Part shown: in pieces, positions 1-64,000 of the stretch
Layout of the letters: every line of letters starts with the position of its first letter
How positions within the stretch are numbered: position 1 is the stretch's first letter
Assembly (NCBI GenBank): GCA_016784145.1
Contig: JADHVF010000002.1
Location: 112,357-176,356 of the forward strand
DNA: 64,000 nucleotides
Source: Patescibacteria group bacterium
GTDB lineage: Bacteria; Patescibacteriota; Patescibacteriia; UBA2591; UBA6264
Direction of reading: 5' to 3'
Program-made: the position numbers and the translations under genes
The notes under the pieces: model-generated
What the model was told of the DNA's origin: nothing
Database searches by the model: none
Seen by the model: the letters and a program-made list of their open reading frames with translations, nothing else

Positions 1-103
1 GAGAAAGGAAAGACAATTAAACAAGGCCAGACATTATTTAAGAATGATTTTAAAAAGATTAATAAAGGAAAAATTTTATTTCCAAAACTTTAATTAAATT
101 TAT

Positions 104-604
104 ATGGTATTTTTTGATTTAATCCTCCTTTTAATTTTATTTGGGTTTGTTTGGTTTGGTTTTTGGAATGGCTTTATTCAAACCATAGGAGGAATTATTA
201 GTTTAATAGTAGCTGTTTTTGTAGCCAGTAGATGGTATGATGTTATAGCGTTGCAAATTTTGCCGTGGCTGGGAGATAATTTTAATTTAGCGCGCTTATT
301 GGCTTTTATCGCTGTTTTTATTCTTGCTAGGTTTATTCTCTTTTTAATATTTAAGGCGATTAATAAATTTTTTGAATTACCTATTTTAAAGTTTTTCAAT
401 CGTTTAGCAGGAGCAGCCTTTGGTTTAATTGAAGGAGGATTAATTATTGGTCTTCTTTTATATTTTTCAACTAGTTTTCCAATTACAGGCTCTTGGAATG
501 AAATGATTGAAACTTCTATTTTAGCAGGATTTTTAATTCCTTTTGGAAAAGTTTTATTGCCATTATTACCAGCAGCATTAAAACAAGTTAAAGAAATATT
601 TTAA
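104..604 (+). CDS. cvpA: CvpA-family (colicin V production-like) integral membrane protein
   Basis: 166 aa with four hydrophobic helices. The N-terminal residues F/ILLLILFGFVWFGFWNGFI and the overall layout are typical of CvpA/DedE. Confidence 0.6.
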   Translation: MVFFDLILLLILFGFVWFGFWNGFIQTIGGIISLIVAVFVASRWYDVIALQILPWLGDNFNLARLLAFIAVFILARFILFLIFKAINKFFELPILKFFNRLAGAAFGLIEGGLIIGLLLYFSTSFPITGSWNEMIETSILAGFLIPFGKVLLPLLPAALKQVKEIF

Positions 605-607
605 TAA

Positions 608-1939
608 TTGTATTATATGAAAAATTTAAAACTTAAATCATCAGTTGTTGTTATTGTTTTAATAAGCTTGATTGTAGGCGGATTGGCTGGCACAATATCA
701 GGCTTTTATGCTTTTAATTACTTGATGAACAATGAAACTCCTTTGCTACATTCTTTTTTGTATCAAACTTTTTTAAATCCTCTAACAGAAACACCCAAAA
801 AAATAAAAGAACAAACACAATCACCAATGGCCAGACAAATTATAGTTAATTATGATGAAATAGATGCTATTTCGGCTGTCAGTAATATTAGTCCTTCGGT
901 TGTTAGTATTGTTGTTTCAGAATATGTTACTCATTATTATGGATCACAAAGATTTAATTCTCCATTTTTTGATGATTTTTTTAATGATTTATGGGGATTC
1001 AGGGGTAATGAAATTCCTTTTCCAGCTCCTATTCAAGAGAAAAAGAAACAACCACAACAAGTTGGCGGTGGAACAGGTTTTGTGGTTTCTTCAAAGGAAA
1101 GATTAATTTTAACAAACAAGCATGTTGTGACAGGGAATGAAGCAGAATATACTGTTATAAGCAATAGTGGAGAAAAATATGATGCTGAAGTTTTGGCTCG
1201 TGATCCATTTAATGATATTGCTATTTTAAAAATTAATGATTTAAAATTCAATTTACCAGAAGTTAAATTTGGAAATTCAGATAAAATTAAAATAGGACAA
1301 ACAGTAATTGCAATTGGTAATTCTTTGGGAGAATATAGGAACACAGTAACCAAAGGAGTTGTGAGCGGAATTTCTCGCAGAGTTATTGCTAGTGATTCGA
1401 TTGGTCAATCAGAAGTATTGGAAGATGTTATTCAGACTGATGCGGCTATTAATTTTGGTAATTCAGGAGGCCCTTTAGTGGATTTAAATGGAGAGGTAGT
1501 AGGGATAAATACAGCTGTTAATAAACAGGGGCAGTTGATTGGATTTGCTATTCCAGTCAATCAAGCAACCAATGTTGTGGCTAGTGTTAAAAAATATGGC
1601 AGGATTATTAGGCCATATATAGGAGTGAGATATGTCTTAAATAATAAAAAAATAGCTCAAGAAAATAATTTGGATTATGACCATGGAGCCTTAATTATAA
1701 GAGGTGAGCAGGATACAGAATTGGCTATTATCCCAGGTTCTCCTGCTAATAAGGCTGGCTTGGTTGAAAATGATATTATTTTAGAAATAAATAATACAAA
1801 AATAACAGCTACAAACTCTTTAGCTAGAGAGATTCAAAAACATATGCCGGGAGACAAGGTCCAATTAAAGATTTATCATCAAGGAGAAATCAAAGAAATA
1901 GAGGTAGCCTTAGAAGAATATAAACAAGGAATGTTTTAA
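608..1939 (+). CDS. htrA: HtrA/DegP-family trypsin-like serine protease with C-terminal PDZ domain; N-terminal TM anchor
   Basis: Catalytic-triad motifs GTGFVV...TNKHVV (His), DIAILK (Asp) and GNSGGPLVDLNGEVVGINTA (Ser). The C-terminal PDZ-like segment contains GALI...GSPA. The true start is probably the Met at 617. Confidence 0.85.
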   Translation: MYYMKNLKLKSSVVVIVLISLIVGGLAGTISGFYAFNYLMNNETPLLHSFLYQTFLNPLTETPKKIKEQTQSPMARQIIVNYDEIDAISAVSNISPSVVSIVVSEYVTHYYGSQRFNSPFFDDFFNDLWGFRGNEIPFPAPIQEKKKQPQQVGGGTGFVVSSKERLILTNKHVVTGNEAEYTVISNSGEKYDAEVLARDPFNDIAILKINDLKFNLPEVKFGNSDKIKIGQTVIAIGNSLGEYRNTVTKGVVSGISRRVIASDSIGQSEVLEDVIQTDAAINFGNSGGPLVDLNGEVVGINTAVNKQGQLIGFAIPVNQATNVVASVKKYGRIIRPYIGVRYVLNNKKIAQENNLDYDHGALIIRGEQDTELAIIPGSPANKAGLVENDIILEINNTKITATNSLAREIQKHMPGDKVQLKIYHQGEIKEIEVALEEYKQGMF

Positions 1940-1957
1940 AATTTTTTATAAAAAATT

Positions 1958-3044
1958 ATGCAAGAATTAATTTTAGAATTAAAAGAGTTTAAAAAGAGGC
2001 TTCAAGAAATTGGAGAATATCTTTGACCTTGCTAATAAAAAAATAATTATTAAAAAAATCGAAGTTGAAATGACCTTGCCGAGTTTTTGGGAAGATAGGG
2101 TTAGAGCTGAAACAGAATCAAAAAAATTAGAAAAATTAAAACAAAATTTAGCCAAATACCAAAAAATAAAAGTAGAAGTAAATGATTTATTAGAAATATC
2201 TAATATAGACAAAATAGATCAAACAGTTAATTTAAGAAAAGAAATAGAAATACAATTTTCTAAAGTAAAAAAACAACTCCTTGATTTTGAAGAGTTGTGT
2301 TTTTTAAATGGAAAATACGACCAAGAAAATGCATGGTTGTCTATATTTGCTGGAGCAGGAGGAGATGATGCTCAGGATTGGGTTGAAATGCTTTTAAGAA
2401 TGTATTCAAAGTATGCTAAGCAAAAAGAATGGGATTTTAGAATTGTTGAAGAATCAAAAGGAACAGAAGCAGGACTTAAAAGCGTGGTAATAGAAGTGAG
2501 AGGAGATTTTGCTTATGGATTTTTAAAAAATGAAGCAGGAGTTCATCGTTTAGTTAGAATTTCTCCATTTGATGCTGAAAAAACGAGACATACATCTTTT
2601 GCAATGGTGCAAGTTTTACCAGAAATAGATGATATAGGAGTTGTTATTAAACAAGATGATTTAAAAGTTGATACTTTTTTATCGTCTGGACCAGGAGGAC
2701 AGCATATGCAAAAAACAGAGTCAGCTGTTCGAATTACTCATTTGCCAACTAAAATTTCAGCTAGTTCGCAAGTTGCTAGGTCTCAGTCTAAAAACAAAGA
2801 CAGGGCTTTAAAAATTTTAAAATCAAAATTATATCATTATTTTCAGGCAGTTAAACAAGAAGAAAAGGATATGATAAAAGGGGAATTTAAGTCAGCTTCA
2901 TGGGGAAATCAAATTCGTTCATATGTTTTGCATCCATATAAAATGGTTAAGGATTTAAGAACAAAATTTGAGACAAATGATGTGAATTCAATCTTAGATG
3001 GCAACTTAAATGAAATAATTGAAAGCAAATTAAAATTTAAATAA
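1958..3044 (+). CDS. prfB: Peptide chain release factor 2, expressed through a programmed +1 ribosomal frameshift (frame 0 from 1958 to the in-frame TGA at 2024-2026, then the +1 frame from 2025 to 3044)
   Basis: The main body has SPF (RF2-specific), the GGQ motif (SGPGGQHMQKTESAVRITHLPT) and an RF2 domain layout. The body ORF has no ATG. Upstream in frame 0, an ATG at 1958 encodes MQELILELKEFKKRLQEIGEYL, followed by CTT TGA C, which is the canonical prfB frameshift heptamer. Confidence 0.9.
2012..2027 (+). promoter_or_regulatory. prfB autoregulatory +1 frameshift site (SD-like GGAG, then TAT CTT TGA C)
   Basis: The sequence ggagaatatCTTTGAc matches the E. coli site AGGGGGUAUCUUUGAC. The P-site CUU is followed by a UGA stop with C at +4, and an internal SD-like GGAG sits 5 nt upstream of CUU. 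Confidence 0.8.
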
Positions 3045-3054
3045 TTATTATTAT

Positions 3055-4935
3055 ATGTGTGGAATAGTTGCCTGTATTGGCAAAAAAAATACAACAGAAA
3101 TTTTATTAAGAGGGTTAAAGCGATTAGAATATCGTGGTTATGATAGCGCTGGTTGTGCGGTTTTAAACAAAGGGAGAATTAAAGTTATTAAAGAAAAGGG
3201 AAGAGTTTTGTGGTTAGCTAAAAAAATTAAAATAGAGTCATTGGATGGAAGTTTAGGGATTAGTCATACTCGTTGGGCCACTCATGGAGAGCCAAACAAA
3301 ATTAATGCCCACCCCCATTTTGATTGTAAAAAAGAAATTTTTTTAGTGCATAATGGAATTATTGAAAATTACAAAACATTAAAATCATGGCTAAATAAAC
3401 GAGGTCATAAATTTTATTCTAATACAGATACAGAAGTAGTAGCTCACTTGATTGAAGAAAATTATCCTACGAGCAGGGGGACTAATACAAAAGATTCAGA
3501 AGGCAAAAATAATAATTTATTAATTGCTGTTCAGAAAGCACTGGCATTGGTTGAGGGAACTTATGGTTTGGCAATTATTTCATCTTTGGCTCTTGATAAA
3601 TTAATTGTGGCCAAAAAAGGGAGCCCTCTTGTTATTGGTATTGTTAAAAAGGGAAAATATATTGTTGCTTCAGATCCAGCAGCAATTATTGAACACACTA
3701 GAAAAGTTATTTATTTAAGTGACGGGGAAATTGCTATTTTGTCAAGCAAAGGATGCCAAATAACAGATTTAGAAAATAGAAATATTACAAAACAAATTGA
3801 TAAAGTGTCATGGGATTTATCTAAAATAGCTAAACAAGGATTTGATCATTTTATGCTTAAAGAAATATTTGAACAATCAGAATCAATAAAAAATTGTATA
3901 AGAGGAAGATGCCTAACAAAAGAAGCAAGAATACAGTTAGGAGGTATAAATGATTGGATTGATTTTTTAAAAAATGTTAATGGGTTTGTATTTTTGGCTT
4001 GTGGAACATCTTGGCATTCAGGGCTTATCGGAGAGTATTTATTTGAACACTTAACAGGTATTTTTAGTAAAACAGAATATGCTTCAGAGTTTAGGTATAA
4101 AAATACGCCAATTGATAAGCAAAAAGCATATTTTGTTCTTTCTCAATCAGGAGAAACAGCGGATACATTAGAATCATTAAGAAAAATAAAAGAAAATAAT
4201 GCAAATGTTTTTGGCATTGTAAATGTGGTTGGTTCAACTATTGCCAGAGAAACTGATGCGGGCGTTTATATTCATGCTGGCCCAGAGATAGGGGTTGCTT
4301 CAACAAAAGCTTTTACATGTCAGGTAGTTGTTTTAGCACAAATTGCAGTATTGCTGGGAATAAAAAGAGGCAGGATAAAACCATTAGAAGCAGCCACAAG
4401 AATTAAATCAATTGATAGTATTCCAGCCAAAATAAAACAAATATTAAATCAAAATAAACAGATTAAAAAATTAGCAACTAAATATTACAAGTTTAATAAT
4501 TTTCTTTATTTAGGCAGGGAGTACAACTTTCCAACTGCTCTTGAAGGAGCCTTAAAATTGAAAGAAATTTCGTATATTCACGCAGAAGGCTATCCAGCCG
4601 CAGAAATGAAGCATGGACCAATTGCGCTGATAGATAAAAATATGCCAGTAATAGTTGTAGCAACTGATACGGTTGATAATGTTTATCAAAAAGTAATTAA
4701 TAATATTGAAGAAGTTAAAGCCAGAGGAGGAATTGTTATTGCTATTGCTACTAAAGGTAATCAGGCCATAAAAAAGATAGTTGATGAAGTTATTTATGTT
4801 CCAAAAATAGATGGATTTTTGACTCCAATATTAAATGTTGTGCCGTTGCAACTTTTAGCATATCATATGGCTGTTTTAAGAGGTTGCGATGTGGACAAAC
4901 CAAGAAATTTAGCAAAGAGTGTAACAGTTGAATAA
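3055..4935 (+). CDS. glmS: Glutamine--fructose-6-phosphate aminotransferase (isomerizing)
   Basis: The N-terminus MCGIV has the catalytic Cys2 of class II amidotransferases. Two SIS domains follow, and the protein ends with the GlmS-typical VTVE. Confidence 0.93.
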   Translation: MCGIVACIGKKNTTEILLRGLKRLEYRGYDSAGCAVLNKGRIKVIKEKGRVLWLAKKIKIESLDGSLGISHTRWATHGEPNKINAHPHFDCKKEIFLVHNGIIENYKTLKSWLNKRGHKFYSNTDTEVVAHLIEENYPTSRGTNTKDSEGKNNNLLIAVQKALALVEGTYGLAIISSLALDKLIVAKKGSPLVIGIVKKGKYIVASDPAAIIEHTRKVIYLSDGEIAILSSKGCQITDLENRNITKQIDKVSWDLSKIAKQGFDHFMLKEIFEQSESIKNCIRGRCLTKEARIQLGGINDWIDFLKNVNGFVFLACGTSWHSGLIGEYLFEHLTGIFSKTEYASEFRYKNTPIDKQKAYFVLSQSGETADTLESLRKIKENNANVFGIVNVVGSTIARETDAGVYIHAGPEIGVASTKAFTCQVVVLAQIAVLLGIKRGRIKPLEAATRIKSIDSIPAKIKQILNQNKQIKKLATKYYKFNNFLYLGREYNFPTALEGALKLKEISYIHAEGYPAAEMKHGPIALIDKNMPVIVVATDTVDNVYQKVINNIEEVKARGGIVIAIATKGNQAIKKIVDEVIYVPKIDGFLTPILNVVPLQLLAYHMAVLRGCDVDKPRNLAKSVTVE

Positions 4936-4937
4936 AA

Positions 4938-5477
4938 ATGAAAAAAAAATTAGGCAAAATTCATGTTTATACTGGAAACGGAAAGGGCAAAACAACTGCT
5001 TGTCTTGGCAGTGCAGTCAGGGCAGTTGGTTGGGGATTGAAAGTCGGAATTATTTTTTTTGCTAAAGGAGGATTTGATTATGGAGAAAGAAATAGTTTAC
5101 TAAAAATAGGGATTGATTTTTGGGTAAATGGAATTTCTCATTTTAATAAAAATAAGAGTAAATATGATTTTAAAATAAGTAAACAGGACAAAACAGAGGC
5201 AATCAAAGGCATGATTATTCTGGAGCAAATTTTTAAAGAGAATCAATATGATTTAATAATTCTTGATGAAATAAATTTTGTTTTAAAAGAAAAAATGATT
5301 GATAAAGATTATTTTGTAAATTTATTAAAACATAAACCAAATAACATGGAATTAATTTTGACGGGCAGGGGAGCATTACCAGCCATAATAAAAATAGCTC
5401 ACCTGGTAACAGAAATGAAATTAATAAAACATTATTATTATCAAGGAGTTAAGGCTAGACAAGGAATAGAATATTAA
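4938..5477 (+). CDS. Cob(I)yrinic acid a,c-diamide / corrinoid adenosyltransferase family protein (CobA/CobO/BtuR)
   Basis: The P-loop-like GNGKGKTTA and the conserved IILDEI motif, in a protein of about 180 aa, fit PF02572-type proteins. Confidence 0.65.
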   Translation: MKKKLGKIHVYTGNGKGKTTACLGSAVRAVGWGLKVGIIFFAKGGFDYGERNSLLKIGIDFWVNGISHFNKNKSKYDFKISKQDKTEAIKGMIILEQIFKENQYDLIILDEINFVLKEKMIDKDYFVNLLKHKPNNMELILTGRGALPAIIKIAHLVTEMKLIKHYYYQGVKARQGIEY

Positions 5478-5504
5478 AGATTTTATTAAGAAATAAATAA
5501 AAAA

Positions 5505-6956
5505 ATGAAAATATTTTTATCTTTTATTGTAGGGGTTGCAATTACCTCTTTTTTGTTTATCCCAGCAATTGTTTATATTCCTTTATTTTTATTGATTTTA
5601 ATTATATTTGTGTTTATTAAACCAAAACAAGTATTGCCTGTTTTGGTTATTTTTTTATTTTTTATACTTGGCGTAATTCGTTATGAAATAAGCCTTCCAA
5701 AAATAGATAAAAATCATGTTAGTTTTTATAACAACCAAACAATTGTTTTTCAGGGAAAAGTTATTAAAGAGCCAATTAAGAGGATTGATAAATTAAAATT
5801 AATTATTGGCAATGTTTCTTTTCAGAAACATAAATTAAAAGGCAGAATATTAGTTAACGCGCCTGTTTTGTCTGATTACAAATACGGAGATATTTTAGAA
5901 GTTGAGTGTAATCTTAATCAATCTCAATCATCTGATAGATTTAATTATTATGAATGGCTTGCTAAAGATGATATTTATTTTAGTTGTTATTGGCCTAAAA
6001 TAAAAATTATTACCAGAAAGACAGGCAATTTTTTTTATGAAAAAATATTATTATTTAAATCTAATGCTAATAGTTTAATTAATAAAAATTTTTCTCAACC
6101 TCAGGGATCAATTTTGACCGCAATGTTGCTTGGCATTCGCCATCAAATACCACCCTTAACAAGAGATAATTTTAGTCAGGCAGGCATATCGCATATTCTG
6201 GCTATTTCAGGGCTTCACATTAGTATTATTTGTTTACTATTAATTACTTTTTTTGTAAACACATTGCATATTAGCCAAGCCAAATCTTTTTATTTAATGT
6301 GTTTTGCTATTTCTCTTTTTGTTTTATTGGTGGGAGCGCCAGTTTCAGCGGTCCGGGCAGCTATTATGGGGATTATTTTATCTTATGCAACCAAAATAGG
6401 GCGTCCTAAAAATTTTATGCAAACACTTGCTTTTGTTTGCGTTTTAATGCTACTGCTAAACCCAAGAGTTTTAAAATCTGATATAGGATTTCAATTATCT
6501 TTTATGGCTGTTTTAGGCATAGGAATGTTTAGAGATTATTTTAATCATATTTTTAGTCAAGTTCCAAACAACAATAAATTTCCATTAAGGTATTATTTAT
6601 CTATTACTTTGTCAGCTCAAATTTTTGTTTTACCATTAGTTTTGTATTGGTTTGGAAGCTTGTCTTTAATATCTTTATTATCTAATATTTTAATTTTGCC
6701 TTTATTATCATTTTTAATGATATTTGGTTTTCTTTTTATTTTTTTAGGATTGATTTTTCCTTGGTTGGTAAATTTTTTGTTATGGCCTGTATGGATATTA
6801 TTGACTTATGTTGTTTTAATAGCTAAAATTGGAGCAAATATTCCATATTTATCGTTTTATATCAAAGATTTTTCGTTTTTGGGAGTAATTGGGTTGTATG
6901 TCTTGATATTAATTTGGTTTTTTAAAATTAAAGGAATAACAAATCATAAATTATGA
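5505..6956 (+). CDS. comEC: ComEC/Rec2 competence-channel protein, membrane (competence) domain only
   Basis: Polytopic membrane protein with the ComEC signature AGISHILAISGLHISII. An N-terminal OB-like soluble segment lies between TM helices. There is no MBL domain in this ORF. Confidence 0.8.
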   Translation: MKIFLSFIVGVAITSFLFIPAIVYIPLFLLILIIFVFIKPKQVLPVLVIFLFFILGVIRYEISLPKIDKNHVSFYNNQTIVFQGKVIKEPIKRIDKLKLIIGNVSFQKHKLKGRILVNAPVLSDYKYGDILEVECNLNQSQSSDRFNYYEWLAKDDIYFSCYWPKIKIITRKTGNFFYEKILLFKSNANSLINKNFSQPQGSILTAMLLGIRHQIPPLTRDNFSQAGISHILAISGLHISIICLLLITFFVNTLHISQAKSFYLMCFAISLFVLLVGAPVSAVRAAIMGIILSYATKIGRPKNFMQTLAFVCVLMLLLNPRVLKSDIGFQLSFMAVLGIGMFRDYFNHIFSQVPNNNKFPLRYYLSITLSAQIFVLPLVLYWFGSLSLISLLSNILILPLLSFLMIFGFLFIFLGLIFPWLVNFLLWPVWILLTYVVLIAKIGANIPYLSFYIKDFSFLGVIGLYVLILIWFFKIKGITNHKL

Positions 6957-6966
6957 GAAATTATCC

Positions 6967-7866
6967 ATGTTAAGTAAAGAAATTTTTTTTAAAAAAAGTA
7001 TTTTTATTATTGGAATATTATTTTTAATAAGCCTTATTTTTTTAGGATATATTTATTGGCTGGCTTGTTTAAATGATACTAATTTAAGAGTAATTTTTTT
7101 AGATATTGGACAGGGTGATGCTACTTTAATTCAAACGCCAGCTCATCAAAATATCTTAATTGATGGTGGTCCTGATATAAATATTATTAATAAATTAGAC
7201 AAGTATATCTCTTTTGACAACAGAATTATAGATATAATTATTTTAACTCATACAGGACTAGATCACTTAACAGGATTAGTGGAGGTTTTAGAGCGATATC
7301 CAGTTAAGCAAATAATTAGCAATGGGCTTGACGACTCAAAGCCACTTGTTTATAAGTGGCAAAATCTTATTAAGAAAAAAAATATTCCACACAGAATTAT
7401 TGATGCTCCTATAGATATTAAGGTAGAAGAAAATGTTTTAATGAAATTTTTTTGGCCTCAGCAATCATTGGTTAAGGATTTTAAAGCAGATGATAATTTT
7501 ACCTCTATTGTAATGAAATTAGTTTATAAAAATAATAGTTTTTTGTTTACAGGAGATGCTACTAAAGAAACAGAAGCAGAGTTGATTAACAATGATATTG
7601 ATTTGTCTAGCGATGTTTTTAAGGCAGGCCATCACGGCTCAAAATATTCTTCAACCATGGATTTTTTAAAAAAAATTAATCCAAGTTATGGAGTTATTTC
7701 ATCAGGAGAAAATCAGTTTGGTCATCCTAGTTTGCGGGTTTTAAAAAATTTAACTCAATTAATACCATATGATAAAATTTTTAGAACAGATAAAAATGGG
7801 GATATAATATTTAAAACTAATGGGAATAATTTAGTTTTTCAATTACAAGATTCTTGGTTTCAATAA
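6967..7866 (+). CDS. Membrane-anchored metallo-beta-lactamase-fold protein (the ComEC C-terminal MBL domain encoded as a separate ORF)
   Basis: One N-terminal TM helix. MBL motifs FLDIGQGDATLIQTP and ILTHTGLDHLTGL (HxHxDH-like), plus KAGHHGSKYS, are typical of the ComEC C-terminal domain. It begins 10 nt after the comEC stop, in a different frame. Confidence 0.75.
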   Translation: MLSKEIFFKKSIFIIGILFLISLIFLGYIYWLACLNDTNLRVIFLDIGQGDATLIQTPAHQNILIDGGPDINIINKLDKYISFDNRIIDIIILTHTGLDHLTGLVEVLERYPVKQIISNGLDDSKPLVYKWQNLIKKKNIPHRIIDAPIDIKVEENVLMKFFWPQQSLVKDFKADDNFTSIVMKLVYKNNSFLFTGDATKETEAELINNDIDLSSDVFKAGHHGSKYSSTMDFLKKINPSYGVISSGENQFGHPSLRVLKNLTQLIPYDKIFRTDKNGDIIFKTNGNNLVFQLQDSWFQ

Positions 7867-7929
7867 ATAGACATGGACAGATTTTAGAAAAAATGTTATA
7901 ATATTTTATAACATAATTAATAAATACAC

Positions 7930-7959
7930 TTGACATTGTATTTGTAATATTGTTATAAT
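7930..7959 (+). promoter_or_regulatory. Sigma-70-type promoter for tuf (TTGACA, 18-nt spacer, extended -10 TGtTATAAT)
   Basis: TTGACA at 7930-7935 and TG-n-TATAAT at 7951-7959. An SD sequence GAGGA lies 8-12 nt before the tuf ATG. Confidence 0.5.
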
Positions 7960-8034
7960 TATATTCACTAATAAACTAATAATTTGATTTGTAGATATTT
8001 TTTAACCTACAATCTAAAATGAGGAAAAATTAAT

Positions 8035-9240
8035 ATGGCAGCTAAAGAAAAATTCGAAAGAACAAAGCCGCATTTAAATGTTGGTACAATTGGTCATGTT
8101 GACCATGGCAAAACAGCTTTAACAGCGGCAATATTAAAAGTTTTAACAGCTTCTGGAGGAAAGGCTGAAACAAGAAGTGTTGATGAAATTGACAATGCTC
8201 CTGAAGAAAGAAGTAGAGGAATTACAATTTCGTTAGCTCATGTCGAGTATGAAACAGACAAAAGACATTATGCTCACATTGATTGTCCAGGACATGCTGA
8301 CTATGTTAAAAACATGGTTACTGGTGCAGCTCAAATGGATGGAGCTATTTTGGTTATTTCAGCCACTGATGGTCCAATGCCTCAAACAAGAGAGCATATC
8401 TTGCTGGCTAGACAAGTTGGAGTACCATCTATTGTCGTGTTTTTAAACAAGACAGACCAAGTTGAAGACAAAGAGTTGATTGAACTTGTTAAAGAAGAAG
8501 TTAAAGACATTCTTAAAAAGTATGAATTTCCAGGAGATGAGACCCCTATTATTGAAGGCTCGGCTACTAAAGCAATAGAATGTGGTTGTGGAAAAACAGA
8601 TTGCGAGCATTGTGGACCAATCTTAAAATTGCTTGATTCCCTTGATTCATATATTCCAGAACCAAAAAGAGATACAGAGAAACCATTTTTAATGCCAATT
8701 GAAGATATTTTTTCAATTGAAGGCAGGGGAACAGTTGTTACTGGAAAAATTGAAAAAGGAATTGTTAAATTAAATGATGAGATTGAAATTGTAGGATTAA
8801 GACCAACAACTAAAACAATTGTTACGGGCATAGAAATGTTTAGGAAGTCATTAGAAGAAGGGTTTGCTGGAGATAATGCAGGTATTCTTTTAAGAGGAAC
8901 TAAAAAAACAGACATTGAAAGAGGGCAAGTAATTGCTAAGCCAGGGACTGTTACTCCTCATACAGAATTTGATTGTCAGGTTTATATTTTATCCAAAGAA
9001 GAAGGGGGCAGACATACCCCATTTTTGGCTGGGTATAAGCCCCAGTTTTATATTAGAACAACTGATGTTACTGGCGAAGCGTTTTTACCAGAAGGAACTG
9101 AAATGGCTATGCCAGGGGATACATTAGACCTTAAGGTTAAACTCTATAAACCAATTGCACTTGAAGAAAAGCAAAGATTTGCAATTAGAGAAGGTGGGAG
9201 AACAGTTGGAGCAGGAGTTGTAACAAAGATAACCAAGTAA
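8035..9240 (+). CDS. tuf: Translation elongation factor Tu
   Basis: [16 protein letters not shown] and NKTD GTPase motifs with full three-domain conservation. It carries an unusual Cys4 insertion in domain I (see findings). Confidence 0.97.
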
Positions 9241-9298
9241 TGTTTTGATTTAACAGTTAGAATATTAGTTTAGAAATGAATTAGTTTTTTATAATGTA

Positions 9299-9664
9299 AT
9301 GAAAAATAAAAGTAAGCAAAAAGACAAAATTGTTGCTAAAAAATTAGACAAGAAAGAATATAAACCAAAGATTCGTATCAAGGTCAAATCATATGACCAT
9401 AGAATTATAGATGAAGCAATTAAAAACATTATTGAATCTTTGAAGCATTTAGATGCTAAGATTATTGGCCCAATTTTTCTTCCAACTGAAAAAAGAAAAT
9501 ATACTGTTTTAAGGTCTTCTTTTGTTCATAAAGATTCAAGAGATCAATATGAAAAAAGAACCCACAAAAGGCTAATTGATATTATTGATTTTAACCCAAA
9601 AGTAATAGAAAAGCTGACAGGGTTAGATTTGCCTGCTGGAGTAGATATTGAAATAAAAATGTAG
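9299..9664 (+). CDS. rpsJ: 30S ribosomal protein S10 (uS10), with a roughly 20-aa Lys-rich N-terminal extension
   Basis: The core IRIKVKSYDHRIIDEAIKNI...RSSFVHKDSRDQYE...LIDIIDFNPKVIEKL matches uS10. Confidence 0.93.
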   Translation: MKNKSKQKDKIVAKKLDKKEYKPKIRIKVKSYDHRIIDEAIKNIIESLKHLDAKIIGPIFLPTEKRKYTVLRSSFVHKDSRDQYEKRTHKRLIDIIDFNPKVIEKLTGLDLPAGVDIEIKM

Positions 9665-9801
9665 TGTTTTTATAAGATAAAAAGTTTTACAAATAAAATA
9701 GTTTTTAATTAAGATTAAAAAACCGTTTTAAAAAAACGAAGTGTTGATTTTAATTACATGACTCCATTGCCAAAGATTTAAAATTAAATTAATTTTATTG
9801 C

Positions 9802-9841
9802 CCGGATTTAGCCGGTAAATTATTTGGCTGTCCGGTTTTTT
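9802..9841 (+). terminator. Terminator/attenuator-like hairpin (nested CCGGA/TCCGG and AGCC/GGCT stems followed by T6) in the rpsJ-rplC spacer
   Basis: ccggatttAGCCggtaaattatttGGCTgtccggtttttt is the only GC-rich palindrome in a 190-bp AT-rich spacer and is followed by a U-run. Confidence 0.35.
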
Positions 9842-9853
9842 AATTAGCCAGAA

Positions 9854-10477
9854 TTGTTTATGAAATTTATTCTTGGAAAAAAATTAGCCATGACTCATAT
9901 CTTTAATAAAGATAATGAAATTATTCCAGTGACGAAGATTCAATCTGGGCCATGTTTGGTTGTTCAGGTTAAATCAAAAGACAATGATGGATATAATGCA
10001 ATTCAAGTTGGATTTGAAACAAGAAAAAAAATAAACAAAGCCAGTCAAGGGCATGTTCAGGGACTTTTAAAAAAAAATGAAAATACATTTAAGTATTTAA
10101 GGGAGTTTAGAATAAATGATAGTAAATTAAAAAAAGGAGATATAATAAATGTAGATATTTTTAAGGTTGGAGACATGGTTAAGATTTTAGGAAAGACAAA
10201 AGGCAGAGGATTTCAAGGGGTTGTTAAAAGACATGGATTTCATGGCTCTCCAGCTAGTCATGGACATAAAGATCAGTTAAGAATGCCTGGATCAATTGGA
10301 GCTACTGGTCCGGCTAGAGTTTTTAAAGGAAAAAAAATGCCTGGCAGAATGGGAAATAATTTTAAAACAGTTTATGATTTAAAGATCGTTAAAATTTTTC
10401 CAAAAGAAAATATTATTCTTGTTAAAGGGTCTATTCCTGGGGCTAGAAATTCATTATTAAAAATTGTTGAAGCTTAA
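9854..10477 (+). CDS. rplC: 50S ribosomal protein L3 (uL3)
   Basis: Conserved uL3 core (GKTKGRGFQGVVKRHGF, PGSIGATGPARVFKGKKMPGRMG). The likely start is the ATG at 9860. Confidence 0.95.
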   Translation: MFMKFILGKKLAMTHIFNKDNEIIPVTKIQSGPCLVVQVKSKDNDGYNAIQVGFETRKKINKASQGHVQGLLKKNENTFKYLREFRINDSKLKKGDIINVDIFKVGDMVKILGKTKGRGFQGVVKRHGFHGSPASHGHKDQLRMPGSIGATGPARVFKGKKMPGRMGNNFKTVYDLKIVKIFPKENIILVKGSIPGARNSLLKIVEA

Positions 10478-10488
10478 AAAATAGGTTT

Positions 10489-11127
10489 ATGATTAAAGTG
10501 GATGTATATAATCAGCAAGGAAAAATTGTTGATACCAAAAAATTAGATTCAGATATTTTTGAAAAAGAAATAAACAATGATTTAGTTCATCAGGTTGTTG
10601 TGTCTCTTTTATCAAATAAAAGACATCCATTTGCGCACACAAAAACAAGGTCAGATAAAAGAGGAGGGGGGAGAAAGCCATGGAGGCAAAAAGGGACTGG
10701 TAGAGCCAGAGCAGGTACAATTCGTTCTCCACTTTGGCGTGGAGGAGGAGTAACCTTTGGACCAACTAAAGAAAGAAATTATCAAAAAAAGATTAATAAA
10801 AAATTAAGAAAAAAAGTTTTTTTAATGTGTTTGACAGATAAAGCAAAAGAAAAAAATATATATGTATTAGATAAAATTGATTTACAAGAAATAAAAACAA
10901 AAGATTTTTTTAATATATTATCAAAATTAAAAATAGAGCAGAATAAAAAAATTCTTTTTTCCTTGGATGACAAAAATATAAAAACAATTAAGTCAGCTAG
11001 AAATATTAAAAATATAAAAACAATTAAGATTACAAGTTTAAATATATTAGATATCTTGAAATCAGATTATTTATTAACCACGGTAAAAGGAATTGATAAA
11101 ATAGTTAAACACTATAAACAAATTTAA
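10489..11127 (+). CDS. rplD: 50S ribosomal protein L4 (uL4)
   Basis: uL4 motifs (RKPWRQKGTGRARAG, SPLWRGGGV) and its position after rplC. Confidence 0.93.
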   Translation: MIKVDVYNQQGKIVDTKKLDSDIFEKEINNDLVHQVVVSLLSNKRHPFAHTKTRSDKRGGGRKPWRQKGTGRARAGTIRSPLWRGGGVTFGPTKERNYQKKINKKLRKKVFLMCLTDKAKEKNIYVLDKIDLQEIKTKDFFNILSKLKIEQNKKILFSLDDKNIKTIKSARNIKNIKTIKITSLNILDILKSDYLLTTVKGIDKIVKHYKQI

Positions 11128-11130
11128 TGT

Positions 11131-11625
11131 ATGTTATTCTTTTCTAAAAAGAAAATTAAAACAGATTCAAAAGTTGATAAAAAAACTCAACCAAAGAGGG
11201 GTGATTTAGCTGTTACAAGTAAAACAAAGAGACAGTCAACTAAAATTAAAAAAAAGACTCAAACAACCAATAGTGGTTCAGTTGTTTCAAAAAAAGTTCC
11301 CCAAAAATCAACTCAAAAAGATAAAATATTGAAGCATGCCACAGGGTTGGCATATTTATCATTAACCAGGCCTATTATTACTGAAAAGGCAATGGTTTTA
11401 CAAGAACAGGGAGTGTATACATTTGAGGTTCCAATTAATGCTAATAAAATAATGATAAAGAAAGCAATTAAGGAACTTTATGGATTTATGCCTGTTAGAG
11501 TTAACATAATAAAGTCAAAAGGAAAAAGAAAAAGATATGGCAAAAGCATGGGGATTACAAAGAAAAGAAAAAAAGCATTAGTTTATCTTAAAAAGGGAGA
11601 AAAAATAGAATTTTCTAAAAAATAA
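11131..11625 (+). CDS. rplW: 50S ribosomal protein L23 (uL23), with a roughly 70-aa K/T/Q-rich N-terminal extension
   Basis: The C-terminal 95 aa match uL23 (RPIITEKAM...YTFEVPINANKIMIKKAIKELYG...V). There is no alternative downstream start. Confidence 0.88.
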   Translation: MLFFSKKKIKTDSKVDKKTQPKRGDLAVTSKTKRQSTKIKKKTQTTNSGSVVSKKVPQKSTQKDKILKHATGLAYLSLTRPIITEKAMVLQEQGVYTFEVPINANKIMIKKAIKELYGFMPVRVNIIKSKGKRKRYGKSMGITKKRKKALVYLKKGEKIEFSKK

Positions 11626-11626
11626 T

Positions 11627-12466
11627 ATGTTAAAAGTTCATAAACCAACAACTCCTTCCAGGAGAAAAATGAGTCAGATAAAAAATCCAGAATTAAGCAA
11701 AGACAGACCTGAAAAAAAGTTGATAACAATTTTAAAATACAAGGCAGGTAGGTCAAAAGGCAAGGTTGTAACCAGGCATAAAGGCGGACAAGCAAAACGT
11801 TTTTACAGAAAAGTTGATTTTAGACGAGAAAAATTTGATATTATTGGCATTGTGAAAGCCCTAGAATATGACCCAAATCGTTCGGCTTGGATTGCTTTAA
11901 TTTTTTATGTTGATGGAGCCAAAAGTTATATTCTTGCTCCTAGTAAATTAAAAGCAGGAGATAAAATCCTAAGTTCAAAAAATAAAATAGAACCAGATAA
12001 TGGAAATCGTATGCCATTAAAGCATATTTTAGCAGGAGCATTTATATATAATATAGAATTAGCTAGAGATCAAGGAGGAAAAATTGTTCGTTCGGCTGGA
12101 AATTTTGCCACTTTAATGGGATTTAAGGATAAGTATGCTCAAATTAAATTGCCTTCTGGAGAAATAAGATTAGTTTCAAAAGAATGTTCAGCTAGTTTGG
12201 GGCAGGTAAGTAATAAAGAATGGCGTTTTGTTCGTTGGGGGAAAGCAGGCAGAATGCGTCATAGAGGAATTAGGCCAACTGTTAGAGGAAAAGCGATGGC
12301 TCCGGTTGCTCATCCTCATGGAGGAGGAGAAGGAGGTTCTCCAATAGGGTTAAAACATCCTAAAACGCCGTGGGGAAAGCCAGCATTAGGTGTTAAAACT
12401 CGTTCAAAAAAGAAATGGACAAATAAATATATAGTTAAGCATAGAAAACATAAAAAACGTAAATAA
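11627..12466 (+). CDS. rplB: 50S ribosomal protein L2 (uL2)
   Basis: Highly conserved uL2 (VRGKAMAPVAHPHGGGEG, KTPWGKPALG). Confidence 0.97.
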   Translation: MLKVHKPTTPSRRKMSQIKNPELSKDRPEKKLITILKYKAGRSKGKVVTRHKGGQAKRFYRKVDFRREKFDIIGIVKALEYDPNRSAWIALIFYVDGAKSYILAPSKLKAGDKILSSKNKIEPDNGNRMPLKHILAGAFIYNIELARDQGGKIVRSAGNFATLMGFKDKYAQIKLPSGEIRLVSKECSASLGQVSNKEWRFVRWGKAGRMRHRGIRPTVRGKAMAPVAHPHGGGEGGSPIGLKHPKTPWGKPALGVKTRSKKKWTNKYIVKHRKHKKRK

Positions 12467-12474
12467 AATAATTT

Positions 12475-12762
12475 ATGTCTAGAAGTCTTAAAAAAGGTCC
12501 TTGGATTGACCAAAGATTATTAAAAAAAATTTCAAAATTAAAACAAGGAGACAAAACAGTAATTAAAACATGGTCAAGGGCATGTGTTATTGTTCCTCAA
12601 ATGATAGGATTTACTATTGGTGTTCATAATGGAAAAATATACGTGCCAGTTTTTGTTGTTGAAAACATGGTTGGACATAAATTAGGAGAATTTTCCTTAA
12701 CTAAAAAGTTTGTTAAGCATGGAGGAAAAATGCAGAGAGAAGCTGAAAAAGTCAATAAATAA
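12475..12762 (+). CDS. rpsS: 30S ribosomal protein S19 (uS19)
   Basis: [12 protein letters not shown]...[13 protein letters not shown], 95 aa. Confidence 0.95.
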
Positions 12763-12767
12763 TAATA

Positions 12768-13361
12768 ATGAATATAATAGCAATTACAAAAAATATCAGA
12801 ATTTCACCAAAAAAAATGAGACAGGTTAGTATTGTTATAAAAGGAATGAATGTTCTTGATGCGATTGATTCTCTAAATTTTATTACCAGAAAGTCAGCTT
12901 CTTTTATTTTAAAAACGCTAAATTCAGCTATTGCTAATGCTGAAAATAATTTTTCTCTTAAAAAAGAAAATCTTTTTATAAAAGAAATTATGGTTGACGA
13001 TGGTGTTACTCTTAAAAGATGGCGTGCTCGAGCATTTGGCAGAGCTGCTCCAATAAGAAAAAGAAGTTCTCATTTAACTATTATTTTAAATCAAGTTAAA
13101 GAAGAAAAAATAAAAAAGAAAGTCCAAAAATTAGCAGAGCCAAGCATTAAAAAAATCGCTAAATCTGGCGAACCAGTTTCTGTTCCAAGAGAAAAGCAGA
13201 GTAAATTAACAGACATGGATAAAGATAAACAAGCTAAGCATGAAGAAATTTTTGATAGTCGTATGAAAGGGAAACATCGGTCTAAGCAACATGTTGATAA
13301 TGTGACTCAAAAACAATCAGGAGGAAGATTAAGTAGAATTTTTAGAAGAAAAAGTATATAA
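12768..13361 (+). CDS. rplV: 50S ribosomal protein L22 (uL22), with a roughly 85-aa charged C-terminal extension
   Basis: The N-terminal 110 aa match uL22 (RISPKKMRQV...RWRARAFGRA..P.RKR.SHLTIIL). The C-terminal tail is K/E/Q-rich low-complexity sequence. Confidence 0.88.
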   Translation: MNIIAITKNIRISPKKMRQVSIVIKGMNVLDAIDSLNFITRKSASFILKTLNSAIANAENNFSLKKENLFIKEIMVDDGVTLKRWRARAFGRAAPIRKRSSHLTIILNQVKEEKIKKKVQKLAEPSIKKIAKSGEPVSVPREKQSKLTDMDKDKQAKHEEIFDSRMKGKHRSKQHVDNVTQKQSGGRLSRIFRRKSI

Positions 13362-13373
13362 AAAATTATTATT

Positions 13374-14027
13374 ATGGCCAGAAAAGTTAATCCAAAAATT
13401 TTCCGTATCCCATTTACAAGAGATTGGGAATCAAAATGGTTTGCTAATAAGCATGAGTTTAAAGATTTTTTAAAGAATGACTTACAAATTAGAAAATTTT
13501 TATCATTAAAATTAAAAAATTGCGGAATTTCTTCTATTAAAATAGAAAGACTATTAAATTCTATAAAAATTATTATTCATACTTCAAAACCAGGTATAAT
13601 TATTGGTAGAGGAGGGACAGGGATCCAAAAAATTAGAAAGCAAATTAAGGACAAGTTTTTAAAAGAGAATCAATCCATTGAATTGAATATAGTAGAAGAA
13701 AAATCGCCAATGTTGTCAGCCAATATTATATTAGAGGAAGCAATTAGTGCCATAGAAAAAAGATTGCCTTATCGTAGAGTTATGAAAAAAATAATTAGAG
13801 ATGTAAGTACGGCTGGAGCAAAAGGTGTAAAAATTATTATTAAAGGGAGATTAAATGGAGCTCAGATTGCTAGGTCAGAAAAATTAATTTGGGGGCAACT
13901 TCCTCTTCAAAAAATGAGAGCAGATATGGATTATTCTAGAGGAGCGGCTCATACGGTTTTTGGGGTAATTGGAATAAAGGTTTGGATTTATAAAGGCCAA
14001 CAATTTAAAAAAGAAAAAGCAGATTAA
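13374..14027 (+). CDS. rpsC: 30S ribosomal protein S3 (uS3)
   Basis: KH domain and uS3 C-terminal domain (GIIIGRGG, RLNGAQIARSE). Confidence 0.95.
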   Translation: MARKVNPKIFRIPFTRDWESKWFANKHEFKDFLKNDLQIRKFLSLKLKNCGISSIKIERLLNSIKIIIHTSKPGIIIGRGGTGIQKIRKQIKDKFLKENQSIELNIVEEKSPMLSANIILEEAISAIEKRLPYRRVMKKIIRDVSTAGAKGVKIIIKGRLNGAQIARSEKLIWGQLPLQKMRADMDYSRGAAHTVFGVIGIKVWIYKGQQFKKEKAD

Positions 14028-14038
14028 ATATACATCAT

Positions 14039-14452
14039 ATGTTAATGCCAAAGAAAACAAAATATAGAAAAAGTCATAAAGGAAGAAGACGCACAAAGGG
14101 AGTTGCAAATAGAGGTCATGTTTTAAGCTTTGGTGATTATGGATTAAAATCATTGGAACAAAATTGGATTACTTCTCGCCAAATTGAATCTGCTCGTAAA
14201 ACCATATCAAGACATATTAAAAAACAGGGAAAATTATGGATTAGAATTTTTCCAAGCAAGCCAATAACAAAGAAAGGAGCAGAGGTTCCAATGGGAGGAG
14301 GGAAAGGAGCGGTTGAATATTATGTTGTCCCAATTAAGCCAGGAACAATCATATTTGAAATTACTGGATTAGACGAAGAACTGTCTAAAAAAGTATTAAA
14401 ATCAGCATCACATAAATTGCCAGTTAAAACAAGAATTGTGTCTAAAATTTAA
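14039..14452 (+). CDS. rplP: 50S ribosomal protein L16 (uL16)
   Basis: MLMPKKTKYRK.HKGR start and a conserved core. Confidence 0.95.
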   Translation: MLMPKKTKYRKSHKGRRRTKGVANRGHVLSFGDYGLKSLEQNWITSRQIESARKTISRHIKKQGKLWIRIFPSKPITKKGAEVPMGGGKGAVEYYVVPIKPGTIIFEITGLDEELSKKVLKSASHKLPVKTRIVSKI

Positions 14453-14457
14453 ATTTT

Positions 14458-14649
14458 ATGAAGATAAAAGAAATTAGGCAAAAAAGCAAACAAGAATTAA
14501 ATAAATTATTATTAGAATCTCATGAGAAATTGAGAGAATTAAGATTTAAAGTTCAGTTAAAACAGATAAGAAAAGTTAGAGATATGCGAAAAGCTAAAAA
14601 ATTAATTGCTAAAATTTTAACTATTTTAAAAGAAAAACAAAATGATTAA
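14458..14649 (+). CDS. rpmC: 50S ribosomal protein L29 (uL29)
   Basis: 63-aa helical protein (EIR.KS..EL...L......L.ELRFK) between rplP and rpsQ. Confidence 0.9.
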   Translation: MKIKEIRQKSKQELNKLLLESHEKLRELRFKVQLKQIRKVRDMRKAKKLIAKILTILKEKQND

Positions 14650-14878
14650 AGGAAAATTCAAAGGAATAGTTGTAAGTGATAAAATGGATAAGACAATTAT
14701 TGTTAATGTAACTAGAATTAAAAAGCATCCATTATATAAAAAAAGATATAAACATAATAAAAGATTCAAGGTTCATGATGCCAAGGGCATGGCTAAAGAA
14801 GGAGACAATGTTTTATTCCAAGAATGCAGGCCTTTATCAAAAGATAAAAGATGGCGATTAATAGAAATTATTAAATAA
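14642..14878 (+). CDS. rpsQ: 30S ribosomal protein S17 (uS17)
   Basis: GIVVSDKMDKTIIV...HPLYKK..K....F.VHD fits the uS17 OB fold. It overlaps rpmC by 8 nt. Confidence 0.93.
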   Translation: MIKGKFKGIVVSDKMDKTIIVNVTRIKKHPLYKKRYKHNKRFKVHDAKGMAKEGDNVLFQECRPLSKDKRWRLIEIIK

Positions 14879-14888
14879 TAAATAATAT

Positions 14889-15260
14889 ATGATTCAAGTA
14901 GAATCAAAACTTAAAGTTATTGACAACTCGGGTGCAAAAATTATTATGTGCATCAAGGTTTTGGGTGGATACAAAAGAAGATATGCCAGAGTTGGAGATA
15001 TGATTACAGCTAGTGTAAAAAAAGCAACTCCTCATACTTTGACAAAAAAAGGGGAAGTTGTTTATGCTGTTATTGTCAGAACAAAAGCCCCTGTTAAAAG
15101 AAAAGATGGCACTTATGTTAGATTTGATGACAATGCTGCTGTAATTATTGATAAAAAAACAAAATTACCAAAAGGCAATAGAATTTTTAGTGTAGTCTCT
15201 AGAGAGTTAAGAGCCAAAGGTTATCTTAAAATTATTTCATTATCTCCAGAAGTATTATGA
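14889..15260 (+). CDS. rplN: 50S ribosomal protein L14 (uL14)
   Basis: MIQ.ES.L.V.DNSGAK and full-length uL14 conservation. Confidence 0.96.
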
Positions 15261-15568
15261 AAATTAAAAAAAATGATATAGTTAAAATTTTATCAGGCAA
15301 AGACAAGGGCAAGCAAGGCAAGGTGCTAAGAGTTTTGCCTGCTCAAAATAAAATTGTTATTGAAGGATTAAACTTAAGTGTTAAGCATGTTCGTCCTAAA
15401 AAAGCAGAAGAAAAAGGGCAAAGAATAAAAATGGCCATGCCCTTAAGTCTTTCTAATGTTACTTTAATTTGCCCTAGATGTAAAAAAACAGTTAGAGTGG
15501 GATATAAAGTTTTAAAAAATGGCAATAAGAGAAGGTTTTGTAGAAAATGTAAAGATGTATTTAAATAA
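15257..15568 (+). CDS. rplX: 50S ribosomal protein L24 (uL24), variant with a C-terminal CxxC...CxxC zinc ribbon
   Basis: KOW motif ([20 protein letters not shown]). C-terminal [29 protein letters not shown]. Confidence 0.92.
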
Positions 15569-15577
15569 TTTTTTCAT

Positions 15578-16126
15578 ATGACTTTAAAAGAAAAATATCA
15601 AAAAAAGATAATTCCTGAGCTTGTAAAAATTTTTAATTTAAGTAATAAATTAATGGCCCCCAAAATTCTTAAAATTACTGTTAATGTTGGGATTAATTTG
15701 GATATTTCAAAGAAAAATTCTAAATACATAGAGATAGTAGAAGATACAATAAAGCAAATAACAGGCCAGATTCCAGTGAAAGTTTTTGCTAAAAAAGCTA
15801 TAGCAGGATTTAAAATAAGGCAAACAAATATTGTTGGAGTCAAGACTGTGTTGCGTTCTAATAAAATGTATGATTTTTTAGAAAAATTTATTAAAATTAC
15901 TTTGCCAAGAACAAGAGATTTTAGAGGAGTAAGAATAACAAGTATTGATAATGGAGGGAATTTATCTGTTGGCATTATAGACCAAGTAGTGTTTCCCGAG
16001 ATAATTCCTGAAAACATTCAAAGATCTCACGGGCTTCAAGTTGTTATTACAACTAGTGCGCCTAACAAAGAGCAGGCAATTGCATTATTTAAATTATTAG
16101 GGATTCCATTTAGAGAAAATAAATAA
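15578..16126 (+). CDS. rplE: 50S ribosomal protein L5 (uL5)
   Basis: Conserved uL5 (LKEKY...P.L...F...N.M..PK..KI.VN.G, RDFRG). Confidence 0.95.
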   Translation: MTLKEKYQKKIIPELVKIFNLSNKLMAPKILKITVNVGINLDISKKNSKYIEIVEDTIKQITGQIPVKVFAKKAIAGFKIRQTNIVGVKTVLRSNKMYDFLEKFIKITLPRTRDFRGVRITSIDNGGNLSVGIIDQVVFPEIIPENIQRSHGLQVVITTSAPNKEQAIALFKLLGIPFRENK

Positions 16127-16134
16127 TTATTTTT

Positions 16135-16320
16135 ATGGCTACTAAAGCGCAAATAATTAAATCAATCAAGAAACCAAAATATTCCAGCAGGCTTGTTCGT
16201 CGTTGTTGGAGATGCGGAAGGAGGCATGGATATATGAGGGAGTTCGCCCTTTGCCGTATTTGTTTTAGAGAATTAGTAAATAAAGGAGTAATTCCAGGAA
16301 TAAGAAAATCATCTTGGTAA
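16135..16320 (+). CDS. rpsN: 30S ribosomal protein S14, type Z (zinc-binding)
   Basis: 61 aa with CWRCGRRHGYMREFALCRICFRE (Cys4). Confidence 0.95.
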   Translation: MATKAQIIKSIKKPKYSSRLVRRCWRCGRRHGYMREFALCRICFRELVNKGVIPGIRKSSW

Positions 16321-16355
16321 TTTGTATGTTTTAATTAATTAAATCGATTAATTTT

Positions 16356-16790
16356 ATGACAGACCCAATAGCTGATATGTTAACCAGGATAAGGAATAGT
16401 CTAGCAGTGAAAAAAACAGAAGTATTAATTCCTTATTCAAACAAAAAACTTAAAATTGCTGAAATTTTAGCTAAACAAGGATTTGTTAAAAAAATAGAAA
16501 CTCTTTCTATTAAATCAACAAAAGAGGATGTTTTAGATTCTAGATTTAAGCAAATAAAAGTTACATTAAAATATGATAAAAATGGACATCCTTTTATAAA
16601 TAATTTAAAACGCATAAGCAAACCAGGGTGTAGAATATATGCAACTAAAGACAAAATACCAAAAGTCTTAGAAGGAGGCGGAATAATTATTATTTCTACA
16701 TCAAGCGGATTAACCACGGGCAGTGATGCTAGAATAAAAGGGGTGGGAGGGGAATTAATTTGTGAAATAAGAAAAAAAATAACTAATTAA
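16356..16790 (+). CDS. rpsH: 30S ribosomal protein S8 (uS8)
   Basis: MTDPIADMLTRIRN start and a conserved C-terminus GG.I...STS.G..T. Confidence 0.95.
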   Translation: MTDPIADMLTRIRNSLAVKKTEVLIPYSNKKLKIAEILAKQGFVKKIETLSIKSTKEDVLDSRFKQIKVTLKYDKNGHPFINNLKRISKPGCRIYATKDKIPKVLEGGGIIIISTSSGLTTGSDARIKGVGGELICEIRKKITN

Positions 16791-16794
16791 AATT

Positions 16795-17346
16795 ATGTCT
16801 AGAATAGGACGAATGACAATTGATATTCCAACTGGAATTAAAGTGGAATTTAAAGATAATATTATTCATGCTAAAGGAGATAAAGGAGAATTATTTCAAT
16901 CTTTTCCTGATTTTATTGATGTTAAAATTAAAGATAATAAGATTAATGTATTTGTTTTAAACCCAGAATTAAAAAAACAAAAATCAATGTGGGGGACGGC
17001 TTCAAAGTTAATTTTTAATATGATAGAAGGGCTGTCTAAGGGATTTACTAAACAATTGAAATTAGTTGGAGTTGGGTATAGAGCTGAAACAAGAGGAGAT
17101 GTTCTAATTCTTAAAGTGGGGTTTTCTCATTTAGTTGAATTTCCTATTCCAGTTGGAATAGACATAAAAGCAGAGAAAGACATGGTAACTGTTTCGGGTA
17201 TTGATAAGCAAGCAGTAGGAGATACTGCTGCTAAAATTAGAAGAATTAGAAAACCAGAGCCTTATAAAGGAAGAGGGATTCGTTATAAAGATGAAGTTGT
17301 TTTAAGAAAAGCAGGCAAAAAAGCTACGGCTGGTGATATTGCTTAA
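16795..17346 (+). CDS. rplF: 50S ribosomal protein L6 (uL6)
   Basis: MSRIG...I.IP.GI.V and the two uL6 repeats. Confidence 0.95.
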   Translation: MSRIGRMTIDIPTGIKVEFKDNIIHAKGDKGELFQSFPDFIDVKIKDNKINVFVLNPELKKQKSMWGTASKLIFNMIEGLSKGFTKQLKLVGVGYRAETRGDVLILKVGFSHLVEFPIPVGIDIKAEKDMVTVSGIDKQAVGDTAAKIRRIRKPEPYKGRGIRYKDEVVLRKAGKKATAGDIA

Positions 17347-17355
17347 TAAATATTT

Positions 17356-17703
17356 ATGAATAGAAAAAATAAACAAGACAAAAGAAAGGCAAGGCACAAC
17401 AAAATAAGAGCAAAAATAAATGGCACTAGTAAATGTCCACGACTATTTGTGTTTAGAAGCAATAAATATATATATGCACAAGTAATTGATGACAACAAAG
17501 CTCATATAATTTTATCTGCTAACAGTCAAAAGATAAATAACAAAACAAAAACACAGGCAGCTAGTGAAGTAGGTAAGTTGGTTGGCCAAGGATTGATTGG
17601 TAAAGAAATTAAAAAAATTGTTTTTGATAGAGGAGGATATAAATATCACGGCAGAGTAAAAGCACTAGCAGAGGCAGTTAGAAAACAAGGAATAATTTTT
17701 TAA
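17356..17703 (+). CDS. rplR: 50S ribosomal protein L18 (uL18)
   Basis: RL.VFRSNK.IYAQ.ID and C-terminal FDRGGYKYHGRVKALAE.R..G. Confidence 0.94.
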   Translation: MNRKNKQDKRKARHNKIRAKINGTSKCPRLFVFRSNKYIYAQVIDDNKAHIILSANSQKINNKTKTQAASEVGKLVGQGLIGKEIKKIVFDRGGYKYHGRVKALAEAVRKQGIIF

Positions 17704-17732
17704 ATTACATTTTTTAGAATAAAAAATAAATT

Positions 17733-18206
17733 ATGCCAATAAAAAAAATAACCAAAAGACAGCCAAGAGATAGGAATGTTAGAGAATATGAACAACAATT
17801 AGTTGATTTAGCCAGAGTAACAAGAGTTGTTAAAGGGGGAAAAAGGATGCGTTTCAGGGCTTGTCTTGTTATTGGAAACAAAAAAGGAAAAATTGGAGTA
17901 GGAGTAGCAAAAGGATTGGATGTAGCTATAGCTGTTCAAAAAGCAATGAAAAAAGCAACCAAAGAAATAAAGGAAATAAAGATTGTTAACCATACTATTC
18001 CTCATGCCATAAAAATAAAACATAAATCTGCTAGAATTTTATTAAGACCTGCTAAGCAAGGACATGGCATTGTTGCCGGGGGAGTAGTGAGAATAGTTTT
18101 AACTTTAGTCGGAATAGAAAACGTTACAGCTAAAATTTTAGGTTCAAAAAATAAAATAAATAATGTCCGTGCAACTATTAAAGCATTGGAATCTTTTAAT
18201 GATTAA
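17733..18206 (+). CDS. rpsE: 30S ribosomal protein S5 (uS5)
   Basis: dsRBD plus S5 C-terminal domain (RVTRVVKGGKRMRFRA.LVIGN..G.IG.G..K). The next gene is rplO, and no rpmD (L30) lies between them. Confidence 0.95.
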   Translation: MPIKKITKRQPRDRNVREYEQQLVDLARVTRVVKGGKRMRFRACLVIGNKKGKIGVGVAKGLDVAIAVQKAMKKATKEIKEIKIVNHTIPHAIKIKHKSARILLRPAKQGHGIVAGGVVRIVLTLVGIENVTAKILGSKNKINNVRATIKALESFND

Positions 18207-18214
18207 TATTTTTT

Positions 18215-18679
18215 ATGTCTATTAGTTTATCAAATTTAAAATCCACTATTAAAAGAAAAAAGAAAAAACGCGTAGGGAGAGGGGATTCTTCTAAAGGAGG
18301 AAATTATGCAGGCAGGGGACGAGGTGGACAACGCTCAAGAAGCGGAGGCAAAAAAGGGTTAAAAATAAGAGGGTTGAAACGAAATATTAGAAATTTACCA
18401 AAGCTTAAAGGGTTTAAGAGCTCAAGGCAGAGATTGGCTATTTTAAAGTTGGTTGATCTTGAAAAATTATTTAAAAATAAAGATATAATTGGTCCTAAGG
18501 AATTAAAAAAATTAAATTTAATAAAAACAAACAAGACAAAATACAAGGTTTTAATGTCAAGCACATCTATTTCATTAAAAAAAGAGCTTAATATAAAAGC
18601 ACATGCTTTTTCTAAGCAAGCAAGTCAAGCAATAGTTAAGGCCAAGGGCAAAGCAATAATTATTAATAGTATTAAGTAA
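18215..18679 (+). CDS. rplO: 50S ribosomal protein L15 (uL15)
   Basis: Gly/Arg-rich N-terminus (KRVGRG.SSKGG..AGRG.GGQ.SRSG) and its position before secY. Confidence 0.93.
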   Translation: MSISLSNLKSTIKRKKKKRVGRGDSSKGGNYAGRGRGGQRSRSGGKKGLKIRGLKRNIRNLPKLKGFKSSRQRLAILKLVDLEKLFKNKDIIGPKELKKLNLIKTNKTKYKVLMSSTSISLKKELNIKAHAFSKQASQAIVKAKGKAIIINSIK

Positions 18680-18680
18680 T

Positions 18681-19961
18681 ATGAAAGCATTAGATAAAAT
18701 AAGACAAGTATGGCAAATTAAAGACTTAAGAAAAAGTATTTTATTTGTTTTAGCAATGTTAACTATTTTTAGAATAGCAGCTCATATTCCAGTCCCAGGA
18801 GTTAATGTTGCCAATTTGAAAGAATTTTTCTCTCAAAATGAAATGTTAGGCATGTTAAATATTCTCTCTGGAGGAGCAATGTCTAATTTTTCTATTGTAG
18901 CAATGGGAATTGCTCCTTTTATTACGGCTTCTATTATTATGCAGTTATTGACAATGGTTATTCCAAAGTTAGAAGAAATTAGCAAACAAGGCGCTACTGG
19001 TAGGCAAAAGATAAATCAGTATTCAAGGCTTTTGACAATTCCATTGGCCTTGCTTCAATCTTATGGGATGATTATGCTTTTTAGACAATCTTCAAGTCAA
19101 ATAATCCCTGAATTAACAAAATTTCAAATGGCCAATGTAATAATTGTTATGATGGCTGGTACAATATTTTTAATGTGGCTAGGAGAATTAATTACAGAAA
19201 AGAAAATAGGCAATGGAATTTCTCTTATTATATTCGCAGGCATAGTAGAAGGAATCCCTATTTCAATCCAACAAACTATTGTTACATTTTCAAAAGAACA
19301 GATAATTAATTTGTCAACAATTACTGCTTTAGCTTTAATTACCATTTTAGGAGTTGTTTTTATTACAGAGGCTCAGAGGAATATTCCGATTTCTTATGCT
19401 AGAAGAATTAGAGGGAATAAAATGTATGGCGGTATGGACACGTATTTACCTTTAAGAGTAAATCAAGCAGGAATGATTCCAATAATTTTCGCGATTTCAA
19501 TAGTTTTGTTTCCAGGATTAATAGGTCAAATAATGTCTAGGGCTGATTCTTCTTTTATAGCTGGTATTGGTCAATCAATGATTAATTTATTTCAAAATCA
19601 AATTGTTTATGGGGTTGTTTATTTTATTTTAGTAGTGGCTTTTACATATTTTTATACTAGTATTATTTTTCATCCTAAACAAATTTCTGATAATTTACAA
19701 AAACAAGGGGGGTTTATCCCTGGCATTAGGCCGGGCCAACCAACTTCTAAATATTTATCTAATATTAGCAACAGAATAATGTTAGCAGGAGCAATGTCAT
19801 TAGGTATAATTGCTGTTTTGCCTATCATTACTCAAAACGTTTTTAAGGTGACTACATTTGTGGTTGGGGGAGCAGCGATTTTAATTGTAGTTAGTGTAGT
19901 CCTAGAAACAGTCAAGCAGATTCAAGCTCAAATTTCAATGCATGAATACGAAGGTGTTTAA
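18681..19961 (+). CDS. secY: Preprotein translocase subunit SecY
   Basis: Ten-TM protein with SecY signatures (LNILSGGA, GI.PFITASII.QLL, RGNKMYGG...YLPL..N.AG.IP.IFA). Confidence 0.96.
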   Translation: MKALDKIRQVWQIKDLRKSILFVLAMLTIFRIAAHIPVPGVNVANLKEFFSQNEMLGMLNILSGGAMSNFSIVAMGIAPFITASIIMQLLTMVIPKLEEISKQGATGRQKINQYSRLLTIPLALLQSYGMIMLFRQSSSQIIPELTKFQMANVIIVMMAGTIFLMWLGELITEKKIGNGISLIIFAGIVEGIPISIQQTIVTFSKEQIINLSTITALALITILGVVFITEAQRNIPISYARRIRGNKMYGGMDTYLPLRVNQAGMIPIIFAISIVLFPGLIGQIMSRADSSFIAGIGQSMINLFQNQIVYGVVYFILVVAFTYFYTSIIFHPKQISDNLQKQGGFIPGIRPGQPTSKYLSNISNRIMLAGAMSLGIIAVLPIITQNVFKVTTFVVGGAAILIVVSVVLETVKQIQAQISMHEYEGV

Positions 19962-19969
19962 AAATAAAT

Positions 19970-20728
19970 ATGAGCATATCAATAAAAAATCAATCCGAAA
20001 TTGAAGCAATGATTCAATCTGGTAAGCTTTTATCAGCCATATTAAAAAAGGTTGTTAAACAAACTGTTCCAGGGATAACCACAATAGAATTAGATAGATT
20101 AGCAGAAGAATTAATAGTAAAAGCGGGCGCTCAGCCGGCTTTTAAAAATTTTAAGCATGGCCATAATAAATTTCCTGCTTGCCTTTGTGTCTCAATAAAT
20201 GAAGAGATTGTTCATGGGATTCCATCTAATAGAATTATTAAAAATAATGACGTTATTGGGCTAGATTGTGGTTTAAAATATAAAGATTTTTTTTCAGACA
20301 TGGCTGTTACTTTAATCATGGGTAGAGGATCAAAACAAACAAGAAAATTAGTAAAAGTTGCTAAGCAATCTCTAGACAAGGCAATAGAAATAATCAAACC
20401 AGGGATTTATTTAGGAGATATTTCTAATACAATTCAATCATATGTTGTTAAAAATAATTTTGCTGTTGTTAGGGACCTTACTGGGCATGGAATTGGCAGA
20501 GAATTACATGAAGAACCAAGTATTTTTAATTATGGAGAGCCAGGAACTGGCCCTATTTTAAAACAAGGAATGACTTTGGCATTAGAGCCAATGATTACAG
20601 TCGGTGATTGGAAAGTACGAACATTAAATGATGGTTGGACGATTGTTACGGCTGATAATAGTTTGTCAGCTCATTTTGAGCATACAATTTTAGTGACTAA
20701 AAATAAAGCAAAAGTTTTAACAAAATAA
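19970..20728 (+). CDS. map: Methionine aminopeptidase type I
   Basis: Pita-bread fold with metal ligands (D in GLDCG, H in HGIGRELHE, EHT); 252 aa. Confidence 0.94.
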   Translation: MSISIKNQSEIEAMIQSGKLLSAILKKVVKQTVPGITTIELDRLAEELIVKAGAQPAFKNFKHGHNKFPACLCVSINEEIVHGIPSNRIIKNNDVIGLDCGLKYKDFFSDMAVTLIMGRGSKQTRKLVKVAKQSLDKAIEIIKPGIYLGDISNTIQSYVVKNNFAVVRDLTGHGIGRELHEEPSIFNYGEPGTGPILKQGMTLALEPMITVGDWKVRTLNDGWTIVTADNSLSAHFEHTILVTKNKAKVLTK

Positions 20729-20729
20729 T

Positions 20730-21131
20730 ATGTTTTTAGGAATAGATTTTGGAAAAAAATATATTGGCACATCATTGGCAGATGAGAATTTAAAAATTGC
20801 CAGTCCATACAAAGTTTTTATAGAATTAAAAGAACAAGATTTATTTAAAAAACTTAATAATATTATTTTAGAGAAAAATATAATAAAAATTATTGTTGGT
20901 TATCCAATTGGATTGTCTGGCAAAGAAACAGCCCAAACGAGAAAAACAAGTGTTTTTATAAAAAAATTAAAAAAAGAAACAAACATAAAAGTTGTTGAAT
21001 CTGACGAAAGGTTCACAAGTAAAATCGCAGATAATTCATTAAAAAATATGAAAAACAAGCAAGCAAAGATATTTAGTCATGCTGTAGCAGCTGCTATTAT
21101 CTTGCAGGATTATCTTGATTATAATAAATAG
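20730..21131 (+). CDS. ruvX: Putative pre-16S rRNA nuclease / Holliday-junction resolvase-like YqgF (RuvX)
   Basis: N-terminal LGIDFGKKYIGTSLAD (RNase H-like YqgF motif); about 135 aa. Confidence 0.8.
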   Translation: MFLGIDFGKKYIGTSLADENLKIASPYKVFIELKEQDLFKKLNNIILEKNIIKIIVGYPIGLSGKETAQTRKTSVFIKKLKKETNIKVVESDERFTSKIADNSLKNMKNKQAKIFSHAVAAAIILQDYLDYNK

Positions 21132-21142
21132 TTTAATGTTTT

Positions 21143-22231
21143 ATGGTTTTTTTATTTTTTATCATTAGTTTTTGTGTAGCTATTTTTTTATTTCCTATTG
21201 TCAAAAAAATTGCAATTAAAAATAAAATAATCGATCTACCATCACGATCTAAGCGGAAAATTCATAATCAACCAATGCCATTATTAGGTGGTTTTATCAT
21301 TTTTATTTCATTTTTTGCTGTCTTGTTATTAGCAATTAATTTTAATGTTTTACAACCAGAGTCATTTAAAATAAAGCATCTAATTGCTTTATTTTTAGCT
21401 GGGTTAATTTTGATGGTTGGCGGATTTTTAGATGACAAATATAATCTACGCCCAATTTATCAAATTATTTGGCCGATAATTGCTATTTTAGTTTTTATTA
21501 TTAGCGGTGTTGGTATTGAATATATTAATAATCCATTTGGTCCAGGATATTTGTATTTAGATAAATATAAAATAGAGGTTATTAATTTAAATGGAATCCC
21601 TTACTATTTTACTCCATTAGCAGATATAATAACTTTTGTTTGGTTAATATTATTAATGTATTCTACAAAATTACTTGATGGATTAGATGGGCTTGTTTCA
21701 GGAATAAGCTTGATTGGCTTGCTTGGGATTATTGGACTCTGTTTTTTTACTAAATTTTATCAACCAGACATTGGATTAATAGCAGTGATATTGTCGGGAG
21801 CATTTGCAGGGTTTTTAATTTTTAATTTTCACCCTGCTAAAATTTTTTTAGGAGAAGGGGGGAGTTTGTTTGCTGGTTTTATTTTAGGGGCTTTGGCAAT
21901 AATTTCAGGTAGTAAAATAGCTACAACGTTTTTAATTCTTGGATTAGCTGTTTTTGATTTATTGGGAGTATTTTTTCAAAGAATTTTTAAATATCACAAA
22001 TCGCCGTTTTCAGGAGATAAAATACATTTACATTTTCGATTATTAGACATAGGATTTTCACACAAACAAGCAGTATTTTTTTATTGGTTAATTGCTTTAT
22101 TTTTTACTTTACCAGTATTATTTTTTCAAACAAAAGGGAAAATTATAACATTGGTGATTTTTTCTTTTTTTTATATATTTTTAATTCTTTTTTTAAACAA
22201 AAAAATAATTAAATTGACAAACAAGCAATAA
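21143..22231 (+). CDS. Polyprenyl-phosphate N-acetylhexosamine-1-phosphate transferase (WecA/TagO-like, MraY/WecA GT4 superfamily)
   Basis: Polytopic membrane protein. MraY/WecA superfamily motifs DDxxN (LDDKYNLRP) and LLDGLDGL, and a C-terminal DKIHLHFRLL resembling WecA DRxHxHHxLL. Its loop 1 (IHNQPMPLLGG) lacks the MraY HxxKxxTPTMGG signature. Confidence 0.75.
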   Translation: MVFLFFIISFCVAIFLFPIVKKIAIKNKIIDLPSRSKRKIHNQPMPLLGGFIIFISFFAVLLLAINFNVLQPESFKIKHLIALFLAGLILMVGGFLDDKYNLRPIYQIIWPIIAILVFIISGVGIEYINNPFGPGYLYLDKYKIEVINLNGIPYYFTPLADIITFVWLILLMYSTKLLDGLDGLVSGISLIGLLGIIGLCFFTKFYQPDIGLIAVILSGAFAGFLIFNFHPAKIFLGEGGSLFAGFILGALAIISGSKIATTFLILGLAVFDLLGVFFQRIFKYHKSPFSGDKIHLHFRLLDIGFSHKQAVFFYWLIALFFTLPVLFFQTKGKIITLVIFSFFYIFLILFLNKKIIKLTNKQ

Positions 22232-22269
22232 ATATATATAAATATATATAAATAGATAAAAATAAATAT

Positions 22270-23715
22270 ATGACAGAAAAACAAGAACAAATAATTTTTT
22301 TTGGTAAGACAAATTATAGAGATATAAATAAAAAGTTTGGTATTAAAAAAATTGATAGAACACGTCATATGTATCTAATAGGCAAAACAGGAACAGGGAA
22401 ATCAACGGTGTTAGAAAATATGATTTATCAAGATATTCAAATGGGGAATGGAGTAGGTGTTGTTGACCCTCATGGAGATTTGGCTGAAAGAGTGCTTGAT
22501 TTTGTGCCGGGTTCAAGAATTAATGATGTTGTTTATTTTAATCCGTCTGATATTGAATATCCATTTGCTTTTAATGTTCTAGAGAGAGTAGGAGAGGAAC
22601 ATCGTCATTTGATTGCTTCGGGATTGGTTGGTGTTTTTAAAAAAATATGGGCTGATTCATGGGGGCCAAGGTTAGAATATGTTTTAAGAAATGCTGTTTT
22701 AGCGCTGTTAGAATATCCAGGCAGTACGCTACTGGGAATTATGAGAATATTGGTTGATAAGGATTTTAGAGAAAAAGTTGTATCCAGATTAACAGACCCG
22801 GTTGTTAAGTCATTTTGGACTAATGAATATCCAAGATATCCAGAAAAAATAAGAACAGAAGCAATTTTGCCTATTCAAAATAAAGTCGGGCAATTTTTAT
22901 CTACTTCATTAATAAGGAACATTGTTGGACAGGTGAAATCAAAGATAAATTTAAGAGAAATAATGGATGAAAAAAAAATATTAATAATGAATTTGTCAAA
23001 AGGGAGAATTGGGGAAGATGCCTCGGCTTTACTAGGAGCAATGATGATTACAAAGATTCAATTAGCAGCCATGAGTAGAGTTGATATTTTAGAAAAAGAA
23101 AGGAAAAATTTTTATCTTTATGTAGATGAATTTCAAAATTTTGTAACAGAAGCATTTGCTGACATTCTCTCAGAGGCAAGAAAATATCATTTAAATTTGA
23201 TTATCGCACATCAATATATTGGTCAATTGATTGCTGAACAAACAAGCAAGGTAAGAGATGCAGTTTTTGGAAATGTGGGCACAATTGTATCTTTTAGGAT
23301 AGGAGCAGAAGACGCAGTGTTTTTGTCTAGAGAGTTTTTGCCTAGATTTGAAGAAACTGACTTAGTTGATTTGGATAAATACAATACATATATAAAATTA
23401 ATGATTGACGGGATTACATCAGAGCCATTTTCAGCAATTACATTGCCTCCTTTAGCAGAGTCAAAAGGGAATAGTGACAAGGTTATTGCCCTTTCAAGAG
23501 AAAGATATGCTGAGCCGAGAAAAATTGTTGAAGACAAAATAGCTCGCTGGAGTGGAACAGATGAACAAGGACAAGCTCCTAGAGATGAAAGAGTAATTAA
23601 GTATGAGTCAAAGTGTAATAAGTGCAAGGTTGATGTTTTTGTTCCTTTTGTCCCAGATGGAGTTCGTCCAGTGTATTGTAAAAAATGTTTAAAAGAAACC
23701 AAAAAAACCAAATAA
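22270..23715 (+). CDS. Cytoplasmic TraD/TrwB/VirD4-family (type IV coupling-protein-like) P-loop ATPase with a C-terminal CxxC...CxxC zinc ribbon
   Basis: Walker A HMYLIGKTGTGKST, then VVDPHGDL and YFNP (TrwB/VirD4-like motifs), Walker B LYVDEFQNF, and the C-terminus CNKCKVDVFVPFVPDGVRPVYCKKC. No N-terminal TM segment. Confidence 0.6.
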   Translation: MTEKQEQIIFFGKTNYRDINKKFGIKKIDRTRHMYLIGKTGTGKSTVLENMIYQDIQMGNGVGVVDPHGDLAERVLDFVPGSRINDVVYFNPSDIEYPFAFNVLERVGEEHRHLIASGLVGVFKKIWADSWGPRLEYVLRNAVLALLEYPGSTLLGIMRILVDKDFREKVVSRLTDPVVKSFWTNEYPRYPEKIRTEAILPIQNKVGQFLSTSLIRNIVGQVKSKINLREIMDEKKILIMNLSKGRIGEDASALLGAMMITKIQLAAMSRVDILEKERKNFYLYVDEFQNFVTEAFADILSEARKYHLNLIIAHQYIGQLIAEQTSKVRDAVFGNVGTIVSFRIGAEDAVFLSREFLPRFEETDLVDLDKYNTYIKLMIDGITSEPFSAITLPPLAESKGNSDKVIALSRERYAEPRKIVEDKIARWSGTDEQGQAPRDERVIKYESKCNKCKVDVFVPFVPDGVRPVYCKKCLKETKKTK

Positions 23716-25496
23716 TGAAATCTCAAGAGATACGAAAACAATTTTTATTATTTTTTAAAAACAAAGAGCATAAAGTGGTTTCTTCTGCTTCGTTAGTTCC
23801 AGCAGACCCTACTGCTCTTTTTACTTCTGCAGGCATGCAGCAATTTATTCCTTATTTAAGTGGTCAGATTGCCTCTCCATACAAAAGAGCTTGCTCTATT
23901 CAAAAATGTTTTAGAACATCTGACATTGATGAAGTTGGTGATGATTTTCACCATACTTTTTTTGAGATGTTAGGAAATTGGTCTTTTAATGATTATTTTA
24001 AAGAGGAAATTATTAATTGGTCATTAGAATTTTTAACAGAGCATCTTAATTTAAGCAAAGATAGATTGTGGGTCTCAGTTTTCAAAGGAACACCAGAGGT
24101 TTTAAAAGATAAACAAGCAATTGATATTTGGGAGAAAGCTGGTATTGCTAAAAATAAAATTAAACAATTGGGAATGAAGGATAATTTTTGGGGACCAGTA
24201 ACTCAAACAGGGCCTTGTGGTCCTTGTTCAGAAATCTATTATGATAAAGGAGAAAATTTCAAGACTCAAACATGTGATACAAAAAAATGCGGATTAAATT
24301 GTAAATGTGGCAGATTTGTAGAAATATGGAATTTAGTTTTTATGCAATATAATAAAACAAGTGATAAAACTTTTCTTAAATTGCCAGGAAAAAATATTGA
24401 TACAGGGGCTGGGCTAGAAAGAATTGCATCAATTATTCAAAATAAAAAGACAAATTACGAGACAGATTTATTTATGCCAATAATTGACACTATTAATAAT
24501 TTAGGCAATTTTGAATTAAATAAAATTACTAATAAAGCTTCAAGAATAATTGCTGATCATTTAAGAGCAACTTGTTTTTTAATATCAGATGGGGTTTTGC
24601 CATCAAAAGAAGATAGGGGGTATGTGTTAAGAAAATTAATTAGAAGAACAATGAGACATTCAAGAAACCTTAATACAGACAATGATTTTTTAATTAATAT
24701 ATCAACCAAAATAATAGATGTTTACAAGGAATCGTATCCAGAATTATTGCAAAATAAAAATAATATTTTAACCATTATTCAAACAGAGCAAGAAAAATTT
24801 TCCAAAACATTAGCACAAGGCTTAAAAAAATTTAATCAACTGGCATTTAATATTAAAAAAATAAATCAAAAGGTTATTAATGGAAAAGATATTTTTCATC
24901 TATACGACACTTATGGATTTCCTTTTGAATTAACACAAGAAATGGCAGTAGAACAGGGGCTAAAAGTAAGTAAAAGTGATTTTAATAAAGAATTTGTTAA
25001 ACATAAGCAAATATCTCGAGTAGGGGCAATTAAGAAATTTGGAGGAGTCGGGCAATGGGGGAAGAAAGTTGCTGCTCTTCATACAGCCACTCATTTATTG
25101 CATCAGGCATTAAGGGATGTTTTAGGGGAACATGTTCAACAGGCAGGATCAGACTTAACTCTTGAAAGATTAAGATTTGACTTTACTCATGCTAGCAAAT
25201 TGACACCAGAAAAAATAGCTAAGATTGAAAATATTGTTAATGCTAAAATTAAAAAAGGAATAAGGATATGTATAGAAAATATGTCATATGATGATGCTAT
25301 TAAGTTGGGTGCCTTGGCTTTTTTTAAGGAAAAATATCCTAAGCAAGTAAGTGTTTATTCAGTTGGAAATTATTCAAAAGAAGTTTGTGCTGGGCCACAT
25401 GTTAAAAACACTAAAGAAATTGGGACATTTAAGATTATAAAAGAAACATCGTCAGGAGCAGGAATTAGAAGAATAAAAGCAATTATACAAAATTAA
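23715..25496 (+). CDS. alaS: Alanine--tRNA ligase, compact form (catalytic, tRNA-recognition and editing-core domains; no C-terminal C-Ala domain)
   Basis: MKSQEIRKQFL.FF...H..V.S.SLVP.DPTALFT.AGM.QF, class II aaRS motifs, and the editing HxxxH (HTATHLLHQALRDVLGEHV). The ATG overlaps the upstream stop (TAATG). Confidence 0.9.
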   Translation: MKSQEIRKQFLLFFKNKEHKVVSSASLVPADPTALFTSAGMQQFIPYLSGQIASPYKRACSIQKCFRTSDIDEVGDDFHHTFFEMLGNWSFNDYFKEEIINWSLEFLTEHLNLSKDRLWVSVFKGTPEVLKDKQAIDIWEKAGIAKNKIKQLGMKDNFWGPVTQTGPCGPCSEIYYDKGENFKTQTCDTKKCGLNCKCGRFVEIWNLVFMQYNKTSDKTFLKLPGKNIDTGAGLERIASIIQNKKTNYETDLFMPIIDTINNLGNFELNKITNKASRIIADHLRATCFLISDGVLPSKEDRGYVLRKLIRRTMRHSRNLNTDNDFLINISTKIIDVYKESYPELLQNKNNILTIIQTEQEKFSKTLAQGLKKFNQLAFNIKKINQKVINGKDIFHLYDTYGFPFELTQEMAVEQGLKVSKSDFNKEFVKHKQISRVGAIKKFGGVGQWGKKVAALHTATHLLHQALRDVLGEHVQQAGSDLTLERLRFDFTHASKLTPEKIAKIENIVNAKIKKGIRICIENMSYDDAIKLGALAFFKEKYPKQVSVYSVGNYSKEVCAGPHVKNTKEIGTFKIIKETSSGAGIRRIKAIIQN

Positions 25497-25498
25497 AT

Positions 25499-26194
25499 AT
25501 GTACAAAGTTAAGCTTGAACAATTTCAGGGGCCATTTCATCTATTGCTTAAGTTAATTGAAAAACAGGAAATGGATGTTAGTGAAATTTCTTTAGCAAAA
25601 GTATTAGATGAATTTTTATATTACATTGAATCATCAAATCAAATAGAATCTAAAGAATTGATTGATTTTTTAGAGATAGCTTCAAGAATAATTTTATTAA
25701 AATCAAGATTGTTGGTTTTGCCAGGAAATGAATATGATGATTTAGAGGGAGATGATAATCTTATAAATAGAATTAAAATTTATCAAAAATTTGCTTCTGC
25801 TTCTAAGCAAGTATTTGAATTATTGGCTAGCTCAAATCATTCTTTTTCTAGAAAAAGAATTCCTTTAAATATGTCTAAAGATTATTCTGTTGACTTAAAG
25901 ATAACTCCTAAAATTATTCATAAAACTTGGCAAAACATTGTTAAAGAAATTTTAAAATATAAACAAGCAACCAAAGTAATAAAAATAAAAACAATCTCTT
26001 TAAGAAAAAAAATAAATGAGCTTCTTTTGCTTGTAAAACAAAAAGAAAAAATTATTTTTAATAATATAATTAATAGAAAAAAAACAGAGGAAAAAATAGT
26101 AATATTTTTAGCAATGTTAGAGCTTGTAAAAAAAGAGCAAATAAAAATAAGCCAAGCAGAGCTATTTGGTGAAATTATTATAAGAAAAAAATGA
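25499..26194 (+). CDS. scpA: Segregation and condensation protein A
   Basis: MYKVKLEQFQGPFHLLLKLIEKQEMDVSEISLAKV is the ScpA N-terminal signature. Confidence 0.88.
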   Translation: MYKVKLEQFQGPFHLLLKLIEKQEMDVSEISLAKVLDEFLYYIESSNQIESKELIDFLEIASRIILLKSRLLVLPGNEYDDLEGDDNLINRIKIYQKFASASKQVFELLASSNHSFSRKRIPLNMSKDYSVDLKITPKIIHKTWQNIVKEILKYKQATKVIKIKTISLRKKINELLLLVKQKEKIIFNNIINRKKTEEKIVIFLAMLELVKKEQIKISQAELFGEIIIRKK

Positions 26195-26745
26195 AAGAAT
26201 TAAAATCAATTATTGAGTGTTTACTTTTTATTGCTAATCGTCCTTTGGACAAGAAAGATTTAATAAAAATTACAGGAAAAGAAAAAAAAGATGTGTCTCA
26301 AGCATTGAAAGAACTAACACAGGATTATCAAAATGAAGAAAAAGGGATTAGAATAATTCATAGCAATAAACAGTGGCAAATGACTACGGATCCAAAGCAT
26401 GGGTCTATTGTTCAAAGATTTTTAAAGACAGAAGTGAATGAAGAGCTTACGCCAGCATCTTTAGAAACATTATCAATAATTGCTTATAGGGGGCCAATCA
26501 AAAAACAAGACTTAGAGGAGATAAGAGGCGTAAATTGCACGATTATTTTAAGAAATCTTTTAATTAAAGGACTAATTATTGAAAAAAAACCGGATAATTA
26601 TAAAAATAATGATAATGAATTATCTTATAATGTAAGTTTAGAATTTGTTAAATATTTAGGAATTAAAGACATAGAAGATTTGCCAAACTTTAAAGAGCTT
26701 AATAGAGGTATTCCATTATCTTTATTAATTGATGATGATAAATAA
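26191..26745 (+). CDS. scpB: Segregation and condensation protein B
   Basis: IECLLFIA..PL and a tandem winged-helix layout. It overlaps scpA by 4 nt. Confidence 0.85.
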   Translation: MKELKSIIECLLFIANRPLDKKDLIKITGKEKKDVSQALKELTQDYQNEEKGIRIIHSNKQWQMTTDPKHGSIVQRFLKTEVNEELTPASLETLSIIAYRGPIKKQDLEEIRGVNCTIILRNLLIKGLIIEKKPDNYKNNDNELSYNVSLEFVKYLGIKDIEDLPNFKELNRGIPLSLLIDDDK

Positions 26746-28090
26746 TATAAGCATGCTTAAATCAAAATTAAAAAAAATTTTACCAAAACAATTTTTAATG
26801 TTTTATCACTGGGCATTAGCATATTTATCAGCTTTTATCTATAAATGGCCTAGTCAAAAAATGATTGTGATTGGAGTAACAGGCACAGCTGGAAAATCAA
26901 CTGTAGTTAATATTATTTCTAAAATATTAGAACAAGCAGAATTTAAAACAGGTTTTGCTACAACTTTTAATTTTAAAATTGGAAATAAAGAATGGAGAAA
27001 TAATCAAAAGATGACCATGCTGGGGCGCTTTGCTTTACAAAAGTTATTAAAAAAAATGGTAGATGACAATTGTGAATATGCAATTATTGAAACAACCTCT
27101 GAGGGAATTAAACAATATAGACATCTCGGGATTAATTATGATTTTGTTGTTTTTACAAATTTAGCAAAAGAACATATTGAATCTCATGGGAGTTTTGAAA
27201 AATATAGGCAAGCCAAGCAAAAACTTTTTAAACATATTACTAAAAATAAAATTAAAAAAATTAATAATAAAAAAATCGCTAAAACAATTATTGTTAATTT
27301 AGATGATAAGTATAGTGATTATTTTTTAAAATTTAATGTTAATAAAAAATATGGGTATAGTCTTAAAAGGGCTAAAGATAAAAACATATCCATATCTCAA
27401 TCGGATTTGATAGGACAATCTAACCAGCAAATTAAAATTTTAACAGCCAGCAATTTAATAGCCAGTAAAAATGGTACAGAATTTAGTATTAATAATATTA
27501 ATTTTAGAATCAATTTATTAGGAGAGTTTAATGTTTATAATGTATTAAGTGCTACTTGTGTGGGACTTGGTTGTGGTATTGATTTAAAAACTTGCCAGCA
27601 AGCAGTTGCCAAGATAAATAAAGTGGCTGGCAGAATGGAGATAGTTAATAAAAATCCGCTTATTATTGTTGATTATGCTCATACGCCTGATTCTTTAGAG
27701 AAAGTTTATAAATCAATTAAAAATAATTTTGATAATAAATTAATTTGTGTTTTTGGTTCAGCTGGCGGAGGAAGAGATAAATGGAAAAGGCCTGTTTTAG
27801 CTAACATTGCTGAAAAATATTGTGACCATTTAATAGTTACAAACGAGGATCCTTATGATGAAGACCCCGAGCAAATTATTGATGAAATAATTTCAGGGAT
27901 AAGTAAGCAAAAAGTAGTTAAAATTATTGATAGGGAAGAAGCTATTAACAAGGCAATTAATTTAGCTCAACCAGAAGACATTATAGTTATTACTGGCAAG
28001 GGATCAGAATCATTAATAATGGGAGCCAAAGGAGAGAAAGTACAATGGGATGATAGAGAAGTAGTTAGAAAATTGTTAGTCAAGAAGTAA
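26729..28090 (+). CDS. murE: Mur ligase family protein, MurE-like (UDP-MurNAc-L-Ala-D-Glu : diamino acid ligase)
   Basis: ATP-binding GVTGTAGKSTV and the MurE-typical DYAHTPDSLEKV. It lacks part of the N-terminal domain. The true start is probably an internal Met near 26753. Confidence 0.7.
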   Translation: MMMINNISMLKSKLKKILPKQFLMFYHWALAYLSAFIYKWPSQKMIVIGVTGTAGKSTVVNIISKILEQAEFKTGFATTFNFKIGNKEWRNNQKMTMLGRFALQKLLKKMVDDNCEYAIIETTSEGIKQYRHLGINYDFVVFTNLAKEHIESHGSFEKYRQAKQKLFKHITKNKIKKINNKKIAKTIIVNLDDKYSDYFLKFNVNKKYGYSLKRAKDKNISISQSDLIGQSNQQIKILTASNLIASKNGTEFSINNINFRINLLGEFNVYNVLSATCVGLGCGIDLKTCQQAVAKINKVAGRMEIVNKNPLIIVDYAHTPDSLEKVYKSIKNNFDNKLICVFGSAGGGRDKWKRPVLANIAEKYCDHLIVTNEDPYDEDPEQIIDEIISGISKQKVVKIIDREEAINKAINLAQPEDIIVITGKGSESLIMGAKGEKVQWDDREVVRKLLVKK

Positions 28091-28153
28091 AATTACTTGT
28101 GGAGTAAATGTGGATAACTTTTTTGTTTTGTGTAAAAAATCAAGTTTTTTTTA

Positions 28154-28184
28154 TTGACAAAATAAAATTTTTTTGTTATTATAA
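28154..28184 (+). promoter_or_regulatory. Sigma-70-type promoter upstream of rpoB (TTGACA, 17 nt, TGtTATTAT)
   Basis: TTGACA at 28154-28159; extended -10 at 28174-28182. Confidence 0.4.
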
Positions 28185-28238
28185 ATACACTTTGCACTTA
28201 TTTTATTATTTTTTTAGCAGTTTTAGCTATTTTTTTAA

Positions 28239-31200
28239 ATGAAAGAGACAAAGAAAACTTTTTTTTCAAATAAAAATTCAAATATTTTTTTGCCAGATTT
28301 AATAAGCATCCAAAAAGAGTCGTATTCACGATTTTTAAATCAAGGATTAAAAGAATTATTAAAAGAATTCTCTCCAGTAAAAGATTTAATAGGGGATGCT
28401 TTTGAATTATATTTTGTAAGCCTGTCTGTTGATGAGCCAAGGTTTGACGAAATAACTACTAAAAATAAAAATTTAACATACGAAGCTCCCTTAACAGTAA
28501 AGGTTCGTTTATTAAATAAAAAAACAGGTAAAAAAATAACACAAAAAGTCCATTTTGGAGATATGCCCTTGATGACAGATCAAGGGACTTTTATTATTAA
28601 TGGGATTGAAAGAGTTGTTGTGCAGCAGCTTGTTCGATCGCCTGGAGTATTTTTTTCAAGTAAATTAATCAAAGGGCGATTTTTTTATGGTGCAAAAATT
28701 ATTCCAGACAGAGGGGCTTGGCTTGAATTTGAGACAGATTTTCGCAATGTTCTCTGGGCAAGAATAGATAGACAAAGGAAAACATCAGTGACAGCTCTTT
28801 TAAGAGTGTTTGGAATAAAAACAGATAAGGAAATTATTGATATTTTTAAAAAATTAGCTAAAAGAGATAAATTAGAAGAGAGCTTGGTGCTTGATTATAT
28901 AAAAGCAGCCATGGAAAAAGACCCATCAACAACAGAAGAAGAAGGGCTAATAGAGGTTTACCGTAAAATTAGACCTGGAGACATGGCCACGGTTGATAAT
29001 GCTCGTTCTTTAATTTATGCCATGTTCTTTAATCATAATAGATATGACATGAGTAAGGTTGGTAGATTTAAAATGAATAGTCGATTAGAGATTGATACTA
29101 AAATAAAAGAAAGAACAATCAGACAAGAAGATCTGATTGAAATTATTTTTGAAATAATAAAATTTAATATAACACAAATGCCATCAGATGACATTGACCA
29201 TCTTTTTAATAGAAGAATAAGAGCAGTTGGAGAATTGGTTCAAAATAGAATGAGAGTAGGCATGCTTAGATTACAAAGAATTATCAAAGATAGAATGAGC
29301 AGTATTACAGAATCAAAAAAAATTATTCCAGGTCAACTTATAAACATAAGGCCAGTTTCGGGAATTATTAGAGAATTTTTTATGTCTTCACAATTATCTC
29401 AGTTCATGGACCAGGTAAATGTATTATCAGAATTAGAACATAAAAGAAGATTAACTGTTGTTGGTCCTGGTGGATTAAACAAAGATCGAGCTGGAGCAGA
29501 GGTTCGTGATGTGCATAAAACTTACTATGGAAAAATATGTCCAATTCAAACCCCAGAAGGCCCAAGCGTTGGTTTAGTTGGCCAATTGACTTGTTATGCT
29601 AGAGTTAATGAATATGGGTTTATAGAATCGCCATATAGAAAAGTAAAAAATGGGAAATTAACAGAAGAAATTGTTTATCTTAATGCTTATGAAGAAGAAA
29701 AATACATTTTGGCTCCGTTTTTTACTAAGATTGATAAAAATGGAAAAATACAGATAAAACAAGTTGAAGCCAGGGTTTATGGGAGGCCCACTTTTGCGAA
29801 TTATAAAGACGTTGAGTTTATTGACATTGCTCCTAATCAAATAATTAGTGTTGGCACATCTCTTATTCCTTTTTTAGAGCATGATGATGGTGTGCGAGCT
29901 TTGATGGGGACAAATATGCAAAGACAGGCAGTCCCTTTGTTTAAGCCAGAATCTCCTGTTATTGGAACTGGTATTGAGGGTAAAATTGCTAGTGACTCAG
30001 GCTATTTAATTGAATCTGAAGCAAAAGGCAAGGTAAAAAAAGTAAGCGGGGATTATATTGAAGTTGTTTATGCTGGCAATAAAACAAAAAAATATCATTT
30101 AAATAAATATAGACGGTCAAATTTTGATACTTGCTTTGACCAGCATCCAGTGGCATTTAAAAATCAAAAATTAGATAAAGGAGACATTTTAGCAGAAGGG
30201 TCTTCAATAGAAGATGGGAAACTAGCTCTTGGGAGTAATTTTTTGGTTGCTTTTATGTCATGGGAAGGAAGCAATTATGAAGATGCTATTTGCATCTCTT
30301 CTAGGTTGATGAAAAACGATAAATTGACTTCATTGCATATTGCTCAGCATGTAATTGATATTAGGGAAACAAAATTTGGTCCAGAGGTCACTACTAGAGA
30401 TATTCCAAATGTTAGTGAAGAAAAGTTAGCGAATCTCGATCAAGAAGGAATAATTAGACAAGGAGCAGAGGTCAAGCCAGGAGATATTTTAATCGGGAAA
30501 ATAACTCCAAGAGGAGAGACTGAATTAAGCGCAGAAGAAAAATTATTAAGGGCGATTTTTGGAGAAAAAGCTCAAGATGTTCGAGATTCTTCTCTTTATT
30601 TAAAACACGGAGAATCTGGGAAGGTTATTAATATAAAAATTTTTTCAAGAGAAAATGGTGATAAATTAGGTCCGGGGATTGTAAAATCAATTCAAATTTT
30701 AGTTCTTAGTTTAAGAAAAATTCAAGTAGGAGATAAATTAGCTGGCAGACACGGAAATAAAGGGGTTGTTTCAAGAATTGTCTCAGAAGAAGATATGCCG
30801 TATTTGTTAGAAAATGGTCAACCAGTTGACATTATTCTTAATCCTCTAGGAATTGTTTCAAGAATGAATTTAGGGCAAGTACTGGAAACACATTTAGGAT
30901 TGGCTGCTAATAAATTAGGAAAAAAAATAATCACGCCTGCATTGAATGGCCTGACAGAAGACGAGATAGGAAAAAAATTAAACGAAGCCGGTTATAGTAA
31001 AACAGGGAAAATGAAACTTTGTGATGGCCGAACAGGTAAATTATTCCAGAACCCAGTAACAGTTGGAATAGCTTATATGTTAAAATTAAATCATTTGGTT
31101 GAAAATAAAATACATCAACGTTCAATAGGACCATATTCTTTAATTACTCAACAACCATTAGGAGGAAAAGCTCAATTTGGCGGGCAAAGATTTGGAGAAA

Positions 31201-31454
31201 TGGAAGTTTGGGCGTTAGAAGGATATGGAGCATCTTATAATTTACAAGAAATGCTTACAGTTAAATCAGATGATGTAACTGGTAGGACAAAAGCATATGA
31301 ATCAATTATAAATGGTAAACCAGTGACAGAAATTAATATACCAGAATCATTTAGTGTTTTAGTTCGTGAGCTTAAGGGGCTTGGATTAAATGTAGAAATG
31401 TTTAGAAATAAAAGAAATATTAATTTTGGATATTCAAAAAAAATAAATAAATAA
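28239..31454 (+). CDS. rpoB: DNA-directed RNA polymerase subunit beta (compact, 1071 aa)
   Basis: Conserved beta-subunit blocks throughout (rifampicin cluster region QLSQFMDQ.N.LSE..HKRRL, GGQRFGEMEVWALEAYGA-like C-terminus). Confidence 0.97.
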   Translation: MKETKKTFFSNKNSNIFLPDLISIQKESYSRFLNQGLKELLKEFSPVKDLIGDAFELYFVSLSVDEPRFDEITTKNKNLTYEAPLTVKVRLLNKKTGKKITQKVHFGDMPLMTDQGTFIINGIERVVVQQLVRSPGVFFSSKLIKGRFFYGAKIIPDRGAWLEFETDFRNVLWARIDRQRKTSVTALLRVFGIKTDKEIIDIFKKLAKRDKLEESLVLDYIKAAMEKDPSTTEEEGLIEVYRKIRPGDMATVDNARSLIYAMFFNHNRYDMSKVGRFKMNSRLEIDTKIKERTIRQEDLIEIIFEIIKFNITQMPSDDIDHLFNRRIRAVGELVQNRMRVGMLRLQRIIKDRMSSITESKKIIPGQLINIRPVSGIIREFFMSSQLSQFMDQVNVLSELEHKRRLTVVGPGGLNKDRAGAEVRDVHKTYYGKICPIQTPEGPSVGLVGQLTCYARVNEYGFIESPYRKVKNGKLTEEIVYLNAYEEEKYILAPFFTKIDKNGKIQIKQVEARVYGRPTFANYKDVEFIDIAPNQIISVGTSLIPFLEHDDGVRALMGTNMQRQAVPLFKPESPVIGTGIEGKIASDSGYLIESEAKGKVKKVSGDYIEVVYAGNKTKKYHLNKYRRSNFDTCFDQHPVAFKNQKLDKGDILAEGSSIEDGKLALGSNFLVAFMSWEGSNYEDAICISSRLMKNDKLTSLHIAQHVIDIRETKFGPEVTTRDIPNVSEEKLANLDQEGIIRQGAEVKPGDILIGKITPRGETELSAEEKLLRAIFGEKAQDVRDSSLYLKHGESGKVINIKIFSRENGDKLGPGIVKSIQILVLSLRKIQVGDKLAGRHGNKGVVSRIVSEEDMPYLLENGQPVDIILNPLGIVSRMNLGQVLETHLGLAANKLGKKIITPALNGLTEDEIGKKLNEAGYSKTGKMKLCDGRTGKLFQNPVTVGIAYMLKLNHLVENKIHQRSIGPYSLITQQPLGGKAQFGGQRFGEMEVWALEGYGASYNLQEMLTVKSDDVTGRTKAYESIINGKPVTEINIPESFSVLVRELKGLGLNVEMFRNKRNINFGYSKKINK

Positions 31455-31457
31455 AAT

Positions 31458-34400
31458 ATGCCTACTCCCTCAACAATTGGTACCATAAGTTTACAATCAA
31501 CAAGCAAATTAAAATCTTTTGATTTTGATTCTATTGGATTAAGCATTGCTTCATCAGAAGAAGTGTTGTCTTGGTCTTATGGAGAAGTACTAAAACCAGA
31601 AACCATCAATTATAGAAGCAGAAAACCAGAAAGAGATGGTTTGTTTTGTCAAAAAATTTTTGGACCTGTTAAAGATTGGCAATGTGCTTGTGGAAAGTAT
31701 AAAAAATTAAGATACAAGGGTATTGTTTGTGATCGTTGCGGAGTTGAAATAACCAGACGTCTAGTTAGAAGAAAAAGATTTGGACACATAAGTTTAGTAG
31801 CTCCAGTAGCTCATATTTGGTTTTTAAGAGGCATGCCATCAAAAATAGGTTTAATTCTAGGAATGACCATTCAGTCACTTGAAAAGGTGGTTTATTTTGC
31901 TAATTTTATTATCACAGATGTTAAAGAAGAATTAAAAGAAATTTTTTTAAAAGATTTATTAAAAGAATATCAAGATAAAAAGAAAGAAATCAAACAAGAT
32001 TTTAAAATTAATTCTGATGAATATTTTAATAGACTAGAACAATTAACAAGTAATTATAAATCAGCTAAAAATGAAATTTTAAAAATTAAAAGAAAAAATT
32101 TATTAACAGAAGTAGAATACAGAGATTTTTCTTTAAAATATGGACACATTTTTGAAGCAGATATTGGAGCAGAATCAATTTTAAGTTTACTAGCTACTAC
32201 TGACTTGAATAAGTTATTTAGAAAATTAAAAAAAGAAGAAGATAAAACAAGAAATCCTTTGGCTAAGAAAAAAATTGCCAGAAGAGCCAGATATGTTCAA
32301 GATTTTATTAAGAATAAAATCAGTCCGGCAAATATGATTTTAAATGTAATCCCGGTTATTCCTCCGGAGCTAAGGCCATTAGTGCCTCTAGATGGAGGGA
32401 GGTTTGCTTCTTCTGACTTAAATGACTTGTATCGTAGAGTTATAAATCGCAACAATAGATTGAAACGACTTTATGAACTTCGTTCTCCCGAAGTAATTTT
32501 AAGAAACGAAAAAAGAATGCTTCAAGAAGCAGTTGATGCTTTGTTTGATAATAATATGAGGGCAGGCAAAACAACTATTGCTTCCACGGGGCAAAAAAGA
32601 CCATTAAAATCTTTAGCAGATATACTAAAAGGCAAACAAGGGAGATTTAGAAAGAATTTATTAGGGAAAAGAGTAGATTATTCAGGCAGGTCAGTAATTG
32701 TAGTCGGCCCAAAATTAAAACTCCATCAATGTGGGTTGCCAAAAATAATGGCTATTGAACTTTTTAAGCCATTTGTTGCTTCTAAACTAATTGAAAAAGA
32801 GGTGGTTCATAATGTAAAAAGTGCTAATAGATTAATAGAAGATGGTCAAGATATTGTTTGGGATATATTAGAAGAGGTAACTAAAAAATCATATGTTCTT
32901 TTAAATAGAGCTCCGACACTTCATCGTTTAGGGATTCAAGCATTTCAGCCAGTATTAATAGAAGGCAAGGCAATTCAAATTCATCCTTTGGTTTGTGCTG
33001 CTTTTAATGCGGATTTTGACGGAGATCAGATGGCTGTTTATTTGCCTATTACTGCCAAAGGACAAACAGAAGCAAAAGAAATAATGCTTTCAACAAAAAA
33101 TATCTTAAAACCAGCTGATGGCAAGCCAGTTGTTGCTCCAACCCAAGATATAGTTTGGGGAGCATATCATATGACTTTTATTAGAAAAACAAAAACAAAA
33201 GAAAAAATGTATTTTAGTAGTATGGATGAAGCAATTTTGGCTCATGAGGCAAACAAAATAGATATTCAAGACAGAATTAATATTAAGGTTGATAAAAAAA
33301 TAATTAAAACAAGTTTGGGCAGGTTAATTTTTAATTCTACTCTGCCAAAAGGATTTTATGATTTGAAAAACCCAATCAGAAAGAAGGATTTAAAAGAAAT
33401 CATTGTTAAAATTTATGAACAACACGGAGAAGATTTAACAGTAGAAACTTTAGATAAAATCAAAAAAACAGCTATTTTTTTTCTTACACTTTCAGGTCTT
33501 TCATGGGGAATGGATGACTTGCCAGTCATTCCTGAAAAAGAAAAAATAATAAAATTATCTGAAAAAGAAATAGTAAAAATACAGTCAGAATATGATGAGG
33601 GGTTGCTTTCAGAAGAGGAAAGATATTTAAAAAGTATTGATGTCTGGTTAAAAACAAAAGATGAAATAACAGATATTGTTGTGCAGACAAAAAAAGATTA
33701 TGGGCCAGCTTTTTCAATGGTTCAATCAGGAGCAAGAGGCTCGTGGGTTCAATTATCACAAATGTTTGGCATGAGAGGGATTGTCTCTTCTCCTTCTGGT
33801 CGCTTAATAGAATTGCCAATTAAATCTTCTTTTAAAGAAGGATTTAGTGTTTTAGAGTTTTTTATCTCTACTCATGGTTCAAGGAAAGGAACAGCAGATA
33901 CAGCTTTAAGAACAGCCGAAGCAGGATATTTAACTAGAAGAATGGTTGATGTTGCTCAAGATATTGTTGTATCAGAAGAGAAGTGTAGTGATAAGCAAGG
34001 ATATAGAATTAGCAGTGAAGATAATAAAGAGGTTGGAGAAACATGGGAAGAAAGATTAACTGGCAGAACAGCTGCCCGGGATATAATTAACCTTAAAACG
34101 AAAAAAGTTATTGTTAAAACAGGAGAAATAATAGGGACAGAACAAGCCCAGACAATAGCAAAAATAGATCCAGAAGAAGTTTTCATATATTCTCTTCTTA
34201 CTTGTAAATTAAATAAAGGAGTTTGTGCTAGGTGTTATGGAAATGATTTGGCTTACAATAAAAAAGTCAAACAAGGAACTCCGGTTGGGATTATAGCAGC
34301 TCAAAGCATTGGTGAGCCTGGCACTCAATTAACTTTGAGAACTTTTCATACTGGAGGAGTGGCTGGAGAGGATATTACTCAAGGATTGCCAAGAGTTGAA

Positions 34401-35246
34401 GAAATATTTGAAACAAGAGCTCCTAAAAAGAAAGCTATTATATCTAATTATAATGGGACTGTTAGAATTAAAGATGAAAATAATTCCTCTAAGAAGATAG
34501 TGATTCAATACAAGGAATCACAAAAAGATGAACATAAAATTGATGATAATTGGAAATTAAAAGTAACTAATAAAGATAAAGTCTCAAAAGGAGATATTTT
34601 GGCAACATTTAAAAATAAGCAGATTAAAGCGATTAATAAAGGGGAAATAGAGTTAAATGTCAAAGATAAAATCAATGTTATTTATAACTCAATAAAAGAA
34701 GAGGAATATGAAGTAGGCGGATACAGAGTATTAGTAAAAGACAAAGAAAAAATAAACAAAGGACAGCTTTTAACCGATGGCAATCTTGACTTAAAAGAAG
34801 TTTATAAATTAAAAGGAAAATTAGAAGTTGAAAAGTATATTTTTAGGGAAATTCAATACATTTATTCATCTCAAGGGCAAAAATTAAACGATAAACATAT
34901 AGAGATAATAATTAAACAGATGTTTTCAAGGGTCAGGATTATAGATGCTGGTGATACAGAATTTTTAATCGGAGAAATAGTCTCCAAGAGTAATTTAGCA
35001 GAGGTTAATGATCAAATGAAAGCCAAGAAAAAAGCCCCGGCCAAGGCAAAAGAATTATTAACAGGAATAACAAAAGTTTCTTTATCAACTGATAGTTGGC
35101 TTTCATCGGCTTCATTTCAGCAAACATCAAGAGTTTTGATAGATGCTGCCATTAGTCAAAAAGTAGACAATCTAAAAGGATTGAAAGAAAATGTTATTAT
35201 CGGGCGATTAATACCAGTTGGCACAGGATATAAAACAAAAAAATAA
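31458..35246 (+). CDS. rpoC: DNA-directed RNA polymerase subunit beta' (1262 aa)
   Basis: N-terminal zinc finger CxC...CxxC (CACGKYK...CDRCGVE), the active site NADFDGDQM, and a conserved trigger loop. Confidence 0.97.
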   Translation: MPTPSTIGTISLQSTSKLKSFDFDSIGLSIASSEEVLSWSYGEVLKPETINYRSRKPERDGLFCQKIFGPVKDWQCACGKYKKLRYKGIVCDRCGVEITRRLVRRKRFGHISLVAPVAHIWFLRGMPSKIGLILGMTIQSLEKVVYFANFIITDVKEELKEIFLKDLLKEYQDKKKEIKQDFKINSDEYFNRLEQLTSNYKSAKNEILKIKRKNLLTEVEYRDFSLKYGHIFEADIGAESILSLLATTDLNKLFRKLKKEEDKTRNPLAKKKIARRARYVQDFIKNKISPANMILNVIPVIPPELRPLVPLDGGRFASSDLNDLYRRVINRNNRLKRLYELRSPEVILRNEKRMLQEAVDALFDNNMRAGKTTIASTGQKRPLKSLADILKGKQGRFRKNLLGKRVDYSGRSVIVVGPKLKLHQCGLPKIMAIELFKPFVASKLIEKEVVHNVKSANRLIEDGQDIVWDILEEVTKKSYVLLNRAPTLHRLGIQAFQPVLIEGKAIQIHPLVCAAFNADFDGDQMAVYLPITAKGQTEAKEIMLSTKNILKPADGKPVVAPTQDIVWGAYHMTFIRKTKTKEKMYFSSMDEAILAHEANKIDIQDRINIKVDKKIIKTSLGRLIFNSTLPKGFYDLKNPIRKKDLKEIIVKIYEQHGEDLTVETLDKIKKTAIFFLTLSGLSWGMDDLPVIPEKEKIIKLSEKEIVKIQSEYDEGLLSEEERYLKSIDVWLKTKDEITDIVVQTKKDYGPAFSMVQSGARGSWVQLSQMFGMRGIVSSPSGRLIELPIKSSFKEGFSVLEFFISTHGSRKGTADTALRTAEAGYLTRRMVDVAQDIVVSEEKCSDKQGYRISSEDNKEVGETWEERLTGRTAARDIINLKTKKVIVKTGEIIGTEQAQTIAKIDPEEVFIYSLLTCKLNKGVCARCYGNDLAYNKKVKQGTPVGIIAAQSIGEPGTQLTLRTFHTGGVAGEDITQGLPRVEEIFETRAPKKKAIISNYNGTVRIKDENNSSKKIVIQYKESQKDEHKIDDNWKLKVTNKDKVSKGDILATFKNKQIKAINKGEIELNVKDKINVIYNSIKEEEYEVGGYRVLVKDKEKINKGQLLTDGNLDLKEVYKLKGKLEVEKYIFREIQYIYSSQGQKLNDKHIEIIIKQMFSRVRIIDAGDTEFLIGEIVSKSNLAEVNDQMKAKKKAPAKAKELLTGITKVSLSTDSWLSSASFQQTSRVLIDAAISQKVDNLKGLKENVIIGRLIPVGTGYKTKK

Positions 35247-35287
35247 TAAAAATAAAACCATTATAATCTTTAATTTTATATATAATA

Positions 35288-35318
35288 TTCCAGGAAATTA
35301 TTTCTTGGAATTTTTTAT
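35288..35318 (+). terminator. Rho-independent terminator after rpoC
   Basis: TTCCAGGAAA-tta-TTTCTTGGAA: a 10-bp stem with one G-U wobble, followed by TTTTTT. Confidence 0.55.
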
Positions 35319-35339
35319 GTTATCAAAATATAGTAAACA

Positions 35340-35367
35340 TTGAAAATATTTTTTTATATGTTATAAT
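35340..35367 (+). promoter_or_regulatory. Sigma-70-type promoter for ftsK (TTGAAA, 16 nt, TGtTATAAT), ending 7 nt before the annotated ATG
   Basis: -35 at 35340-35345 and extended -10 at 35359-35367. The spacing implies a leaderless or near-leaderless ftsK transcript. Confidence 0.4.
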
Positions 35368-35373
35368 TAATAT

Positions 35374-37494
35374 ATGCGAAAAATAAAAGCAAAAGTTAAT
35401 AAAAAGAAAAAAATTGTTCACCAAAATCATAAAGCAAGGCAACAAATAACAGGGGTTGTTTTAATTGTTGTAGCCGTGCTTTTGCTTTTGGGAATGTTTA
35501 ATTTAGCTGGTGTTGGTGGAGAATTTTTAAGTTTAATTTTTAAAATATTATTAGGCAGGGCTACTTGGGGAGTTCCTGTTTGCTTGCTTGTAATATCATT
35601 TTTTTATTTTGCTTACAATAAAGTTTCAGAAAAAAGTCATATATTTTCCTTTAAAGCTAGAATAGTAGCTTTATTTTTAATGGTTTTGATTTTGTCTGGG
35701 CTGGCTCATATTAATTTTATTAATGACAAAACATCATTTCAACTACATAATGGTGGGGGATATATTGGTTTTGGTTTGAGCTATATTATGCTTAATACTT
35801 TTGGCAATATTGCCACATGGGTTATTTTTATAGGATTTTTAATTGTTTTAGCAATTATTGTTTTAACGGGCTTAATTAAATTTGATTTTAAGAAAAGAAA
35901 AGATAGGTCAACAGAAAATCATCAGCAACAAAAATTAATTGATGATGTTTCTAACAAGAAACAACCAATAAGTTCAATTAAAAAAAAGTTAAAACCAAAG
36001 CTTTTTTCAATAAATAAAAAACAAGAATTTTCTGAAATTAATGTTGAGCAAAGTAAAAAAACTTTTTCTAATAAGAAAATAGATTTACCTCTTGATTTGT
36101 TAGATGGGTCTTTGTCTAGACCAAATGCAGGAGATACGGATGAAAATAAATTAATTATTGAAAATACATTGCAAAATTTTTCAATACCAGTTCAAATGGG
36201 GGAGACCAAAACAGGGCCTACTGTTACACAATATACTTTTAAACCAGCCGAGGGTATTAAATTATCAAAGATTACAACTTTACAAGATGATTTAGCCATG
36301 GCCCTCGCAGTTCATCCAATTCGAATTGAAGCCCCTATTCCGGGCAGGTCACTGGTTGGAGTGGAGGTTCCAAATAACAAAATAGCAGTTGTTAGATTGA
36401 AACAAATGCTAGATAGTAAAGAATTTAAGAATAGCCAATCAAACTTTACAATTTCTTTAGGCATGGATGTCTCAGGAGATGTTTGGCTGAGAGACTTTGA
36501 TAAAATGCCCCATTTATTAATTGCTGGTGCAACTGGCTCTGGTAAAACAATTTTTTTGAATGCAATAATAATTAGTTTGCTTTACCAAAATTCAATAGAA
36601 GATTTAAGATTTATTCTAATTGATCCTAAAAAAGTTGAATTAACTCTTTATAATACCTTGCCACATCTTTTAACTCCAGTGATTACTGACCCTGATAAAG
36701 CAGTTAGTTCATTAAGATGGGCAATCACAGAGATGGACAGACGTTTTGAAGTTTTGTCAAAAGCAAAAAAAAGAGATATTTCTTCTTACAATAAATATGC
36801 AGAAGAAAAATTACCAAATATAATTATAATAATAGATGAATTAGCAGATTTAATGGCTCTTGTCCCTCAAGAATTAGAATCATGTATTGTAAGATTGACT
36901 CAAATGGCTAGAGCAGTTGGAATTCATTTGATTTTAGCAACTCAAAGACCTTCTGTTAATGTGATTACAGGAATAATAAAAGCAAATATTACAAATAGAA
37001 TTGCTTTTTCAGTGGCTTCCTTGATTGATTCTAGAACAATTTTAGATTTCTCAGGGGCTGAAAAGCTACTAGGCAGAGGGGACGCGCTTTTTATTTCTTC
37101 GGAATTATCAAAGCCCAAAAGAATTCAAGCTGCTTATGTTTCAGACCAAGAGGTAAAAAAAGTAGTTTCTTATTTAACTGAAAAACTAGATCAATCTTAT
37201 GATGAAGAGGTTATTAAAGAACCAGCCCAAGAAACAACTGATGGTTTTAGTGATTTAAAACAAGATGAATTATTGCCAGAAGCAGAGGAAATAATTATTC
37301 AGGCTGGCAAAGCATCTGCATCTTATTTACAAAGAAGACTAAGAATTGGCTATGCTCGGGCAGCTCGAATACTTGATTTATTGGAAGAAAAAGGGATTAT
37401 TGGTCCGGCAGATGGAGCCAAGCCAAGAAAAGTTTATAAGTCATTTGAAGAAAATAGTGAGACAGAAGACACAGAAGAAGCTGATAATCAATAA
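35374..37494 (+). CDS. ftsK: DNA translocase FtsK/SpoIIIE
   Basis: N-terminal TM helices, a linker, the motor domain (LIAGATGSGKT, IIIDELADLM, ILATQRPS) and a C-terminal winged-helix gamma domain (ASASYLQRRLRIGYARAARILDLLEEKGI). Confidence 0.93.
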   Translation: MRKIKAKVNKKKKIVHQNHKARQQITGVVLIVVAVLLLLGMFNLAGVGGEFLSLIFKILLGRATWGVPVCLLVISFFYFAYNKVSEKSHIFSFKARIVALFLMVLILSGLAHINFINDKTSFQLHNGGGYIGFGLSYIMLNTFGNIATWVIFIGFLIVLAIIVLTGLIKFDFKKRKDRSTENHQQQKLIDDVSNKKQPISSIKKKLKPKLFSINKKQEFSEINVEQSKKTFSNKKIDLPLDLLDGSLSRPNAGDTDENKLIIENTLQNFSIPVQMGETKTGPTVTQYTFKPAEGIKLSKITTLQDDLAMALAVHPIRIEAPIPGRSLVGVEVPNNKIAVVRLKQMLDSKEFKNSQSNFTISLGMDVSGDVWLRDFDKMPHLLIAGATGSGKTIFLNAIIISLLYQNSIEDLRFILIDPKKVELTLYNTLPHLLTPVITDPDKAVSSLRWAITEMDRRFEVLSKAKKRDISSYNKYAEEKLPNIIIIIDELADLMALVPQELESCIVRLTQMARAVGIHLILATQRPSVNVITGIIKANITNRIAFSVASLIDSRTILDFSGAEKLLGRGDALFISSELSKPKRIQAAYVSDQEVKKVVSYLTEKLDQSYDEEVIKEPAQETTDGFSDLKQDELLPEAEEIIIQAGKASASYLQRRLRIGYARAARILDLLEEKGIIGPADGAKPRKVYKSFEENSETEDTEEADNQ

Positions 37495-37640
37495 TTAGTA
37501 ATCATTAATCACTAATCAATAATCACTAATAAATAATAAATAATCACTAATCAATAATCACTAATAAATAATAAATAATCAATAATCACTAATCAATAAT
37601 CAATAATCACTAATCGTTAATCAATAATAAATAATCAATA
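37483..37640. repeat. Heptanucleotide tandem repeat array: about 20 units of TCAMTAA/TAAATAA, with a 35-nt higher-order unit repeated twice
   Basis: Read directly from the sequence: tcattaa tcactaa tcaataa tcactaa taaataa taaataa tcactaa ... in strict 7-nt register. It runs from the last codons of ftsK to 2 nt before the GTG of the next gene. Confidence 0.85.
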
Positions 37641-37642
37641 AA

Positions 37643-38305
37643 GTGTCTTTTATTCGTCATAAAATTAAAAATAATACAATTGGAGATGTTCTTAAACAAG
37701 TTCGTAAATCTTTTAATTTATCTTTGAAACAAGTAGAATCAAAGACAAATATTTCCTTAAATTATTTGAAGTTTTTAGAAAATAATAATTTTTATAAATT
37801 TTCAAGTCCATCTTATGCCAGGGGAGCTCTTAAAAAATATTCAGAGTTCTTAAAAATTGATTCCAAAGACATGATAACCAATCTTAACAGAGATTTTAAG
37901 GTTGGTTTTAATAAAAATAGAGAGACATTATCTAAAACAAACAAATTAAAATTATCAAAACAATCTTTTGGTATTAAATCAGCTTTTGTGACTGTTTTTA
38001 TGCTTTTAGTTTTGCTTTATTTAGGCATTAATATAAAGCAAGGAGTGCTAACATCTCCAGAAATTAAAATTTTTAATCCAGTAGATAATTTAATAACACA
38101 AGAATCAACCCTTATTATCAAAGGAAGAGTATCTCCAATATCTTCAAATCTTTTTGTGAACAATGAATCAATAGTGCTTAATAGCAATGGATTTTTTAAA
38201 CAAGAAATAGAGCTTTCGCCTGGATTAAATAATATTGAAATTTCTGCAACCAAACAACATGCTAAAAAAACAGTTATTAATAGAAAAATAATTTTAAAAG
38301 AATAA
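37643..38305 (+). CDS. rodZ: RodZ-like cytoskeleton protein (N-terminal XRE-type HTH, single TM helix, C-terminal beta-rich domain)
   Basis: TIGDVLKQVRKSFNLSLKQVESKTNISLNYLKFLE...SYARGALKKYSEFLKID resembles the RodZ HTH. The TM helix is SAFVTVFMLLVLLYLGINI. The start is GTG and no SD is visible. Confidence 0.6.
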   Translation: MSFIRHKIKNNTIGDVLKQVRKSFNLSLKQVESKTNISLNYLKFLENNNFYKFSSPSYARGALKKYSEFLKIDSKDMITNLNRDFKVGFNKNRETLSKTNKLKLSKQSFGIKSAFVTVFMLLVLLYLGINIKQGVLTSPEIKIFNPVDNLITQESTLIIKGRVSPISSNLFVNNESIVLNSNGFFKQEIELSPGLNNIEISATKQHAKKTVINRKIILKE

Positions 38306-38314
38306 TTTTATTAT

Positions 38315-39340
38315 ATGACAAAAAAAAATACTAAAAAAAATGAGCAAAATAAAAGAGAAAAAGCAACTGAAAATGCCATTGAACAAATAAGGTCAAAATA
38401 TGGTGAAGGAACAATAATGAGATTAAGGGAGGCAAAGCATCAAGCAACCGAAGTTATTTCAACTGGTTGTCTTTCACTTGATTTAGCATTAGGAGTAGGT
38501 GGTATTCCCAGAGGAAGAGTGACAGAAATTTTTGGACAAGAGATGAGCGGCAAATCAACTTTAGCACTTCATATTATTTCGCAGGCACAGAAAAAAGGAG
38601 GAATAGCTGCTTTTATTGATGCAGAACATGCCTTAGATCCTCAATATGCAGAGAGAATAGGAGTTAAAATTAATGATATGTTTATTTCACAACCAGATAG
38701 TGGAGAGCAAGCTTTAGAAATAGTTGAAACGCTTGTTCGCTCAAACGGGGTAGATATTATTGTAGTTGATTCCGTGGCAGCTTTAACCCCTAGAAGAGAA
38801 ATAGAAGGAGAAATGGGAGACCATCATATTGGCTTACAAGCAAGATTAATGAGTCAGGGGTTAAGAAAATTAACTAGTATTATTGGTAGAACAAAAACGT
38901 GTGTAATTTTTATTAATCAAATTAGAATGAGAATAGGAGTATTTTTTGGTAATCCAGAAACAACCACCGGGGGTATGGCCTTAAAGTTTTATTCTTCAGT
39001 TAGAATACATGTTAAGAAATTAGCTCAAATTAAAAGAAAAGATGAAGTAATAGGAAATAGAGTTAGGGCTAAAATTGTTAAGAACAAAGTAGCCCCGCCG
39101 TTTAAAACTTGTGATTTTGAAATTATTTATAACGAAGGCATATCTTATGCAGGCGATTTAATTAATCTTGGAGCTACCCATGGGTTGGTTATTAAAACAG
39201 GGAATACATTAAGTTATGACAAAGCCAAACTTGGCGTTGGGTGGGAAAAAGCAAAGAATTTTTTAAGAGATAATCCTAAAACAGCTAATAAGCTTAAAAA
39301 AGAAATTTTAACAGAAATAAGCAAGCAAGCAACAGAGTAG
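38315..39340 (+). CDS. recA: Recombinase RecA
   Basis: [32 protein letters not shown], and fully conserved loops L1 and L2. Confidence 0.97.
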
Positions 39341-39499
39341 AGAAGCAAAAAAATAAAAACATAAAAGCATTAAAAAATAAAAACAAAGCGATTAAGATAC
39401 AAAATACAATAACCAAATAATAATCAAGACATAAGATGCTCTCTTGTGTTCTGTTTCGCAGAATTTCGGCGGGCATGGCAATAATCAAGCAATAATCAA

Positions 39500-39545
39500 A
39501 ATATAAAAACCAAACAAATATTTTTTTGTTTGGTTATTGGTTATT
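39500..39545. terminator. Bidirectional rho-independent terminator between the convergent recA and Wzz-like genes
   Basis: AACCAAACAAA-tatttt-TTTGTTTGGTT: an 11-bp perfect stem flanked by an A-tract 5' and a T-rich tract 3'. Confidence 0.5.
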
Positions 39546-39616
39546 GTTTGCTCTGCTTATCTTGTTTATAGAGTTTGCAAAGGAATTTGTTTGTATCTTA
39601 TTTCTTGGAATTTGAT

Positions 39617-40597
39617 TTATTCTTCTTCTTTTTTAAAATATTCAGATCCAAAGGCATAAAATATTCCTGCAAACAATCCTAGTATGCCTCCAATCATCAC
39701 ATTTTGCTGTTTTTTCGGGCTGATTGGTGTTTCGGGTAAACTTGCCTCTACTTCTACTTCAGTAGGCTTGACTTCATAATTCTTTTCATGTTGTTTTTGC
39801 TGAATATCTTGCTCCAAGCTGATAAGTTTTTGTTCTAGGGTTAATAATTGAGCTTCTTTGTTTTCTTTTTGGTTTTTAGCTCCGGCTAAAAGATTAATAT
39901 AGCTTTGAGCAATTCTACCTTGTCCATCAGAATAAGCATTATTTCTTTTGTTAATTTCTTCTTCATATTTTTTGATATCTTGATCTAATCTCTCTAAGTC
40001 GGCTGTTGTTTTAACTTTGTCTTTATCTATTTTAGCTTTATCTAACTCAATTACACGTAATTCAGTATCAAGTGTTTTAGCTGCTTGAGCAAACATGTTT
40101 TCATGATAGGTTAACAAAATATCAGTCACAACCTTAACAATACTAACAGCTTTAGTAGGCGTATTGCTTTTCCCAATTATTTGAATGAATTGTGATTCTT
40201 GTTTGCCTTGATTAGGGTTGGCTATTTCAATCATTGATTTAATGTCATTGGTTGTTGATTGTTCTGAAAAATCAGTTGATGCTTGTAATTTGGTTCTTAT
40301 TTGTTTCAAGACAGTGTCTGTATTAAAGACGGATTTAATGTCTTCAAACTCTTGCAAGGTGGCATAAGAAAATCCTTTTTCTTTAGAAAGATAATTTTTG
40401 TTTTTGCCAATTTTAACTAAATTGCTGGCTTGATAAATAGGCGAGAGCATAAAACTAATTACAATAGAGATAATAATAGCAATTAAAAATATGCTTATAA
40501 TCTCTTTTTTTCTTTTTATAATGACATTAACATAATCTCTTAAGTCAATTTCATCTTCATGATATTGATTGTCTTGATCTTGATTTTCCATATTCAT
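39617..40597 (-). CDS. Polysaccharide co-polymerase / chain-length determinant (Wzz-like, PCP family)
   Basis: N-terminal TM helix, a long coiled-coil periplasmic region, and a C-terminal Gly-rich TM (VMIGGILGLFAGIFYAFG). Confidence 0.55.
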   Translation of the reverse strand: MNMENQDQDNQYHEDEIDLRDYVNVIIKRKKEIISIFLIAIIISIVISFMLSPIYQASNLVKIGKNKNYLSKEKGFSYATLQEFEDIKSVFNTDTVLKQIRTKLQASTDFSEQSTTNDIKSMIEIANPNQGKQESQFIQIIGKSNTPTKAVSIVKVVTDILLTYHENMFAQAAKTLDTELRVIELDKAKIDKDKVKTTADLERLDQDIKKYEEEINKRNNAYSDGQGRIAQSYINLLAGAKNQKENKEAQLLTLEQKLISLEQDIQQKQHEKNYEVKPTEVEVEASLPETPISPKKQQNVMIGGILGLFAGIFYAFGSEYFKKEEE

Positions 40598-40645
40598 ATA
40601 TTCTTATTATATTTATTATTTCTCTGTTTGTCAATATGCTGTTTT

Positions 40646-42520
40646 TTATTTAATATCAAGCAATTCTTTCATTTTTTTAACATCCATGTCTGCTAATGAT
40701 TGCTTTAATTCTTGTATTAGTTCTTTTATTTTAGTTTCATTAACTTTTTCAAGATGAGAAATAAATATTTTTTCATGCTTGGTTGGCTTTTCTTTGTCAA
40801 TCAGGATTTCTTCAAAAAGTTTTTCCCCCTGTCTAATCCCGCTATAAATAACAGGGATATCAATATCCGGTTCATAGCCAGCTAATTTAATCATTTCTTT
40901 GGCCAAATCAACAATTTTAATGGCTTGTCCCATGTCTAGTACAAAAACTTCACCACCTTGTCCAATTGCGCCTGACTGCATTATTAATAGACAAGCTTCA
41001 GCAGTAACCATAAAATATCTTTTCATCTCAGGATGAGTTACTTCAACTGGCCCACCTGTTTTGATTTGATTTTCAAATATTTTAACAACATTCCCTTGAG
41101 AGTCAAGAACATTTCCAAAGCGAACAGCAGAAAATTTTGTTTGGTTTTTGCTATTTAAACAGACACATATCATTTCACATATTCTTTTACTAGCTCCCAT
41201 TACAGAGGTTGGATTAATTGCTTTGTCAGTAGAAACCATTACAAATTTTTCAATTTTATTTTTAATAGAAGCTTGACCAACAGTTAAAGTACCAAAAATA
41301 TTATTTTTAATAGCTTCGTCCGGGTTTGATTCCATCATTGGTACATGTTTGTAGGCAGCTGCATGAAATACTATCTCTGGTTGATGTTTTTTAAATACAT
41401 TGTTAATTTTATTTTTATCACAAATATCAGCAATAATAAATATTTTACTGGCATCAGGGAATAATCTGTTTAATTTTTTTTCTAAATAAAATATAGCTGT
41501 TTCTCTTTGGTCTAAAGCTATTATTTTTTTAGGAGCAAATTTAATAATTTCTTCACATAACTGAGAGCCAATCGAACCAGCTGCTCCTGTTATTAAAATA
41601 GTTTTGTTGTTGATATAAGATTGGATTGCTTGAGTATCAATTTTTACTGGTTGACGTCCTAACAGGTCTTCAATAGAGATTTCTCTCAAATCTTTTAAGC
41701 TAATCTTTTCATCTAAAATTTCAGCCGTGCTAGGCAAGATTTTAATTTTTTGAATGCCTGCTTCGCGGCTAAGATTAACAGTATTTTTAATTATTTTTTT
41801 AGAAGCAGATGGCAAAGCAATTATTATCTCTTTTATTTGATGTTTTTTAATAATAACAGGTATATTTTTAATTCTTCCCAAAACTTTTATGCCATGAATT
41901 AATATATTTTGTTTCATGTGGTTGTCGTCAACAAATCCAACTGGCAGATAGGGGGTATTACCAGAAACAGTAATATGACGGGCTAATTGTTCGCCAGCTT
42001 CTCCAGCTCCGACAATAAGAACACGCTTCCCATTTTTTTTATTATTTGTCACCCCATTTTTAAATAAATGAGCATAAACTCTTTTAGCAAACCTAAATCC
42101 GCCAGTAGTTAGCAGACATAAAAACCCAGACACAAAGATAATTGAACGGGGAAAGCCGGTAAAGATTGTTTTGTCTCTAAAAATAAATAAAATGGCTCCA
42201 ATTGTTAAAAAGCCAATCATTACTGCTCTGAATAATTTTAATAATTCTCTAATGCTTATAAATGACCATGAAATAGAATAAAGTTTTTCCAGCGAAAATA
42301 AAAAAAGAATTATAGGCAAGCTCATGGCCACAAACCCTTTAATCATGGTATAATATTCAATAGGAATTTTTCCATCAAATCGTAATAAAAATCCTAAATA
42401 ACAAGCTAAAGAAATTAGAATAATATCAGTTACAACAAAAAAAATAGTTCTTTTTAAAGTTGTTCTTTCCCAAATTTTATCTTTTATTGTCATAAAATTT
42501 TTGAATTGATTTAATAACAT
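40646..42520 (-). CDS. Membrane-bound UDP-sugar 4,6-dehydratase/epimerase (CapD/PglF/WbpM family)
   Basis: N-terminal TM helices, two Rossmann folds (VLIVGAGEAGEQL, ILITGAAGSIGSQLCEEI), and SDR catalytic residues. The probable start is the Met at 42493. Confidence 0.85.
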   Translation of the reverse strand: MLLNQFKNFMTIKDKIWERTTLKRTIFFVVTDIILISLACYLGFLLRFDGKIPIEYYTMIKGFVAMSLPIILFLFSLEKLYSISWSFISIRELLKLFRAVMIGFLTIGAILFIFRDKTIFTGFPRSIIFVSGFLCLLTTGGFRFAKRVYAHLFKNGVTNNKKNGKRVLIVGAGEAGEQLARHITVSGNTPYLPVGFVDDNHMKQNILIHGIKVLGRIKNIPVIIKKHQIKEIIIALPSASKKIIKNTVNLSREAGIQKIKILPSTAEILDEKISLKDLREISIEDLLGRQPVKIDTQAIQSYINNKTILITGAAGSIGSQLCEEIIKFAPKKIIALDQRETAIFYLEKKLNRLFPDASKIFIIADICDKNKINNVFKKHQPEIVFHAAAYKHVPMMESNPDEAIKNNIFGTLTVGQASIKNKIEKFVMVSTDKAINPTSVMGASKRICEMICVCLNSKNQTKFSAVRFGNVLDSQGNVVKIFENQIKTGGPVEVTHPEMKRYFMVTAEACLLIMQSGAIGQGGEVFVLDMGQAIKIVDLAKEMIKLAGYEPDIDIPVIYSGIRQGEKLFEEILIDKEKPTKHEKIFISHLEKVNETKIKELIQELKQSLADMDVKKMKELLDIK

Positions 42521-43601
42521 ATTTCACTTGAGAAATAGTTAATTCTGGATACATTGGCAAAGACAATACTTGTTTACATATTTCTTCTGTTTTTGATAAA
42601 TATATCTTGTTTGGCATTAAAATAGGCTCTTTGTAAGTAGGGGCTGGCCAGGAAATCAATGTTTCTATTTTGGCTTCTTTGTCCAGATATTTTTTTAATT
42701 TGTCTCTATTAGTTGATTGAATAACATAATTTTGCCAGACATCAAAAAATTTTGAATCTTCAAAATTAGGAGTATTTATTTCTGAAATATCTTTTAATCC
42801 ATCATTATATAGTTTGGCAATTTGTTGTCGTTTTTTTATCCATGTTGGCAGATATTTTAATTTAATATCCAGTAATCCTGCTTGAACATTGTCTAATAAG
42901 GCAGTATAGCCATGAAAGTAAAACTTTCTGTTTTGTCTATCTTCGCCATTATAGCGTAATAGACGTATTTTCCTAGCGATTTTATCGTCATTGGTTGTAA
43001 CCATACCAGCATCACCAAATGCCCCGAGCATTTTAAATGGATACATTGAAAAGCAGCCTGTTATTCCGAATGTGCCAGCTTTTTTCCATTTATTTTTAAT
43101 TTTCATTTTAGCTCCAATTGCTTGGGCAGCATCTTCGACAACTATTAAATTATATTGCTTAGCAATTTTCATTATTTTTTCCATATCACACATCCTTCCA
43201 TTTAAATGGACAGGCAGAATAGCTTTTGTTTGTTTTGTTATGTTCTTGACTATTAAATCAGTATTCATATTGAAATCTTCGCCAACATCAATAAGTTTTG
43301 CTTCAGCATTTTGATGATAAATACAAGAAATACTAGCCATAAAAGTATGTCCAACAGTAATTACTTTGTCTTGCTTTTTTAGTCCAACTGCTTCCAGGGA
43401 AAGGGTTAGTGCATCTGTTCCAGAATTAACACCAATAGCATGCTTAACACCAATATATTTAGCAAAGTTTTTTTCAAATTTGACTAAATCTTGTCTCATA
43501 ATTAAATCTCCTCTTGAGAAAATATCATCAATTTTCTTAAGAAATTTTTTGCGATGGTCTTTGTATTGTTTTTCAGGATTAACAAATCGTACTTTATACA
43601 T
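42477..43601 (-). CDS. DegT/DnrJ/EryC1/StrS-family PLP-dependent sugar aminotransferase
   Basis: Family-typical N-terminus ...GVKHAIGVNSGTDALTLSL and the Lys-containing motif; 374 aa. Confidence 0.88.
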   Translation of the reverse strand: MYKVRFVNPEKQYKDHRKKFLKKIDDIFSRGDLIMRQDLVKFEKNFAKYIGVKHAIGVNSGTDALTLSLEAVGLKKQDKVITVGHTFMASISCIYHQNAEAKLIDVGEDFNMNTDLIVKNITKQTKAILPVHLNGRMCDMEKIMKIAKQYNLIVVEDAAQAIGAKMKIKNKWKKAGTFGITGCFSMYPFKMLGAFGDAGMVTTNDDKIARKIRLLRYNGEDRQNRKFYFHGYTALLDNVQAGLLDIKLKYLPTWIKKRQQIAKLYNDGLKDISEINTPNFEDSKFFDVWQNYVIQSTNRDKLKKYLDKEAKIETLISWPAPTYKEPILMPNKIYLSKTEEICKQVLSLPMYPELTISQVKYVIKSIQKFYDNKR

Positions 43602-43603
43602 AA

Positions 43604-44602
43604 TTATTTTAATAATTGTTTTACTTTTTTAATAATATCTTTGTAGGTTGTGTAATATTTCTTTTCAAGAGGGGCACTGGTTGGGGCAGGAGAATCAGGC
43701 AAGCAGACTCTTTTGATTGGTTTTTTTAGATACTTGAATCCTTTATCAGCAACCAAAGCAGAAATCTCTCCAGCAACTCCGCCAGTAAGCCAGGCTGCCT
43801 CAGCAATAATTAATTTCCCTGTTTTTTTAATAGAATTAATAATAATTGGGAGGTCTATTGGTTTAACAGTTCTGATATCAATTATTTCAGCATCAATTTT
43901 ATATTTTTTTAATTCTTCGCCTGCTTTTATGGCTTCATTGGCCATATACGATATTCCAACAATTGTGATATCTTTGCCTTTTTTTCTTATTACCCCTTTT
44001 CCAATTGGAACAGAGTATATTTTTTTTGGAACATTTTCTTTCAGTCCATAAAGCCATCTATCATCAATATATACTACAGGATTATTTGATTTAATGGCTG
44101 ATATCATTAATCCTTTAGCATCATATGGAGTAGCTGGCATTACAACTTGTAGTCCAGGAATATGAGCAAATAAAGATTGGAGTGCTTGAGAATGTTGGGC
44201 TCCTTGTTCACCTCCACGATTAATAATAGGCCAAATTACAACTGATGCGGTTGATTGTCCACCAAAAATATAGTCCCAATTAGCCGCTTGGTTTATTATT
44301 GGGTCTAATCCATAAATCATAAAATCCATTCTTGGATGAACTACAATTGGTCTCATGCCAGCAATACTTGCTCCAATGCCAGCTCCAGTAATAGCATTTT
44401 CAGAAACAGGTGTATCAATTACTCGTTCTTCTCCGTATTTTTCTAATAACCCATTACAAGTATTTCCAACATACCAGGGGCTTTTAACTCCTTGTCCAAT
44501 TAAAAAGACAGATTTGTCTTGACCCATTGCCTGATGGATTGCTTCATTAATTGCCAAACTATAAGTTAATAATCTTTGGTTTTTTTTATTTTTCATATAC
44601 AT
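43604..44602 (-). CDS. Thiamine-diphosphate-dependent 2-oxoacid dehydrogenase E1 beta-like subunit (transketolase pyrimidine-binding plus C-terminal domains)
   Basis: Transket_pyr motifs (VFLIGQGV, GIGASIAGMRPIVV) and a C-terminal transketolase_C fold. It is adjacent to an E1 alpha-like gene. Confidence 0.8.
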   Translation of the reverse strand: MYMKNKKNQRLLTYSLAINEAIHQAMGQDKSVFLIGQGVKSPWYVGNTCNGLLEKYGEERVIDTPVSENAITGAGIGASIAGMRPIVVHPRMDFMIYGLDPIINQAANWDYIFGGQSTASVVIWPIINRGGEQGAQHSQALQSLFAHIPGLQVVMPATPYDAKGLMISAIKSNNPVVYIDDRWLYGLKENVPKKIYSVPIGKGVIRKKGKDITIVGISYMANEAIKAGEELKKYKIDAEIIDIRTVKPIDLPIIINSIKKTGKLIIAEAAWLTGGVAGEISALVADKGFKYLKKPIKRVCLPDSPAPTSAPLEKKYYTTYKDIIKKVKQLLK

Positions 44603-45563
44603 GTTTTAATAATTCTCCTTGTTTTGGAAAATCACTTTTAAGTGTTAATTTATATGCTTTAATAATTTTTGAATTTAATTTTTTATATATATTGTTAATT
44701 GTTTGTTTGTTTAAAATATTTTTTTTCATTAATATTTTCTCAAAATTTTTAATTGGATCTTTTTTAGCCCATTTAATAACTTCTTTATTTGGTCTAATAT
44801 CAGTGTGTTCTCCTTGGATATTGTCATCAGGGCCAACATGTCCTCTCATTCGATATGTTAAGCACTCAATAAAAGAAGGCCCTTGGTTATTTTTGGCATA
44901 CTTTACCATGGTTTTAGTTGTGTTATAAACTTTTAAGACATCATTCCCTTGTACTTGTTTGGAAGGCATGTTATATGACTTGGCAAATTCATAGATTTTA
45001 GTATTAGCCAGACAATCTTTTATTGGCATGTGAGTTGAATATAGGTTATTTTCACAAACAAAAATAATTGGCAATTTTTTTAAAGAAGCAAAGTTTAATG
45101 ATTCATGTAAGACTCCTTCATCAACTGCTCCGTCGCCAAAAAAACTAATTGTTACTTTTTTGTCTTTGTTTATTTTTGATGATAAAGCTGCACCCAAAGC
45201 AAGCGAAATTGTAGCAGCTACCAACGGAACTGTTCCTAATAATCCGTGCTGGTTGTCAATTATATGCATTGACCCTCCTCTTCCTTTTGCACAGCCATCT
45301 TTTTTTCCAAAAATTTCAAGCATTAATTTATCAATGCTTCCTCCTTTGGCCAGATAATGTCCATGAGACCGATGATTTCCAAGAATATAATCATTGTCTG
45401 TTAAAGCAGCACAAACGCCAACAGCAACTGCTTCTTGTCCTGTATATAAATGGCAGGGAGTTTTAATTTCGCCTCTTAGAATTGGATCAACTAGACTTTC
45501 TTCAAACAACCTTATTTCTACCATTTTTTTATATAATTTTAATAAAAATTTTTTGTTTTCCAT
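44586..45563 (-). CDS. Thiamine-diphosphate-dependent 2-oxoacid dehydrogenase E1 alpha-like subunit
   Basis: E1_dh motifs GQEAVAVG, NHRSHGH, FFGDGAVDEG...LPIIFVCENNLYS (ThDP-binding GDG...N). Confidence 0.82.
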   Translation of the reverse strand: MENKKFLLKLYKKMVEIRLFEESLVDPILRGEIKTPCHLYTGQEAVAVGVCAALTDNDYILGNHRSHGHYLAKGGSIDKLMLEIFGKKDGCAKGRGGSMHIIDNQHGLLGTVPLVAATISLALGAALSSKINKDKKVTISFFGDGAVDEGVLHESLNFASLKKLPIIFVCENNLYSTHMPIKDCLANTKIYEFAKSYNMPSKQVQGNDVLKVYNTTKTMVKYAKNNQGPSFIECLTYRMRGHVGPDDNIQGEHTDIRPNKEVIKWAKKDPIKNFEKILMKKNILNKQTINNIYKKLNSKIIKAYKLTLKSDFPKQGELLKHVYEK

Positions 45564-45564
45564 A

Positions 45565-46158
45565 TTAATTTTTGATAATTTTTTTAATTGTTTTGAAAAT
45601 TATTTTTAAATCATTTAAAAATGACATTTGTTTGACATATTTTATTTGTAGTTTAACTTTTTTTGGTCTTATTTCTTCTAAATAAGTTTTTTCAGGGTCA
45701 TGGCTATTTTTTAAGATTTCTCCTTCATTAGAATTCCATAATGATGCCAAGTCAGTTATTCCTGGTCTTATATTAAAGATAATTTGTTCGTCCTCTTTAT
45801 ATAGTTTAGCATATTCAGGCACTTCTGGTCTAGGGCCAACCAAGCTCATTTCTCCCTTAATTACATTAAATAACTGAGGAAGTTCATCAATTTTGTATTT
45901 TCTTAAAAATTTTCCTGTTTTAGTTAATCGTATGTCATTATTAGGAGTCGAAGGCCCTCCTATTTTATTAGCATTTAAAACCATTGTACGAAACTTATAA
46001 ACATTAAATGGTTTTTTATTTTTACCAATACGAATTCCTTTATAAATAACAGGGCCATTAGATGTTATTTTTATTAGCATTGTAATGATAATAAAAACAG
46101 GGGATAGAATAATTATCCCTATTAAGGAAAAACAAATATCAAAAATTCGTTTAATCAT
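45565..46158 (-). CDS. Small monotopic phosphoglycosyl transferase (Bac_transf family, PglC/WbaP C-domain-like); probably the initiating sugar-1-P transferase
   Basis: N-terminal re-entrant helix and the conserved MSLVGPRPE / ...RPG.T motifs. Confidence 0.85.
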   Translation of the reverse strand: MIKRIFDICFSLIGIIILSPVFIIITMLIKITSNGPVIYKGIRIGKNKKPFNVYKFRTMVLNANKIGGPSTPNNDIRLTKTGKFLRKYKIDELPQLFNVIKGEMSLVGPRPEVPEYAKLYKEDEQIIFNIRPGITDLASLWNSNEGEILKNSHDPEKTYLEEIRPKKVKLQIKYVKQMSFLNDLKIIFKTIKKIIKN

Positions 46159-46934
46159 TTTTTTGAAAAAATAAAGACAATCTTAAAAGCATATTTTTTA
46201 ATCCAGTTATTTTTTAATAATATATAATCTATTTTATCTAAAAATTTGAATATTTTTTTCCCTATTAAAAAATTTCTAAATGGGAACAAAAACATTGCTA
46301 ATAAATGAAAATAAGATATTTTTTCTATATTAAAATATTTTTTAGCAAATTTTAAATCTTTGTCTTTAATAATATGCTCCACTGCCCACTTGGTTCTAAT
46401 TCCTCTTTTTTTATTTAGCCATCGCTTTATATTTATTAAGGGGTTATGTCCAAAGGTTTCTATGCCAATTAATTTTCCATTTGATTTTAAGATTCTATTT
46501 AATTCAGGGAATGCTTTTTTTATATTAAGAGAAGAAAATGTCCCTCCATCCCATATAATATCAAAATAATTATCAGGAAATTCAGTCTTTTCGCAATCTC
46601 CTTTAATAAATTTTATTTTGTGGTTTATTTTTTCTTGTTCGGCTCTTTTTTTTGCGATTTGTAATGATTTGTTTGATAAATCAATACCATAAACTTTTGC
46701 TCCTAATTTTGCCAGCAAAATAGAATGCATGCCATGCCCACAACCATAATCTAAGATTTTCATATTAGAAGTGATATTTTGTTTCAACCAGTTTTTACAA
46801 AAATTATAACTTAAAAGCATGTTAATATTATAATTTTCAATATCTTTGTCCCAGTTATTTTTATTTTTTTTCTTGATCCATCTTTCAGATAATTTTTCAT
46901 AGTGAGAAATTTCCTCTTTTTTTCTTTGTTTCAT
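46155..46934 (-). CDS. Class I SAM-dependent methyltransferase (paralog A)
   Basis: SAM motif ILDYGCGHG...GAKVYGIDLS. The C-terminal half is paralogous to the ORF at 48220-49002 (shared EFPDNYFDII, RTKW..H...K). Confidence 0.8.
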   Translation of the reverse strand: MKQRKKEEISHYEKLSERWIKKKNKNNWDKDIENYNINMLLSYNFCKNWLKQNITSNMKILDYGCGHGMHSILLAKLGAKVYGIDLSNKSLQIAKKRAEQEKINHKIKFIKGDCEKTEFPDNYFDIIWDGGTFSSLNIKKAFPELNRILKSNGKLIGIETFGHNPLINIKRWLNKKRGIRTKWAVEHIIKDKDLKFAKKYFNIEKISYFHLLAMFLFPFRNFLIGKKIFKFLDKIDYILLKNNWIKKYAFKIVFIFSKK

Positions 46935-46938
46935 TTTT

Positions 46939-48210
46939 TTATAACTTATATGCTTCTTTTTTCCATTGAATAGCCCATTTTTTTAATCTTTGAAATCCTT
47001 TTTTTATATCTTTTGCTTCTCCGGCAAAAGAAAATCTTAAATGTCCTTCACCACTTGGCCCAAAGGCTGCTCCAGGGATAGTAATAATATGGGCTTGCTT
47101 TAAGATTTTTAAACTTAACTTAAATGAATCAACTTTAGGTATTTTTATCTTGACCAAAATATAGTAAGCCCCCATTGGTGGTTGGTATTCAAAAATATCC
47201 GAGAGATTGTCTAACTCAGAGCACATTAAATTTCTATTAAAAGACATTTTTTTGGTTAATTCTTTAATTGTTTTGGCTGATTGGTCCTTGTTTTTAAGGG
47301 CAGTTATTATTGCTTTTTGAGAAATAGCTGGCGCACAAATAGTCAGAGCATCATGTACTTTAAGCATGTGGTCAATAATCCCTTCATCAGCAAAAGTATA
47401 CCCAATTCTGTATCCAGTTACTCTGTATTTTTTAGAAAAACTACCGCAAAGAATAATTTGATTTCTTATATTAGGAATAGAAGCAGGTGATATATGTTTG
47501 ATATTGTCATAAATAAGGAAATCATAAGTTTCGTCAGTAATTAATATTAAGTTGTGTTTTTTAACAAATTTAGATAATTCTATTATTTCTTTTTTTGAAA
47601 AAACTTTTCCTGTAGGATTAGATGGATGACTGAGAATAATTGCTTTTGTTTTTTTGCTTATTTTTTTTTCACATTTTTTTATGTTTAATGCCCAATTTTT
47701 CTTTTCGTCTAAAAAAACAAATTTAGGGATGCCATTAAACTGTATTATTTGTTCAATATGAGATGCAAAAGCAGGGGAGATAACCAATACTTCATCGCCA
47801 GGATCTATAATTGTGGCTAATGCGCAAGCTAATCCTTCTTGTGCTCCAGTAGAAATCATTATCTCTTTTTTTGCCTTGATATTGGTTATTTTTTTTTCTT
47901 TTTTTAAAAAATTAGCCACCAGTTCCCTTAATTCAGTGATGCCTGGCTCAAGAGTATAAAAAGCAGTTGTTTTTTTATCTAAAGATTTTTTAATTCCTTG
48001 TTTTATATAATCAGGAGTATCTAAATGGGGGATACCTTGTCCAAAAGAGATAATTTTATTTTGCCCAATTTTTTCTTCTATTTGGTCTGCCAAAATAGAC
48101 ATTTCTTTAATAGGGGAAATAACTATTTTTTGTACTCTTTTTGAAATATTTTTAGTCCTAAATTTTTTTCCAGCTATTGCAATTGCTGAGCGAGATTGTT
48201 TCTTTTTCAT
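46939..48210 (-). CDS. Class I/II (fold-type I) PLP-dependent aminotransferase
   Basis: HPSNPTG, SFSKKY..TGYRIGY (PLP-binding Lys); 423 aa. Confidence 0.8.
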   Translation of the reverse strand: MKKKQSRSAIAIAGKKFRTKNISKRVQKIVISPIKEMSILADQIEEKIGQNKIISFGQGIPHLDTPDYIKQGIKKSLDKKTTAFYTLEPGITELRELVANFLKKEKKITNIKAKKEIMISTGAQEGLACALATIIDPGDEVLVISPAFASHIEQIIQFNGIPKFVFLDEKKNWALNIKKCEKKISKKTKAIILSHPSNPTGKVFSKKEIIELSKFVKKHNLILITDETYDFLIYDNIKHISPASIPNIRNQIILCGSFSKKYRVTGYRIGYTFADEGIIDHMLKVHDALTICAPAISQKAIITALKNKDQSAKTIKELTKKMSFNRNLMCSELDNLSDIFEYQPPMGAYYILVKIKIPKVDSFKLSLKILKQAHIITIPGAAFGPSGEGHLRFSFAGEAKDIKKGFQRLKKWAIQWKKEAYKL

Positions 48211-48219
48211 ATTATTTTT

Positions 48220-49002
48220 TTATTTTTTTGGATTAGAAAGGATAAAAACAGTTTGCCAGGCCAGCCATTTTATAATTGGAATTCTAAGTATTATTGAATC
48301 AATTTTTTCAAAAAATGTTAAAACAAAATTAAATATTTTTAAATTTCGAAAAGGTACAGCTAATACAGTAAAAAGGTGAAAGAATTTAATATCATCAATT
48401 TTGTTGAAATATTTTTTTGCATCCATTATAGCTTTTTTGTTCAAAATATGGTTCATTTCCCATTTTGTTCTTAAATGGGGTGTTAATTTTCTATATAAAT
48501 GAAAAATTGGATTATATACAAGCGGTTCATTACATATGATTTTCCCATTTGGTTTAATAACCCTTTTTAATTCTATATATGCTTTGTTTATGTCAAGATG
48601 ATGTAACATTCCAATGCATGTAATAATATCAAAATAATTATCTGGGAATTCAAGCTTTTCAGCATCCATAATTAAAAAAATTGGCTTCTTTTTGATATTA
48701 TTATTGGCTGCTGATTTTTTACAATTTTGAATAGAGACATCAGAGATATCTATGCCAAATGAATAAGCATTATTTTTTGCTAAAAAAATAGCCATATCCC
48801 CATCTCCACAACAATAATCTAGTGTTTTTTTATTAGAACAGTTTTTAATTAACCAATTATTAACAAAATTTCTACTTTTTCTAGTGATTGAATATATTTT
48901 TTTATTTGAAGTTAAGTGTTTATGTTGAGATGCATTCTTTTCTAATTTTTTATCTCTGACTTTGTTATGAAATGTTTTTTCTTCATGTTTTCTTTTTTCC
49001 AT
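48220..49002 (-). CDS. Class I SAM-dependent methyltransferase (paralog B)
   Basis: SAM motif LDYCCGDGDMAIFLAKNNAYSFGIDIS; paralogous to the ORF at 46155-46934. Confidence 0.8.
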   Translation of the reverse strand: MEKRKHEEKTFHNKVRDKKLEKNASQHKHLTSNKKIYSITRKSRNFVNNWLIKNCSNKKTLDYCCGDGDMAIFLAKNNAYSFGIDISDVSIQNCKKSAANNNIKKKPIFLIMDAEKLEFPDNYFDIITCIGMLHHLDINKAYIELKRVIKPNGKIICNEPLVYNPIFHLYRKLTPHLRTKWEMNHILNKKAIMDAKKYFNKIDDIKFFHLFTVLAVPFRNLKIFNFVLTFFEKIDSIILRIPIIKWLAWQTVFILSNPKK

Positions 49003-49006
49003 ATTT

Positions 49007-50011
49007 TTATTTTAAAGATAATTTAATTAATCCAATTAATGCCCCCATGGCATAACCAAAATGACGACAAGCAAAAGTAATAGGCATTAAAATCAAATAT
49101 TTTATATTTTTTTCTTTATAGGCAATATTAATAGAAAAAAATAGATTTAATAATAAATACAATATAATTATAAACGAGAATAAAAACCAGCTAAAAGAAT
49201 AAAAAATTCCTAATAATCCAGTAAATGTTAAATACAAAACAAAAATTAAAGGGATATAATGTCTTGCTTTAAAAGGTAATTTAACGAATTTTAATGGATA
49301 AATAGACCAAATGCCATCTTGAATATTATGAATAAAAAATTCTTTTAAAGTTGATTTTGGATAGTAGCATGATATTATATCTGGATTTAGAATAATTTTT
49401 CCACCAGCTTTTTTTAATCTTATATTTAATTCCATATCCTGACTTCTCACAAGATTTTCGTTAAATAGTCCAATTTTTTTAAATACATCCTTTTGATAAC
49501 ATCCACCAAATACAGTGTCAACTTCTTTAATTTTACTTAATCCTTTTCTAAAATGTGAACCACCTACGCCAAAAAAACCAGAAAGACAAGTAACAATGGC
49601 TTTAGCTGAAATAGTATTTTCTCGTGGGATTGTTTTTAATATTCCACCGATATTGTCAGCATTATATTCAATTAAAGTTTCAACGCATTTAGAAACATAA
49701 TTTTTTTTATATCCAGCATGAGCATCCATTATCATTGTAATTTCTCCTTTTGCTTTTTCTATGCCAATATTTAGCGCAAATGGTTTGGTTATTTTTTTGT
49801 TAATTAATAATTGAATAGAATGATATTTTTTAGAATATTCTTTTATGATCGACCTTGTTTTGTCATTACTCATTCCATCAATCACTAAAACTTCTATTTT
49901 ATTTTTAAGATAGTTTTGCCAAAGAATAGAATCTAGGCATTTTTTAATAAATTTTTCTTCATTTCTGCAAGGAATTATTATTGAAACAAATGGTAATTTA
50001 TCTTTATTCAT
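49007..50011 (-). CDS. Family-2 glycosyltransferase with a C-terminal membrane anchor
   Basis: VSIIIPCRNEE, DGMSNDKT (DxD), and C-terminal TM helices. Confidence 0.8.
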   Translation of the reverse strand: MNKDKLPFVSIIIPCRNEEKFIKKCLDSILWQNYLKNKIEVLVIDGMSNDKTRSIIKEYSKKYHSIQLLINKKITKPFALNIGIEKAKGEITMIMDAHAGYKKNYVSKCVETLIEYNADNIGGILKTIPRENTISAKAIVTCLSGFFGVGGSHFRKGLSKIKEVDTVFGGCYQKDVFKKIGLFNENLVRSQDMELNIRLKKAGGKIILNPDIISCYYPKSTLKEFFIHNIQDGIWSIYPLKFVKLPFKARHYIPLIFVLYLTFTGLLGIFYSFSWFLFSFIIILYLLLNLFFSINIAYKEKNIKYLILMPITFACRHFGYAMGALIGLIKLSLK

Positions 50012-50013
50012 AT

Positions 50014-51246
50014 TTATTTTTCAAAAATGATATTTATATTTTTTATTTCAAGCCAGTTTTTTTTGTTTTTAGGTTGATAGTTAATTCCAATACTAATATT
50101 AGAAATGCCAGGCCTAAATTTTTTCTTAATAGAATATTTCTTCCATTCAAGAGAATTTATTATGGTTGAATTTCTTTCCCATTCGTCTGTTTTGTCTTGA
50201 ATAAAAATTGAAGCAGAGGTTTTGTCTGATGATATTCTGGCAAAAACATTGAATGTCGCAATAATATTCTCTGGGCTTTGAATGTTTCCGCCATTAATTC
50301 CAAATTGAATAACAGATTGTTCAGAAGTATGTGGTTTTATTAATTGTATTTTTACAATATTATCATTTTTTTCTTTTGTTCTTTGAAAGGAAAAATTTCC
50401 TCTATTTCCTGACAAAATTAATGGAGGAGATGTTTTGGTTAATTCTTCCATTGTTATTTTATCAGGTCCACTCCATATAGAAAAATCATTTTTATATTCA
50501 TCAATTTTTATTAGATTTTTTTTATTTTGTGATATATCTAGTATGAATAATGTTTTTCCATTGTGTTTTATACTTTTTATTTTTTGAGCAGAAGGAAAAT
50601 ATCTATAGATAATTTTTTCATTGTCTGTTAAAACTTGATTTCCATTAATTTTGTCTAAAAGATTAGTTTCTTTTTTTATAAATGATATATTTTTTTTAAT
50701 TAAGTTTTCATTTAGATATTGTGACTTGTATTTAGCGTCAAATATTCTTTTATATTTTTCATCAAAAAATATTCTATATATCCATAAAATGCGATCTGAA
50801 TTATTATGTTTGTTCCATTCTTCAATATAGATGCTAAATTTTTTATCTGGAACCATATTTAAAATAGGAGCATTTTGATAAAAGAAATTGGATTCTTCTC
50901 TATCAAAATCAGCTTTTTTAAAGGCAAGGCCTCCATTAAAAAATGAAAGTAGAAAAGAAGAAATAAAAATAAATAAAATTAATGATTTGGTTGTTTTTGA
51001 TATTAAAAGATAAATTAAAGCGCCAAATAAAATTATTGGACCAAATGAATATAATTTATTAATTATTGTTGGATAATTTAATAAGGTTGACCCATAAATA
51101 TCAAGCGGTTGCAAGTAATTGTAACTATAATTAAATGTTTTTACAGGACTATATTTAATCCCAATTTTAATCCCAAGCACTATTAAAATTAATGTTAAGA
51201 TTAAAACAATAGTTAGTAAATGCTTGCTGATATTTTTTTTATTCAT
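50014..51246 (-). CDS. Hypothetical membrane protein (three N-terminal TM helices plus a roughly 300-aa extracytoplasmic domain); possibly the periplasmic partner or domain of the adjacent GT-C glycosyltransferase
   Basis: Hydrophobic helices at about residues 10-27, 67-83 and 88-105. It overlaps the upstream gene by 8 nt. No recognisable catalytic motifs. Confidence 0.4.
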   Translation of the reverse strand: MNKKNISKHLLTIVLILTLILIVLGIKIGIKYSPVKTFNYSYNYLQPLDIYGSTLLNYPTIINKLYSFGPIILFGALIYLLISKTTKSLILFIFISSFLLSFFNGGLAFKKADFDREESNFFYQNAPILNMVPDKKFSIYIEEWNKHNNSDRILWIYRIFFDEKYKRIFDAKYKSQYLNENLIKKNISFIKKETNLLDKINGNQVLTDNEKIIYRYFPSAQKIKSIKHNGKTLFILDISQNKKNLIKIDEYKNDFSIWSGPDKITMEELTKTSPPLILSGNRGNFSFQRTKEKNDNIVKIQLIKPHTSEQSVIQFGINGGNIQSPENIIATFNVFARISSDKTSASIFIQDKTDEWERNSTIINSLEWKKYSIKKKFRPGISNISIGINYQPKNKKNWLEIKNINIIFEK

Positions 51247-52261
51247 TTTTGGTTGTATTTTTAATTAAATCAGATAAATATATCGCTAATCCTAGACAAG
51301 TAAATACGTAGGCTGTATAAATATAGCTAGGAATAGCTGGTCCATTTGCCTTTAATATGCTTATAATGATTATATTTCCCCAAGCAAAAAGAAATAAATT
51401 TCTAGTTTTTTCTTTTTTATATGCTTTAACAACAATAAACAATGCAATTAGAGGGAAATATTTGATTGACAATAGAGTTTTATAAAAATATCCAGCATTA
51501 GTACCATAATGAGGGTTATTTATTGCATTAATATTAGAAATAAGACCATTGTTCCCAAAAAAGAATTGATTATATACATTTACAAAAGATTGCCAATTAT
51601 ATAATGAAATAAATAGTAAAACGATAATAATGGTTCCTAAGATCATGCCAGTTATAAATTGTTTTAATTTTTTCCAATCTTTTTTATAAATAATATGTCC
51701 AAGAAAAAATAGGGGAGCCATTATTCCAGTTGCTTTTGTTAGTGTTGCCAATGAAGCAAATATTCCTGAAATTAAGATTGAGTTAAAATATTTTTTTTCT
51801 TTTATGTTTGAAAAATAAAAGAAAAATGAGATTAAGCAATAAAGAGCGACTGTTTGGTCTGGATATAAATATGTTCCCCAGCCAAGCATTAAATAAGAAG
51901 AATTTATAAATAAGCCAATTAATAATGATGCCCATATCCCTGATTTTTTAAAAGCCCAAAGCATTGATATGGATAAAATTAGAGAATTAATGAATCCTAT
52001 ATATACCATCCCTGCAATATATATTTTTGAAAAGAAAATCGTGAATAATTTAAGATTTACTGCCAGGCTTATTCTGTCTAGCCAAGGCCAATATCCATAT
52101 GTTGTCCCCCAGGCAGCAGATCCTAGATATTGCAATGGGTCTGATGGAGTTGGTAGGGTCCAAAAATATTTTATTAAGTGAGTAATGTATAATATAACAA
52201 ACAAAAGTAATACCATGTATATTTGTTTATTATTATTTGTAATTTTGCTTATAATTTTCAT
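51239..52261 (-). CDS. GT-C-fold polytopic membrane glycosyltransferase (ArnT/PMT_2-like)
   Basis: About ten TM helices. The first extracytoplasmic loop carries an acidic PSDP motif, and the length and layout fit the TM core of PMT_2 / GT39 / GT83 proteins. Confidence 0.5.
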   Translation of the reverse strand: MKIISKITNNNKQIYMVLLLFVILYITHLIKYFWTLPTPSDPLQYLGSAAWGTTYGYWPWLDRISLAVNLKLFTIFFSKIYIAGMVYIGFINSLILSISMLWAFKKSGIWASLLIGLFINSSYLMLGWGTYLYPDQTVALYCLISFFFYFSNIKEKKYFNSILISGIFASLATLTKATGIMAPLFFLGHIIYKKDWKKLKQFITGMILGTIIIVLLFISLYNWQSFVNVYNQFFFGNNGLISNINAINNPHYGTNAGYFYKTLLSIKYFPLIALFIVVKAYKKEKTRNLFLFAWGNIIIISILKANGPAIPSYIYTAYVFTCLGLAIYLSDLIKNTTKNE

Positions 52262-52262
52262 T

Positions 52263-54263
52263 TTATTTGTTATAAAGTTTTGGAATTGAATTTATTATTT
52301 TTAATGTTTTTTCAAAATCAATTTTTATAGTATTACAATACCATTTAATTGATTCATATCTTGGCCTATTTTCGTCTTCAGCCAACATTAATGCTTTTTC
52401 CCTAGTAATTACTCCTTCTCTAATTTGATTACTTCTAAATGTATTATTTTCAGTAAACCCAGCTACTATATAATAAATATAATTATAAAATGCTACTGTG
52501 CCATCACCAATTCGCCAGGTATTTTTTGTATGTGGATCTGTTTCCCAGTCATATTCTTCAATAAGTGTTTTATTTATTTTTCTCTCTTCCCACTTTATAA
52601 AATTATAAATATTAATATTTTGATGTTTAATTAGATAGTAGGACTTAAAGGCGTCTATGGTATCGAATAGCGAAGAATTAAGATATGCCGGATTTAATAT
52701 GTATTCTTTCCCATAAAAATAAAGCATTTTTAATTTATTTTTAGAGGTAAGAGCGTATGTATTTTTTTTGTCAAAATTTGGCTTAATTTTACATAAACCA
52801 GATTTAAAATTAGTTGTTTCTAATAAGTTTTCTCCAAGAATAGAAATTTTTAAATTATTTTGTTTCATAAGAAGATTGGCATAGTAGAAATATTTTTTAT
52901 CCCCAGCCATAAATAAAGGGATTGTTCCAAGGTTTGGCCTTTTTATCCAAGCTAATATATTTTTTTTAATATTTTCCCTTTTTTTTCTAATATCAGCAGA
53001 AATTAAAATATGCTCTATTCCCAGTTTTCCACAAATTCTTGATTGATTCCTTCTGCCCAAATCAGTTATCATTCCCCAGTCATAAGAATAAGCTAATGGG
53101 TTCATTTTTAATTCTTTTTTTAGAAAATGAAGCATATAGCTACTATCTCTCCCTCCACTAAAGGGAACTAGACAATCATGTCGGCTGTTTGGTTTTTGAT
53201 ATTTTTTAAGAATATTTTTTAAATTCTGTTTTCCTTGATAGTTTATTTTAAAATATTTATTGCAATAATTACAAACGCCATTTTTATCAAAATAAATATA
53301 AGGAAAGGTTTCAGGGAGTATACATTGTTTGCAATATTTTATTTTAGAAATTTCTTTTTTTCTTTGTTGGTATGTTTTATAAAATTGATTTGAAATATTT
53401 TGAGCATTATACTCAAAACTGGTGTTAATGTATTTGTCTTTCTTTTTTGAAATTACAGCAATATCTTTTATTTTTCTAGGGACAGATAATGTCTTAATAT
53501 TTGTAAAATTTTGACAGGCTTTAATGTTTGTTTTTTCGTGTTTTATTTTTTTTAAATCTAGCAAAAGATATTCTCCTGCTTTTAATTGAGTGATATTTTT
53601 TTCAGAAAAGTAATTATTTAATTTATTTTTTTTAATGAATTTTTTTAATATATAAAATTCTGACGCAAAAGCAAATATATTGTTTGATTCATCTAAAAGA
53701 TAATATAAAGAACCGTTATTTGTAGCCAGGAGTAAATTATTTAAATTATTAAATAAAATTGCGACAGAAGTCATCCCATAAATTTTATTGAATAATATCT
53801 TTATTGTTTCTGATAAATTTTTATTATTATTTAGTTCAGAAGAAATAATTACAGGAATTATTTCAGTGTCTAATTGGCTTTGTTTTATTTCTTTTGAGTA
53901 GTCTCTCCAGAGGTCTTTAGTATTTACAATTATGCCATTATGGATAACAGCTAGTTTGTTTTTAATTACGGGCTGATTATTTTTATTTTCATGTTCGTAC
54001 CCATCGGTTACTAGTCGCGAGTGTCCAATACATCCAATAAAATTTTTGTTTATTTTAGCAAAACATTTATTAAATGATTTGCTTTTTATAAAATAACGTG
54101 CCCTGTTAGGAGTTTTGCATACATTTATTTTTTTATCATCAATCAAAGCAATTCCAGATGCTTCCTTCCCTCTTGATTCAGATAAAATAAAAAGACTTTT
54201 TATTAGTTTTTTTTGTTTAAAATTAGTTTTTTCTTTTGTTATAACACCAAATATTCCACACAT
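52263..54263 (-). CDS. Asparagine synthetase B-like glutamine-dependent amidotransferase (WbpS/AsnB family)
   Basis: The N-terminus MCGIFG has the catalytic Cys2 of class II amidotransferases. PP-loop LVPFSGGRDSS; 666 aa. Confidence 0.85.
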   Translation of the reverse strand: MCGIFGVITKEKTNFKQKKLIKSLFILSESRGKEASGIALIDDKKINVCKTPNRARYFIKSKSFNKCFAKINKNFIGCIGHSRLVTDGYEHENKNNQPVIKNKLAVIHNGIIVNTKDLWRDYSKEIKQSQLDTEIIPVIISSELNNNKNLSETIKILFNKIYGMTSVAILFNNLNNLLLATNNGSLYYLLDESNNIFAFASEFYILKKFIKKNKLNNYFSEKNITQLKAGEYLLLDLKKIKHEKTNIKACQNFTNIKTLSVPRKIKDIAVISKKKDKYINTSFEYNAQNISNQFYKTYQQRKKEISKIKYCKQCILPETFPYIYFDKNGVCNYCNKYFKINYQGKQNLKNILKKYQKPNSRHDCLVPFSGGRDSSYMLHFLKKELKMNPLAYSYDWGMITDLGRRNQSRICGKLGIEHILISADIRKKRENIKKNILAWIKRPNLGTIPLFMAGDKKYFYYANLLMKQNNLKISILGENLLETTNFKSGLCKIKPNFDKKNTYALTSKNKLKMLYFYGKEYILNPAYLNSSLFDTIDAFKSYYLIKHQNINIYNFIKWEERKINKTLIEEYDWETDPHTKNTWRIGDGTVAFYNYIYYIVAGFTENNTFRSNQIREGVITREKALMLAEDENRPRYESIKWYCNTIKIDFEKTLKIINSIPKLYNK

Positions 54264-54267
54264 AATT

Positions 54268-55554
54268 TTAAATTTTTATTTTTAATTTTTTCCAAGTAAA
54301 AATTTTTAAATAAAGAATGCCTAAGATAAATGACGTTCCAGTAGCTATTGCGGCTCCATACATTCCAAAAACAGGGATAAGTATTAAATTTAAGATAATA
54401 TTACTTATAAAAAATAAAGATACAAAAAATGTTTGATACCCAGGAAATCCTGTTTGTGTAAGAAGCATTCTGAAAGGGGCATAGCCAACACAGATAATTT
54501 GAAACAAAATTAAAATAGAGAATATTGGCCATGCTTTTGAAAATTCGGTTTTTATTTTTAATAAGGAAAGCATTAGAGGAAAGAGAAAAATAGATAACAC
54601 CCCTATAGGAAACATAATTTTATATGTAAGATTTCTTCCACTAGATATTAAAGATTTTAATGCTTGTTTTGTTTTTTTAAATTTGTATCTAGCTAAAAGA
54701 GGATTAATATTTATTTTAAAAGCAGCTGTTAGCTGGTCAAATCCTTCAGCCAATATTGCAGCTAAGCTATAGATGCCAACAGTACTGTCTGATACAAAAA
54801 AGCCCAACATAATAATATCAGTTCTTGTGTTTAAGTCTAGTAAAGCATGTCCTAGCAATCCTTTGACGCCAAATTTAATGTGTTTAATAATCCATTGTAT
54901 TATTTTTTTAGAAAAAGAATATTTTATAAATTTAATACTATAAATAAAAAGTATAACAAAAGTAATTCCTTCAGCTAAAGAAAATATAACAGGCAATTTA
55001 TTTACATCAATTTTTAAATAGATGAAAAGAATAAGAGATAGTAATAATAAACAAAATCTTATTATATTTATGCTTGCATAAAATTTCATTTTGCGACAAG
55101 CATTATAAAATGATAAATATATTTTGTTTATTGCTAGGAAGAATAGCCCAGGTAATCCATAATAAATACCAATACTAACAGATGGGCTATTTAGCAGAAT
55201 GCCAATAAAGTCTTTTAGCCAAAAGACAGATATTGAAATTAAAAAAGAAATAATAATAGTTAAATACAAGGAAGACGAAAATATAATATTTTTTTTATTG
55301 TAATCAGTATGGAATTGAGAAACATTTTTCAAGACAGATAGATGGATTCCTGCTACAGAAAGTTGAGAGAAAAAAATAAAAAAAGCATATACTTGATTAA
55401 AAACTCCAAGGACCGAAGTATTGTAGAATTTAGCAATAATAATGTTTAATAAAATTCCAATTATTCCCATTATTACGAAGCTTAAAATATTCCAACTAAC
55501 ATCAATATTAAATTTTTGAGAAGTTGGTATTTTATTTAAAATTTTTTTTAACAT
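54268..55554 (-). CDS. wzx: Oligosaccharide flippase (Wzx, MOP superfamily)
   Basis: About 12 TM helices in 428 aa, with the polysaccharide-biosynthesis-protein N-terminal pattern; it sits inside the glycan cluster. Confidence 0.7.
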   Translation of the reverse strand: MLKKILNKIPTSQKFNIDVSWNILSFVIMGIIGILLNIIIAKFYNTSVLGVFNQVYAFFIFFSQLSVAGIHLSVLKNVSQFHTDYNKKNIIFSSSLYLTIIISFLISISVFWLKDFIGILLNSPSVSIGIYYGLPGLFFLAINKIYLSFYNACRKMKFYASINIIRFCLLLLSLILFIYLKIDVNKLPVIFSLAEGITFVILFIYSIKFIKYSFSKKIIQWIIKHIKFGVKGLLGHALLDLNTRTDIIMLGFFVSDSTVGIYSLAAILAEGFDQLTAAFKININPLLARYKFKKTKQALKSLISSGRNLTYKIMFPIGVLSIFLFPLMLSLLKIKTEFSKAWPIFSILILFQIICVGYAPFRMLLTQTGFPGYQTFFVSLFFISNIILNLILIPVFGMYGAAIATGTSFILGILYLKIFTWKKLKIKI

Positions 55555-55564
55555 AAAATACTTT

Positions 55565-56122
55565 TTATTCTCTTTTTTTAATTACCTTGCATGGTACACC
55601 AACAGCGATTGAATATGGAGGAATATTCTTAGTAACAACAGCCCCTGCTCCAATTATTGATCCTTTTCCAATTTTTACTCCTTTGTTTATAATGACATGT
55701 CCTCCAATCCAAACATCGTCTTCAATAATTACTTTTCCTATAATAAATCCTTGTTCAGCGATTAATTTATCAGAATCTGTTTTATGGTCAGCAGTATTAA
55801 TCATTGTTCTAGCTGCGATTCTTACTCCTTTGCCAATCTTTACTTCCCCTGTTCCATCAATGATTACCCCTTCATTTAAAGAACACTTTTCTCCAATTTT
55901 TACATTCCAGGGGAAATAAATATTAACCATTTCTCCGATATAAGATGTTTTTAAATTTCTTCCCATGAATAATTTTAAAACAAGATAACGAAGATAATTA
56001 CATAAAGGGAATGGAATATATTTAACCATTCCATACAAAGCAAAATAAATTGCATGAATGAAATAATTTTTAAAATTATGCATTTTATTTCTTGGAAGAT
56101 ATTTTGTTTTTTTTGAATTCAT
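55565..56122 (-). CDS. Hexapeptide-repeat (left-handed beta-helix) acyl/acetyltransferase
   Basis: C-terminal hexad repeats ([42 protein letters not shown]) and a terminal ...GVPCKVIKK. The probable start is the Met at 56122, not 56215. Confidence 0.8.
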
Positions 56123-56127
56123 TTTTA

Positions 56128-57081
56128 TTATTTTTTTGTTAATTTTTTGTTGTCTTCCATGTCTAGCCACATTCCAAAAAAGAAGGAAAAAAAACCCATC
56201 ATTATGGAAAAACAAAGAATAATTAATGTAGTTTTTGGAGCTTCGTTTAATTTGAAAAATAAGTAAAAAAACCTGATCATTAATGGCATGGAAATAAGGA
56301 AGATGTTAATAAAGCTAAACAGGTAAAAAAATATTAATGGATGAAATTCTCTTACAAGATATTTATGAGTCATTCTTCTTAAATATAGTATTAGAAGAAG
56401 ATAACTAACCTTGGGAATATAAGTTATTAATTTTATTTTGCTTTTTTCTTCTCCGTAAATTGGCTTAACTTCAACATCTTGCACTTTAATGTTTGCAAGA
56501 TTTAACATATTTAGAATGTCTGCATTATATCCATATCCTTTTGTCATTTTTTTAATATTTATTGATTCGAGGGCTTGAAGCGAAATAGCAGTATATCCAC
56601 ATTGTGGGTCGATTAAACTCCAGTATCCGGTTGCGAATTTAGTAAGCAATGTTAAAAAAGAATTGCCAATTAATCGATGCATTGGCATGATTTTACTAAT
56701 ATTATGAGTTAATAGACGATTTCCTTTAACATAGCCGATATTTTTTTTAATAATTGGTTCAATGATTTTATGTAAATCATCTGGGTCCATTTGAGCATCG
56801 CCTGCCATAATAGCGATAATATCTATTTTTAATTCAATGCTTTTTAAGTAGCCATCTATCAAAGACTGTCCAAGTCCTTGATTTTTTTTATGATTAATTA
56901 AGATAATTCTTTTATCTTGATTCTTATATCCTTCAATAATATTTTTTGTTTTGTCTTTGCTAAAATCATTGACGACAATAATTTTGTCTACAAAGTTAGG
57001 GATAGTTGCTAGAGTTTTTTCAATTAATTTTTCCTCGTTGTATGCTGGTACAACTACTCCAATAGATTTATTTTTCAACAT
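56128..57081 (-). CDS. Polyprenyl-phosphate glycosyltransferase (GT2, ArnC/GtrB/DPM1-like) with C-terminal TM helices
   Basis: [11 protein letters not shown], DxD (GDAQMDPDD), and two C-terminal TM helices typical of GtrB/ArnC. Confidence 0.8.
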
Positions 57082-57087
57082 ATCTTT

Positions 57088-58050
57088 TTATTTGTTTAAA
57101 TATTTTTTAAGCCAATTAATAGTTGTTTTTAATCCTTTCTCAAAGTTAGTATTAAAATTGAATCCTAATTTTTTTAATTTAGAGTTATCAATGTCAAATA
57201 TTTTTATGTCTCCGGGAGTCCATTCAGTATATTTAATTTTTAGATCAGATTTATTTAGTTGGTTTAATATTTTATCAGCTAATTCTTTAATTGTTACTTT
57301 GATGCCAGAGGCACAGTTATAAACTTCTCCTTTGGTTTCTTTTTTCTGAGCAACTAAAAGGTTAATAGCAGCGATATCTTTAACATAGGTAAATGATCTT
57401 TGCTGTGTTCCATCTCCAAAAATAATAGGGGGTTGATTGTTTAGTGCTTTTCGTCCGAAAATAGATACAACTCCACCAACATCACTAGATTCTTGTCTAG
57501 GCCCATAAACATGGAAATAACGAAGAATCGTAATATCCATATTATAAAGATGCTCAAATGCTTTGGCATATCTTTCTCCTGCTAATTTGCTCACCCCATA
57601 ATATGAGGTTGGATTTAATGGGTGCTTTTCATCTTGAGGAAAATATTGCGCTTCTCCATAAACTGAACCAGTTGAGGCATGTACAACTTTTTTTACTCCA
57701 AAATCTCTGGACAATTCTAATATATTAAAAGTCCCTTTTCCATTAACTTCAAGATCTCTTCTAGGGTCTTTTAGACAAATCGTTTTTTTAGAAGCCGCTT
57801 CATGAAAGACGATGTCAATATTTTTAAAATATTTTTTTAAATTATTATAATCAGTTACATCACATTTTACAGCTTTAAATAATTTATTGTCTTTAAATTT
57901 ATTCAAGTTTTCTTTTTTACCAGCGCTGTAATCATCAATACTAATAACTTGTACTCCTAGATTTAGAAGTTCTTCAATTATATGACTACCAATAAATCCT
58001 GCTCCGCCAGTCACAATTGCTTTTTTATAAAGAAATTTTATTTTTTTCAT
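57088..58050 (-). CDS. NAD-dependent nucleotide-sugar epimerase/dehydratase (SDR, GalE/UXS-like)
   Basis: AIVTGGAGFIGSH, the YxxxK catalytic motif (YGVSKLAGE), about 320 aa. Confidence 0.85.
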   Translation of the reverse strand: MKKIKFLYKKAIVTGGAGFIGSHIIEELLNLGVQVISIDDYSAGKKENLNKFKDNKLFKAVKCDVTDYNNLKKYFKNIDIVFHEAASKKTICLKDPRRDLEVNGKGTFNILELSRDFGVKKVVHASTGSVYGEAQYFPQDEKHPLNPTSYYGVSKLAGERYAKAFEHLYNMDITILRYFHVYGPRQESSDVGGVVSIFGRKALNNQPPIIFGDGTQQRSFTYVKDIAAINLLVAQKKETKGEVYNCASGIKVTIKELADKILNQLNKSDLKIKYTEWTPGDIKIFDIDNSKLKKLGFNFNTNFEKGLKTTINWLKKYLNK

Positions 58051-58053
58051 AGT

Positions 58054-59172
58054 TTATTTTAATAATTTTTTATATACTTTTAATAATTTTTTGCTTTCTT
58101 TCTCCCAATTATATCTTTTTAAAATAGCTTTTTGTCCATTTTCTCTCATTTGTTTTGCTTGTTCTGGATGTTTTATGAAATGTTCAATTGTCTCAGCAAT
58201 TTTTTTAGGTTTTTTTGGATCAACACAAAACCCACAATCATTTTTTTCTATAATTTCTTTCCATAAGGGAAAATCAGATGCAATTATTGGCAATTTATTT
58301 ATCATATATTCAAAAATTTTATTTGGGATTGCATTAATGTGATTTGGTTCAGGGAGAAAACAGATAAGACCTATATTAGCATTATTCATGTGTTGATATG
58401 CTTTTTTTTGAGGTAAGAACCCTAAGAAGTTGATACTATTCCATTCTGCCATACTCTTAATCTCTTCTTCAAACTTTTTTTCAGAAAATTTACCAATTAA
58501 TGTTAATTTTACATTATATTTAGAATTAATATACTTTAAAGATTTAATAATTTTTTTAATTCCTCTTTCTTTTGACAAACCACCAACATAAATCAATTCA
58601 ATATATTTTTTTGAGTTTGCTTCTTTTTTCTTTTCTTCTTTTGGAAATAAAGAAAGAATAGGATAATTTTTAATATCAATTACATTATTTTGTTTAAAAT
58701 TACTTTTAATATTTGGTGTAGCAGTGATAATATAATCTAATTTTTTAGATACCCATTTTTCAAATAAATTAAATAAATTAGAAATTATTTTTCTAAATAT
58801 TTTAGGAATCCAATGTTTAGATAAAATTTGTTTAGTAACATCTTCATGAACATCGTAAATTATTTTTGCTTCTGTTTTCTTTTTTAGTTTTAGCATCCAT
58901 GGCAATAATTCTGGATCATGAAAATGATATATATCTGCTTTTTGTTTTAAGGCTTTTCTATAGGTTAAATAATCTAGTTTTAAAAATCTTTTAATTCTGT
59001 TTCTAGATTTTGGAATAGCAATTATTTTTATTTTATCTATTGTTTCATTTTTATTATGCTGGGCGATTAAAGTAACATTGTAACCTGAATTAACTAATGT
59101 TTTAGTTTGTTTATAAAAAATTCTTGTATCAAGCAAAGGATGAACAGACGTAAGAATGCAAATTTTATTCAT
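58054..59172 (-). CDS. GT-B fold glycosyltransferase, family 4
   Basis: C-terminal EX7E-type motif region (E..NHINAIPNKIFEYM...LPIIASD). Confidence 0.8.
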   Translation of the reverse strand: MNKICILTSVHPLLDTRIFYKQTKTLVNSGYNVTLIAQHNKNETIDKIKIIAIPKSRNRIKRFLKLDYLTYRKALKQKADIYHFHDPELLPWMLKLKKKTEAKIIYDVHEDVTKQILSKHWIPKIFRKIISNLFNLFEKWVSKKLDYIITATPNIKSNFKQNNVIDIKNYPILSLFPKEEKKKEANSKKYIELIYVGGLSKERGIKKIIKSLKYINSKYNVKLTLIGKFSEKKFEEEIKSMAEWNSINFLGFLPQKKAYQHMNNANIGLICFLPEPNHINAIPNKIFEYMINKLPIIASDFPLWKEIIEKNDCGFCVDPKKPKKIAETIEHFIKHPEQAKQMRENGQKAILKRYNWEKESKKLLKVYKKLLK

Positions 59173-60445
59173 ATTTTCTATTTAAGTTTTCTTTTGGTAA
59201 TAAATATAATAATAATAAAGCGAGTAAAAGGCCGTGCGTGATAAAGGCAGTAAGCAAAGCTGTTCCTCGGATGGATAATATAAATGTTGCCAGAACTGCC
59301 ATTACTACTTTAATATTTTTTTTATAAGAAATATTGTCTATTAATTTTAGGATAAATGATAATATTATAGCCCATAACAGCATGCCTAAAAATCCAAAAT
59401 TTATGTATCCATCGCTAATAATTCCATTATTGGGATTACCTGCTGGGTTGCTTAAGTAGTTTTTTGCTATAAGTTTCGAGGGAGATAATTCATATGGATA
59501 ATTTATGAAATTTTGAAAAAAGTGATGCTGAGAAAGATATGTATATGGATTTTCTGAAAAAAAATCATAGTAAAAAAATGATAATTGTGCTGGCACTAGT
59601 AAACTTCGTCGTATAGCAAAAGAAGGGGGTAAGAGGTCATTTGTTGTGTAATAAATTAGTACACTTAACAATATTAATCCGATCAAGCTAATTGTTATTC
59701 TTGAATAAAAGTTTTTTTTATTTAAAGCCCAAATTAATACTAATATAAATGGTAATATGAATAAATATAATTTATTTCCTGTTCCAGAAAATAACAATAT
59801 TTGAAGCAATGTGGTTAATATAAGTAATCCCCATTTTTTTTTAATTAAAAATATTGTAAAAAATAAAGGTCCTATAATTTTTGCAAACCAATTTAATGTA
59901 TAATTAGCAAGTAAGACATGTAGATTAGCATAGCTAGAGCGTATTTCATATACATTTCTGATATTAAAATTTATTTGGAATCCTAAGTATTTATAAATAA
60001 AAATAAAAGATAAAGTTGAAATAATGATAAATATTGTCCATATAATAGCTTTAGATTGTTTTATTTTTTTAATATTTAATTTAAGAGGGATAGCTTGTAT
60101 TATCAAAGAAATTATTATCCAGAAAAAAGTGGAGGCATACATAAAGATTCTTGATTCATCCATTAGGCAGAAAAGAGTAAGCATTGGAATATAAGATATT
60201 AAAAATAGCATCCATAAAATTATATGAGATGGTTTTTTTGTTTTTTTAGGAATGAGAACAAAAACAATGAAAAGTAATAAATATGATTCAATTAATTTAA
60301 AAGAATTAGGTTGAAATACAAACTTAGAGTAAGCCCAAAAAGGAGAAATAATCAAATAATAGGATAGATCTAAAATAACTCTATAAATAATTATAAGAGT
60401 AAATATTTTTATTTTGTTTTTTTTAATTACTAATGCTTTTAGCAT
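59165..60445 (-). CDS. O-antigen polymerase/ligase-like polytopic membrane protein (Wzy-like)
   Basis: More than ten TM helices, a large loop near the C-terminal third, and a neighbouring wzx and GTs. No enzymatic motifs can be assigned. Confidence 0.5.
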   Translation of the reverse strand: MLKALVIKKNKIKIFTLIIIYRVILDLSYYLIISPFWAYSKFVFQPNSFKLIESYLLLFIVFVLIPKKTKKPSHIILWMLFLISYIPMLTLFCLMDESRIFMYASTFFWIIISLIIQAIPLKLNIKKIKQSKAIIWTIFIIISTLSFIFIYKYLGFQINFNIRNVYEIRSSYANLHVLLANYTLNWFAKIIGPLFFTIFLIKKKWGLLILTTLLQILLFSGTGNKLYLFILPFILVLIWALNKKNFYSRITISLIGLILLSVLIYYTTNDLLPPSFAIRRSLLVPAQLSFFYYDFFSENPYTYLSQHHFFQNFINYPYELSPSKLIAKNYLSNPAGNPNNGIISDGYINFGFLGMLLWAIILSFILKLIDNISYKKNIKVVMAVLATFILSIRGTALLTAFITHGLLLALLLLYLLPKENLNRKYE

Positions 60446-61811
60446 CTTTATTTATTTTATTTATTGGAATAACCAAATATTTTTCTTTTGAGATTAATTT
60501 ATAAAAATTTTCAAAGAGTCTTTTCCATTTAGGCGTGAATAATTCAGTCATATAACAATTATGCCAAAGAAAAACAAAAATACCGTTATAATTTTTAGTC
60601 TGATTCAATAATTTAATTATTTCTTTAAAAGCCTCAGAATAAGATAATTTTTTATTGTCTAGAGTTCCATCCATAACAATTAATGGAATTTCCCAAATAT
60701 TTATAACTTTTTTTTTCAAAATATTGAAAGGCTTAAATGGATAACATACTCCACATCTGAATCCATTAAAATTTGCATAACATAATGTTGTGTCATATTT
60801 TAAGTCTGCATTTTCCCATGTTTCCCAACTTTTTGGTCCAGCCCATTTTAGATAATGTTGTCTGCCGCTAGTAATTTTTTTGTTGATAATTTTTTCAAAT
60901 TCTATTTTTTCTTTCTTTATAATTTTTGGATTATTATAGGCCCTGAATCCTGTCTGAATTCCTATTTCAAATTTTTCTTTTTTTAATTTTGCAATTATTT
61001 TTTTTAAAATAGGATTTGATAATAAATATCTTTTATTATCAGTCATAAAATAAAAAGATGATTTAAATTTGTATTTTTTTTCTAAATTGATTATATAATT
61101 TAGAAAAATATCATGGTATGGATCGTTTTTTAGTTTTATTTTTACTTTAATATAATCAAACAAAATTTTTATTAATTTTTTAAAAGCCAATTTTTTAATT
61201 GTTTTTTTAATGGCAATTAGTGGTGGATACCATTTATATCTATCAATTTCATCAACATCATGAGTTAGACAAATAGTAAATTTTCTTTTCTTTCTTGTTT
61301 GTTTTATTTTTAAAAATTTTAACATATTCCAGAGCATTTCTGTATATTCATTTGTTATTGGTCTATGCAAAAATTTTTGTTTATAGGCTAGTGATTCTGT
61401 TGGTATAAATCTGTTATATTTATCTCGTTTTTTTATAACATATTCTTCCCATCTAGTAAGCATAAAAAAACAAGAAGCAAATATATCTATTTTGCAAATA
61501 ATTTTATTGTCAGATATTTCTAATGCATTGTCTCCATATATAATTGGTAAATTTTTTTTTGAGGCAAATTTATTATTGGATTTTTGAAGAGGTAATTGAG
61601 CTATATTTTGAGTAGATAAGTAATTTTGATTTTTAAAATTAGAAAAAAACGAATCCTTAATGATTAATTCTTTTTTGTTTCCTAAAATAATTTTATAATC
61701 GTTTTGATTGTAAGTTTCAATTTGATATTTTAATCCTAAAAATTCATTAAATAAGGTTGATATAATATATTTTCTTTCTGCCAAAAAATTGTTTGGGATT
61801 TTAATTATCAT
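60423..61811 (-). CDS. Hypothetical protein; the C-terminal half is possibly a divergent polysaccharide deacetylase/carbohydrate-esterase-like domain
   Basis: Weak NodB-like signatures (LTHDVDEID, GRQHYLKW, VFLWHN). Low confidence. Confidence 0.3.
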   Translation of the reverse strand: MIIKIPNNFLAERKYIISTLFNEFLGLKYQIETYNQNDYKIILGNKKELIIKDSFFSNFKNQNYLSTQNIAQLPLQKSNNKFASKKNLPIIYGDNALEISDNKIICKIDIFASCFFMLTRWEEYVIKKRDKYNRFIPTESLAYKQKFLHRPITNEYTEMLWNMLKFLKIKQTRKKRKFTICLTHDVDEIDRYKWYPPLIAIKKTIKKLAFKKLIKILFDYIKVKIKLKNDPYHDIFLNYIINLEKKYKFKSSFYFMTDNKRYLLSNPILKKIIAKLKKEKFEIGIQTGFRAYNNPKIIKKEKIEFEKIINKKITSGRQHYLKWAGPKSWETWENADLKYDTTLCYANFNGFRCGVCYPFKPFNILKKKVINIWEIPLIVMDGTLDNKKLSYSEAFKEIIKLLNQTKNYNGIFVFLWHNCYMTELFTPKWKRLFENFYKLISKEKYLVIPINKINKDAKSISN

Positions 61812-61822
61812 TATAGTATTAT

Positions 61823-62734
61823 TTATTTTTTAATTTTATATATGATCATGGATATTATTTGTTTTAAGGAATTATTTTTTATTTTATTCATTATATTATA
61901 AAAATTTACCATAATATAGTTTCCTTTAGAAAATGTCCATTTTAATCTACAGCTTTTGCATCCAGGGTTATAGCAAAGAATAAACTCAGGAGTTTTTAAA
62001 AGTTTGGTTATTTCTATCTTTAAAGTTTTTTTCATACTAGTTGTTTTTGCATAAGCATCTCCTAATTTTCCTTCAGATAAAATTGCATTAAAATTTTTAT
62101 ATAATGGCAAAAACTTTCTAAAACCAGAAACACATGCTTCTGGCCAATTAATTTTAAAAAGTTTAATATCACCATTTTTATTAATATAATTTATTCCTAA
62201 ATTGCGTTGTTTTTTTTGTTTTAACCCGGCTAATTTTATTGCTACATGAGTTGTCCCAACCCCGACTATCTTGTTATCTTTTCCTATATTTAAATTTTTT
62301 GCATTTTTATTTGACATTATCCGTAATGGATTATAAGCAAAATTATTTGCTGTATGATTTTGCATCAAGTTCTTGGCATCATGCCCTATTGCTACAAATT
62401 TTTGAATTGGGTGATGACTACGAAACATTTTTGGATGATTTACCATTGTATTAACAAATATTCCAGCATATGAATGTGTTTTATTGTTGCTAATTTTCTT
62501 CCAATTTTTCTTTGAAAGAGGGAGTTTATAGCAAGAAACAAAAGCTTCAGAGACAATGGTGCCCGTTTCTCCAATTATATCAAGAAGCGCTTCAATCAAC
62601 GTATTGGCCCCTCCTTTAATTGGTCCAATTGATTTCATTGAAACTTTCAGGTTAACTAGATCTCCCTTTTTGAGTCCTAAATTATATAGATCTTTTATTA
62701 TTGTTTCCTTGTTATGTTTATGTTTTTGTTTCAT
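61823..62734 (-). CDS. AAC(3)-family (aminoglycoside 3-N-acetyltransferase-like) acyl-CoA N-acyltransferase
   Basis: The N-terminus LYNLGLKKGDLVNLKVSMKSIGPIKGGANTLIEALLDIIGETGT matches the Antibiotic_NAT (PF02522) signature. Confidence 0.7.
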   Translation of the reverse strand: MKQKHKHNKETIIKDLYNLGLKKGDLVNLKVSMKSIGPIKGGANTLIEALLDIIGETGTIVSEAFVSCYKLPLSKKNWKKISNNKTHSYAGIFVNTMVNHPKMFRSHHPIQKFVAIGHDAKNLMQNHTANNFAYNPLRIMSNKNAKNLNIGKDNKIVGVGTTHVAIKLAGLKQKKQRNLGINYINKNGDIKLFKINWPEACVSGFRKFLPLYKNFNAILSEGKLGDAYAKTTSMKKTLKIEITKLLKTPEFILCYNPGCKSCRLKWTFSKGNYIMVNFYNIMNKIKNNSLKQIISMIIYKIKK

Positions 62735-63644
62735 TATTTTTTCTATAATTTTGAAAAGAAATTATTGCTTTGTGCTTGTTAATTGTTTTCTTTGCTTTTT
62801 CAATTGTTGGTGGAGAAATAAAAATATTATTATATACTGCTATGCCTCTATTTGTTTTTATTGCTCTGTTGTGTAATTTAATAATTTCTTGAGCTTCTGT
62901 TATTTCTTTTTTTGAAGGAGTATATAGTTTTTCTACTATTGGAATTTCGCGAGGAGACATGACTAACATGCCTTCGAATCCTACTTGTTTTGCTTGTTTA
63001 ATATGTTCTTTTAGGCCTTCAAAATTACCTATATCAACATAAGGTGTATCAATTGCTGATATTTTTGCTGCTTTGGCAGCCATAGAAATCATGTGTCTTG
63101 GGACTAATATTGATGTTCCGATAGAATTATGTTCACCTTCTGTTTCTTGCAAAAAATCTTCACTCCCAAAAAGGAGTCCTTTTATTCTGGGTGACGAAAA
63201 AGCTATGTTATAAACATCAAGGACAGCTTCAGGAGTCTCAATAAGCGCTATAATATTAAAGTATCCTATAGGCAGTTTTAACTCTTTTTCTTTGGTGGCC
63301 AATTTTTCACTGAATAATTTAATGCATTTTGTATTATAGATTTTTGGGAATACAAATCCAGTAAGATTTTTAGATGCTATAGCATTTATGTCTTTTGACA
63401 AAAAGCCACTTTCTATTGAATTGACCCTAACATAAATTGGCCGATTATCTACAATATTAGATTCTAGGACTTTTTTGATCATTTTCCTTGCTTTGCTTTT
63501 ACTGTTTTTAGGAGTTGCATCTTCAAGGTCCAGAACCACTACATCTGCATTAGTAGAAAATGCTTTTTTAATGTATTTTTCATTATGCCCAGCACTGAAT
63601 AAAAGGGTTCTTATTATTAATTTTTTTGAATATTTTTTTTTCAT
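62718..63644 (-). CDS. HpcH/HpaI aldolase / citrate lyase beta subunit (CitE)-like (acyl-CoA lyase family)
   Basis: IRTLLFSAGHNEKYIKKAFSTNADVVVLDLEDA matches the CitE N-terminal motif (R..L.VPG........KA....AD.V..DLEDA); about 300 aa TIM barrel. Confidence 0.7.
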   Translation of the reverse strand: MKKKYSKKLIIRTLLFSAGHNEKYIKKAFSTNADVVVLDLEDATPKNSKSKARKMIKKVLESNIVDNRPIYVRVNSIESGFLSKDINAIASKNLTGFVFPKIYNTKCIKLFSEKLATKEKELKLPIGYFNIIALIETPEAVLDVYNIAFSSPRIKGLLFGSEDFLQETEGEHNSIGTSILVPRHMISMAAKAAKISAIDTPYVDIGNFEGLKEHIKQAKQVGFEGMLVMSPREIPIVEKLYTPSKKEITEAQEIIKLHNRAIKTNRGIAVYNNIFISPPTIEKAKKTINKHKAIISFQNYRKNNETKT

Positions 63645-63650
63645 AATTTT

Positions 63651-63995
63651 TTATTTATTTTTTTTAGAAATCAATATTGTTCTTTCAAATGTTAGTACTT
63701 CTTTATTTTTTTGATTATATGCTGATGTTTTAATATGTATAATCCCTCTGTCATTCTTGCTTTTTGACTTTCTTTTTTTTAGCACAGTTGACTTTGCTTT
63801 TATTGTGTCATTAATAAATACAGGATGTTTATGTATTATTTTGTCATAGCTTAAATTAGCAATAGCTTTACCACTTATATCCCTTACAGACAATCCAACA
63901 GTTAAGGAGAAAATCAGTGTTCCGATAACAAGAATTTGTTTATGTTGTGATAATTTTGCGTATTCAATATCAAGATGTATTGGATGATGATTCAT
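63651..63995 (-). CDS. MaoC-like (R)-specific enoyl-CoA hydratase / hotdog-fold dehydratase (possibly N-terminally truncated by the window edge)
   Basis: NHHPIHLDIEYAKLSQHKQILVIG.L matches the MaoC-dehydratase motif (N..HLD..YA..S.FG..IAHG). Confidence 0.6.
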   Translation of the reverse strand: MNHHPIHLDIEYAKLSQHKQILVIGTLIFSLTVGLSVRDISGKAIANLSYDKIIHKHPVFINDTIKAKSTVLKKRKSKSKNDRGIIHIKTSAYNQKNKEVLTFERTILISKKNK

Positions 63996-64000
63996 TGTTA

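What the first reader, a model, noticed from the sequence alone, without database searches (positions are those of the whole stretch)
43604..45563. TPP-dependent E1 alpha/E1 beta dehydrogenase pair without E2/E3, inside the glycan operon: a candidate C-branching (two-carbon transfer) module
The two ORFs have all the ThDP-binding and transketolase-like motifs of pyruvate/acetoin dehydrogenase E1. There is no lipoyl E2 or E3, and both ORFs are translationally coupled to sugar-modifying genes (DegT aminotransferase upstream, the initiating transferase downstream). E1 alpha/beta homologs in deoxysugar antibiotic clusters (for example the AviB1/AviB2 pair of avilamycin) are proposed to attach a pyruvate-derived hydroxyethyl or acetyl branch to a keto-sugar. 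Here the CapD 4,6-dehydratase would supply a 4-keto-6-deoxy substrate. The locus may therefore make a two-carbon-branched or C-acylated sugar.
Basis: inference. Interest (0 to 1): 0.7.

Follow-up and report, generated by a model that had tools for sequence, protein, structure and literature searches.

The report
Lipoyl-free E1 pair for sugar branching
A thiamine-dependent 'pyruvate dehydrogenase E1' pair in a Patescibacteria surface-glycan operon has no E2/E3 partners and belongs to a gene cassette conserved across phyla, which most likely adds a two-carbon branch to the first sugar of the glycan.

Summary
Window 44586-45563 (-) encodes a complete E1 alpha and 43604-44602 (-) a complete E1 beta. 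They overlap by 17 nt and are packed between a small PglC-type phosphoglycosyl transferase (PGT) and a DegT aminotransferase plus a PglF/CapD-type 4,6-dehydratase. The window, from a Patescibacteria MAG, holds no E2 or E3.

Related loci show this is not a stray metabolic enzyme. All eight relatives with at least 53% identity and full flanks have DegT and CapD and no E2/E3. Seven have the small PGT; the eighth has another initiating transferase. These loci come from Nitrospirota, Elusimicrobiota, Planctomycetota, Omnitrophota and Patescibacteria. E2/E3-linked E1 alphas form a separate clade, and glycan and lipoyl contexts never co-occur. In two otherwise orthologous cassettes a split transketolase replaces the E1 pair. 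In others an aldo-keto reductase stands where DegT does, as in paulomycin.

The best reading is an alpha-KADH2-type carboligase. Pyruvate-derived hydroxyethyl-ThDP adds to UDP-4-keto-6-deoxy-GlcNAc. DegT then probably aminates the branch ketone, as in kibdelomycin. This chemistry is known from antibiotic sugars. I found no description of it in initiating-sugar cassettes of surface glycans. No biochemistry exists for this clade.

The parts
44586..45563 (-). E1 alpha subunit (ThDP/diphosphate-binding), 325 aa
   Evidence: It matches Pfam E1_dh at 8.4e-70. It scores 320 bits against TIGR03182 PDH E1 alpha, below that model's cut-off of 394. The best solved relative is human PDHA1 at 5.9e-47. More than 120 homologue clusters share 56-67% identity.
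43604..44602 (-). E1 beta subunit (pyrimidine-binding plus C-terminal domain), 332 aa
   Evidence: It matches Transket_pyr and Transketolase_C. It scores 309 bits against NF006667, below that model's cut-off of 321. The best solved relative is Pyrobaculum E1 beta at 3.9e-65. It overlaps E1 alpha by 17 nt and has AAGGAG upstream of its ATG.
45045..45137 (-). ThDP-binding motif GDGAVDEG...FVCENN (alpha 143-173)
   Evidence: G143, G145, E171, N172 and N173 are invariant in 32 subfamily members; D144 is nearly invariant (at least 90%).
44793..44846 (-). Clade-specific loop RGHVGPDDNIQGEHTDIR, directly after the catalytic His242 (alpha 240-257)
   Evidence: The loop carries a 5-6 residue insertion relative to human PDHA1 and to E2/E3-linked relatives. 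GH[VIL]GPDD is present in 99 of the top 120 homologues. It corresponds to 'phosphorylation loop A', which in PDH E1 walls the active-site channel (my knowledge of PDH E1 structures).
44384..44404 (-). E1 beta SENAITG, with the Glu that activates ThDP (Glu68) and the clade-specific Asn69 and Thr72
44459..44497 (-). E1 beta GQGVKSPWYVGNT, which replaces the canonical GEDxxxxGGxF motif
   Evidence: Gly38 is found in 100% of glycan-context sequences, while 100% of E2/E3-linked ones have Asp there.
45565..46158 (-). Small monotopic phosphoglycosyl transferase (PglC-like), 197 aa, which starts the glycan on the lipid carrier
   Evidence: It matches Bac_transf at 1.6e-62. The DELPQ catalytic dyad motif and the cassette-typical PGITDxASLW motif are present. 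Its orthologues in related cassettes are 56-73% identical.
42477..43601 (-). DegT-family PLP aminotransferase, 374 aa, proposed to aminate the branch ketone
   Evidence: It matches DegT_DnrJ_EryC1 at 7.7e-93. The Schiff-base Lys is in FSMYPFK (Lys190). The nearest solved relatives include the named enzymes QdtB, DesV and WbpE, which I know as C3-aminotransferases (7B0D 1.2e-83). C. jejuni PglE (entry 1O61, identified from memory) reaches only 1.4e-28.
40646..42520 (-). Membrane-anchored PglF/CapD/WbpM-type UDP-GlcNAc 4,6-dehydratase, 624 aa, which supplies the 4-keto-6-deoxy acceptor
   Evidence: It matches Polysacc_synt_2 at 5.1e-109 and CoA_binding_3. The STDKA catalytic motif and the GAAGSIG NAD motif are present.
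46155..46934 (-). SAM methyltransferase (Methyltransf_11), recurrent directly upstream of the PGT in related cassettes
   Evidence: It is 42% identical to the paralogue at 48220-49002.
46939..48210 (-). Class I/II aminotransferase, 423 aa, an accessory member of about half the cassettes
   Evidence: It matches Aminotran_1_2 at 2e-57. Orthologues are found in L003, L013, L020, L022, L028, L094, L095, L096 and L098.
48220..49002 (-). Second SAM methyltransferase paralogue
   Evidence: Orthologues lie upstream of the PGT in L017, L025, L094 and L098.
39617..40597 (-). Wzz chain-length determinant, last gene of the operon
   Evidence: It matches Wzz at 6.7e-12. The same position is occupied in L003 and L096.
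54268..55554 (-). Wzx-type flippase of the same operon
   Evidence: It matches Polysacc_synt at 2e-14.

Best explanation
The two genes encode a lipoyl-independent E1 alpha2beta2-type thiamine enzyme. It works as a carboligase in making the first, lipid-linked sugar of a Wzx/Wzy surface glycan.

Proposed order of steps:
1. The PglF/CapD-type dehydratase turns UDP-GlcNAc into UDP-2-acetamido-2,6-dideoxy-hexos-4-ulose.
2. The E1 pair decarboxylates pyruvate to hydroxyethylidene-ThDP. With no lipoyl-E2 to accept it, the carbanion adds to the C4 ketone. This gives a tertiary alcohol carrying a 4-C-acetyl branch.
3. The adjacent DegT aminotransferase converts the branch ketone to an amine, giving 4-C-(1-aminoethyl). 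Sister cassettes use an aldo-keto reductase instead.
4. The neighbouring methyltransferase(s) may methylate the product.
5. The small PGT transfers the sugar phosphate to undecaprenyl phosphate.

Basis of each part: the gene content, the motifs, the conservation of the cassette and its separation from E2/E3-linked enzymes are shown here. The carboligation is inferred from characterised E1-type sugar-branching enzymes of antibiotic pathways. The amination of the branch rather than of C4, the role of the methyltransferases and the order of steps relative to lipid transfer are inference only.
For: - **Complete catalytic apparatus.** The Pfam domains, the GDG-x26-NN motif, alpha His242, and beta Glu68 and His137 are all present.
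- **No E2/E3 in the window**. The source is a Patescibacteria MAG.
- **Conserved cassette.** Among E1 alpha relatives with at least 53% identity and full flanks, DegT is present in 8/8, CapD in 8/8, the small PGT in 7/8 and E2/E3 in 0/8. The named carriers are Thermodesulfovibrio, Elusimicrobiota, Brocadiaceae, Omnitrophota and Patescibacteria.
- **Mutually exclusive contexts.** Over all loci with at least 4 kb of flank, 35 have glycan genes, 7 have E2/E3 and none has both. In the NJ tree the E2/E3-linked sequences form one clade, separate from the glycan clades. Relatives at 40-41% identity sit with E2, E3 or lipoate ligase.
- **ThDP association seen from the DegT side.** Six DegT homologues were picked without regard to E1. 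All six lie next to CapD and a ThDP-family gene. In L094 and L098 the cassette is otherwise orthologous to the window: PGT 62-63%, DegT 58-69%, CapD 51-56%, class I/II aminotransferase 65-70%. There a split transketolase sits where the E1 pair sits. What the cassette needs is therefore a ThDP-bound C2 carbanion, not a dehydrogenase complex.
- **Reductase variants.** L051, L052 and L074 read PGT-AKR-E1a-E1b(-CapD) without DegT. This mirrors Pau11/12 plus the reductase Pau7 (PMC4753412) and a Crocosphaera EPS cluster (PMC3247675).
- **Literature.** E1-type 'alpha-KADH2' enzymes add pyruvate-derived C2 branches to keto sugars. KbDH-alpha/beta was assayed in vitro. The branch ketone is then reduced, methylated, oxidised or transaminated, the last in kibdelomycin (PMC12247030).
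- **DegT is not PglE-like.** Its nearest solved relatives include QdtB, DesV and WbpE, which I know as C3-aminotransferases. No PglD-type acetyltransferase is part of the cassette.
- **Clade-specific changes beside catalytic residues.** E1 alpha has an insertion in the loop after His242. E1 beta has new Asn69, Thr72, His89, Arg129 and Arg182.
Against: - No member of this clade has been assayed, and no glycan structure is known from a carrier organism.
- I could not obtain sequences of AviB1/B2, Pau11/12, AlmDI/DII or KbDH. Whether the window's proteins are specifically related to them, or converged from acetoin/PDH-type E1, is untested.
- DegT could still be a C4 aminotransferase that competes with E1 for the same 4-keto sugar, because regiospecificity in this family does not follow phylogeny strictly.
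- L025 carries both an aldo-keto reductase and DegT. This does not fit a simple either/or tailoring of one ketone.
- L097 and L099 have an E1 beta orthologue but no E1 alpha within 7 kb.
- The clade-specific residues were not mapped onto a 3D structure.
- Only 64 kb of the source genome was searched for E2/E3; its longest recorded contig is 222,727 bp.
Confidence: 0.6

Rival explanations
1. This is an ordinary pyruvate/acetoin dehydrogenase E1 whose E2 and E3 are encoded elsewhere. It happens to be inserted in, or co-transcribed with, the glycan operon.
For: The best family matches are PDH E1 alpha and beta. All catalytic residues used for reductive acetylation are kept. The nearest non-glycan relatives, at 42-46% identity, are E2/E3-linked, acetoin-type enzymes. 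The rest of the genome could not be inspected.
Against: Both subunits score below the curated PDH cut-offs: 320 against 394 bits and 309 against 321 bits. The cassette is conserved across at least five phyla. Among loci with full flanks, 0 of 8 have E2/E3. Glycan and lipoyl contexts never overlap, and the E2/E3-linked sequences form their own clade. A split transketolase can replace the pair in the same cassette.
Confidence: 0.04
2. The pair is a ThDP-dependent N-acyl donor. DegT makes the 4-amino sugar as in the bacillosamine pathway. The E1 pair then delivers an acetyl group (acetyl-ThDP) from pyruvate to the amine, replacing the missing PglD acetyltransferase.
For: The cassette resembles PglF-PglE-[PglD]-PglC with the E1 pair in the acetyltransferase's place. 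No N-acetyltransferase is conserved in it. A transketolase/phosphoketolase-type enzyme can in principle form acetyl-ThDP without an oxidant (my knowledge of phosphoketolase chemistry).
Against: Hydroxyethyl-ThDP must be oxidised to become acetyl-ThDP, and no oxidant or redox partner is conserved in the cassette. The variants L051, L052 and L074 have CapD and an aldo-keto reductase but no DegT, so there is no amine to acylate. The DegT is not PglE-like. Carriers such as Thermodesulfovibrio and Brocadiaceae would not be expected to lack acetyl-CoA (my inference). I know of no precedent for ThDP-dependent N-acylation of sugars.
Confidence: 0.1
3. The pair is a carboligase as in the best explanation, but with different partners. 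Either the donor is a longer or functionalised 2-oxo acid, for example one made by the operon's HpcH/HpaI-type aldolase or by the class I/II aminotransferase. Or the acceptor is the lipid-linked sugar (Und-PP) and not the UDP-sugar.
For: YerE-like enzymes of LPS pathways use aldolase-made C4-C8 2-oxo acids (PMC9306805). The window's operon starts with an HpcH_HpaI protein, matched at 2.6e-41. A class I/II aminotransferase is in about half the cassettes. Some small PGTs transfer the 4-keto sugar itself, with later steps on the lipid (PMC11626204). The methyltransferases have hydrophobic C-termini.
Against: The HpcH gene is found in none of the related loci. The review states that E1-type branching enzymes known so far use only pyruvate. 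The best family matches are the pyruvate type, not the branched-chain type.
Confidence: 0.2
4. The pair is a simple decarboxylase. It supplies an aldehyde, such as acetaldehyde, or acetoin for some other decoration of the glycan, and forms no C-C bond to the sugar.
For: E1 components release aldehydes and form acetoin as side reactions (general ThDP enzymology). Many modifying enzymes of unknown role are in the operon.
Against: No conserved partner would use a free aldehyde. The invariant partners are the keto-sugar-forming dehydratase and a ketone-tailoring enzyme. The tight translational coupling with the PGT and DegT points to one pathway.
Confidence: 0.05

Closest known systems
KbDH-alpha/beta of kibdelomycin biosynthesis (alpha-KADH2 class; Krug et al., Angew. 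Chem. 2024, as summarised in PMC12247030)
   Same: It is an E1 alpha/beta pair without E2/E3 that uses pyruvate as donor and a keto sugar as acceptor. The resulting branch ketone is then transaminated. The window shows the same logic: dehydratase, E1 pair, DegT.
   Different: It comes from an actinomycete antibiotic pathway, branches at C3 and presumably works on a deoxysugar nucleotide of a secondary-metabolite pathway. Here the acceptor would be the UDP-GlcNAc-derived 4-keto sugar that starts a Wzx/Wzy surface glycan in an uncultivated Patescibacteria lineage. The sequence relationship could not be tested.
Pau11/Pau12 with Pau7 (paulomycin), AviB1/AviB2 (avilamycin), AlmDI/AlmDII (aldgamycin)
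   Same: These are E1 alpha/beta homologues proposed, or shown by knockout and feeding, to add a pyruvate-derived acetyl branch at C4 or C3 of a keto sugar. Pau7 is an aldo-keto reductase that reduces the branch. Sister cassettes L051, L052 and L074 have exactly PGT-AKR-E1a-E1b(-CapD).
   Different: The window's cassette has an aminotransferase and not the reductase. It is linked to a phosphoglycosyl transferase and polysaccharide export genes, not to a glycosyltransferase of an aglycone pathway.
YerE / ErwE (yersiniose and erwiniose branches in LPS)
   Same: These enzymes perform ThDP-dependent carboligation of a 2-oxo acid onto a 4-keto-6-deoxy nucleotide sugar in a cell-surface polysaccharide pathway.
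   Different: YerE is a single-chain enzyme of the decarboxylase (acetolactate-synthase-like) ThDP superfamily and acts on a CDP-3,6-dideoxy sugar. The window's enzyme is a two-subunit E1 type, and the sugar is a UDP-HexNAc derivative.
Acetoin dehydrogenase / pyruvate dehydrogenase E1 (AcoA/AcoB, PdhA/PdhB)
   Same: It has the same fold, the same ThDP and catalytic residues and 40-46% identity. Ao:DCPIP oxidoreductase can itself make tertiary alcohols from ketones in vitro (PMC12247030).
   Different: Those enzymes are always encoded with lipoyl E2 and E3 (L008, L075, L081, L084, L085, L100). The window's clade never is. The window's clade also carries an insertion in the loop after the catalytic His and altered motifs in the beta subunit.
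PglF-PglE-PglD-PglC (di-N-acetylbacillosamine) cassette
   Same: It has the same first enzyme (membrane-anchored UDP-GlcNAc 4,6-dehydratase), the same kind of small PGT, a DegT-family aminotransferase and a compact cassette that makes the reducing-end sugar.
   Different: The window's cassette has no PglD acetyltransferase. Its DegT is nearest to C3-type aminotransferases and far from PglE. A ThDP enzyme is inserted.

Membership tests
Heterotetrameric 2-oxo acid dehydrogenase E1 (structural superfamily) | Alpha subunit with an E1_dh domain and the GDG-x(25-30)-NN ThDP motif; beta subunit with Transket_pyr and Transketolase_C domains | tested here: met
   The Pfam E-values are 8.4e-70, 1.5e-27 and 6.8e-34. 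The ThDP motif lies at alpha 143-173.
Heterotetrameric 2-oxo acid dehydrogenase E1 (structural superfamily) | Catalytic residues: beta Glu that activates ThDP, alpha His and beta His at the active site | tested here: met
   Alpha His242 aligns with the His of human GHS. Beta Glu68 lies in SENAITG and beta His137 in AQHSQ.
Pyruvate/acetoin dehydrogenase complex E1 (functional family) | Scores above the curated equivalog cut-offs for PDH E1 alpha and beta | tested here: not met
   The alpha subunit scores 320.4 bits against a cut-off of 393.85 (TIGR03182). The beta subunit scores 309 against 321 (NF006667).
Pyruvate/acetoin dehydrogenase complex E1 (functional family) | Encoded with, and working with, a lipoyl-bearing E2 and an E3 | tested here: not met
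   The window holds no E2 or E3. Among close relatives with full flanks, 0 of 8 have them, and there is no overlap between glycan and lipoyl contexts. The rest of the genome could not be searched.
Alpha-KADH2 sugar C-branching enzymes (KbDH, AlmDI/II, Pau11/12, AviB1/2) | An E1 alpha/beta pair without E2/E3, inside a sugar-biosynthesis cluster and next to a keto-sugar-forming 4,6-dehydratase | tested here: met
Alpha-KADH2 sugar C-branching enzymes (KbDH, AlmDI/II, Pau11/12, AviB1/2) | A tailoring enzyme for the branch ketone (reductase, transaminase, etc.) in the same cluster | tested here: inconclusive
   DegT is adjacent in 8 of 8 close relatives, and an aldo-keto reductase stands there in L051, L052 and L074. 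Whether DegT acts on the branch or on C4 is not shown.
Alpha-KADH2 sugar C-branching enzymes (KbDH, AlmDI/II, Pau11/12, AviB1/2) | Specific sequence relationship to a characterised member | not testable with these tools
   The sequences of the characterised enzymes were not obtainable, and no solved structure of such an enzyme exists in the PDB copy.
Alpha-KADH2 sugar C-branching enzymes (KbDH, AlmDI/II, Pau11/12, AviB1/2) | Carboligation of pyruvate with a keto sugar | not testable with these tools
   This requires an enzyme assay.
YerE-like ThDP branching enzymes | A single chain of the decarboxylase superfamily (TPP_enzyme_N/M/C domains) | tested here: not met
   Only a weak partial TPP_enzyme_C hit is seen (7.8e-4, 19.7 bits, below the cut-off). 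The architecture is that of E1.
Di-N-acetylbacillosamine pathway (PglF/E/D/C) | PglF-type dehydratase and PglC-type small PGT | tested here: met
   The dehydratase matches Polysacc_synt_2 at 5.1e-109 and carries the STDKA motif. The PGT matches Bac_transf at 1.6e-62 and carries DELPQ.
Di-N-acetylbacillosamine pathway (PglF/E/D/C) | PglE-type C4 aminotransferase and PglD-type N-acetyltransferase in the cassette | tested here: not met
   PglE (1O61/4ZTC) matches at only 1.4e-28, against 1e-54 to 1e-84 for the QdtB/DesV/WbpE group of aminotransferases. No acetyltransferase is conserved in the cassette.

The most novel reading that the evidence does not exclude
Many uncultivated bacteria begin a surface glycan with a HexNAc-derived sugar that carries a carbon-linked 1-aminoethyl branch at C4. 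The carriers include Patescibacteria, Omnitrophota, Elusimicrobiota, Nitrospirota and anammox Planctomycetota. With the transketolase version the branch would be 1-amino-2-hydroxyethyl. I found no description of such a sugar in any polysaccharide. It would be made by a portable cassette in which the ThDP module (E1 alpha/beta or split transketolase) and the ketone-tailoring module (DegT or aldo-keto reductase) can be swapped.
Probability: 0.35. Interest if true: 0.75.

Novelty: new variant of a known kind. Interest (0 to 1): 0.6.

Why it matters
E1 alpha/beta genes in genomes are routinely annotated as pyruvate or 2-oxo acid dehydrogenase, and they were so annotated in this MAG. In organisms such as Patescibacteria this leads to wrong metabolic reconstructions. 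This large clade is not a dehydrogenase complex component.

If the proposed chemistry holds, C-branching by E1-type thiamine enzymes is not confined to actinomycete antibiotics. It would also be common in the sugar that starts cell-surface glycans across several poorly known phyla.

The finding also gives enzymologists a large, diverse set of ketone-accepting carboligases. Such enzymes are sought for making chiral tertiary alcohols (PMC12247030). It points to a culturable carrier, Thermodesulfovibrio (CP144374.1), in which the glycan could be solved.

Tried and rejected
- **Genome-contig scan.** The alignment-based metagenome scan was the productive one.
- **Literature searches.** Searches for E1 genes in O-antigen, EPS or PGT contexts found only an uncommented gene table in a Crocosphaera genome paper. 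The large PGT survey PMC11626204 does not mention ThDP enzymes.
- **Krug et al. 2024.** The key primary paper on KbDH and the roughly 120 mined clusters is not held. I cannot say whether polysaccharide cassettes like this one were among them.
- **The 7B0D lead.** I hoped the best solved relative of the DegT, 7B0D, would turn out to be a branch transaminase. It is an Archaeoglobus veneficus protein of a family common in Thermococcales and Methanocaldococcus, probably WbpE-like. It only shows that the DegT is nearer to C3-type than to PglE-type enzymes.
- **Plasmid collection.** Its best matches are about 41% identical; the one context inspected (H1) is E2-linked and was useful only as a contrast.
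- **Phosphonate idea.** I considered a role in phosphonate (AEP) biosynthesis and rejected it. There is no PEP mutase, and the first gene of the operon is HpcH/HpaI-type, not PEP-mutase-type.
- **Dehydratase idea.** I considered that DegT might be a ColD/E1-type 3-dehydratase, as in the yersiniose route. I rejected this because the Schiff-base Lys is present.


Full report
**What is there**

The finding's coordinates match two minus-strand ORFs exactly. E1 alpha is 44586-45563 (325 aa; Pfam E1_dh 8.4e-70). E1 beta is 43604-44602 (332 aa; Transket_pyr 1.5e-27, Transketolase_C 6.8e-34).

Both proteins are full length and keep the catalytic apparatus:
- the GDG-x26-NN ThDP motif at alpha 143-173;
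- the active-site His in RGH (alpha His242);
- the beta Glu in SENAITG (Glu68) and the beta His in AQHSQ (His137).

The pair lies in a minus-strand operon of about 24 kb. Read in the direction of transcription, the operon ends as follows:
- Wzy, Wzx and several glycosyltransferases;
- an Asn-synthase-like amidotransferase;
- a methyltransferase, a class I/II aminotransferase and a second methyltransferase;
- a 197-aa PglC-type phosphoglycosyl transferase (PGT);
- E1 alpha and E1 beta;
- a DegT aminotransferase;
- a membrane-anchored PglF/CapD-type UDP-GlcNAc 4,6-dehydratase;
- Wzz.

The spacings are 1 nt (PGT to E1 alpha), a 17-nt overlap (alpha/beta, with AAGGAG before the beta ATG), 2 nt (beta to DegT) and a 44-nt overlap (DegT/CapD).

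tblastn with an E2, an E3 and an aldo-keto reductase finds nothing in the window. Exact-sequence look-up shows the window comes from a Patescibacteria MAG. There the genes are annotated as 'thiamine pyrophosphate-dependent dehydrogenase E1 component subunit alpha' and 'alpha-ketoacid dehydrogenase subunit beta'.

**Is it an ordinary dehydrogenase component?**

No. Both subunits score below NCBI's curated cut-offs for PDH E1: 320 against 394 bits and 309 against 321 bits.

The protein search returned more than 120 clusters at 56-67% identity and 310-374 aa (most 324-330). The named ones come from Thermodesulfovibrio, Elusimicrobiota, Brocadiaceae and Patescibacteria.

I inspected five of these genomic contexts. 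All show E1a-E1b with DegT and CapD. Four also have MT-PGT immediately upstream. In the fifth (L003) an MraY/WecA-family transferase and a class I/II aminotransferase stand upstream instead. None has E2 or E3.

A metagenome scan with a subfamily alignment gave 80 more loci. I called ORFs in all loci, clustered them and annotated cluster representatives. The results are:
- **Close relatives.** Among relatives with at least 53% identity and at least 2.5 kb upstream and 5 kb downstream, DegT is present in 8/8, CapD in 8/8, the small PGT in 7/8 and E2/E3 in 0/8. The eighth locus has a PF00953 initiating transferase.
- **All loci.** Among all loci with at least 4 kb of flank, 35 have glycan genes, 7 have E2/E3 and none has both.
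- **Tree.** In a neighbour-joining tree of 75 E1 alphas, every E2/E3-linked sequence falls in one clade. The window sits in a large clade with glycan contexts only. The tree is crude (BLOSUM distances, no support values).
- **Distant relatives.** At 40-41% identity the neighbours are E2, E3 and lipoate ligase / lipoyl synthase.

**What the cassette says about the chemistry**

Three comparative observations bear on mechanism.

First, I picked six homologues of the window's DegT (58-69% identity) only for long contigs, without regard to E1. All six sit next to a CapD-type dehydratase and a ThDP-family gene:
- Two have E1 alpha/beta (L095, L096).
- Two have only an E1 beta orthologue nearby (L097, L099).
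- Two have a split transketolase, Transketolase_N plus Transket_pyr (L094, L098).

In L094 and L098 the transketolase occupies exactly the E1 position. The rest of the cassette is orthologous to the window's: PGT 62-63%, DegT 58-69%, CapD 51-56%, class I/II aminotransferase 65-70%, methyltransferase 54-59%. What an E1 and a transketolase share is a ThDP-bound two-carbon carbanion. Lipoyl chemistry is not shared.

Second, in L051, L052 and L074 (E1 alpha 44-47% identical) the arrangement is PGT-AKR-E1a-E1b(-CapD). An aldo-keto reductase is present and DegT is absent. A strain-specific Crocosphaera EPS region has the same set: sugar transferase, E1 beta, E1 alpha, aldo/keto reductase, O-methyltransferase (PMC3247675). 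In paulomycin biosynthesis the E1 homologues Pau11/12 are proposed to add a C4 acetyl branch. The aldo-keto reductase Pau7 was shown to reduce it to hydroxyethyl (PMC4753412).

Third, the DegT is not the PglE type expected next to a PglF dehydratase. Its best solved relatives are 7B0D (1.2e-83), 5U1Z (2.7e-72), QdtB, DesV and WbpE. I know QdtB, DesV and WbpE as C3-aminotransferases and recall 5U1Z as WlaRG. 7B0D turned out to be an Archaeoglobus veneficus protein. C. jejuni PglE (entry 1O61, identified from memory) reaches only 1.4e-28 and PseC 2.7e-23. The Schiff-base Lys is present (FSMYPFK), so DegT is a transaminase and not a ColD/E1-type dehydratase. No PglD-like acetyltransferase is part of the conserved cassette.

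**What is known**

A 2025 review describes 'alpha-keto acid dehydrogenase 2' (alpha-KADH2) enzymes (PMC12247030). These are E1 alpha/beta-type enzymes that install pyruvate-derived C2 branches, as tertiary alpha-hydroxy ketones, on keto sugars of antibiotics. The review reports that:
- knockout and feeding evidence exists for aldgamycin;
- KbDH-alpha/beta of kibdelomycin was assayed in vitro with pyruvate and sugar-like ketones;
- the branch ketone is afterwards reduced (paulomycin, trioxacarcin, avilamycin), methylated, oxidised or transaminated (kibdelomycin);
- about 120 clusters with such enzymes have been mined.

The review assigns YerE-like single-chain enzymes to LPS sugars. It assigns the E1-type and transketolase-type enzymes to secondary metabolites. 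The related 2022 paper states that acetyl branches are starting points for reductases, transaminases or oxygenases (PMC9306805). I found no description of an E1-type or transketolase-type module in a PglF/PGT initiating-sugar cassette. The primary 2024 paper is not held, so this cannot be excluded.

**Proposed mechanism**

1. The dehydratase has the STDKA and GAAGSIG motifs. It makes UDP-2-acetamido-2,6-dideoxy-hexos-4-ulose. This is inferred from the family.
2. The E1 pair decarboxylates pyruvate to hydroxyethylidene-ThDP, which is family chemistry. It then adds this to the C4 carbonyl, giving a 4-C-acetyl tertiary alcohol. This step is inferred by analogy and from the context evidence above.
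3. DegT aminates the side-chain ketone to give 4-C-(1-aminoethyl). This is inference. It rests on the kibdelomycin precedent, on AKR standing in for DegT in sister cassettes, and on the DegT not being PglE-like.
4. The methyltransferase, which recurs directly upstream of the PGT, may methylate the product. This is speculation.
5. The PGT puts the sugar phosphate on the lipid carrier. Its DELPQ dyad is present, and the motif PGITDxASLW is shared by the cassette PGTs.

The class I/II aminotransferase is present in about half the cassettes. It could regenerate glutamate and supply pyruvate from alanine; this is also speculation. Some steps could occur on the lipid-linked sugar, because PGTs that transfer the 4-keto sugar itself are known (PMC11626204).

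**Sequence signatures of the clade**

Compared with E2/E3-linked relatives, the glycan-type E1 alpha differs at three places:
- HRSHGH in place of HRGHGH;
- GC(S/A)xGRGGSMH in place of GYCKGKGGSMH;
- a 5-6 residue insertion directly after the catalytic His (GHVGPDDNIQGxHTDIRP), found in 99 of the 120 best homologues.

In PDH E1 this stretch is the loop that walls the active-site channel (my knowledge of PDH E1 structures). E1 beta also differs:
- GEDxxxxGG is replaced by GQGVKSPWYVGNT;
- Asn69 and Thr72 are gained beside the catalytic Glu;
- His89, Arg129 (eight residues before the catalytic His137) and Arg182 are gained.

New Arg and His residues would suit a nucleotide-diphosphate ligand. 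I could not map them in 3D, so this is only a lead.

**What does not fit, or remains open**

- L025 has both the reductase and DegT.
- L097 and L099 lack an E1 alpha within 7 kb.
- DegT regiospecificity cannot be read from similarity alone.
- The donor could be something other than pyruvate. The window's operon begins with an HpcH/HpaI-type aldolase, the kind of enzyme that makes longer donors for ErwE. That gene is absent from all related loci.
- No sequence of a characterised sugar-branching E1 was available for a direct comparison.
- No solved structure of such an enzyme exists in the PDB copy.

**Verdict**

My estimates are:

| Claim | Probability |
|---|---|
| The pair is a lipoyl-independent glycan-pathway ThDP enzyme | about 0.9 |
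| It is a C2 carboligase acting on the 4-keto sugar | about 0.6-0.65 |
| DegT aminates the branch | about 0.35-0.4 |

The enzyme kind is known from antibiotic sugars. Three things appear new:
- the setting, a reducing-end sugar cassette of surface glycans;
- the wide distribution in uncultivated phyla;
- the interchangeable ThDP and tailoring modules.

I therefore class it as a new variant of a known kind, with interest 0.6.

Noticed in passing
window 60423-63644 (-): The glycan operon opens with three genes: an HpcH/HpaI aldolase / citrate-lyase-beta-like gene (62718-63644), an aminoglycoside-3-N-acetyltransferase-like gene (Antibiotic_NAT, 61823-62734) and a DUF7033 protein (60423-61811). 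None recurs in the related loci. An HpaI-type aldolase could make a longer 2-oxo acid donor, as in erwiniose biosynthesis.
   Followed up: partly
L094:4692-5991 and L098:4374-5740: A split transketolase (Transketolase_N of about 270 aa plus Transket_pyr of about 167 aa, with no C-terminal domain) sits exactly where E1 alpha/beta sit. The rest of the cassette is orthologous to the window's: PGT, DegT, CapD, class I/II aminotransferase and methyltransferase.
   Followed up: partly
L097:5946-6926 and L099:3485-4534: An E1 beta orthologue (59-60% identical) lies next to DegT-CapD on the opposite strand, with no E1 alpha within 7 kb. This is unexplained.
   Followed up: partly
L025:735-5622: This cassette has both an aldo-keto reductase and DegT (MT-PGT-AKR-E1a-E1b-DegT). 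That does not fit a simple either/or tailoring of one branch ketone.
   Followed up: no
L058, L069, L077, L079; L038, L067, L080: E1 alpha/beta pairs at 42-48% identity occur in two further non-lipoyl contexts. One has HldE (heptose kinase/adenylyltransferase) with SDRs and, in some loci, two DegTs and a Zn-ADH. The other has a radical-SAM/SPASM protein and a GT2. These may be other branched or higher-carbon sugar pathways.
   Followed up: no
window 46155-46934 and 48220-49002 (-): Two paralogous Methyltransf_11 genes (42% identical) flank the class I/II aminotransferase. Both have hydrophobic C-terminal tails. One of this family lies directly upstream of the PGT in most related cassettes.
   Followed up: partly
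window 55565-56215 (-): The hexapeptide acetyltransferase ORF, as listed from a TTG start, overlaps the upstream GT2 (56128-57081) by 88 nt. The true start is probably the internal ATG (MNSKKTKYL...).
   Followed up: no
window 39000-40700: The GC skew changes sign where the plus-strand rpoB/rpoC block and its upstream genes meet the minus-strand glycan operon. The two blocks are convergently transcribed. The G+C content of the glycan operon falls to 21-27% in its 5' half, against about 30% elsewhere.
   Followed up: no
window 52263-54263 (-); also L001, L003, L032, L057: A 616-666 aa glutamine amidotransferase / Asn-synthase-like gene recurs a few genes upstream of the cassette in several loci. 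It may amidate a carboxyl group of the glycan.
   Followed up: no

What the first reader, a model, noticed from the sequence alone, without database searches (positions are those of the whole stretch)
46155..49002. Methyltransferase-aminotransferase-methyltransferase cassette with duplicated SAM-MTases
Two clearly paralogous class I SAM-dependent methyltransferases (shared blocks LDYGCG, EFPDNYFDII, RTKW..H, PFRN) flank a fold-type I (AspAT-class, not DegT-class) aminotransferase. An aminotransferase of that class is unusual in a nucleotide-sugar pathway. The arrangement suggests stepwise N- or O-methylation of an aminated intermediate (for example an N,N-dimethyl or N-methyl/O-methyl sugar), or synthesis of a non-sugar substituent that is later attached to the glycan.
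Basis: inference. Interest (0 to 1): 0.55.

Follow-up and report, generated by a model that had tools for sequence, protein, structure and literature searches.

The report
Accessory genes in CPR glycan module
The two methyltransferase genes and the aminotransferase gene are real, but they are not one working cassette: each is an independent optional add-on to a widely conserved, uncharacterised surface-sugar gene module of Patescibacteria, whose core includes an unexpected thiamine-dependent enzyme.

Summary
Three tightly spaced minus-strand genes encode MT1 (48220-49002), a class I aminotransferase, AT (46939-48210), and MT2 (46155-46934). MT1 and MT2 are 46% identical (E 1e-54).

The cassette interpretation is only partly supported. 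In 15 non-redundant related loci with 5 kb or more on both sides, the AT travels with:
- a DegT sugar aminotransferase (15/15);
- a thiamine (TPP) enzyme, either E1 alpha/beta or a split transketolase-like pair (14/15);
- a PglC-like phosphoglycosyl transferase (14/15);
- a PglF-like 4,6-dehydratase (13/15).

Methyltransferases of this family are absent in 5/15. The closest AT relatives (79-81% identity) have none. Five of five loci found through MT homologues read GT2-MT-PGT-TPP-DegT-PglF and have no class I AT.

MT1 and MT2 belong to two old sister clades. Loci with two MTs carry one of each, so two different methylations are plausible.

The AT keeps the alpha-carboxylate arginine, and 67%-identical orthologues stand alone in DPANN archaea. 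It is therefore probably an ordinary amino-acid:2-oxoacid transaminase. I infer that it regenerates glutamate for DegT and supplies the 2-oxo acid used by the TPP enzyme. The chemistry is untested. The conserved TPP-containing module is the more interesting object.

The parts
48220..49002 (-). MT1: class I SAM methyltransferase of the MT1 clade. Motif I is the variant LDYCCGDG.
   Evidence: ORF. Pfam PF08241, E 1.2e-20. 46% identical to MT2. Groups with L050, L068 and L079 MTs that share LD[YF][CA]CGDG. Keeps all family-invariant residues.
46939..48210 (-). Class I (AspAT-type, subgroup Ib-like) PLP aminotransferase with a conserved basic N-terminal extension.
   Evidence: PF00155, 195 bits. 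Nearest solved structures are P. horikoshii ArAT/AspAT 1DJU/1GD9, E 1e-67. K260, N198, D226, Y229, R268 and R392 are invariant in 24 orthologues. Co-located with DegT, TPP enzyme, PglF and PGT.
46155..46934 (-). MT2: class I SAM methyltransferase of the main clade. Motif I is LDYGCGHG.
   Evidence: PF08241, E 2e-22. 735 homologues with E <= 1e-10; every source name given is a Patescibacteria-group lineage or simply 'bacterium'. AF2 model pLDDT 90, Rossmann fold plus helical cap. Best Foldseek hits are the sugar O-MTs AtmM and RebM.
45565..46158 (-). Small monotopic (PglC-like) phosphoglycosyl transferase.
   Evidence: PF02397, E 1.6e-62. IDELPQL (Asp-Glu pair) and GPRP are visible in the translation. 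Conserved in 14/15 full loci.
44586..45563 (-). TPP enzyme, E1 alpha-like subunit.
   Evidence: PF00676, E 8e-70. Scores 320 bits against TIGR03182, cut-off 394. GDG...NN TPP motif in the translation. Replaced in other loci by a split transketolase/DXS-like pair.
43604..44602 (-). TPP enzyme, E1 beta-like subunit.
   Evidence: PF02779 and PF02780. 1W85_B E 9e-65, with the His128 equivalent (H137) retained.
42477..43601 (-). DegT/DnrJ/EryC1-type nucleotide-sugar aminotransferase.
   Evidence: PF01041, 312 bits. Nearest named solved structures are QdtB, Aminotransferase WbpE and 2OGA (E 1e-60 to 1e-54); PglE-type 1O61 scores only 1e-28. Present in 15/15 full loci.
40646..42520 (-). PglF/CapD-like membrane-anchored NDP-HexNAc 4,6-dehydratase.
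   Evidence: PF02719, 364 bits, plus CoA_binding_3. Present in 13/15 full loci.
49007..50011 (-). GT2 glycosyltransferase, the usual upstream neighbour of the MT/PGT genes.
   Evidence: PF00535, E 1.6e-25. 50-67% identical orthologues lie upstream of MT or PGT in many loci.
39617..40597 (-). Wzz-like chain-length determinant, the last gene of the cluster.
   Evidence: ORF. 43% identical to the gene called PF02706 Wzz in L001. A terminator-like hairpin lies at 39508-39535.

Best explanation
The three genes lie inside a roughly 25 kb Patescibacterial surface-glycan operon. They are two kinds of optional accessory gene attached to one conserved core module.

The core is GT2, a PglC-like phosphoglycosyl transferase, a two-subunit TPP enzyme (E1 alpha/beta-like here, split transketolase/DXS-like elsewhere), a DegT aminotransferase and a PglF-like 4,6-dehydratase. 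This core makes and lipid-links a modified amino-deoxy-HexNAc that starts the glycan.

The class I AT is an ordinary alpha-amino-acid:2-oxoacid transaminase recruited into the operon. I infer that it converts an amino acid plus 2-oxoglutarate into a 2-oxo acid plus L-glutamate. That would regenerate the amino donor consumed by DegT. It would also deliver the 2-oxo acid (most simply pyruvate, from alanine) that the TPP enzyme decarboxylates and, by analogy with Plm8/9 and AviB1/B2, condenses onto the 4-keto sugar.

MT1 and MT2 are soluble small-molecule methyltransferases from two old sister clades. They tailor the module's sugar at two different positions or in two successive steps.

Shown: gene identities, the co-occurrence pattern, the independence of AT and MT, and the two MT clades. 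Inferred: AT substrates, the coupling to DegT and the TPP enzyme, C-branching, and the methyl acceptor.
For: - Co-occurrence. In 15 non-redundant AT loci with 5 kb or more on both sides: DegT 15/15, TPP enzyme 14/15, PGT 14/15, PglF 13/15. MT anywhere within +/-10 kb: 10/15, and two MTs in 1/15.
- Gene order. The commonest order is PGT-TPPa-TPPb-AT-DegT-PglF. DegT is the immediate downstream neighbour of the AT in 24 of 48 informative clusters.
- MT-anchored loci. L089-L093 all read GT2-MT-PGT-TPP-DegT-PglF with no class I AT.
- Close relatives. At 79-81% AT identity the orders are GT2-AT-PGT-E1 or TK-AT-DegT with no MT.
- AT chemistry. PLP Lys K260 and the alpha-carboxylate Arg R392 are invariant. 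The nearest structures are archaeal aromatic/aspartate aminotransferases. 67%-identical orthologues stand alone in DPANN archaeal contigs, and a 59% orthologue stands alone in a bacterial contig. The enzyme therefore works without the glycan genes.
- TPP precedent. E1 alpha/beta-like pairs attach a pyruvate-derived C2 branch at C4 of NDP-4-keto-6-deoxyhexoses (PMC4802897).
- MTs. There are two clades, and paired loci carry one of each. The family is 43% identical end to end across loci. The AF2 model resembles the sugar O-MTs AtmM and RebM best. The MTs are not UbiE-family members.
Against: - No biochemical data exist for any member.
- The TPP enzyme occurs without the AT (5/5 MT-anchored loci), and the AT occurs once without the TPP enzyme (L059). 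The proposed 2-oxo-acid hand-off is therefore not obligatory.
- If the TPP enzyme branches C4, the keto group that DegT aminates is unclear.
- The nearest solved relatives of this DegT include enzymes I know as C3-aminotransferases, and no 3,4-ketoisomerase is conserved.
- E1 beta keeps the His used for lipoyl acylation and its C-terminal domain, so a true dehydrogenase role with an E2 encoded elsewhere is not excluded.
- Foldseek scores for O-, C- and N-methyltransferases are nearly equal, so the methyl acceptor is unknown.
- The invariant basic N-terminal extension of the AT might bind an anionic, non-standard substrate.
Confidence: 0.5

Rival explanations
1. First reader's model. MT-AT-MT is one cassette: the class I AT aminates a sugar or precursor, and the two MTs then N-methylate that amine stepwise to give an N-methyl or N,N-dimethyl group.
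For: The three genes are adjacent with gaps of 4-9 nt in the window. The two MT clades pair one of each. AT and MT are also adjacent in L015-L018, L075, L066 and L067.
Against: AT and MT are independent. 5/15 AT modules have no MT. 5/5 MT-anchored modules have no AT. The nearest relatives lack MTs. The AT keeps the alpha-carboxylate Arg and occurs alone in archaea. A DegT enzyme already supplies sugar amination. DesVI/TylM1-type N,N-dimethyltransferases do not appear among the named sequence or fold hits.
Confidence: 0.1
2. The TPP enzyme and the AT together build a non-sugar amine or amino-alcohol substituent: 2-oxo acid to aldehyde or acyloin to amine. This follows the logic of 2-aminoethylphosphonate synthesis or of serinol phosphate made by Cj1437. 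The substituent is N-methylated by the MTs and then attached to the glycan.
For: The AT lies next to the TPP enzyme in most loci. Phosphoethanolamine N-methyltransferases are among the sequence and fold hits of MT2. A non-DegT transaminase serves a capsule substituent in C. jejuni (PMC12096443).
Against: No ligase or transferase for attaching such a group is conserved in the module. The TPP enzyme is present without the AT in 5/5 MT-anchored loci. E1-type enzymes do not normally release free aldehydes (established enzymology, not tested here).
Confidence: 0.15
3. The AT and E1 alpha/beta are the first two steps of amino-acid breakdown (amino acid to 2-oxo acid to acyl group). They supply an unusual N-acyl group for the 4-amino sugar.
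For: E1 beta retains the His128 equivalent and its C-terminal domain. The window cluster also carries acyltransferases and acyl-CoA-type enzymes: hexapeptide transferase, AAC(3)-like, HpcH-like and MaoC-like.
Against: No E2, E3 or lipoyl protein appears in any of the roughly 90 loci. In most loci the TPP enzyme is a transketolase-like pair whose second subunit (about 165 aa) lacks the Transketolase_C domain. The acyltransferases are not conserved with the module.
Confidence: 0.1
4. The AT is simply the cell's general housekeeping transaminase. It sits in the glycan operon with no functional link to it.
For: Orthologues at 57-67% identity stand alone in archaeal and bacterial contigs: L094, L025, L069, L072. 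The position of the AT inside the module varies: between TPP and DegT, between GT2 and PGT, between the MTs, or on the opposite strand.
Against: The AT is co-located with DegT in 15/15 full loci across AT identities of 55-81%, despite extensive rearrangement. It is embedded in the operon with 4-10 nt spacers. Persistent linkage through rearrangement argues for selection.
Confidence: 0.15

Closest known systems
Campylobacter pgl-type initiation module (PglF dehydratase, PglE aminotransferase, PglD acetyltransferase, PglC phosphoglycosyl transferase) and the related AATGal module (WcfR/WcfS of Bacteroides fragilis)
   Same: It has a membrane-anchored Polysacc_synt_2 dehydratase, a DegT aminotransferase and a small monotopic PGT in one operon. 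UDP-HexNAc is the presumed starting point.
   Different: No PglD is conserved in the module. A two-subunit TPP enzyme occupies the space between the PGT and DegT. The DegT is closer to QdtB and WbpE than to the PglE-type 1O61. A class I AT and the MTs are optional extras.
E1 alpha/beta-like C-branching enzymes of deoxysugar pathways (Plm8/Plm9 for paulomycose, AviB1/AviB2 for eurekanate; functional analogue YerE for yersiniose)
   Same: A pyruvate-dehydrogenase-E1-like alpha/beta pair is encoded next to an NDP-sugar 4,6-dehydratase, with no E2 or E3 (PMC4802897).
   Different: Those enzymes are actinomycete natural-product enzymes acting on dTDP-deoxyhexoses. This module belongs to a cell-surface glycan cluster of CPR bacteria, is paired with a DegT and often a class I AT, and can use a transketolase/DXS-like pair instead. 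No direct sequence comparison with Plm/Avi proteins was possible.
Subgroup Ib aspartate/aromatic aminotransferases (P. horikoshii 1DJU/1GD9, T. thermophilus AspAT)
   Same: Full-length PF00155 match, all PLP and alpha-carboxylate residues present, E 1e-67 to 1e-45.
   Different: It has about 20 extra N-terminal residues with invariant S8, G14, R18 and N21. It is embedded in a glycan operon. It reaches no NCBIfam equivalog cut-off.
Sugar O-methyltransferases RebM/AtmM and other Methyltransf_11-type small-molecule MTs
   Same: Class I Rossmann fold with a helical cap. These are the best Foldseek hits: E about 1e-15, TM about 0.6.
   Different: Only 15-20% sequence identity. GPP C-MT, TleD, MitM and PEAMT score almost as well. 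The family has its own invariant cap residues: R171, R180, W183, H187.
Cj1437 of the C. jejuni HS:2 capsule locus (transaminates DHAP with L-glutamate to serinol phosphate)
   Same: A transaminase other than a DegT sugar aminotransferase, encoded in a polysaccharide locus and serving the glycan (PMC12096443).
   Different: Cj1437 works with an ATP-dependent amide ligase (Cj1438). No such ligase is conserved here. Homology between the two proteins was not tested.

Membership tests
Class I SAM-dependent methyltransferase (Methyltransf_11/25) | Pfam score above the gathering cut-off. | tested here: met
   MT1 74 bits and MT2 80 bits against a cut-off of 21.2.
Class I SAM-dependent methyltransferase (Methyltransf_11/25) | Glycine-rich motif I (D/E-x-G-x-G-x-G) and an acidic residue at the end of beta-2. 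| tested here: met
   MT2 has LDYGCGHG. MT1 has LDYCCGDG, where the first Gly is replaced; the variant is conserved in its clade. D85 and D113 are invariant in both clades.
Class I SAM-dependent methyltransferase (Methyltransf_11/25) | Seven-stranded Rossmann-like fold. | tested here: met
   The MT2 AF2 model has pLDDT 90.4. More than 1500 PDB methyltransferase-fold hits have E <= 1e-3. MT1 was not modelled.
UbiE/MenG quinone methyltransferases | NCBIfam or TIGRFAM score above the curated cut-off. | tested here: not met
   The MTs score 58-65 bits against cut-offs of 158-216. Their genomic context is always a glycan module.
NDP-aminosugar N,N-dimethyltransferases (DesVI/TylM1 type) | Closest sequence or fold similarity to solved DesVI/TylM1 structures. 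| tested here: inconclusive
   No entry named DesVI or TylM1 is among the 40 phmmer hits (E <= 1e-5) or the top 50 Foldseek hits. Generic MT similarity cannot exclude N-methylation.
Fold-type I, class I/II aminotransferase (PF00155) | Full-length Pfam match, PLP lysine, Asp-Tyr pair, Asn, and phosphate-binding Arg. | tested here: met
   195 bits over residues 52-408. K260, D226, Y229, N198 and R268 are invariant.
Fold-type I, class I/II aminotransferase (PF00155) | Arginine that binds the alpha-carboxylate of amino or oxo acids. | tested here: met
   R392, in HLRFSFA, is invariant in 24 orthologues. Its equivalence to AspAT Arg386 is my own knowledge.
DegT/DnrJ/EryC1 sugar aminotransferases (as a home for the 423-aa AT) | Full-length PF01041 match. 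| tested here: not met
   Only residues 116-226 match, at 37 bits. The neighbouring gene 42477-43601 is the true DegT, at 312 bits.
pgl-type diNAcBac module | PglF-like dehydratase, PglE-like C4 aminotransferase, PglD acetyltransferase and PglC-like PGT. | tested here: inconclusive
   PglF-like and PglC-like genes are present. The DegT is closer to QdtB and WbpE than to 1O61. A hexapeptide transferase lies at 55565-56215, but none is conserved in the module.
E1-like sugar C-branching enzymes (Plm8/9, AviB1/B2) | An E1 alpha/beta pair without E2/E3, next to an NDP-sugar 4,6-dehydratase. | tested here: met
   This holds in the window and in all E1-type loci. No E2 or E3 was seen in any locus.
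E1-like sugar C-branching enzymes (Plm8/9, AviB1/B2) | Phylogenetic grouping with Plm8/9 or AviB1/B2, and demonstrated transfer of a C2 unit to a 4-keto sugar. | not testable with these tools

The most novel reading that the evidence does not exclude
Patescibacteria widely make a cell-surface sugar of a kind not yet described in any glycan: a 6-deoxy-HexNAc carrying a TPP-installed two-carbon branch that is then aminated by DegT. Alanine would supply both the carbon (pyruvate) and, through glutamate, the nitrogen, in a closed loop run by the class I AT. The two MT clades would then methylate the product.
Probability: 0.2. Interest if true: 0.7.

Novelty: new variant of a known kind. Interest (0 to 1): 0.42.

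Why it matters
Patescibacteria (CPR) make up a large share of bacterial diversity and live attached to host cells, yet no structure of their surface glycans is known (my own knowledge; the literature searches here found nothing).

This analysis replaces a one-genome curiosity with a module found in dozens of distinct CPR contigs, with a defined core and defined optional parts. It shows that "pyruvate dehydrogenase E1" and "transketolase" genes in these reduced genomes can belong to glycan synthesis rather than central metabolism, which affects metabolic reconstructions. It also yields a small set of soluble enzymes (PglF-like, DegT, TPP pair, AT, MT1, MT2) whose chemistry can be reconstituted directly from UDP-GlcNAc.

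Tried and rejected
The alignment-based metagenome scan replaced it.
- Literature searches found nothing on this module: Patescibacteria plus bacillosamine, CPR plus E1 plus polysaccharide, O-antigen plus transketolase, and the monotopic-PGT survey paper. One search failed on a short term.
- The promoter and terminator scan was at chance level: 113 promoter-like sites against 112.5 expected, and 7 terminator-like sites against 7.7. It gives no operon boundaries apart from one perfect consensus promoter before wzz.
- I asked whether E1 beta had lost the lipoyl-acylation His. It has not, so this does not discriminate between roles.
- Foldseek on the MT2 model does not separate O-, N- and C-methyltransferases.
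- I considered a membrane anchor in the hydrophobic MT C-terminus and rejected it. In the model those residues form cap helices and the last beta-strand of the fold.
- I considered MT methylation of an acetamidino group made by the WbuX-like enzyme and rejected it. WbuX is not conserved with the MTs (0/15).
- I considered a phosphonate (AEP-type) pathway and rejected it. No gene annotated as PEP mutase appears among the annotated loci.


Full report
**1. Observation**

ORF listing confirms three minus-strand genes at the stated coordinates: MT1 48220-49002 (260 aa), AT 46939-48210 (423 aa) and MT2 46155-46934 (259 aa).

- Both MTs pass Pfam Methyltransf_11/25/31.
- The AT matches PF00155 over its full length (195 bits). 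Against the DegT family it matches only residues 116-226 (37 bits).
- MT1 and MT2 are 46% identical over 217 aa, E 1e-54.
- The blocks EFPDNYFDII, RTKW..H and PFRN are shared. LDYGCG is only in MT2; MT1 has LDYCCG.
- Neighbouring genes are separated by 1-9 nt or overlap by 4-17 nt (the DegT and PglF ORF calls overlap by 44 nt) along the run from GT2 through MT1, AT, MT2, PGT, E1a, E1b and DegT to PglF (coordinates).

**2. Setting**

The window has about 29% G+C. All named homologues of the AT and MT2 come from Patescibacteria lineages: Paceibacterota, Parcubacteria, Wolfebacteria, Nealsonbacteria, Uhrbacteria, Jorgensenbacteria and Wildermuthbacteria.

The finding lies in a minus-strand glycan cluster that runs from about 64 kb down to 39.6 kb. 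In transcription order the cluster contains:

- a MaoC-like gene (cut by the window end), an HpcH-like lyase, an AAC(3)-like N-acyltransferase and a DUF7033 protein;
- a 426-aa ORF with no Pfam match, a GT1, an epimerase, a GT2, a hexapeptide transferase and a Wzx-like flippase;
- a glutamine amidotransferase domain fused to a WbuX-type amidotransferase, a GT-C-like membrane protein and an unknown protein;
- GT2, MT1, AT, MT2, a PglC-like PGT, E1 alpha, E1 beta, DegT, a PglF-like dehydratase and Wzz.

On the other side lie recA, an HTH gene, ftsK and rpoBC.

**3. What travels with the AT**

Contexts of three AT homologues showed the same neighbours without flanking MTs: a TPP enzyme, DegT, PglF and a PGT. 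An alignment-based scan of metagenome contigs then gave 80 loci. I annotated them by BLASTP against the window's cluster proteins.

After collapsing loci at 90% AT identity, 60 clusters remain. Fifteen of these have 5 kb or more on both sides of the AT. Their content is as follows.

| Gene near the AT | Loci (of 15) |
|---|---|
| DegT | 15 |
| TPP enzyme, any type | 14 |
| TPP enzyme, E1 alpha/beta type | 6 |
| TPP enzyme, split transketolase/DXS-like type | 9 |
| PglC-like PGT | 14 (the remaining locus has a WecA-type transferase) |
| PglF-like dehydratase | 13 |
| GT2 | 8 |
| MT of this family, within 8 kb | 8 |
| MT of this family, within +/-10 kb | 10 |
| Two MTs | 1 (L050, which also carries both TPP types) |

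- The commonest gene order is PGT-TPPa-TPPb-AT-DegT-PglF.
- The closest relatives of the window AT differ from the window. At 81% identity the order is TKn-TKp-AT-DegT (L009). At 79-80% it is GT2-AT-PGT-E1a-E1b-DegT, with contiguous coordinates that leave no room for an MT (L010-L014, L019). At 68-70% it is GT2-AT-MT2-PGT (L015-L018).
- The window arrangement GT2-MT1-AT-MT2-PGT is therefore one state in a plastic series.

**4. What travels with the MTs**

Five MT2 homologues chosen only for long contigs all sit in the order GT2-MT-PGT-TPPa-TPPb-DegT-PglF. None of these loci has a class I AT in the module. AT and MT are thus independent accessories of one core.

- The MT of L003 is 43% identical to MT2 over 257 aa, so this is one family with a conserved C-terminal cap.
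- A neighbour-joining tree of 28 MTs splits them into two clades. The MT1 clade (window MT1, L050, L068, L079) has motif I LD[YF][CA]CGDG. The larger MT2 clade has LD[YFW]GCG[NHY]G.
- In all three loci with two MTs (the window, L050, L068) there is one from each clade. They are old paralogues with presumably distinct jobs, not a recent duplication.
- MT1 keeps every family-invariant residue.

**5. MT function**

- The AF2 model of MT2 (pLDDT 90.4) is a Rossmann fold with a helical cap. The hydrophobic C-terminus forms cap helices and the last strand, not a membrane anchor.
- Foldseek ranks the sugar O-methyltransferases AtmM and RebM first (E about 1e-15, TM about 0.6). GPP C-MT, TleD, MitM and phosphoethanolamine N-MTs follow within a factor of about 100.
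- The acceptor atom therefore cannot be read from the fold.
- Invariant basic and aromatic cap residues (R171, R180, W183, H187) would suit an anionic substrate such as a nucleotide sugar. This is inference.

**6. AT function**

- The nearest solved structures are P. horikoshii aromatic/aspartate aminotransferases (E 1e-67), followed by other subgroup Ib AspATs.
- No NCBIfam equivalog cut-off is reached.
- K260 (the PLP lysine), N198, D226, Y229, R268 and the alpha-carboxylate arginine R392 are invariant in 24 orthologues. So is a basic extension of about 20 residues at the N-terminus.
- Orthologues at 67% identity sit alone in contigs with archaeal markers (eIF-1A, NMD3, KH/PNO1). Orthologues at 57-59% sit alone in bacterial contigs.
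- Relatives at 42-43% identity have no module context.

The enzyme therefore functions without glycan genes, and its chemistry is that of an amino-acid:2-oxo-acid transaminase. Its linkage to DegT survives extensive rearrangement (15/15), which argues that it serves the module.

The simplest service, which I infer, is to regenerate L-glutamate from the 2-oxoglutarate released by DegT and to produce a 2-oxo acid for the TPP enzyme. With alanine as substrate, this would supply both the carbon donor and the nitrogen donor.

**7. The TPP enzyme**

- The window pair resembles PDH E1 alpha2beta2. E1 alpha scores 320 bits against TIGR03182, below its cut-off of 394.
- E1 beta keeps the His128 equivalent.
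- No E2 or E3 gene appears in any locus.
- In most loci the enzyme is a transketolase/DXS-like pair. Its second subunit, of about 165 aa, often lacks the Transketolase_C domain.
- E1 alpha/beta-like pairs next to NDP-sugar 4,6-dehydratases are known to add a pyruvate-derived C2 branch at C4 of 4-keto-6-deoxyhexoses: Plm8/9, AviB1/B2 and the kosinostatin pathway. YerE is a biochemically characterised analogue (PMC4802897).

I take this as the best available model. It leaves open which keto group DegT aminates. The module's DegT is closest to QdtB, Aminotransferase WbpE, 2OGA and 5U1Z (E 1e-54 to 1e-72). From my own knowledge these are C3-aminotransferases (2OGA being DesV and 5U1Z WlaRG). The PglE-type 1O61 scores only 1e-28. 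The single TPP-less locus, L059, carries a different DegT (31% identical) together with WbqC-like and PIG-L genes.

**8. Comparison and verdict**

The region works like a pgl/AATGal-type glycan-initiation module (dehydratase, aminotransferase, small PGT). It differs in three ways: a TPP enzyme is added, no conserved N-acetyltransferase is present, and there are two optional accessories (a class I AT and one or two MTs).

Non-DegT transaminases in polysaccharide loci have a precedent in Cj1437 (PMC12096443). 2-Oxo acids are also used on UDP-4-amino sugars, as in UDP-yelosamine (cited in PMC11257628).

- The view that the MTs are glycan tailoring enzymes is supported.
- The MT-AT-MT cassette logic is not supported.

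My confidence is about 0.85 that the AT belongs with the TPP/DegT/PglF/PGT module and is independent of the MTs. It is about 0.4 for the glutamate and 2-oxo-acid shuttle role, and about 0.25 for C-branching by the TPP enzyme.

I rate novelty as a new variant of a known kind and interest as moderate. The interest comes mainly from the conserved TPP-containing module, not from the cassette as described.

Noticed in passing
window 43604-45563 (-); also L003 8705-10004 and L050 5196-8902: A two-subunit TPP enzyme is a near-constant core part of this Patescibacterial glycan-initiation module. It is E1 alpha/beta-like in the window and a split transketolase/DXS-like pair elsewhere; L050 has both. 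No E2 or E3 gene was seen. Genes annotated as pyruvate dehydrogenase E1 or transketolase in CPR genomes may be glycan enzymes.
   Followed up: partly
window 61823-63995 (-): The upstream end of the cluster carries an AAC(3)/Antibiotic_NAT-family N-acyltransferase, an HpcH/HpaI (citryl/malyl-CoA-lyase-like) protein and a MaoC/mesaconyl-CoA-hydratase-like protein, the last cut by the window end. Together they look like a route to an unusual acyl-CoA for N-acylation of an amino sugar.
   Followed up: no
window 52263-54263 (-): A 666-aa fusion joins an N-terminal class II glutamine amidotransferase domain to a WbuX-type N-acetyl-sugar amidotransferase, which forms acetamidino groups. The WbuX score is 142 bits, below the 203-bit cut-off.
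   Followed up: no
L094 8001-9239 and L025 9974-11227: AT orthologues 67% identical to the window protein sit alone among archaeal genes (eIF-1A, NMD3, KH/PNO1, TrmB). One source names the organism Aenigmarchaeota. This suggests recent transfer between CPR bacteria and DPANN archaea.
   Followed up: partly
window 42477-43601 (-): The module's DegT aminotransferase is much closer to QdtB, Aminotransferase WbpE, 2OGA and 5U1Z (E 1e-54 to 1e-72) than to the PglE-type 1O61 (1e-28), although it follows a PglF-like 4,6-dehydratase. I know the closer set as C3-aminotransferases. No 3,4-ketoisomerase is conserved.
   Followed up: partly
L016 2371-3811; L050 8991-9968; L068 8134-9003; L079 6935-8894; L089 11346-12239: The module is a hotspot for insertions. 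L016 has an AbiE toxin-antitoxin pair on the same strand as the module. Other loci carry inositol-monophosphatase-family, aldo/keto-reductase and PP2C-like genes on the opposite strand, between TPP-beta and AT or DegT.
   Followed up: partly
window 35374-39340 (+) and L001 17431-21263: The cluster abuts recA, an HTH_25 gene and ftsK, both in the window and in a distant relative (L001, AT 68% identical). The chromosomal position of the module is therefore conserved.
   Followed up: no
window 40606-40634 (-) and 39508-39535: A perfect sigma-70 consensus (TTGACA-17-TATAAT) lies just upstream of wzz. An 11-bp hairpin that reads as a terminator on both strands lies between the convergent recA and wzz genes. 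Overall, promoter-like and terminator-like hits in the region are at chance level.
   Followed up: no
window 49007-52261 (-): A GT2, a 410-aa protein with no Pfam match, and a membrane protein with weak GT-C signatures (PMT_2 and GT87, both below cut-off) lie together. They resemble a Gtr/Arn-type system for glycosylation outside the membrane.
   Followed up: no
window 46939-48210 (-), residues 1-21 of the AT: A basic N-terminal extension with invariant S8, G14, R18 and N21 is conserved in all 24 aligned orthologues, including the archaeal one. The nearest solved aminotransferase aligns only from its residue 21 (AT residue 47). Its role is unknown.
   Followed up: no

Follow-up and report, generated by a model that had tools for sequence, protein, structure and literature searches.

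A candidate lipid-linked sugar route with a GT-C glycosyltransferase split over two overlapping genes in a Patescibacteria group bacterium

The gene block and the overlapping GT-C pair

The block at 50014-57081 of the window (the whole stretch of 64,000 nucleotides analysed here) sits in a larger glycan operon. All open reading frames named in the initial annotation are found where it had placed them, on the minus strand. In the order of transcription, the features are as follows.

56128..57081, minus strand: GT2a, candidate polyprenyl-phosphate sugar synthase (DPMS/ArnC/GtrB type) with a GT-A domain and a C-terminal two-helix membrane hairpin
55565..56215, minus strand: hexapeptide-repeat acyltransferase, WcaF/WbbJ-like (Pfam Hexapep, E 5.5e-13; NCBIfam WcaF family, E 7e-29)
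54268..55554, minus strand: Wzx-like (MOP superfamily) flippase, 428 aa (Pfam Polysacc_synt, E 2e-14), candidate flippase for the lipid-linked donor
52263..54263, minus strand: glutamine-dependent amidotransferase, a class-II GATase fused to a PP-loop WbuX-type N-acetyl-sugar amidotransferase domain (Pfam GATase_7, E 1.8e-13; NCBIfam WbuX, E 2.4e-41, residues 309-652)
51239..52261, minus strand: putative GT-C glycosyltransferase, N-terminal subunit, 340 aa, crossing the membrane with about ten helices and carrying the first outer loop (model, fold matches and alignment with the N-terminal halves of fused homologues)
50014..51246, minus strand: putative GT-C glycosyltransferase, C-terminal subunit, 410 aa, with three membrane helices, an NGGxA motif and outer domains (alignment with the C-terminal halves of fused homologues)
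50527..50838, minus strand: alpha/beta outer (periplasmic-type) domain of the C-terminal subunit, from model secondary structure (joined-model residues about 477-580)
50017..50508, minus strand: C-terminal beta-sandwich, carbohydrate-binding-module (CBM)-like (joined-model residues about 587-750)
49007..50011, minus strand: GT2b, a membrane-anchored generic GT2 directly downstream of the GT-C pair, a conserved neighbour

The frames of 340 and 410 codons share 8 nt at 51239-51246, as first noted, with the sequence ATGAATAA. The identical overlap is used again at 59165-59172, between a Wzy-like and a GT4 gene unrelated to the GT-C pair, and junctions throughout the operon are gaps of 1-11 nt or small overlaps. 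This junction style is therefore normal here and gives no sign of error. Shine-Dalgarno sequences were found nowhere in the operon. The true start of the acyltransferase is probably later than the listed TTG; an ATG lies internally at 56122, and a database gene call (locus L008) is 201 aa long.

Most homologues of the pair consist of one chain, 550-590 or 740-784 aa long, that aligns without a gap across both frames, and those of 740-784 aa align from end to end. Wherever a contig passes the junction, the two parts are fused or adjacent. The proposal that the 410-aa protein is the missing part of the enzyme is thus borne out, and the alignments indicate that the two overlapping genes jointly encode one predicted membrane glycosyltransferase, which is a single protein in most relatives. 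In the 410-aa protein, hydrophobic helices lie at about 4-35, 64-86 and 85-109, and the model adds about 300 soluble residues behind them, which confirms the three helices and the large outer part described before. This subunit has no match in Pfam or NCBIfam, and NCBIfam holds no model for either subunit. In the joined model the 410-aa part mostly has pLDDT >85; the model was built from an artificial fusion and is thus no proof that separate chains assemble.

The GT-C family, its donor and its acceptor

Most cell-surface glycans owe their synthesis or decoration to GT-C enzymes, of which many belong to no assigned family. The polytopic membrane domain of the 340-aa protein has the GT-C architecture in the model and in fold searches, supporting its assignment as the membrane core of an ArnT/PMT-like enzyme and not as a member of a transporter family. 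The best Foldseek match of the joined model is ArnT, over about 600 alignment columns that include the periplasmic domain of ArnT. The strongest fold matches are enzymes with Dol-P-Man or Und-P-sugar donors, and the C-terminal domain resembles polysaccharide-binding modules.

At the sequence level, the 340-aa protein stays below threshold for both Pfam GT87 (24.2 bits) and PMT_2 (PF13231; 20.0 bits, cut-off 26.1). Its relative P0003 reaches 26.7 bits for PMT_2, and only 14 of 71 family members match this model at E <= 0.01. A family profile of 30 sequences found no PDB sequence at E <= 1, the solved ArnT included. Neither GT-C frame of the window matches Pfam PMT or MIR, and PMT matches occur in only 2 of the 71 members; the likeness to protein O-mannosyltransferases (GT39) is in fold only. 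The family is uncharacterised and rare: a search of 1.84 billion representatives finds 166 clusters at E <= 0.001. It has no sequence-level link to solved structures. Its hosts are uncultivated lineages (Patescibacteria, Bacteroidales, Desulfobacterium, Latescibacterota); the scan of species-representative genomes gave only three loci, so taxonomic statistics are thin.

Conserved residues gather in the first outer loop. There, D41 lies nine residues past the model helix 2-32 and is kept in 29 of 29 aligned residues, accompanied by the family-conserved Y45 and by D62-R63. No aligned sequence departs from R63, K176 or Y281, and the N-G-G-x-A motif directly after the last helix of the 410-aa subunit is kept in 27-30 of 30. 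Its conservation and position suggest that the acidic D41 may be catalytic. The CBM-like C-terminal beta-sandwich shows no conserved binding residues, and many family members do without it, those of 550-590 aa among them.

GT2a had been read as a polyprenyl-phosphate sugar synthase, and full-length profile matches to DPMS and ArnC uphold this type. GT2a matches Pfam Glycos_transf_2 (PF00535) with E 8e-24; among NCBIfam models, AglJ aligns over the full length and PpgS is also matched. A profile of GT2a and three relatives, searched against the PDB, finds P. furiosus DPMS (5mlz) with E 1.7e-26 over positions 2-286 of 306, ArnC with E 1.9e-18 over positions 5-288, and GtrB (sll0501) with E 1.7e-13 over positions 6-172, the catalytic half. 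Of the two features assigned earlier, the C-terminal membrane pair stands (helices 245-278 and 283-306), whereas the DxD is degenerate. The DADxQ signature of the related GT2s at L003:11721-12575 and L005:9013-9996 is AGDAQ in GT2a, as it also is in an orthologue with 46% identity (L005:2083-3027); the second Asp and the Gln never vary in the alignment, and in these two proteins Ala takes the place of the first Asp. The single-sequence AlphaFold model of GT2a was poor (pLDDT 49) and was left out of the evidence.

Among about 16 informative loci, 8 have a GT2a-type gene in the neighbourhood of the GT-C gene. The two are directly adjacent in L003, L005, L017 and L021 and a short way apart in L016, L028 and L029; within the available sequence the GT2a type is absent from L001, L006, L007, L009, L011, L020, L025 and L027. 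With about half of the informative loci lacking it, the link of this GT2 to the GT-C gene is an association and not a rule.

The genes between GT2a and the GT-C pair, on which the initial annotation was silent, also recur with the GT-C family. Homologues of the acetyltransferase adjoin Wzx-like and GT-C genes in L003, L020 and L027, and Wzx-like homologues stand beside or near the GT-C gene in L003, L007, L009, L020, L024 and L027. Orthologues of the amidotransferase (41-59% identity) are near it in L003, L005, L006, L020 and L021. The WbuX part of L028 forms one protein with an LPG_synthase_TM (MprF-flippase-like) membrane domain, and LPG_synthase_TM proteins are the flippase candidates at L004, L005 and L028, in contrast to the Wzx-like protein of the window; the two types appear to replace each other between loci. 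We found no GtrA-family flippase gene. A second flippase of 529 aa is encoded upstream of the window in the same cluster, and the 428-aa protein could simply be the repeat-unit flippase.

L001, L007 and L009 have GT2b orthologues (38-58% identity) beside their GT-C gene or not far from it. In PDB searches only the first 115 or so residues of the GT2b profile match many GT2s. We rejected GT2b as the donor synthase, as it gives no full-length match to DPMS, ArnC or GtrB; it probably belongs to repeat-unit assembly and not to the donor route.

The linkage to DPMS-type GT2 genes suggests a polyprenyl-phosphate-linked sugar as the GT-C donor. The GT-C fold by itself cannot separate users of polyprenyl-P-monosaccharides from users of polyprenyl-PP-oligosaccharides, and the enzyme might instead take a polyprenyl-diphosphate-linked oligosaccharide, flipped by the adjacent Wzx-like protein, and act as an oligosaccharyltransferase, ligase or polymerase. 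We consider this unlikely. WW[DE] or WxDxG-type (WWDYG) oligosaccharyltransferase motifs are absent from all 30 family sequences, four independent loci have a DPMS-type GT2 gene directly beside the GT-C gene, and the best fold matches use Dol-P-Man or Und-P-sugar. Moreover, the cluster already has separate Wzy-like and Wzy_C (ligase-like) genes of its own.

The same donor route might instead serve a protein of the cell surface, for example an S-layer protein or a pilin, as in PMT-type O-glycosylation. We regard a protein acceptor as slightly less probable still, since neither subunit carries MIR or another Pfam domain, the C-terminal domain has its likeness among polysaccharide-binding modules, and the GT-C gene in every case lies inside a polysaccharide cluster that has PGT, Wzx, Wzy or Wzz genes. 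Both the CBM-like domain and the neighbouring genes point rather to a glycan, which would be decorated after polymerisation.

Recurrence of the split between helices 10 and 11

The GT-C gene is divided in two further loci. In L004 the halves are separated by an in-frame TAA with a GTG start three codons on, and in L025 by a 32-nt gap. The three splits share a location, the weakly conserved loop that joins helix 10 to helix 11 and is predicted to be cytoplasmic; the junction is different in each.

The split might still come from a mutation that inactivates the gene, or from a missequenced homopolymer in A-rich DNA, and the locus would then be a pseudogene. Runs of A surround the junction, and the nearest relative in the tree (P0016) is fused. 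The lesions also differ, a frame shift in the window against an in-frame TAA in L004, which suggests recent independent events. However, all three splits hit one poorly conserved loop, a start codon follows at once after each of them and ahead of helix 11, and the 8-nt overlap also joins unrelated genes of the operon. The exact 340-aa product is found on five contigs from several sources. The downstream frame of 410 codons is intact at about 25% G+C and keeps all family-conserved residues; from base composition, we estimate the chance of such a stop-free run at about 4e-17. A frame check near 51240, advised at the outset, thus led us to reject an artefact as the main reading, given the operon-typical overlap, the five contigs and the recurrence with other junctions, and we hold a pseudogene or error to be very improbable. 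The sequence evidence indicates a genuine split. A programmed frameshift or stop read-through giving a fused protein is considered unlikely, as there is no recognisable slippery site, and the stop in L004 is TAA and not UGA, the stop codon that is reassigned in some related lineages.

The split shows that helices 10 and 11 are joined at a place where the enzyme can be parted into a putative catalytic core and a putative acceptor-binding piece, each made separately. Such a natural split helps to dissect the GT-C mechanism and to express difficult membrane proteins.

Proposed route and comparison with known systems

We propose that the block at 50014-57081 is probably a self-contained glycosylation route of the three-component type, acting on the extracytoplasmic side of the membrane and encoded within a larger Wzx/Wzy-type glycan operon. 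GT2a would move a sugar from a nucleotide sugar to polyprenyl phosphate at the cytoplasmic face. The acetyltransferase and the WbuX-type glutamine-dependent amidotransferase would then tailor the sugar, possibly once it is lipid-linked, and the 428-aa Wzx-like protein would flip it. Outside the membrane, the GT-C enzyme would transfer the sugar to an acceptor, most likely the polymerised glycan, held by the C-terminal CBM-like domain. The 340-aa subunit would provide helices 1-10 and the catalytic first outer loop, and the 410-aa subunit helices 11-13 with the conserved NGGxA motif, as well as the outer domains; both chains would have to come together in the membrane. Most likely, then, this conserved gene block serves to build a lipid-linked sugar, flip it and attach it to a surface glycan.

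The recurring module suggests that tailoring may take place once the sugar is on the lipid, and that the flipping of polyprenyl-phosphate sugars may fall to a Wzx-type or MprF-like protein. More tentatively, the locus may represent an Arn-like pathway, in which a DPMS-type GT2 loads the sugar, acetylation and amidation take place on the lipid, a Wzx-type or LPG_synthase_TM-type protein flips it, and an uncharacterised GT-C family transfers it. This family would be obligately two-subunit in at least three sampled contigs and apparently the first split GT-C glycosyltransferase. In a limited literature search we found no relevant paper on a split GT-C enzyme, on this GT-C family in Patescibacteria or on PF03706 in glycosylation. 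The type of pathway is well known, and its enzyme here is rare, uncharacterised and split.

In the Arn pathway, ArnC is the Und-P-L-Ara4FN synthase, ArnD deformylates on the lipid, ArnE/F is the flippase and ArnT the GT-C transferase. The window resembles this system in the full-length match of GT2a to ArnC, in the fold match to ArnT over both membrane and periplasmic domains, and in the tailoring enzymes placed between synthesis and transfer. It differs in the lack of a sequence-level match between the GT-C family profile and ArnT, in the sub-threshold PMT_2 score of the window protein, and in an enzyme split over two genes. The operon has no homologues of ArnA, ArnB, ArnD or ArnE/F, and ArnA yields only generic matches of a sugar epimerase/dehydratase. 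The host is a member of the Patescibacteria, and the predicted acceptor is a CBM-bound glycan and not lipid A.

Three-component systems (GtrA/GtrB/Gtr* of Shigella and Salmonella, GacI/GacK/GacL of S. pyogenes, CsbB/GtcA/YfhO) follow the logic proposed for the window: the genes for a GT2 that makes the polyprenyl-P-sugar, for a flippase and for an extracytoplasmic GT-C transferase are grouped within a glycan cluster or next to one. The parallel to the 428-aa Wzx-like gene is GacK, which belongs to the Wzx family and has been proposed as the flippase of GlcNAc-P-Und (10.1101/180810). The flippase step of such systems still lacks direct experimental proof (PMC11127046). In contrast to them, the window has no GtrA-family gene, its GT-C family is different and split, acetyltransferase and amidotransferase genes are added, and some relatives of the locus have an LPG_synthase_TM protein in place of the Wzx-like one.

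The GT136 system of Citrobacter youngae O1 comprises a lipid-donor synthase (ORF15), a MATE-family flippase and a GT-C enzyme with a CBM (ORF12), whose C-terminal CBM binds the unmodified polysaccharide backbone, the modification following polymerisation (PMC11127046). Compared by description and not by sequence, it shares with the window the C-terminal CBM or CBM-like domain added to a GT-C enzyme and the proposed MOP/MATE superfamily flippase. ORF15, however, is a PRPP-dependent polyprenyl phosphoribose synthase, whereas the window has a DPMS-type GT2.

The mycobacterial Emb/Aft arabinosyltransferases are far larger single polypeptides without sequence similarity to the window enzyme, and use decaprenyl-P-arabinose, a donor made by another route. 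Alg13/Alg14 is the eukaryotic split counterpart of the bacterial MurG-type GT-B enzymes. It differs in its GT-B fold, in its soluble catalytic half recruited to a membrane anchor and in its action at the cytoplasmic face, but it too is a glycosyltransferase formed by one chain in some organisms and by two assembling chains in others.

The glycan operon and its sugar-tailoring genes

The window, at about 28% G+C, holds a single tightly packed glycan operon with the genes of the glycosylation module inside it. The module includes the membrane glycosyltransferase of the ArnT/PMT-like (GT-C) type, split into a 340-aa ORF (51239-52261) and a 410-aa ORF (50014-51246), and GT2a (56128-57081), the candidate polyprenyl-phosphate sugar synthase. 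An NCBI entry from 'Patescibacteria group bacterium' is 100% identical to the 340-aa protein.

Content of the glycan operon and of its upstream continuation (locus L008)
39617-64000, minus strand: Wzz-like protein, PglF-like dehydratase, DegT aminotransferase
39617-64000, minus strand: E1 alpha and beta subunits, PglC-like phosphoglycosyltransferase
39617-64000, minus strand: methyltransferases, aminotransferases, GT2 and GT4 enzymes, Wzy-like polymerase
L008:1104-3095 and L008:7915-9504, upstream of the window: flippase and Wzy_C features

The 22 genes at 39617-63644 (minus strand) are spaced by 1-11 nt or overlap by 4-44 nt, and none of the 22 has a recognisable Shine-Dalgarno sequence. Two exceptions to the spacing are a 48-nt gap and an 88-nt overlap with GT2a, which arises from the doubtful TTG start listed for the acetyltransferase ORF (55565-56215, minus strand). 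In the database this protein is called at 201 aa, and a start at an internal ATG (56122) would replace the overlap by a 5-nt gap to GT2a; the true start probably lies downstream of the TTG.

Upstream of the window, the operon continues with WbpA/B/D/I-like genes for a diacetamido-uronic acid and with genes for a second flippase and a divergent Wzy_C. In the full cluster there are two flippases of the MOP type (529 aa, and the 428-aa Wzx-like protein at 54268-55554) together with two proteins of the Wzy type (a polymerase-like one of 426 aa at 59165-60445 and the divergent 663-aa Wzy_C), an arrangement that fits two lipid-linked routes.

Between the phosphoglycosyltransferase and the DegT aminotransferase, we notice an E1 alpha/beta pair of thiamine-diphosphate-dependent dehydrogenase subunits (43604-45563, minus strand), kept at 57-64% identity in the glycan clusters of L001, L009 and L027. 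Such a pair is unusual in sugar tailoring. An HpcH/HpaI aldolase or citrate-lyase-beta-like protein, a MaoC-type dehydratase and an aminoglycoside-3-N-acetyltransferase-like protein stand together at 61823-63644 (minus strand) and L008:9518-9994, a grouping that suggests that an amino sugar here bears an unusual N-acyl group. An adjoining 462-aa protein carries DUF7033.

One GT-C enzyme from two reading frames

All ORFs, and the 8-nt overlap between the 340-aa and 410-aa frames, ATGAATAA at 51239-51246, are as the initial annotation described. The same overlap recurs at 59165-59172, between two unrelated genes, those for the Wzy-like and GT4 proteins. Given this second occurrence and the absence of Shine-Dalgarno sequences throughout, the junction is ordinary for this operon.

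Most homologues of the 340-aa protein have 503-588 residues, and the sole significant matches of the 410-aa protein are two proteins already among those homologues. Profile searching returned many single proteins of 740-784 aa, to which the 340 and 410 residues align as one protein without a gap at the junction; a shorter form of the family (550-590 aa) is without the last ~165 residues. The suggestion that the second ORF supplies the missing part of the first is therefore borne out, and the two ORFs demonstrably correspond to one enzyme, which relatives carry in fused form. A nearly invariant N-G-G-x-A motif directly after the last membrane helix of the second subunit indicates that this subunit is more than a passive appendage.

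The split itself recurs. In L004, an in-frame TAA separates the halves (64% and 59% identical), with a GTG start three codons later, and L025 has a more distant pair of 363 aa and 354 aa, 32 nt apart. All three splits fall in a single common loop, the sole low-confidence internal segment of the structural model (residues 338-344). The Lys-rich ends on either side suggest, by the positive-inside rule, a cytoplasmic loop. In a neighbour-joining tree the window and L004 proteins group with the fused homologue P0016, so their splits are probably independent.

A model of the joined 340 + 410 aa sequence, built with 29 homologues, reached pLDDT 88.9 and pTM 0.79, and the top Foldseek match is ArnT (E 2.8e-07, ~600 columns). 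By sequence, the enzyme falls outside ArnT/PMT_2, PMT and GT66 and is borderline for GT87: the Pfam scores of the window protein lie under threshold for both GT87 (24.2 against 25 bits) and PMT_2 (20.0 against 26.1), and just 14 of 71 family members match PMT_2. No PDB sequence matches the family profile at E <= 1, and the WWD motif of oligosaccharyltransferases is not found in the family. D41, Y45, R63, K176 and Y281 are kept across it. Searched exhaustively, 1.84 billion representatives yielded only 166 clusters. The enzyme belongs to a GT-C family that is small and uncharacterised and has a CBM-like domain, here the C-terminal beta-sandwich of the 410-aa subunit.

Two further observations concern gene copies and gene calls. 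The Patescibacteria MAG UBA4787 has two paralogous copies of the family ~4.7 kb apart (L005:10001-12298 and L005:16973-17587), and its cluster also holds two DPMS-type GT2 genes. On one contig a GT-C gene is annotated with 503 aa (P0005, L003:10001-11512), and near-identical contigs give the same gene an ORF of 589 aa (L018:9953-11722); P0005 is probably truncated C-terminally by an assembly or gene-calling difference.

The sugar synthase and the recurring module

The profile of GT2a with three relatives has full-length matches to the P. furiosus Dol-P-Man synthase (E 1.7e-26) and to ArnC (E 1.9e-18), and matches GtrB sll0501 (E 1.7e-13) only in the catalytic half. At its C-terminus GT2a has two membrane helices, and it carries AGDAQ at the DADxQ motif. 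For the generic membrane enzyme GT2b (49007-50011), solely the first ~115 residues match known GT2 structures. GT2b, a methyltransferase and the phosphoglycosyltransferase form a conserved trio in L001 and L007, with a different gene order in L009, which looks like repeat-unit assembly.

Associations were counted over ~16 non-redundant loci with usable flanks. GT2a-type genes occur near GT-C in 8 of these, and directly adjoin it in L003, L005, L017 and L021.

Genes found near GT-C
GT2a-type: window, L003, L005 (two copies), L016, L017, L021 (two copies), L028, L029
GATase-WbuX amidotransferase: window, L003, L005, L006, L020, L021, L028
Acetyltransferase: window, L003, L020, L027
428-aa Wzx-like: window, L003, L007, L009, L020, L024, L027
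LPG_synthase_TM (PF03706) in place of Wzx-like: L004 (1995-2912), L005 (15929-16900), L028 (1920-4190)

The entire 50014-57081 interval behaves as a recurring module. In this small sample the LPG_synthase_TM and Wzx-like genes are mutually exclusive, and the two may stand in for each other in flipping the lipid-linked donor.

In the window, the WbuX-type N-acetyl-sugar amidotransferase (52263-54263, minus strand; 666 aa) has a class-II glutamine amidotransferase domain fused at its N-terminus. L028 instead encodes the GATase separately, as a 251-aa protein (4250-5005), and joins the WbuX domain to the MprF-flippase-like LPG_synthase_TM membrane domain (756 aa), which hints that amidation takes place at the membrane, with the sugar already lipid-linked.

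A proposed route and its parallels

Homology, fold, fusion state and linkage are established here. The initial proposal of a lipid-linked route with a sugar synthase and a GT-C enzyme was right in substance. As to substrates, order of steps and assembly of the subunits, we infer that GT2a would make a polyprenyl-phosphate sugar, which the acetyltransferase and the amidotransferase would tailor and the Wzx-like protein would flip. The two-subunit GT-C enzyme would then transfer it on the outer side of the membrane; the acceptor would probably be polymerised glycan, bound through the CBM-like domain. We favor this mechanism as a whole with moderate confidence. It is unlikely that the enzyme instead transfers a PP-linked oligosaccharide flipped by the adjoining Wzx-like protein, and slightly less likely again that the acceptor is a protein. 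That the split reflects a pseudogene or sequencing error is very improbable.

In its logic, the module of the proposed route is a three-component extracytoplasmic glycosylation system, and in its enzymes it resembles ArnC/ArnT. Two systems are close parallels: GacI/GacK/GacL, with a candidate flippase from the Wzx family (10.1101/180810), and the Citrobacter GT136 system, in which a GT-C enzyme whose CBM binds the unmodified backbone is accompanied by a MATE flippase (PMC11127046).
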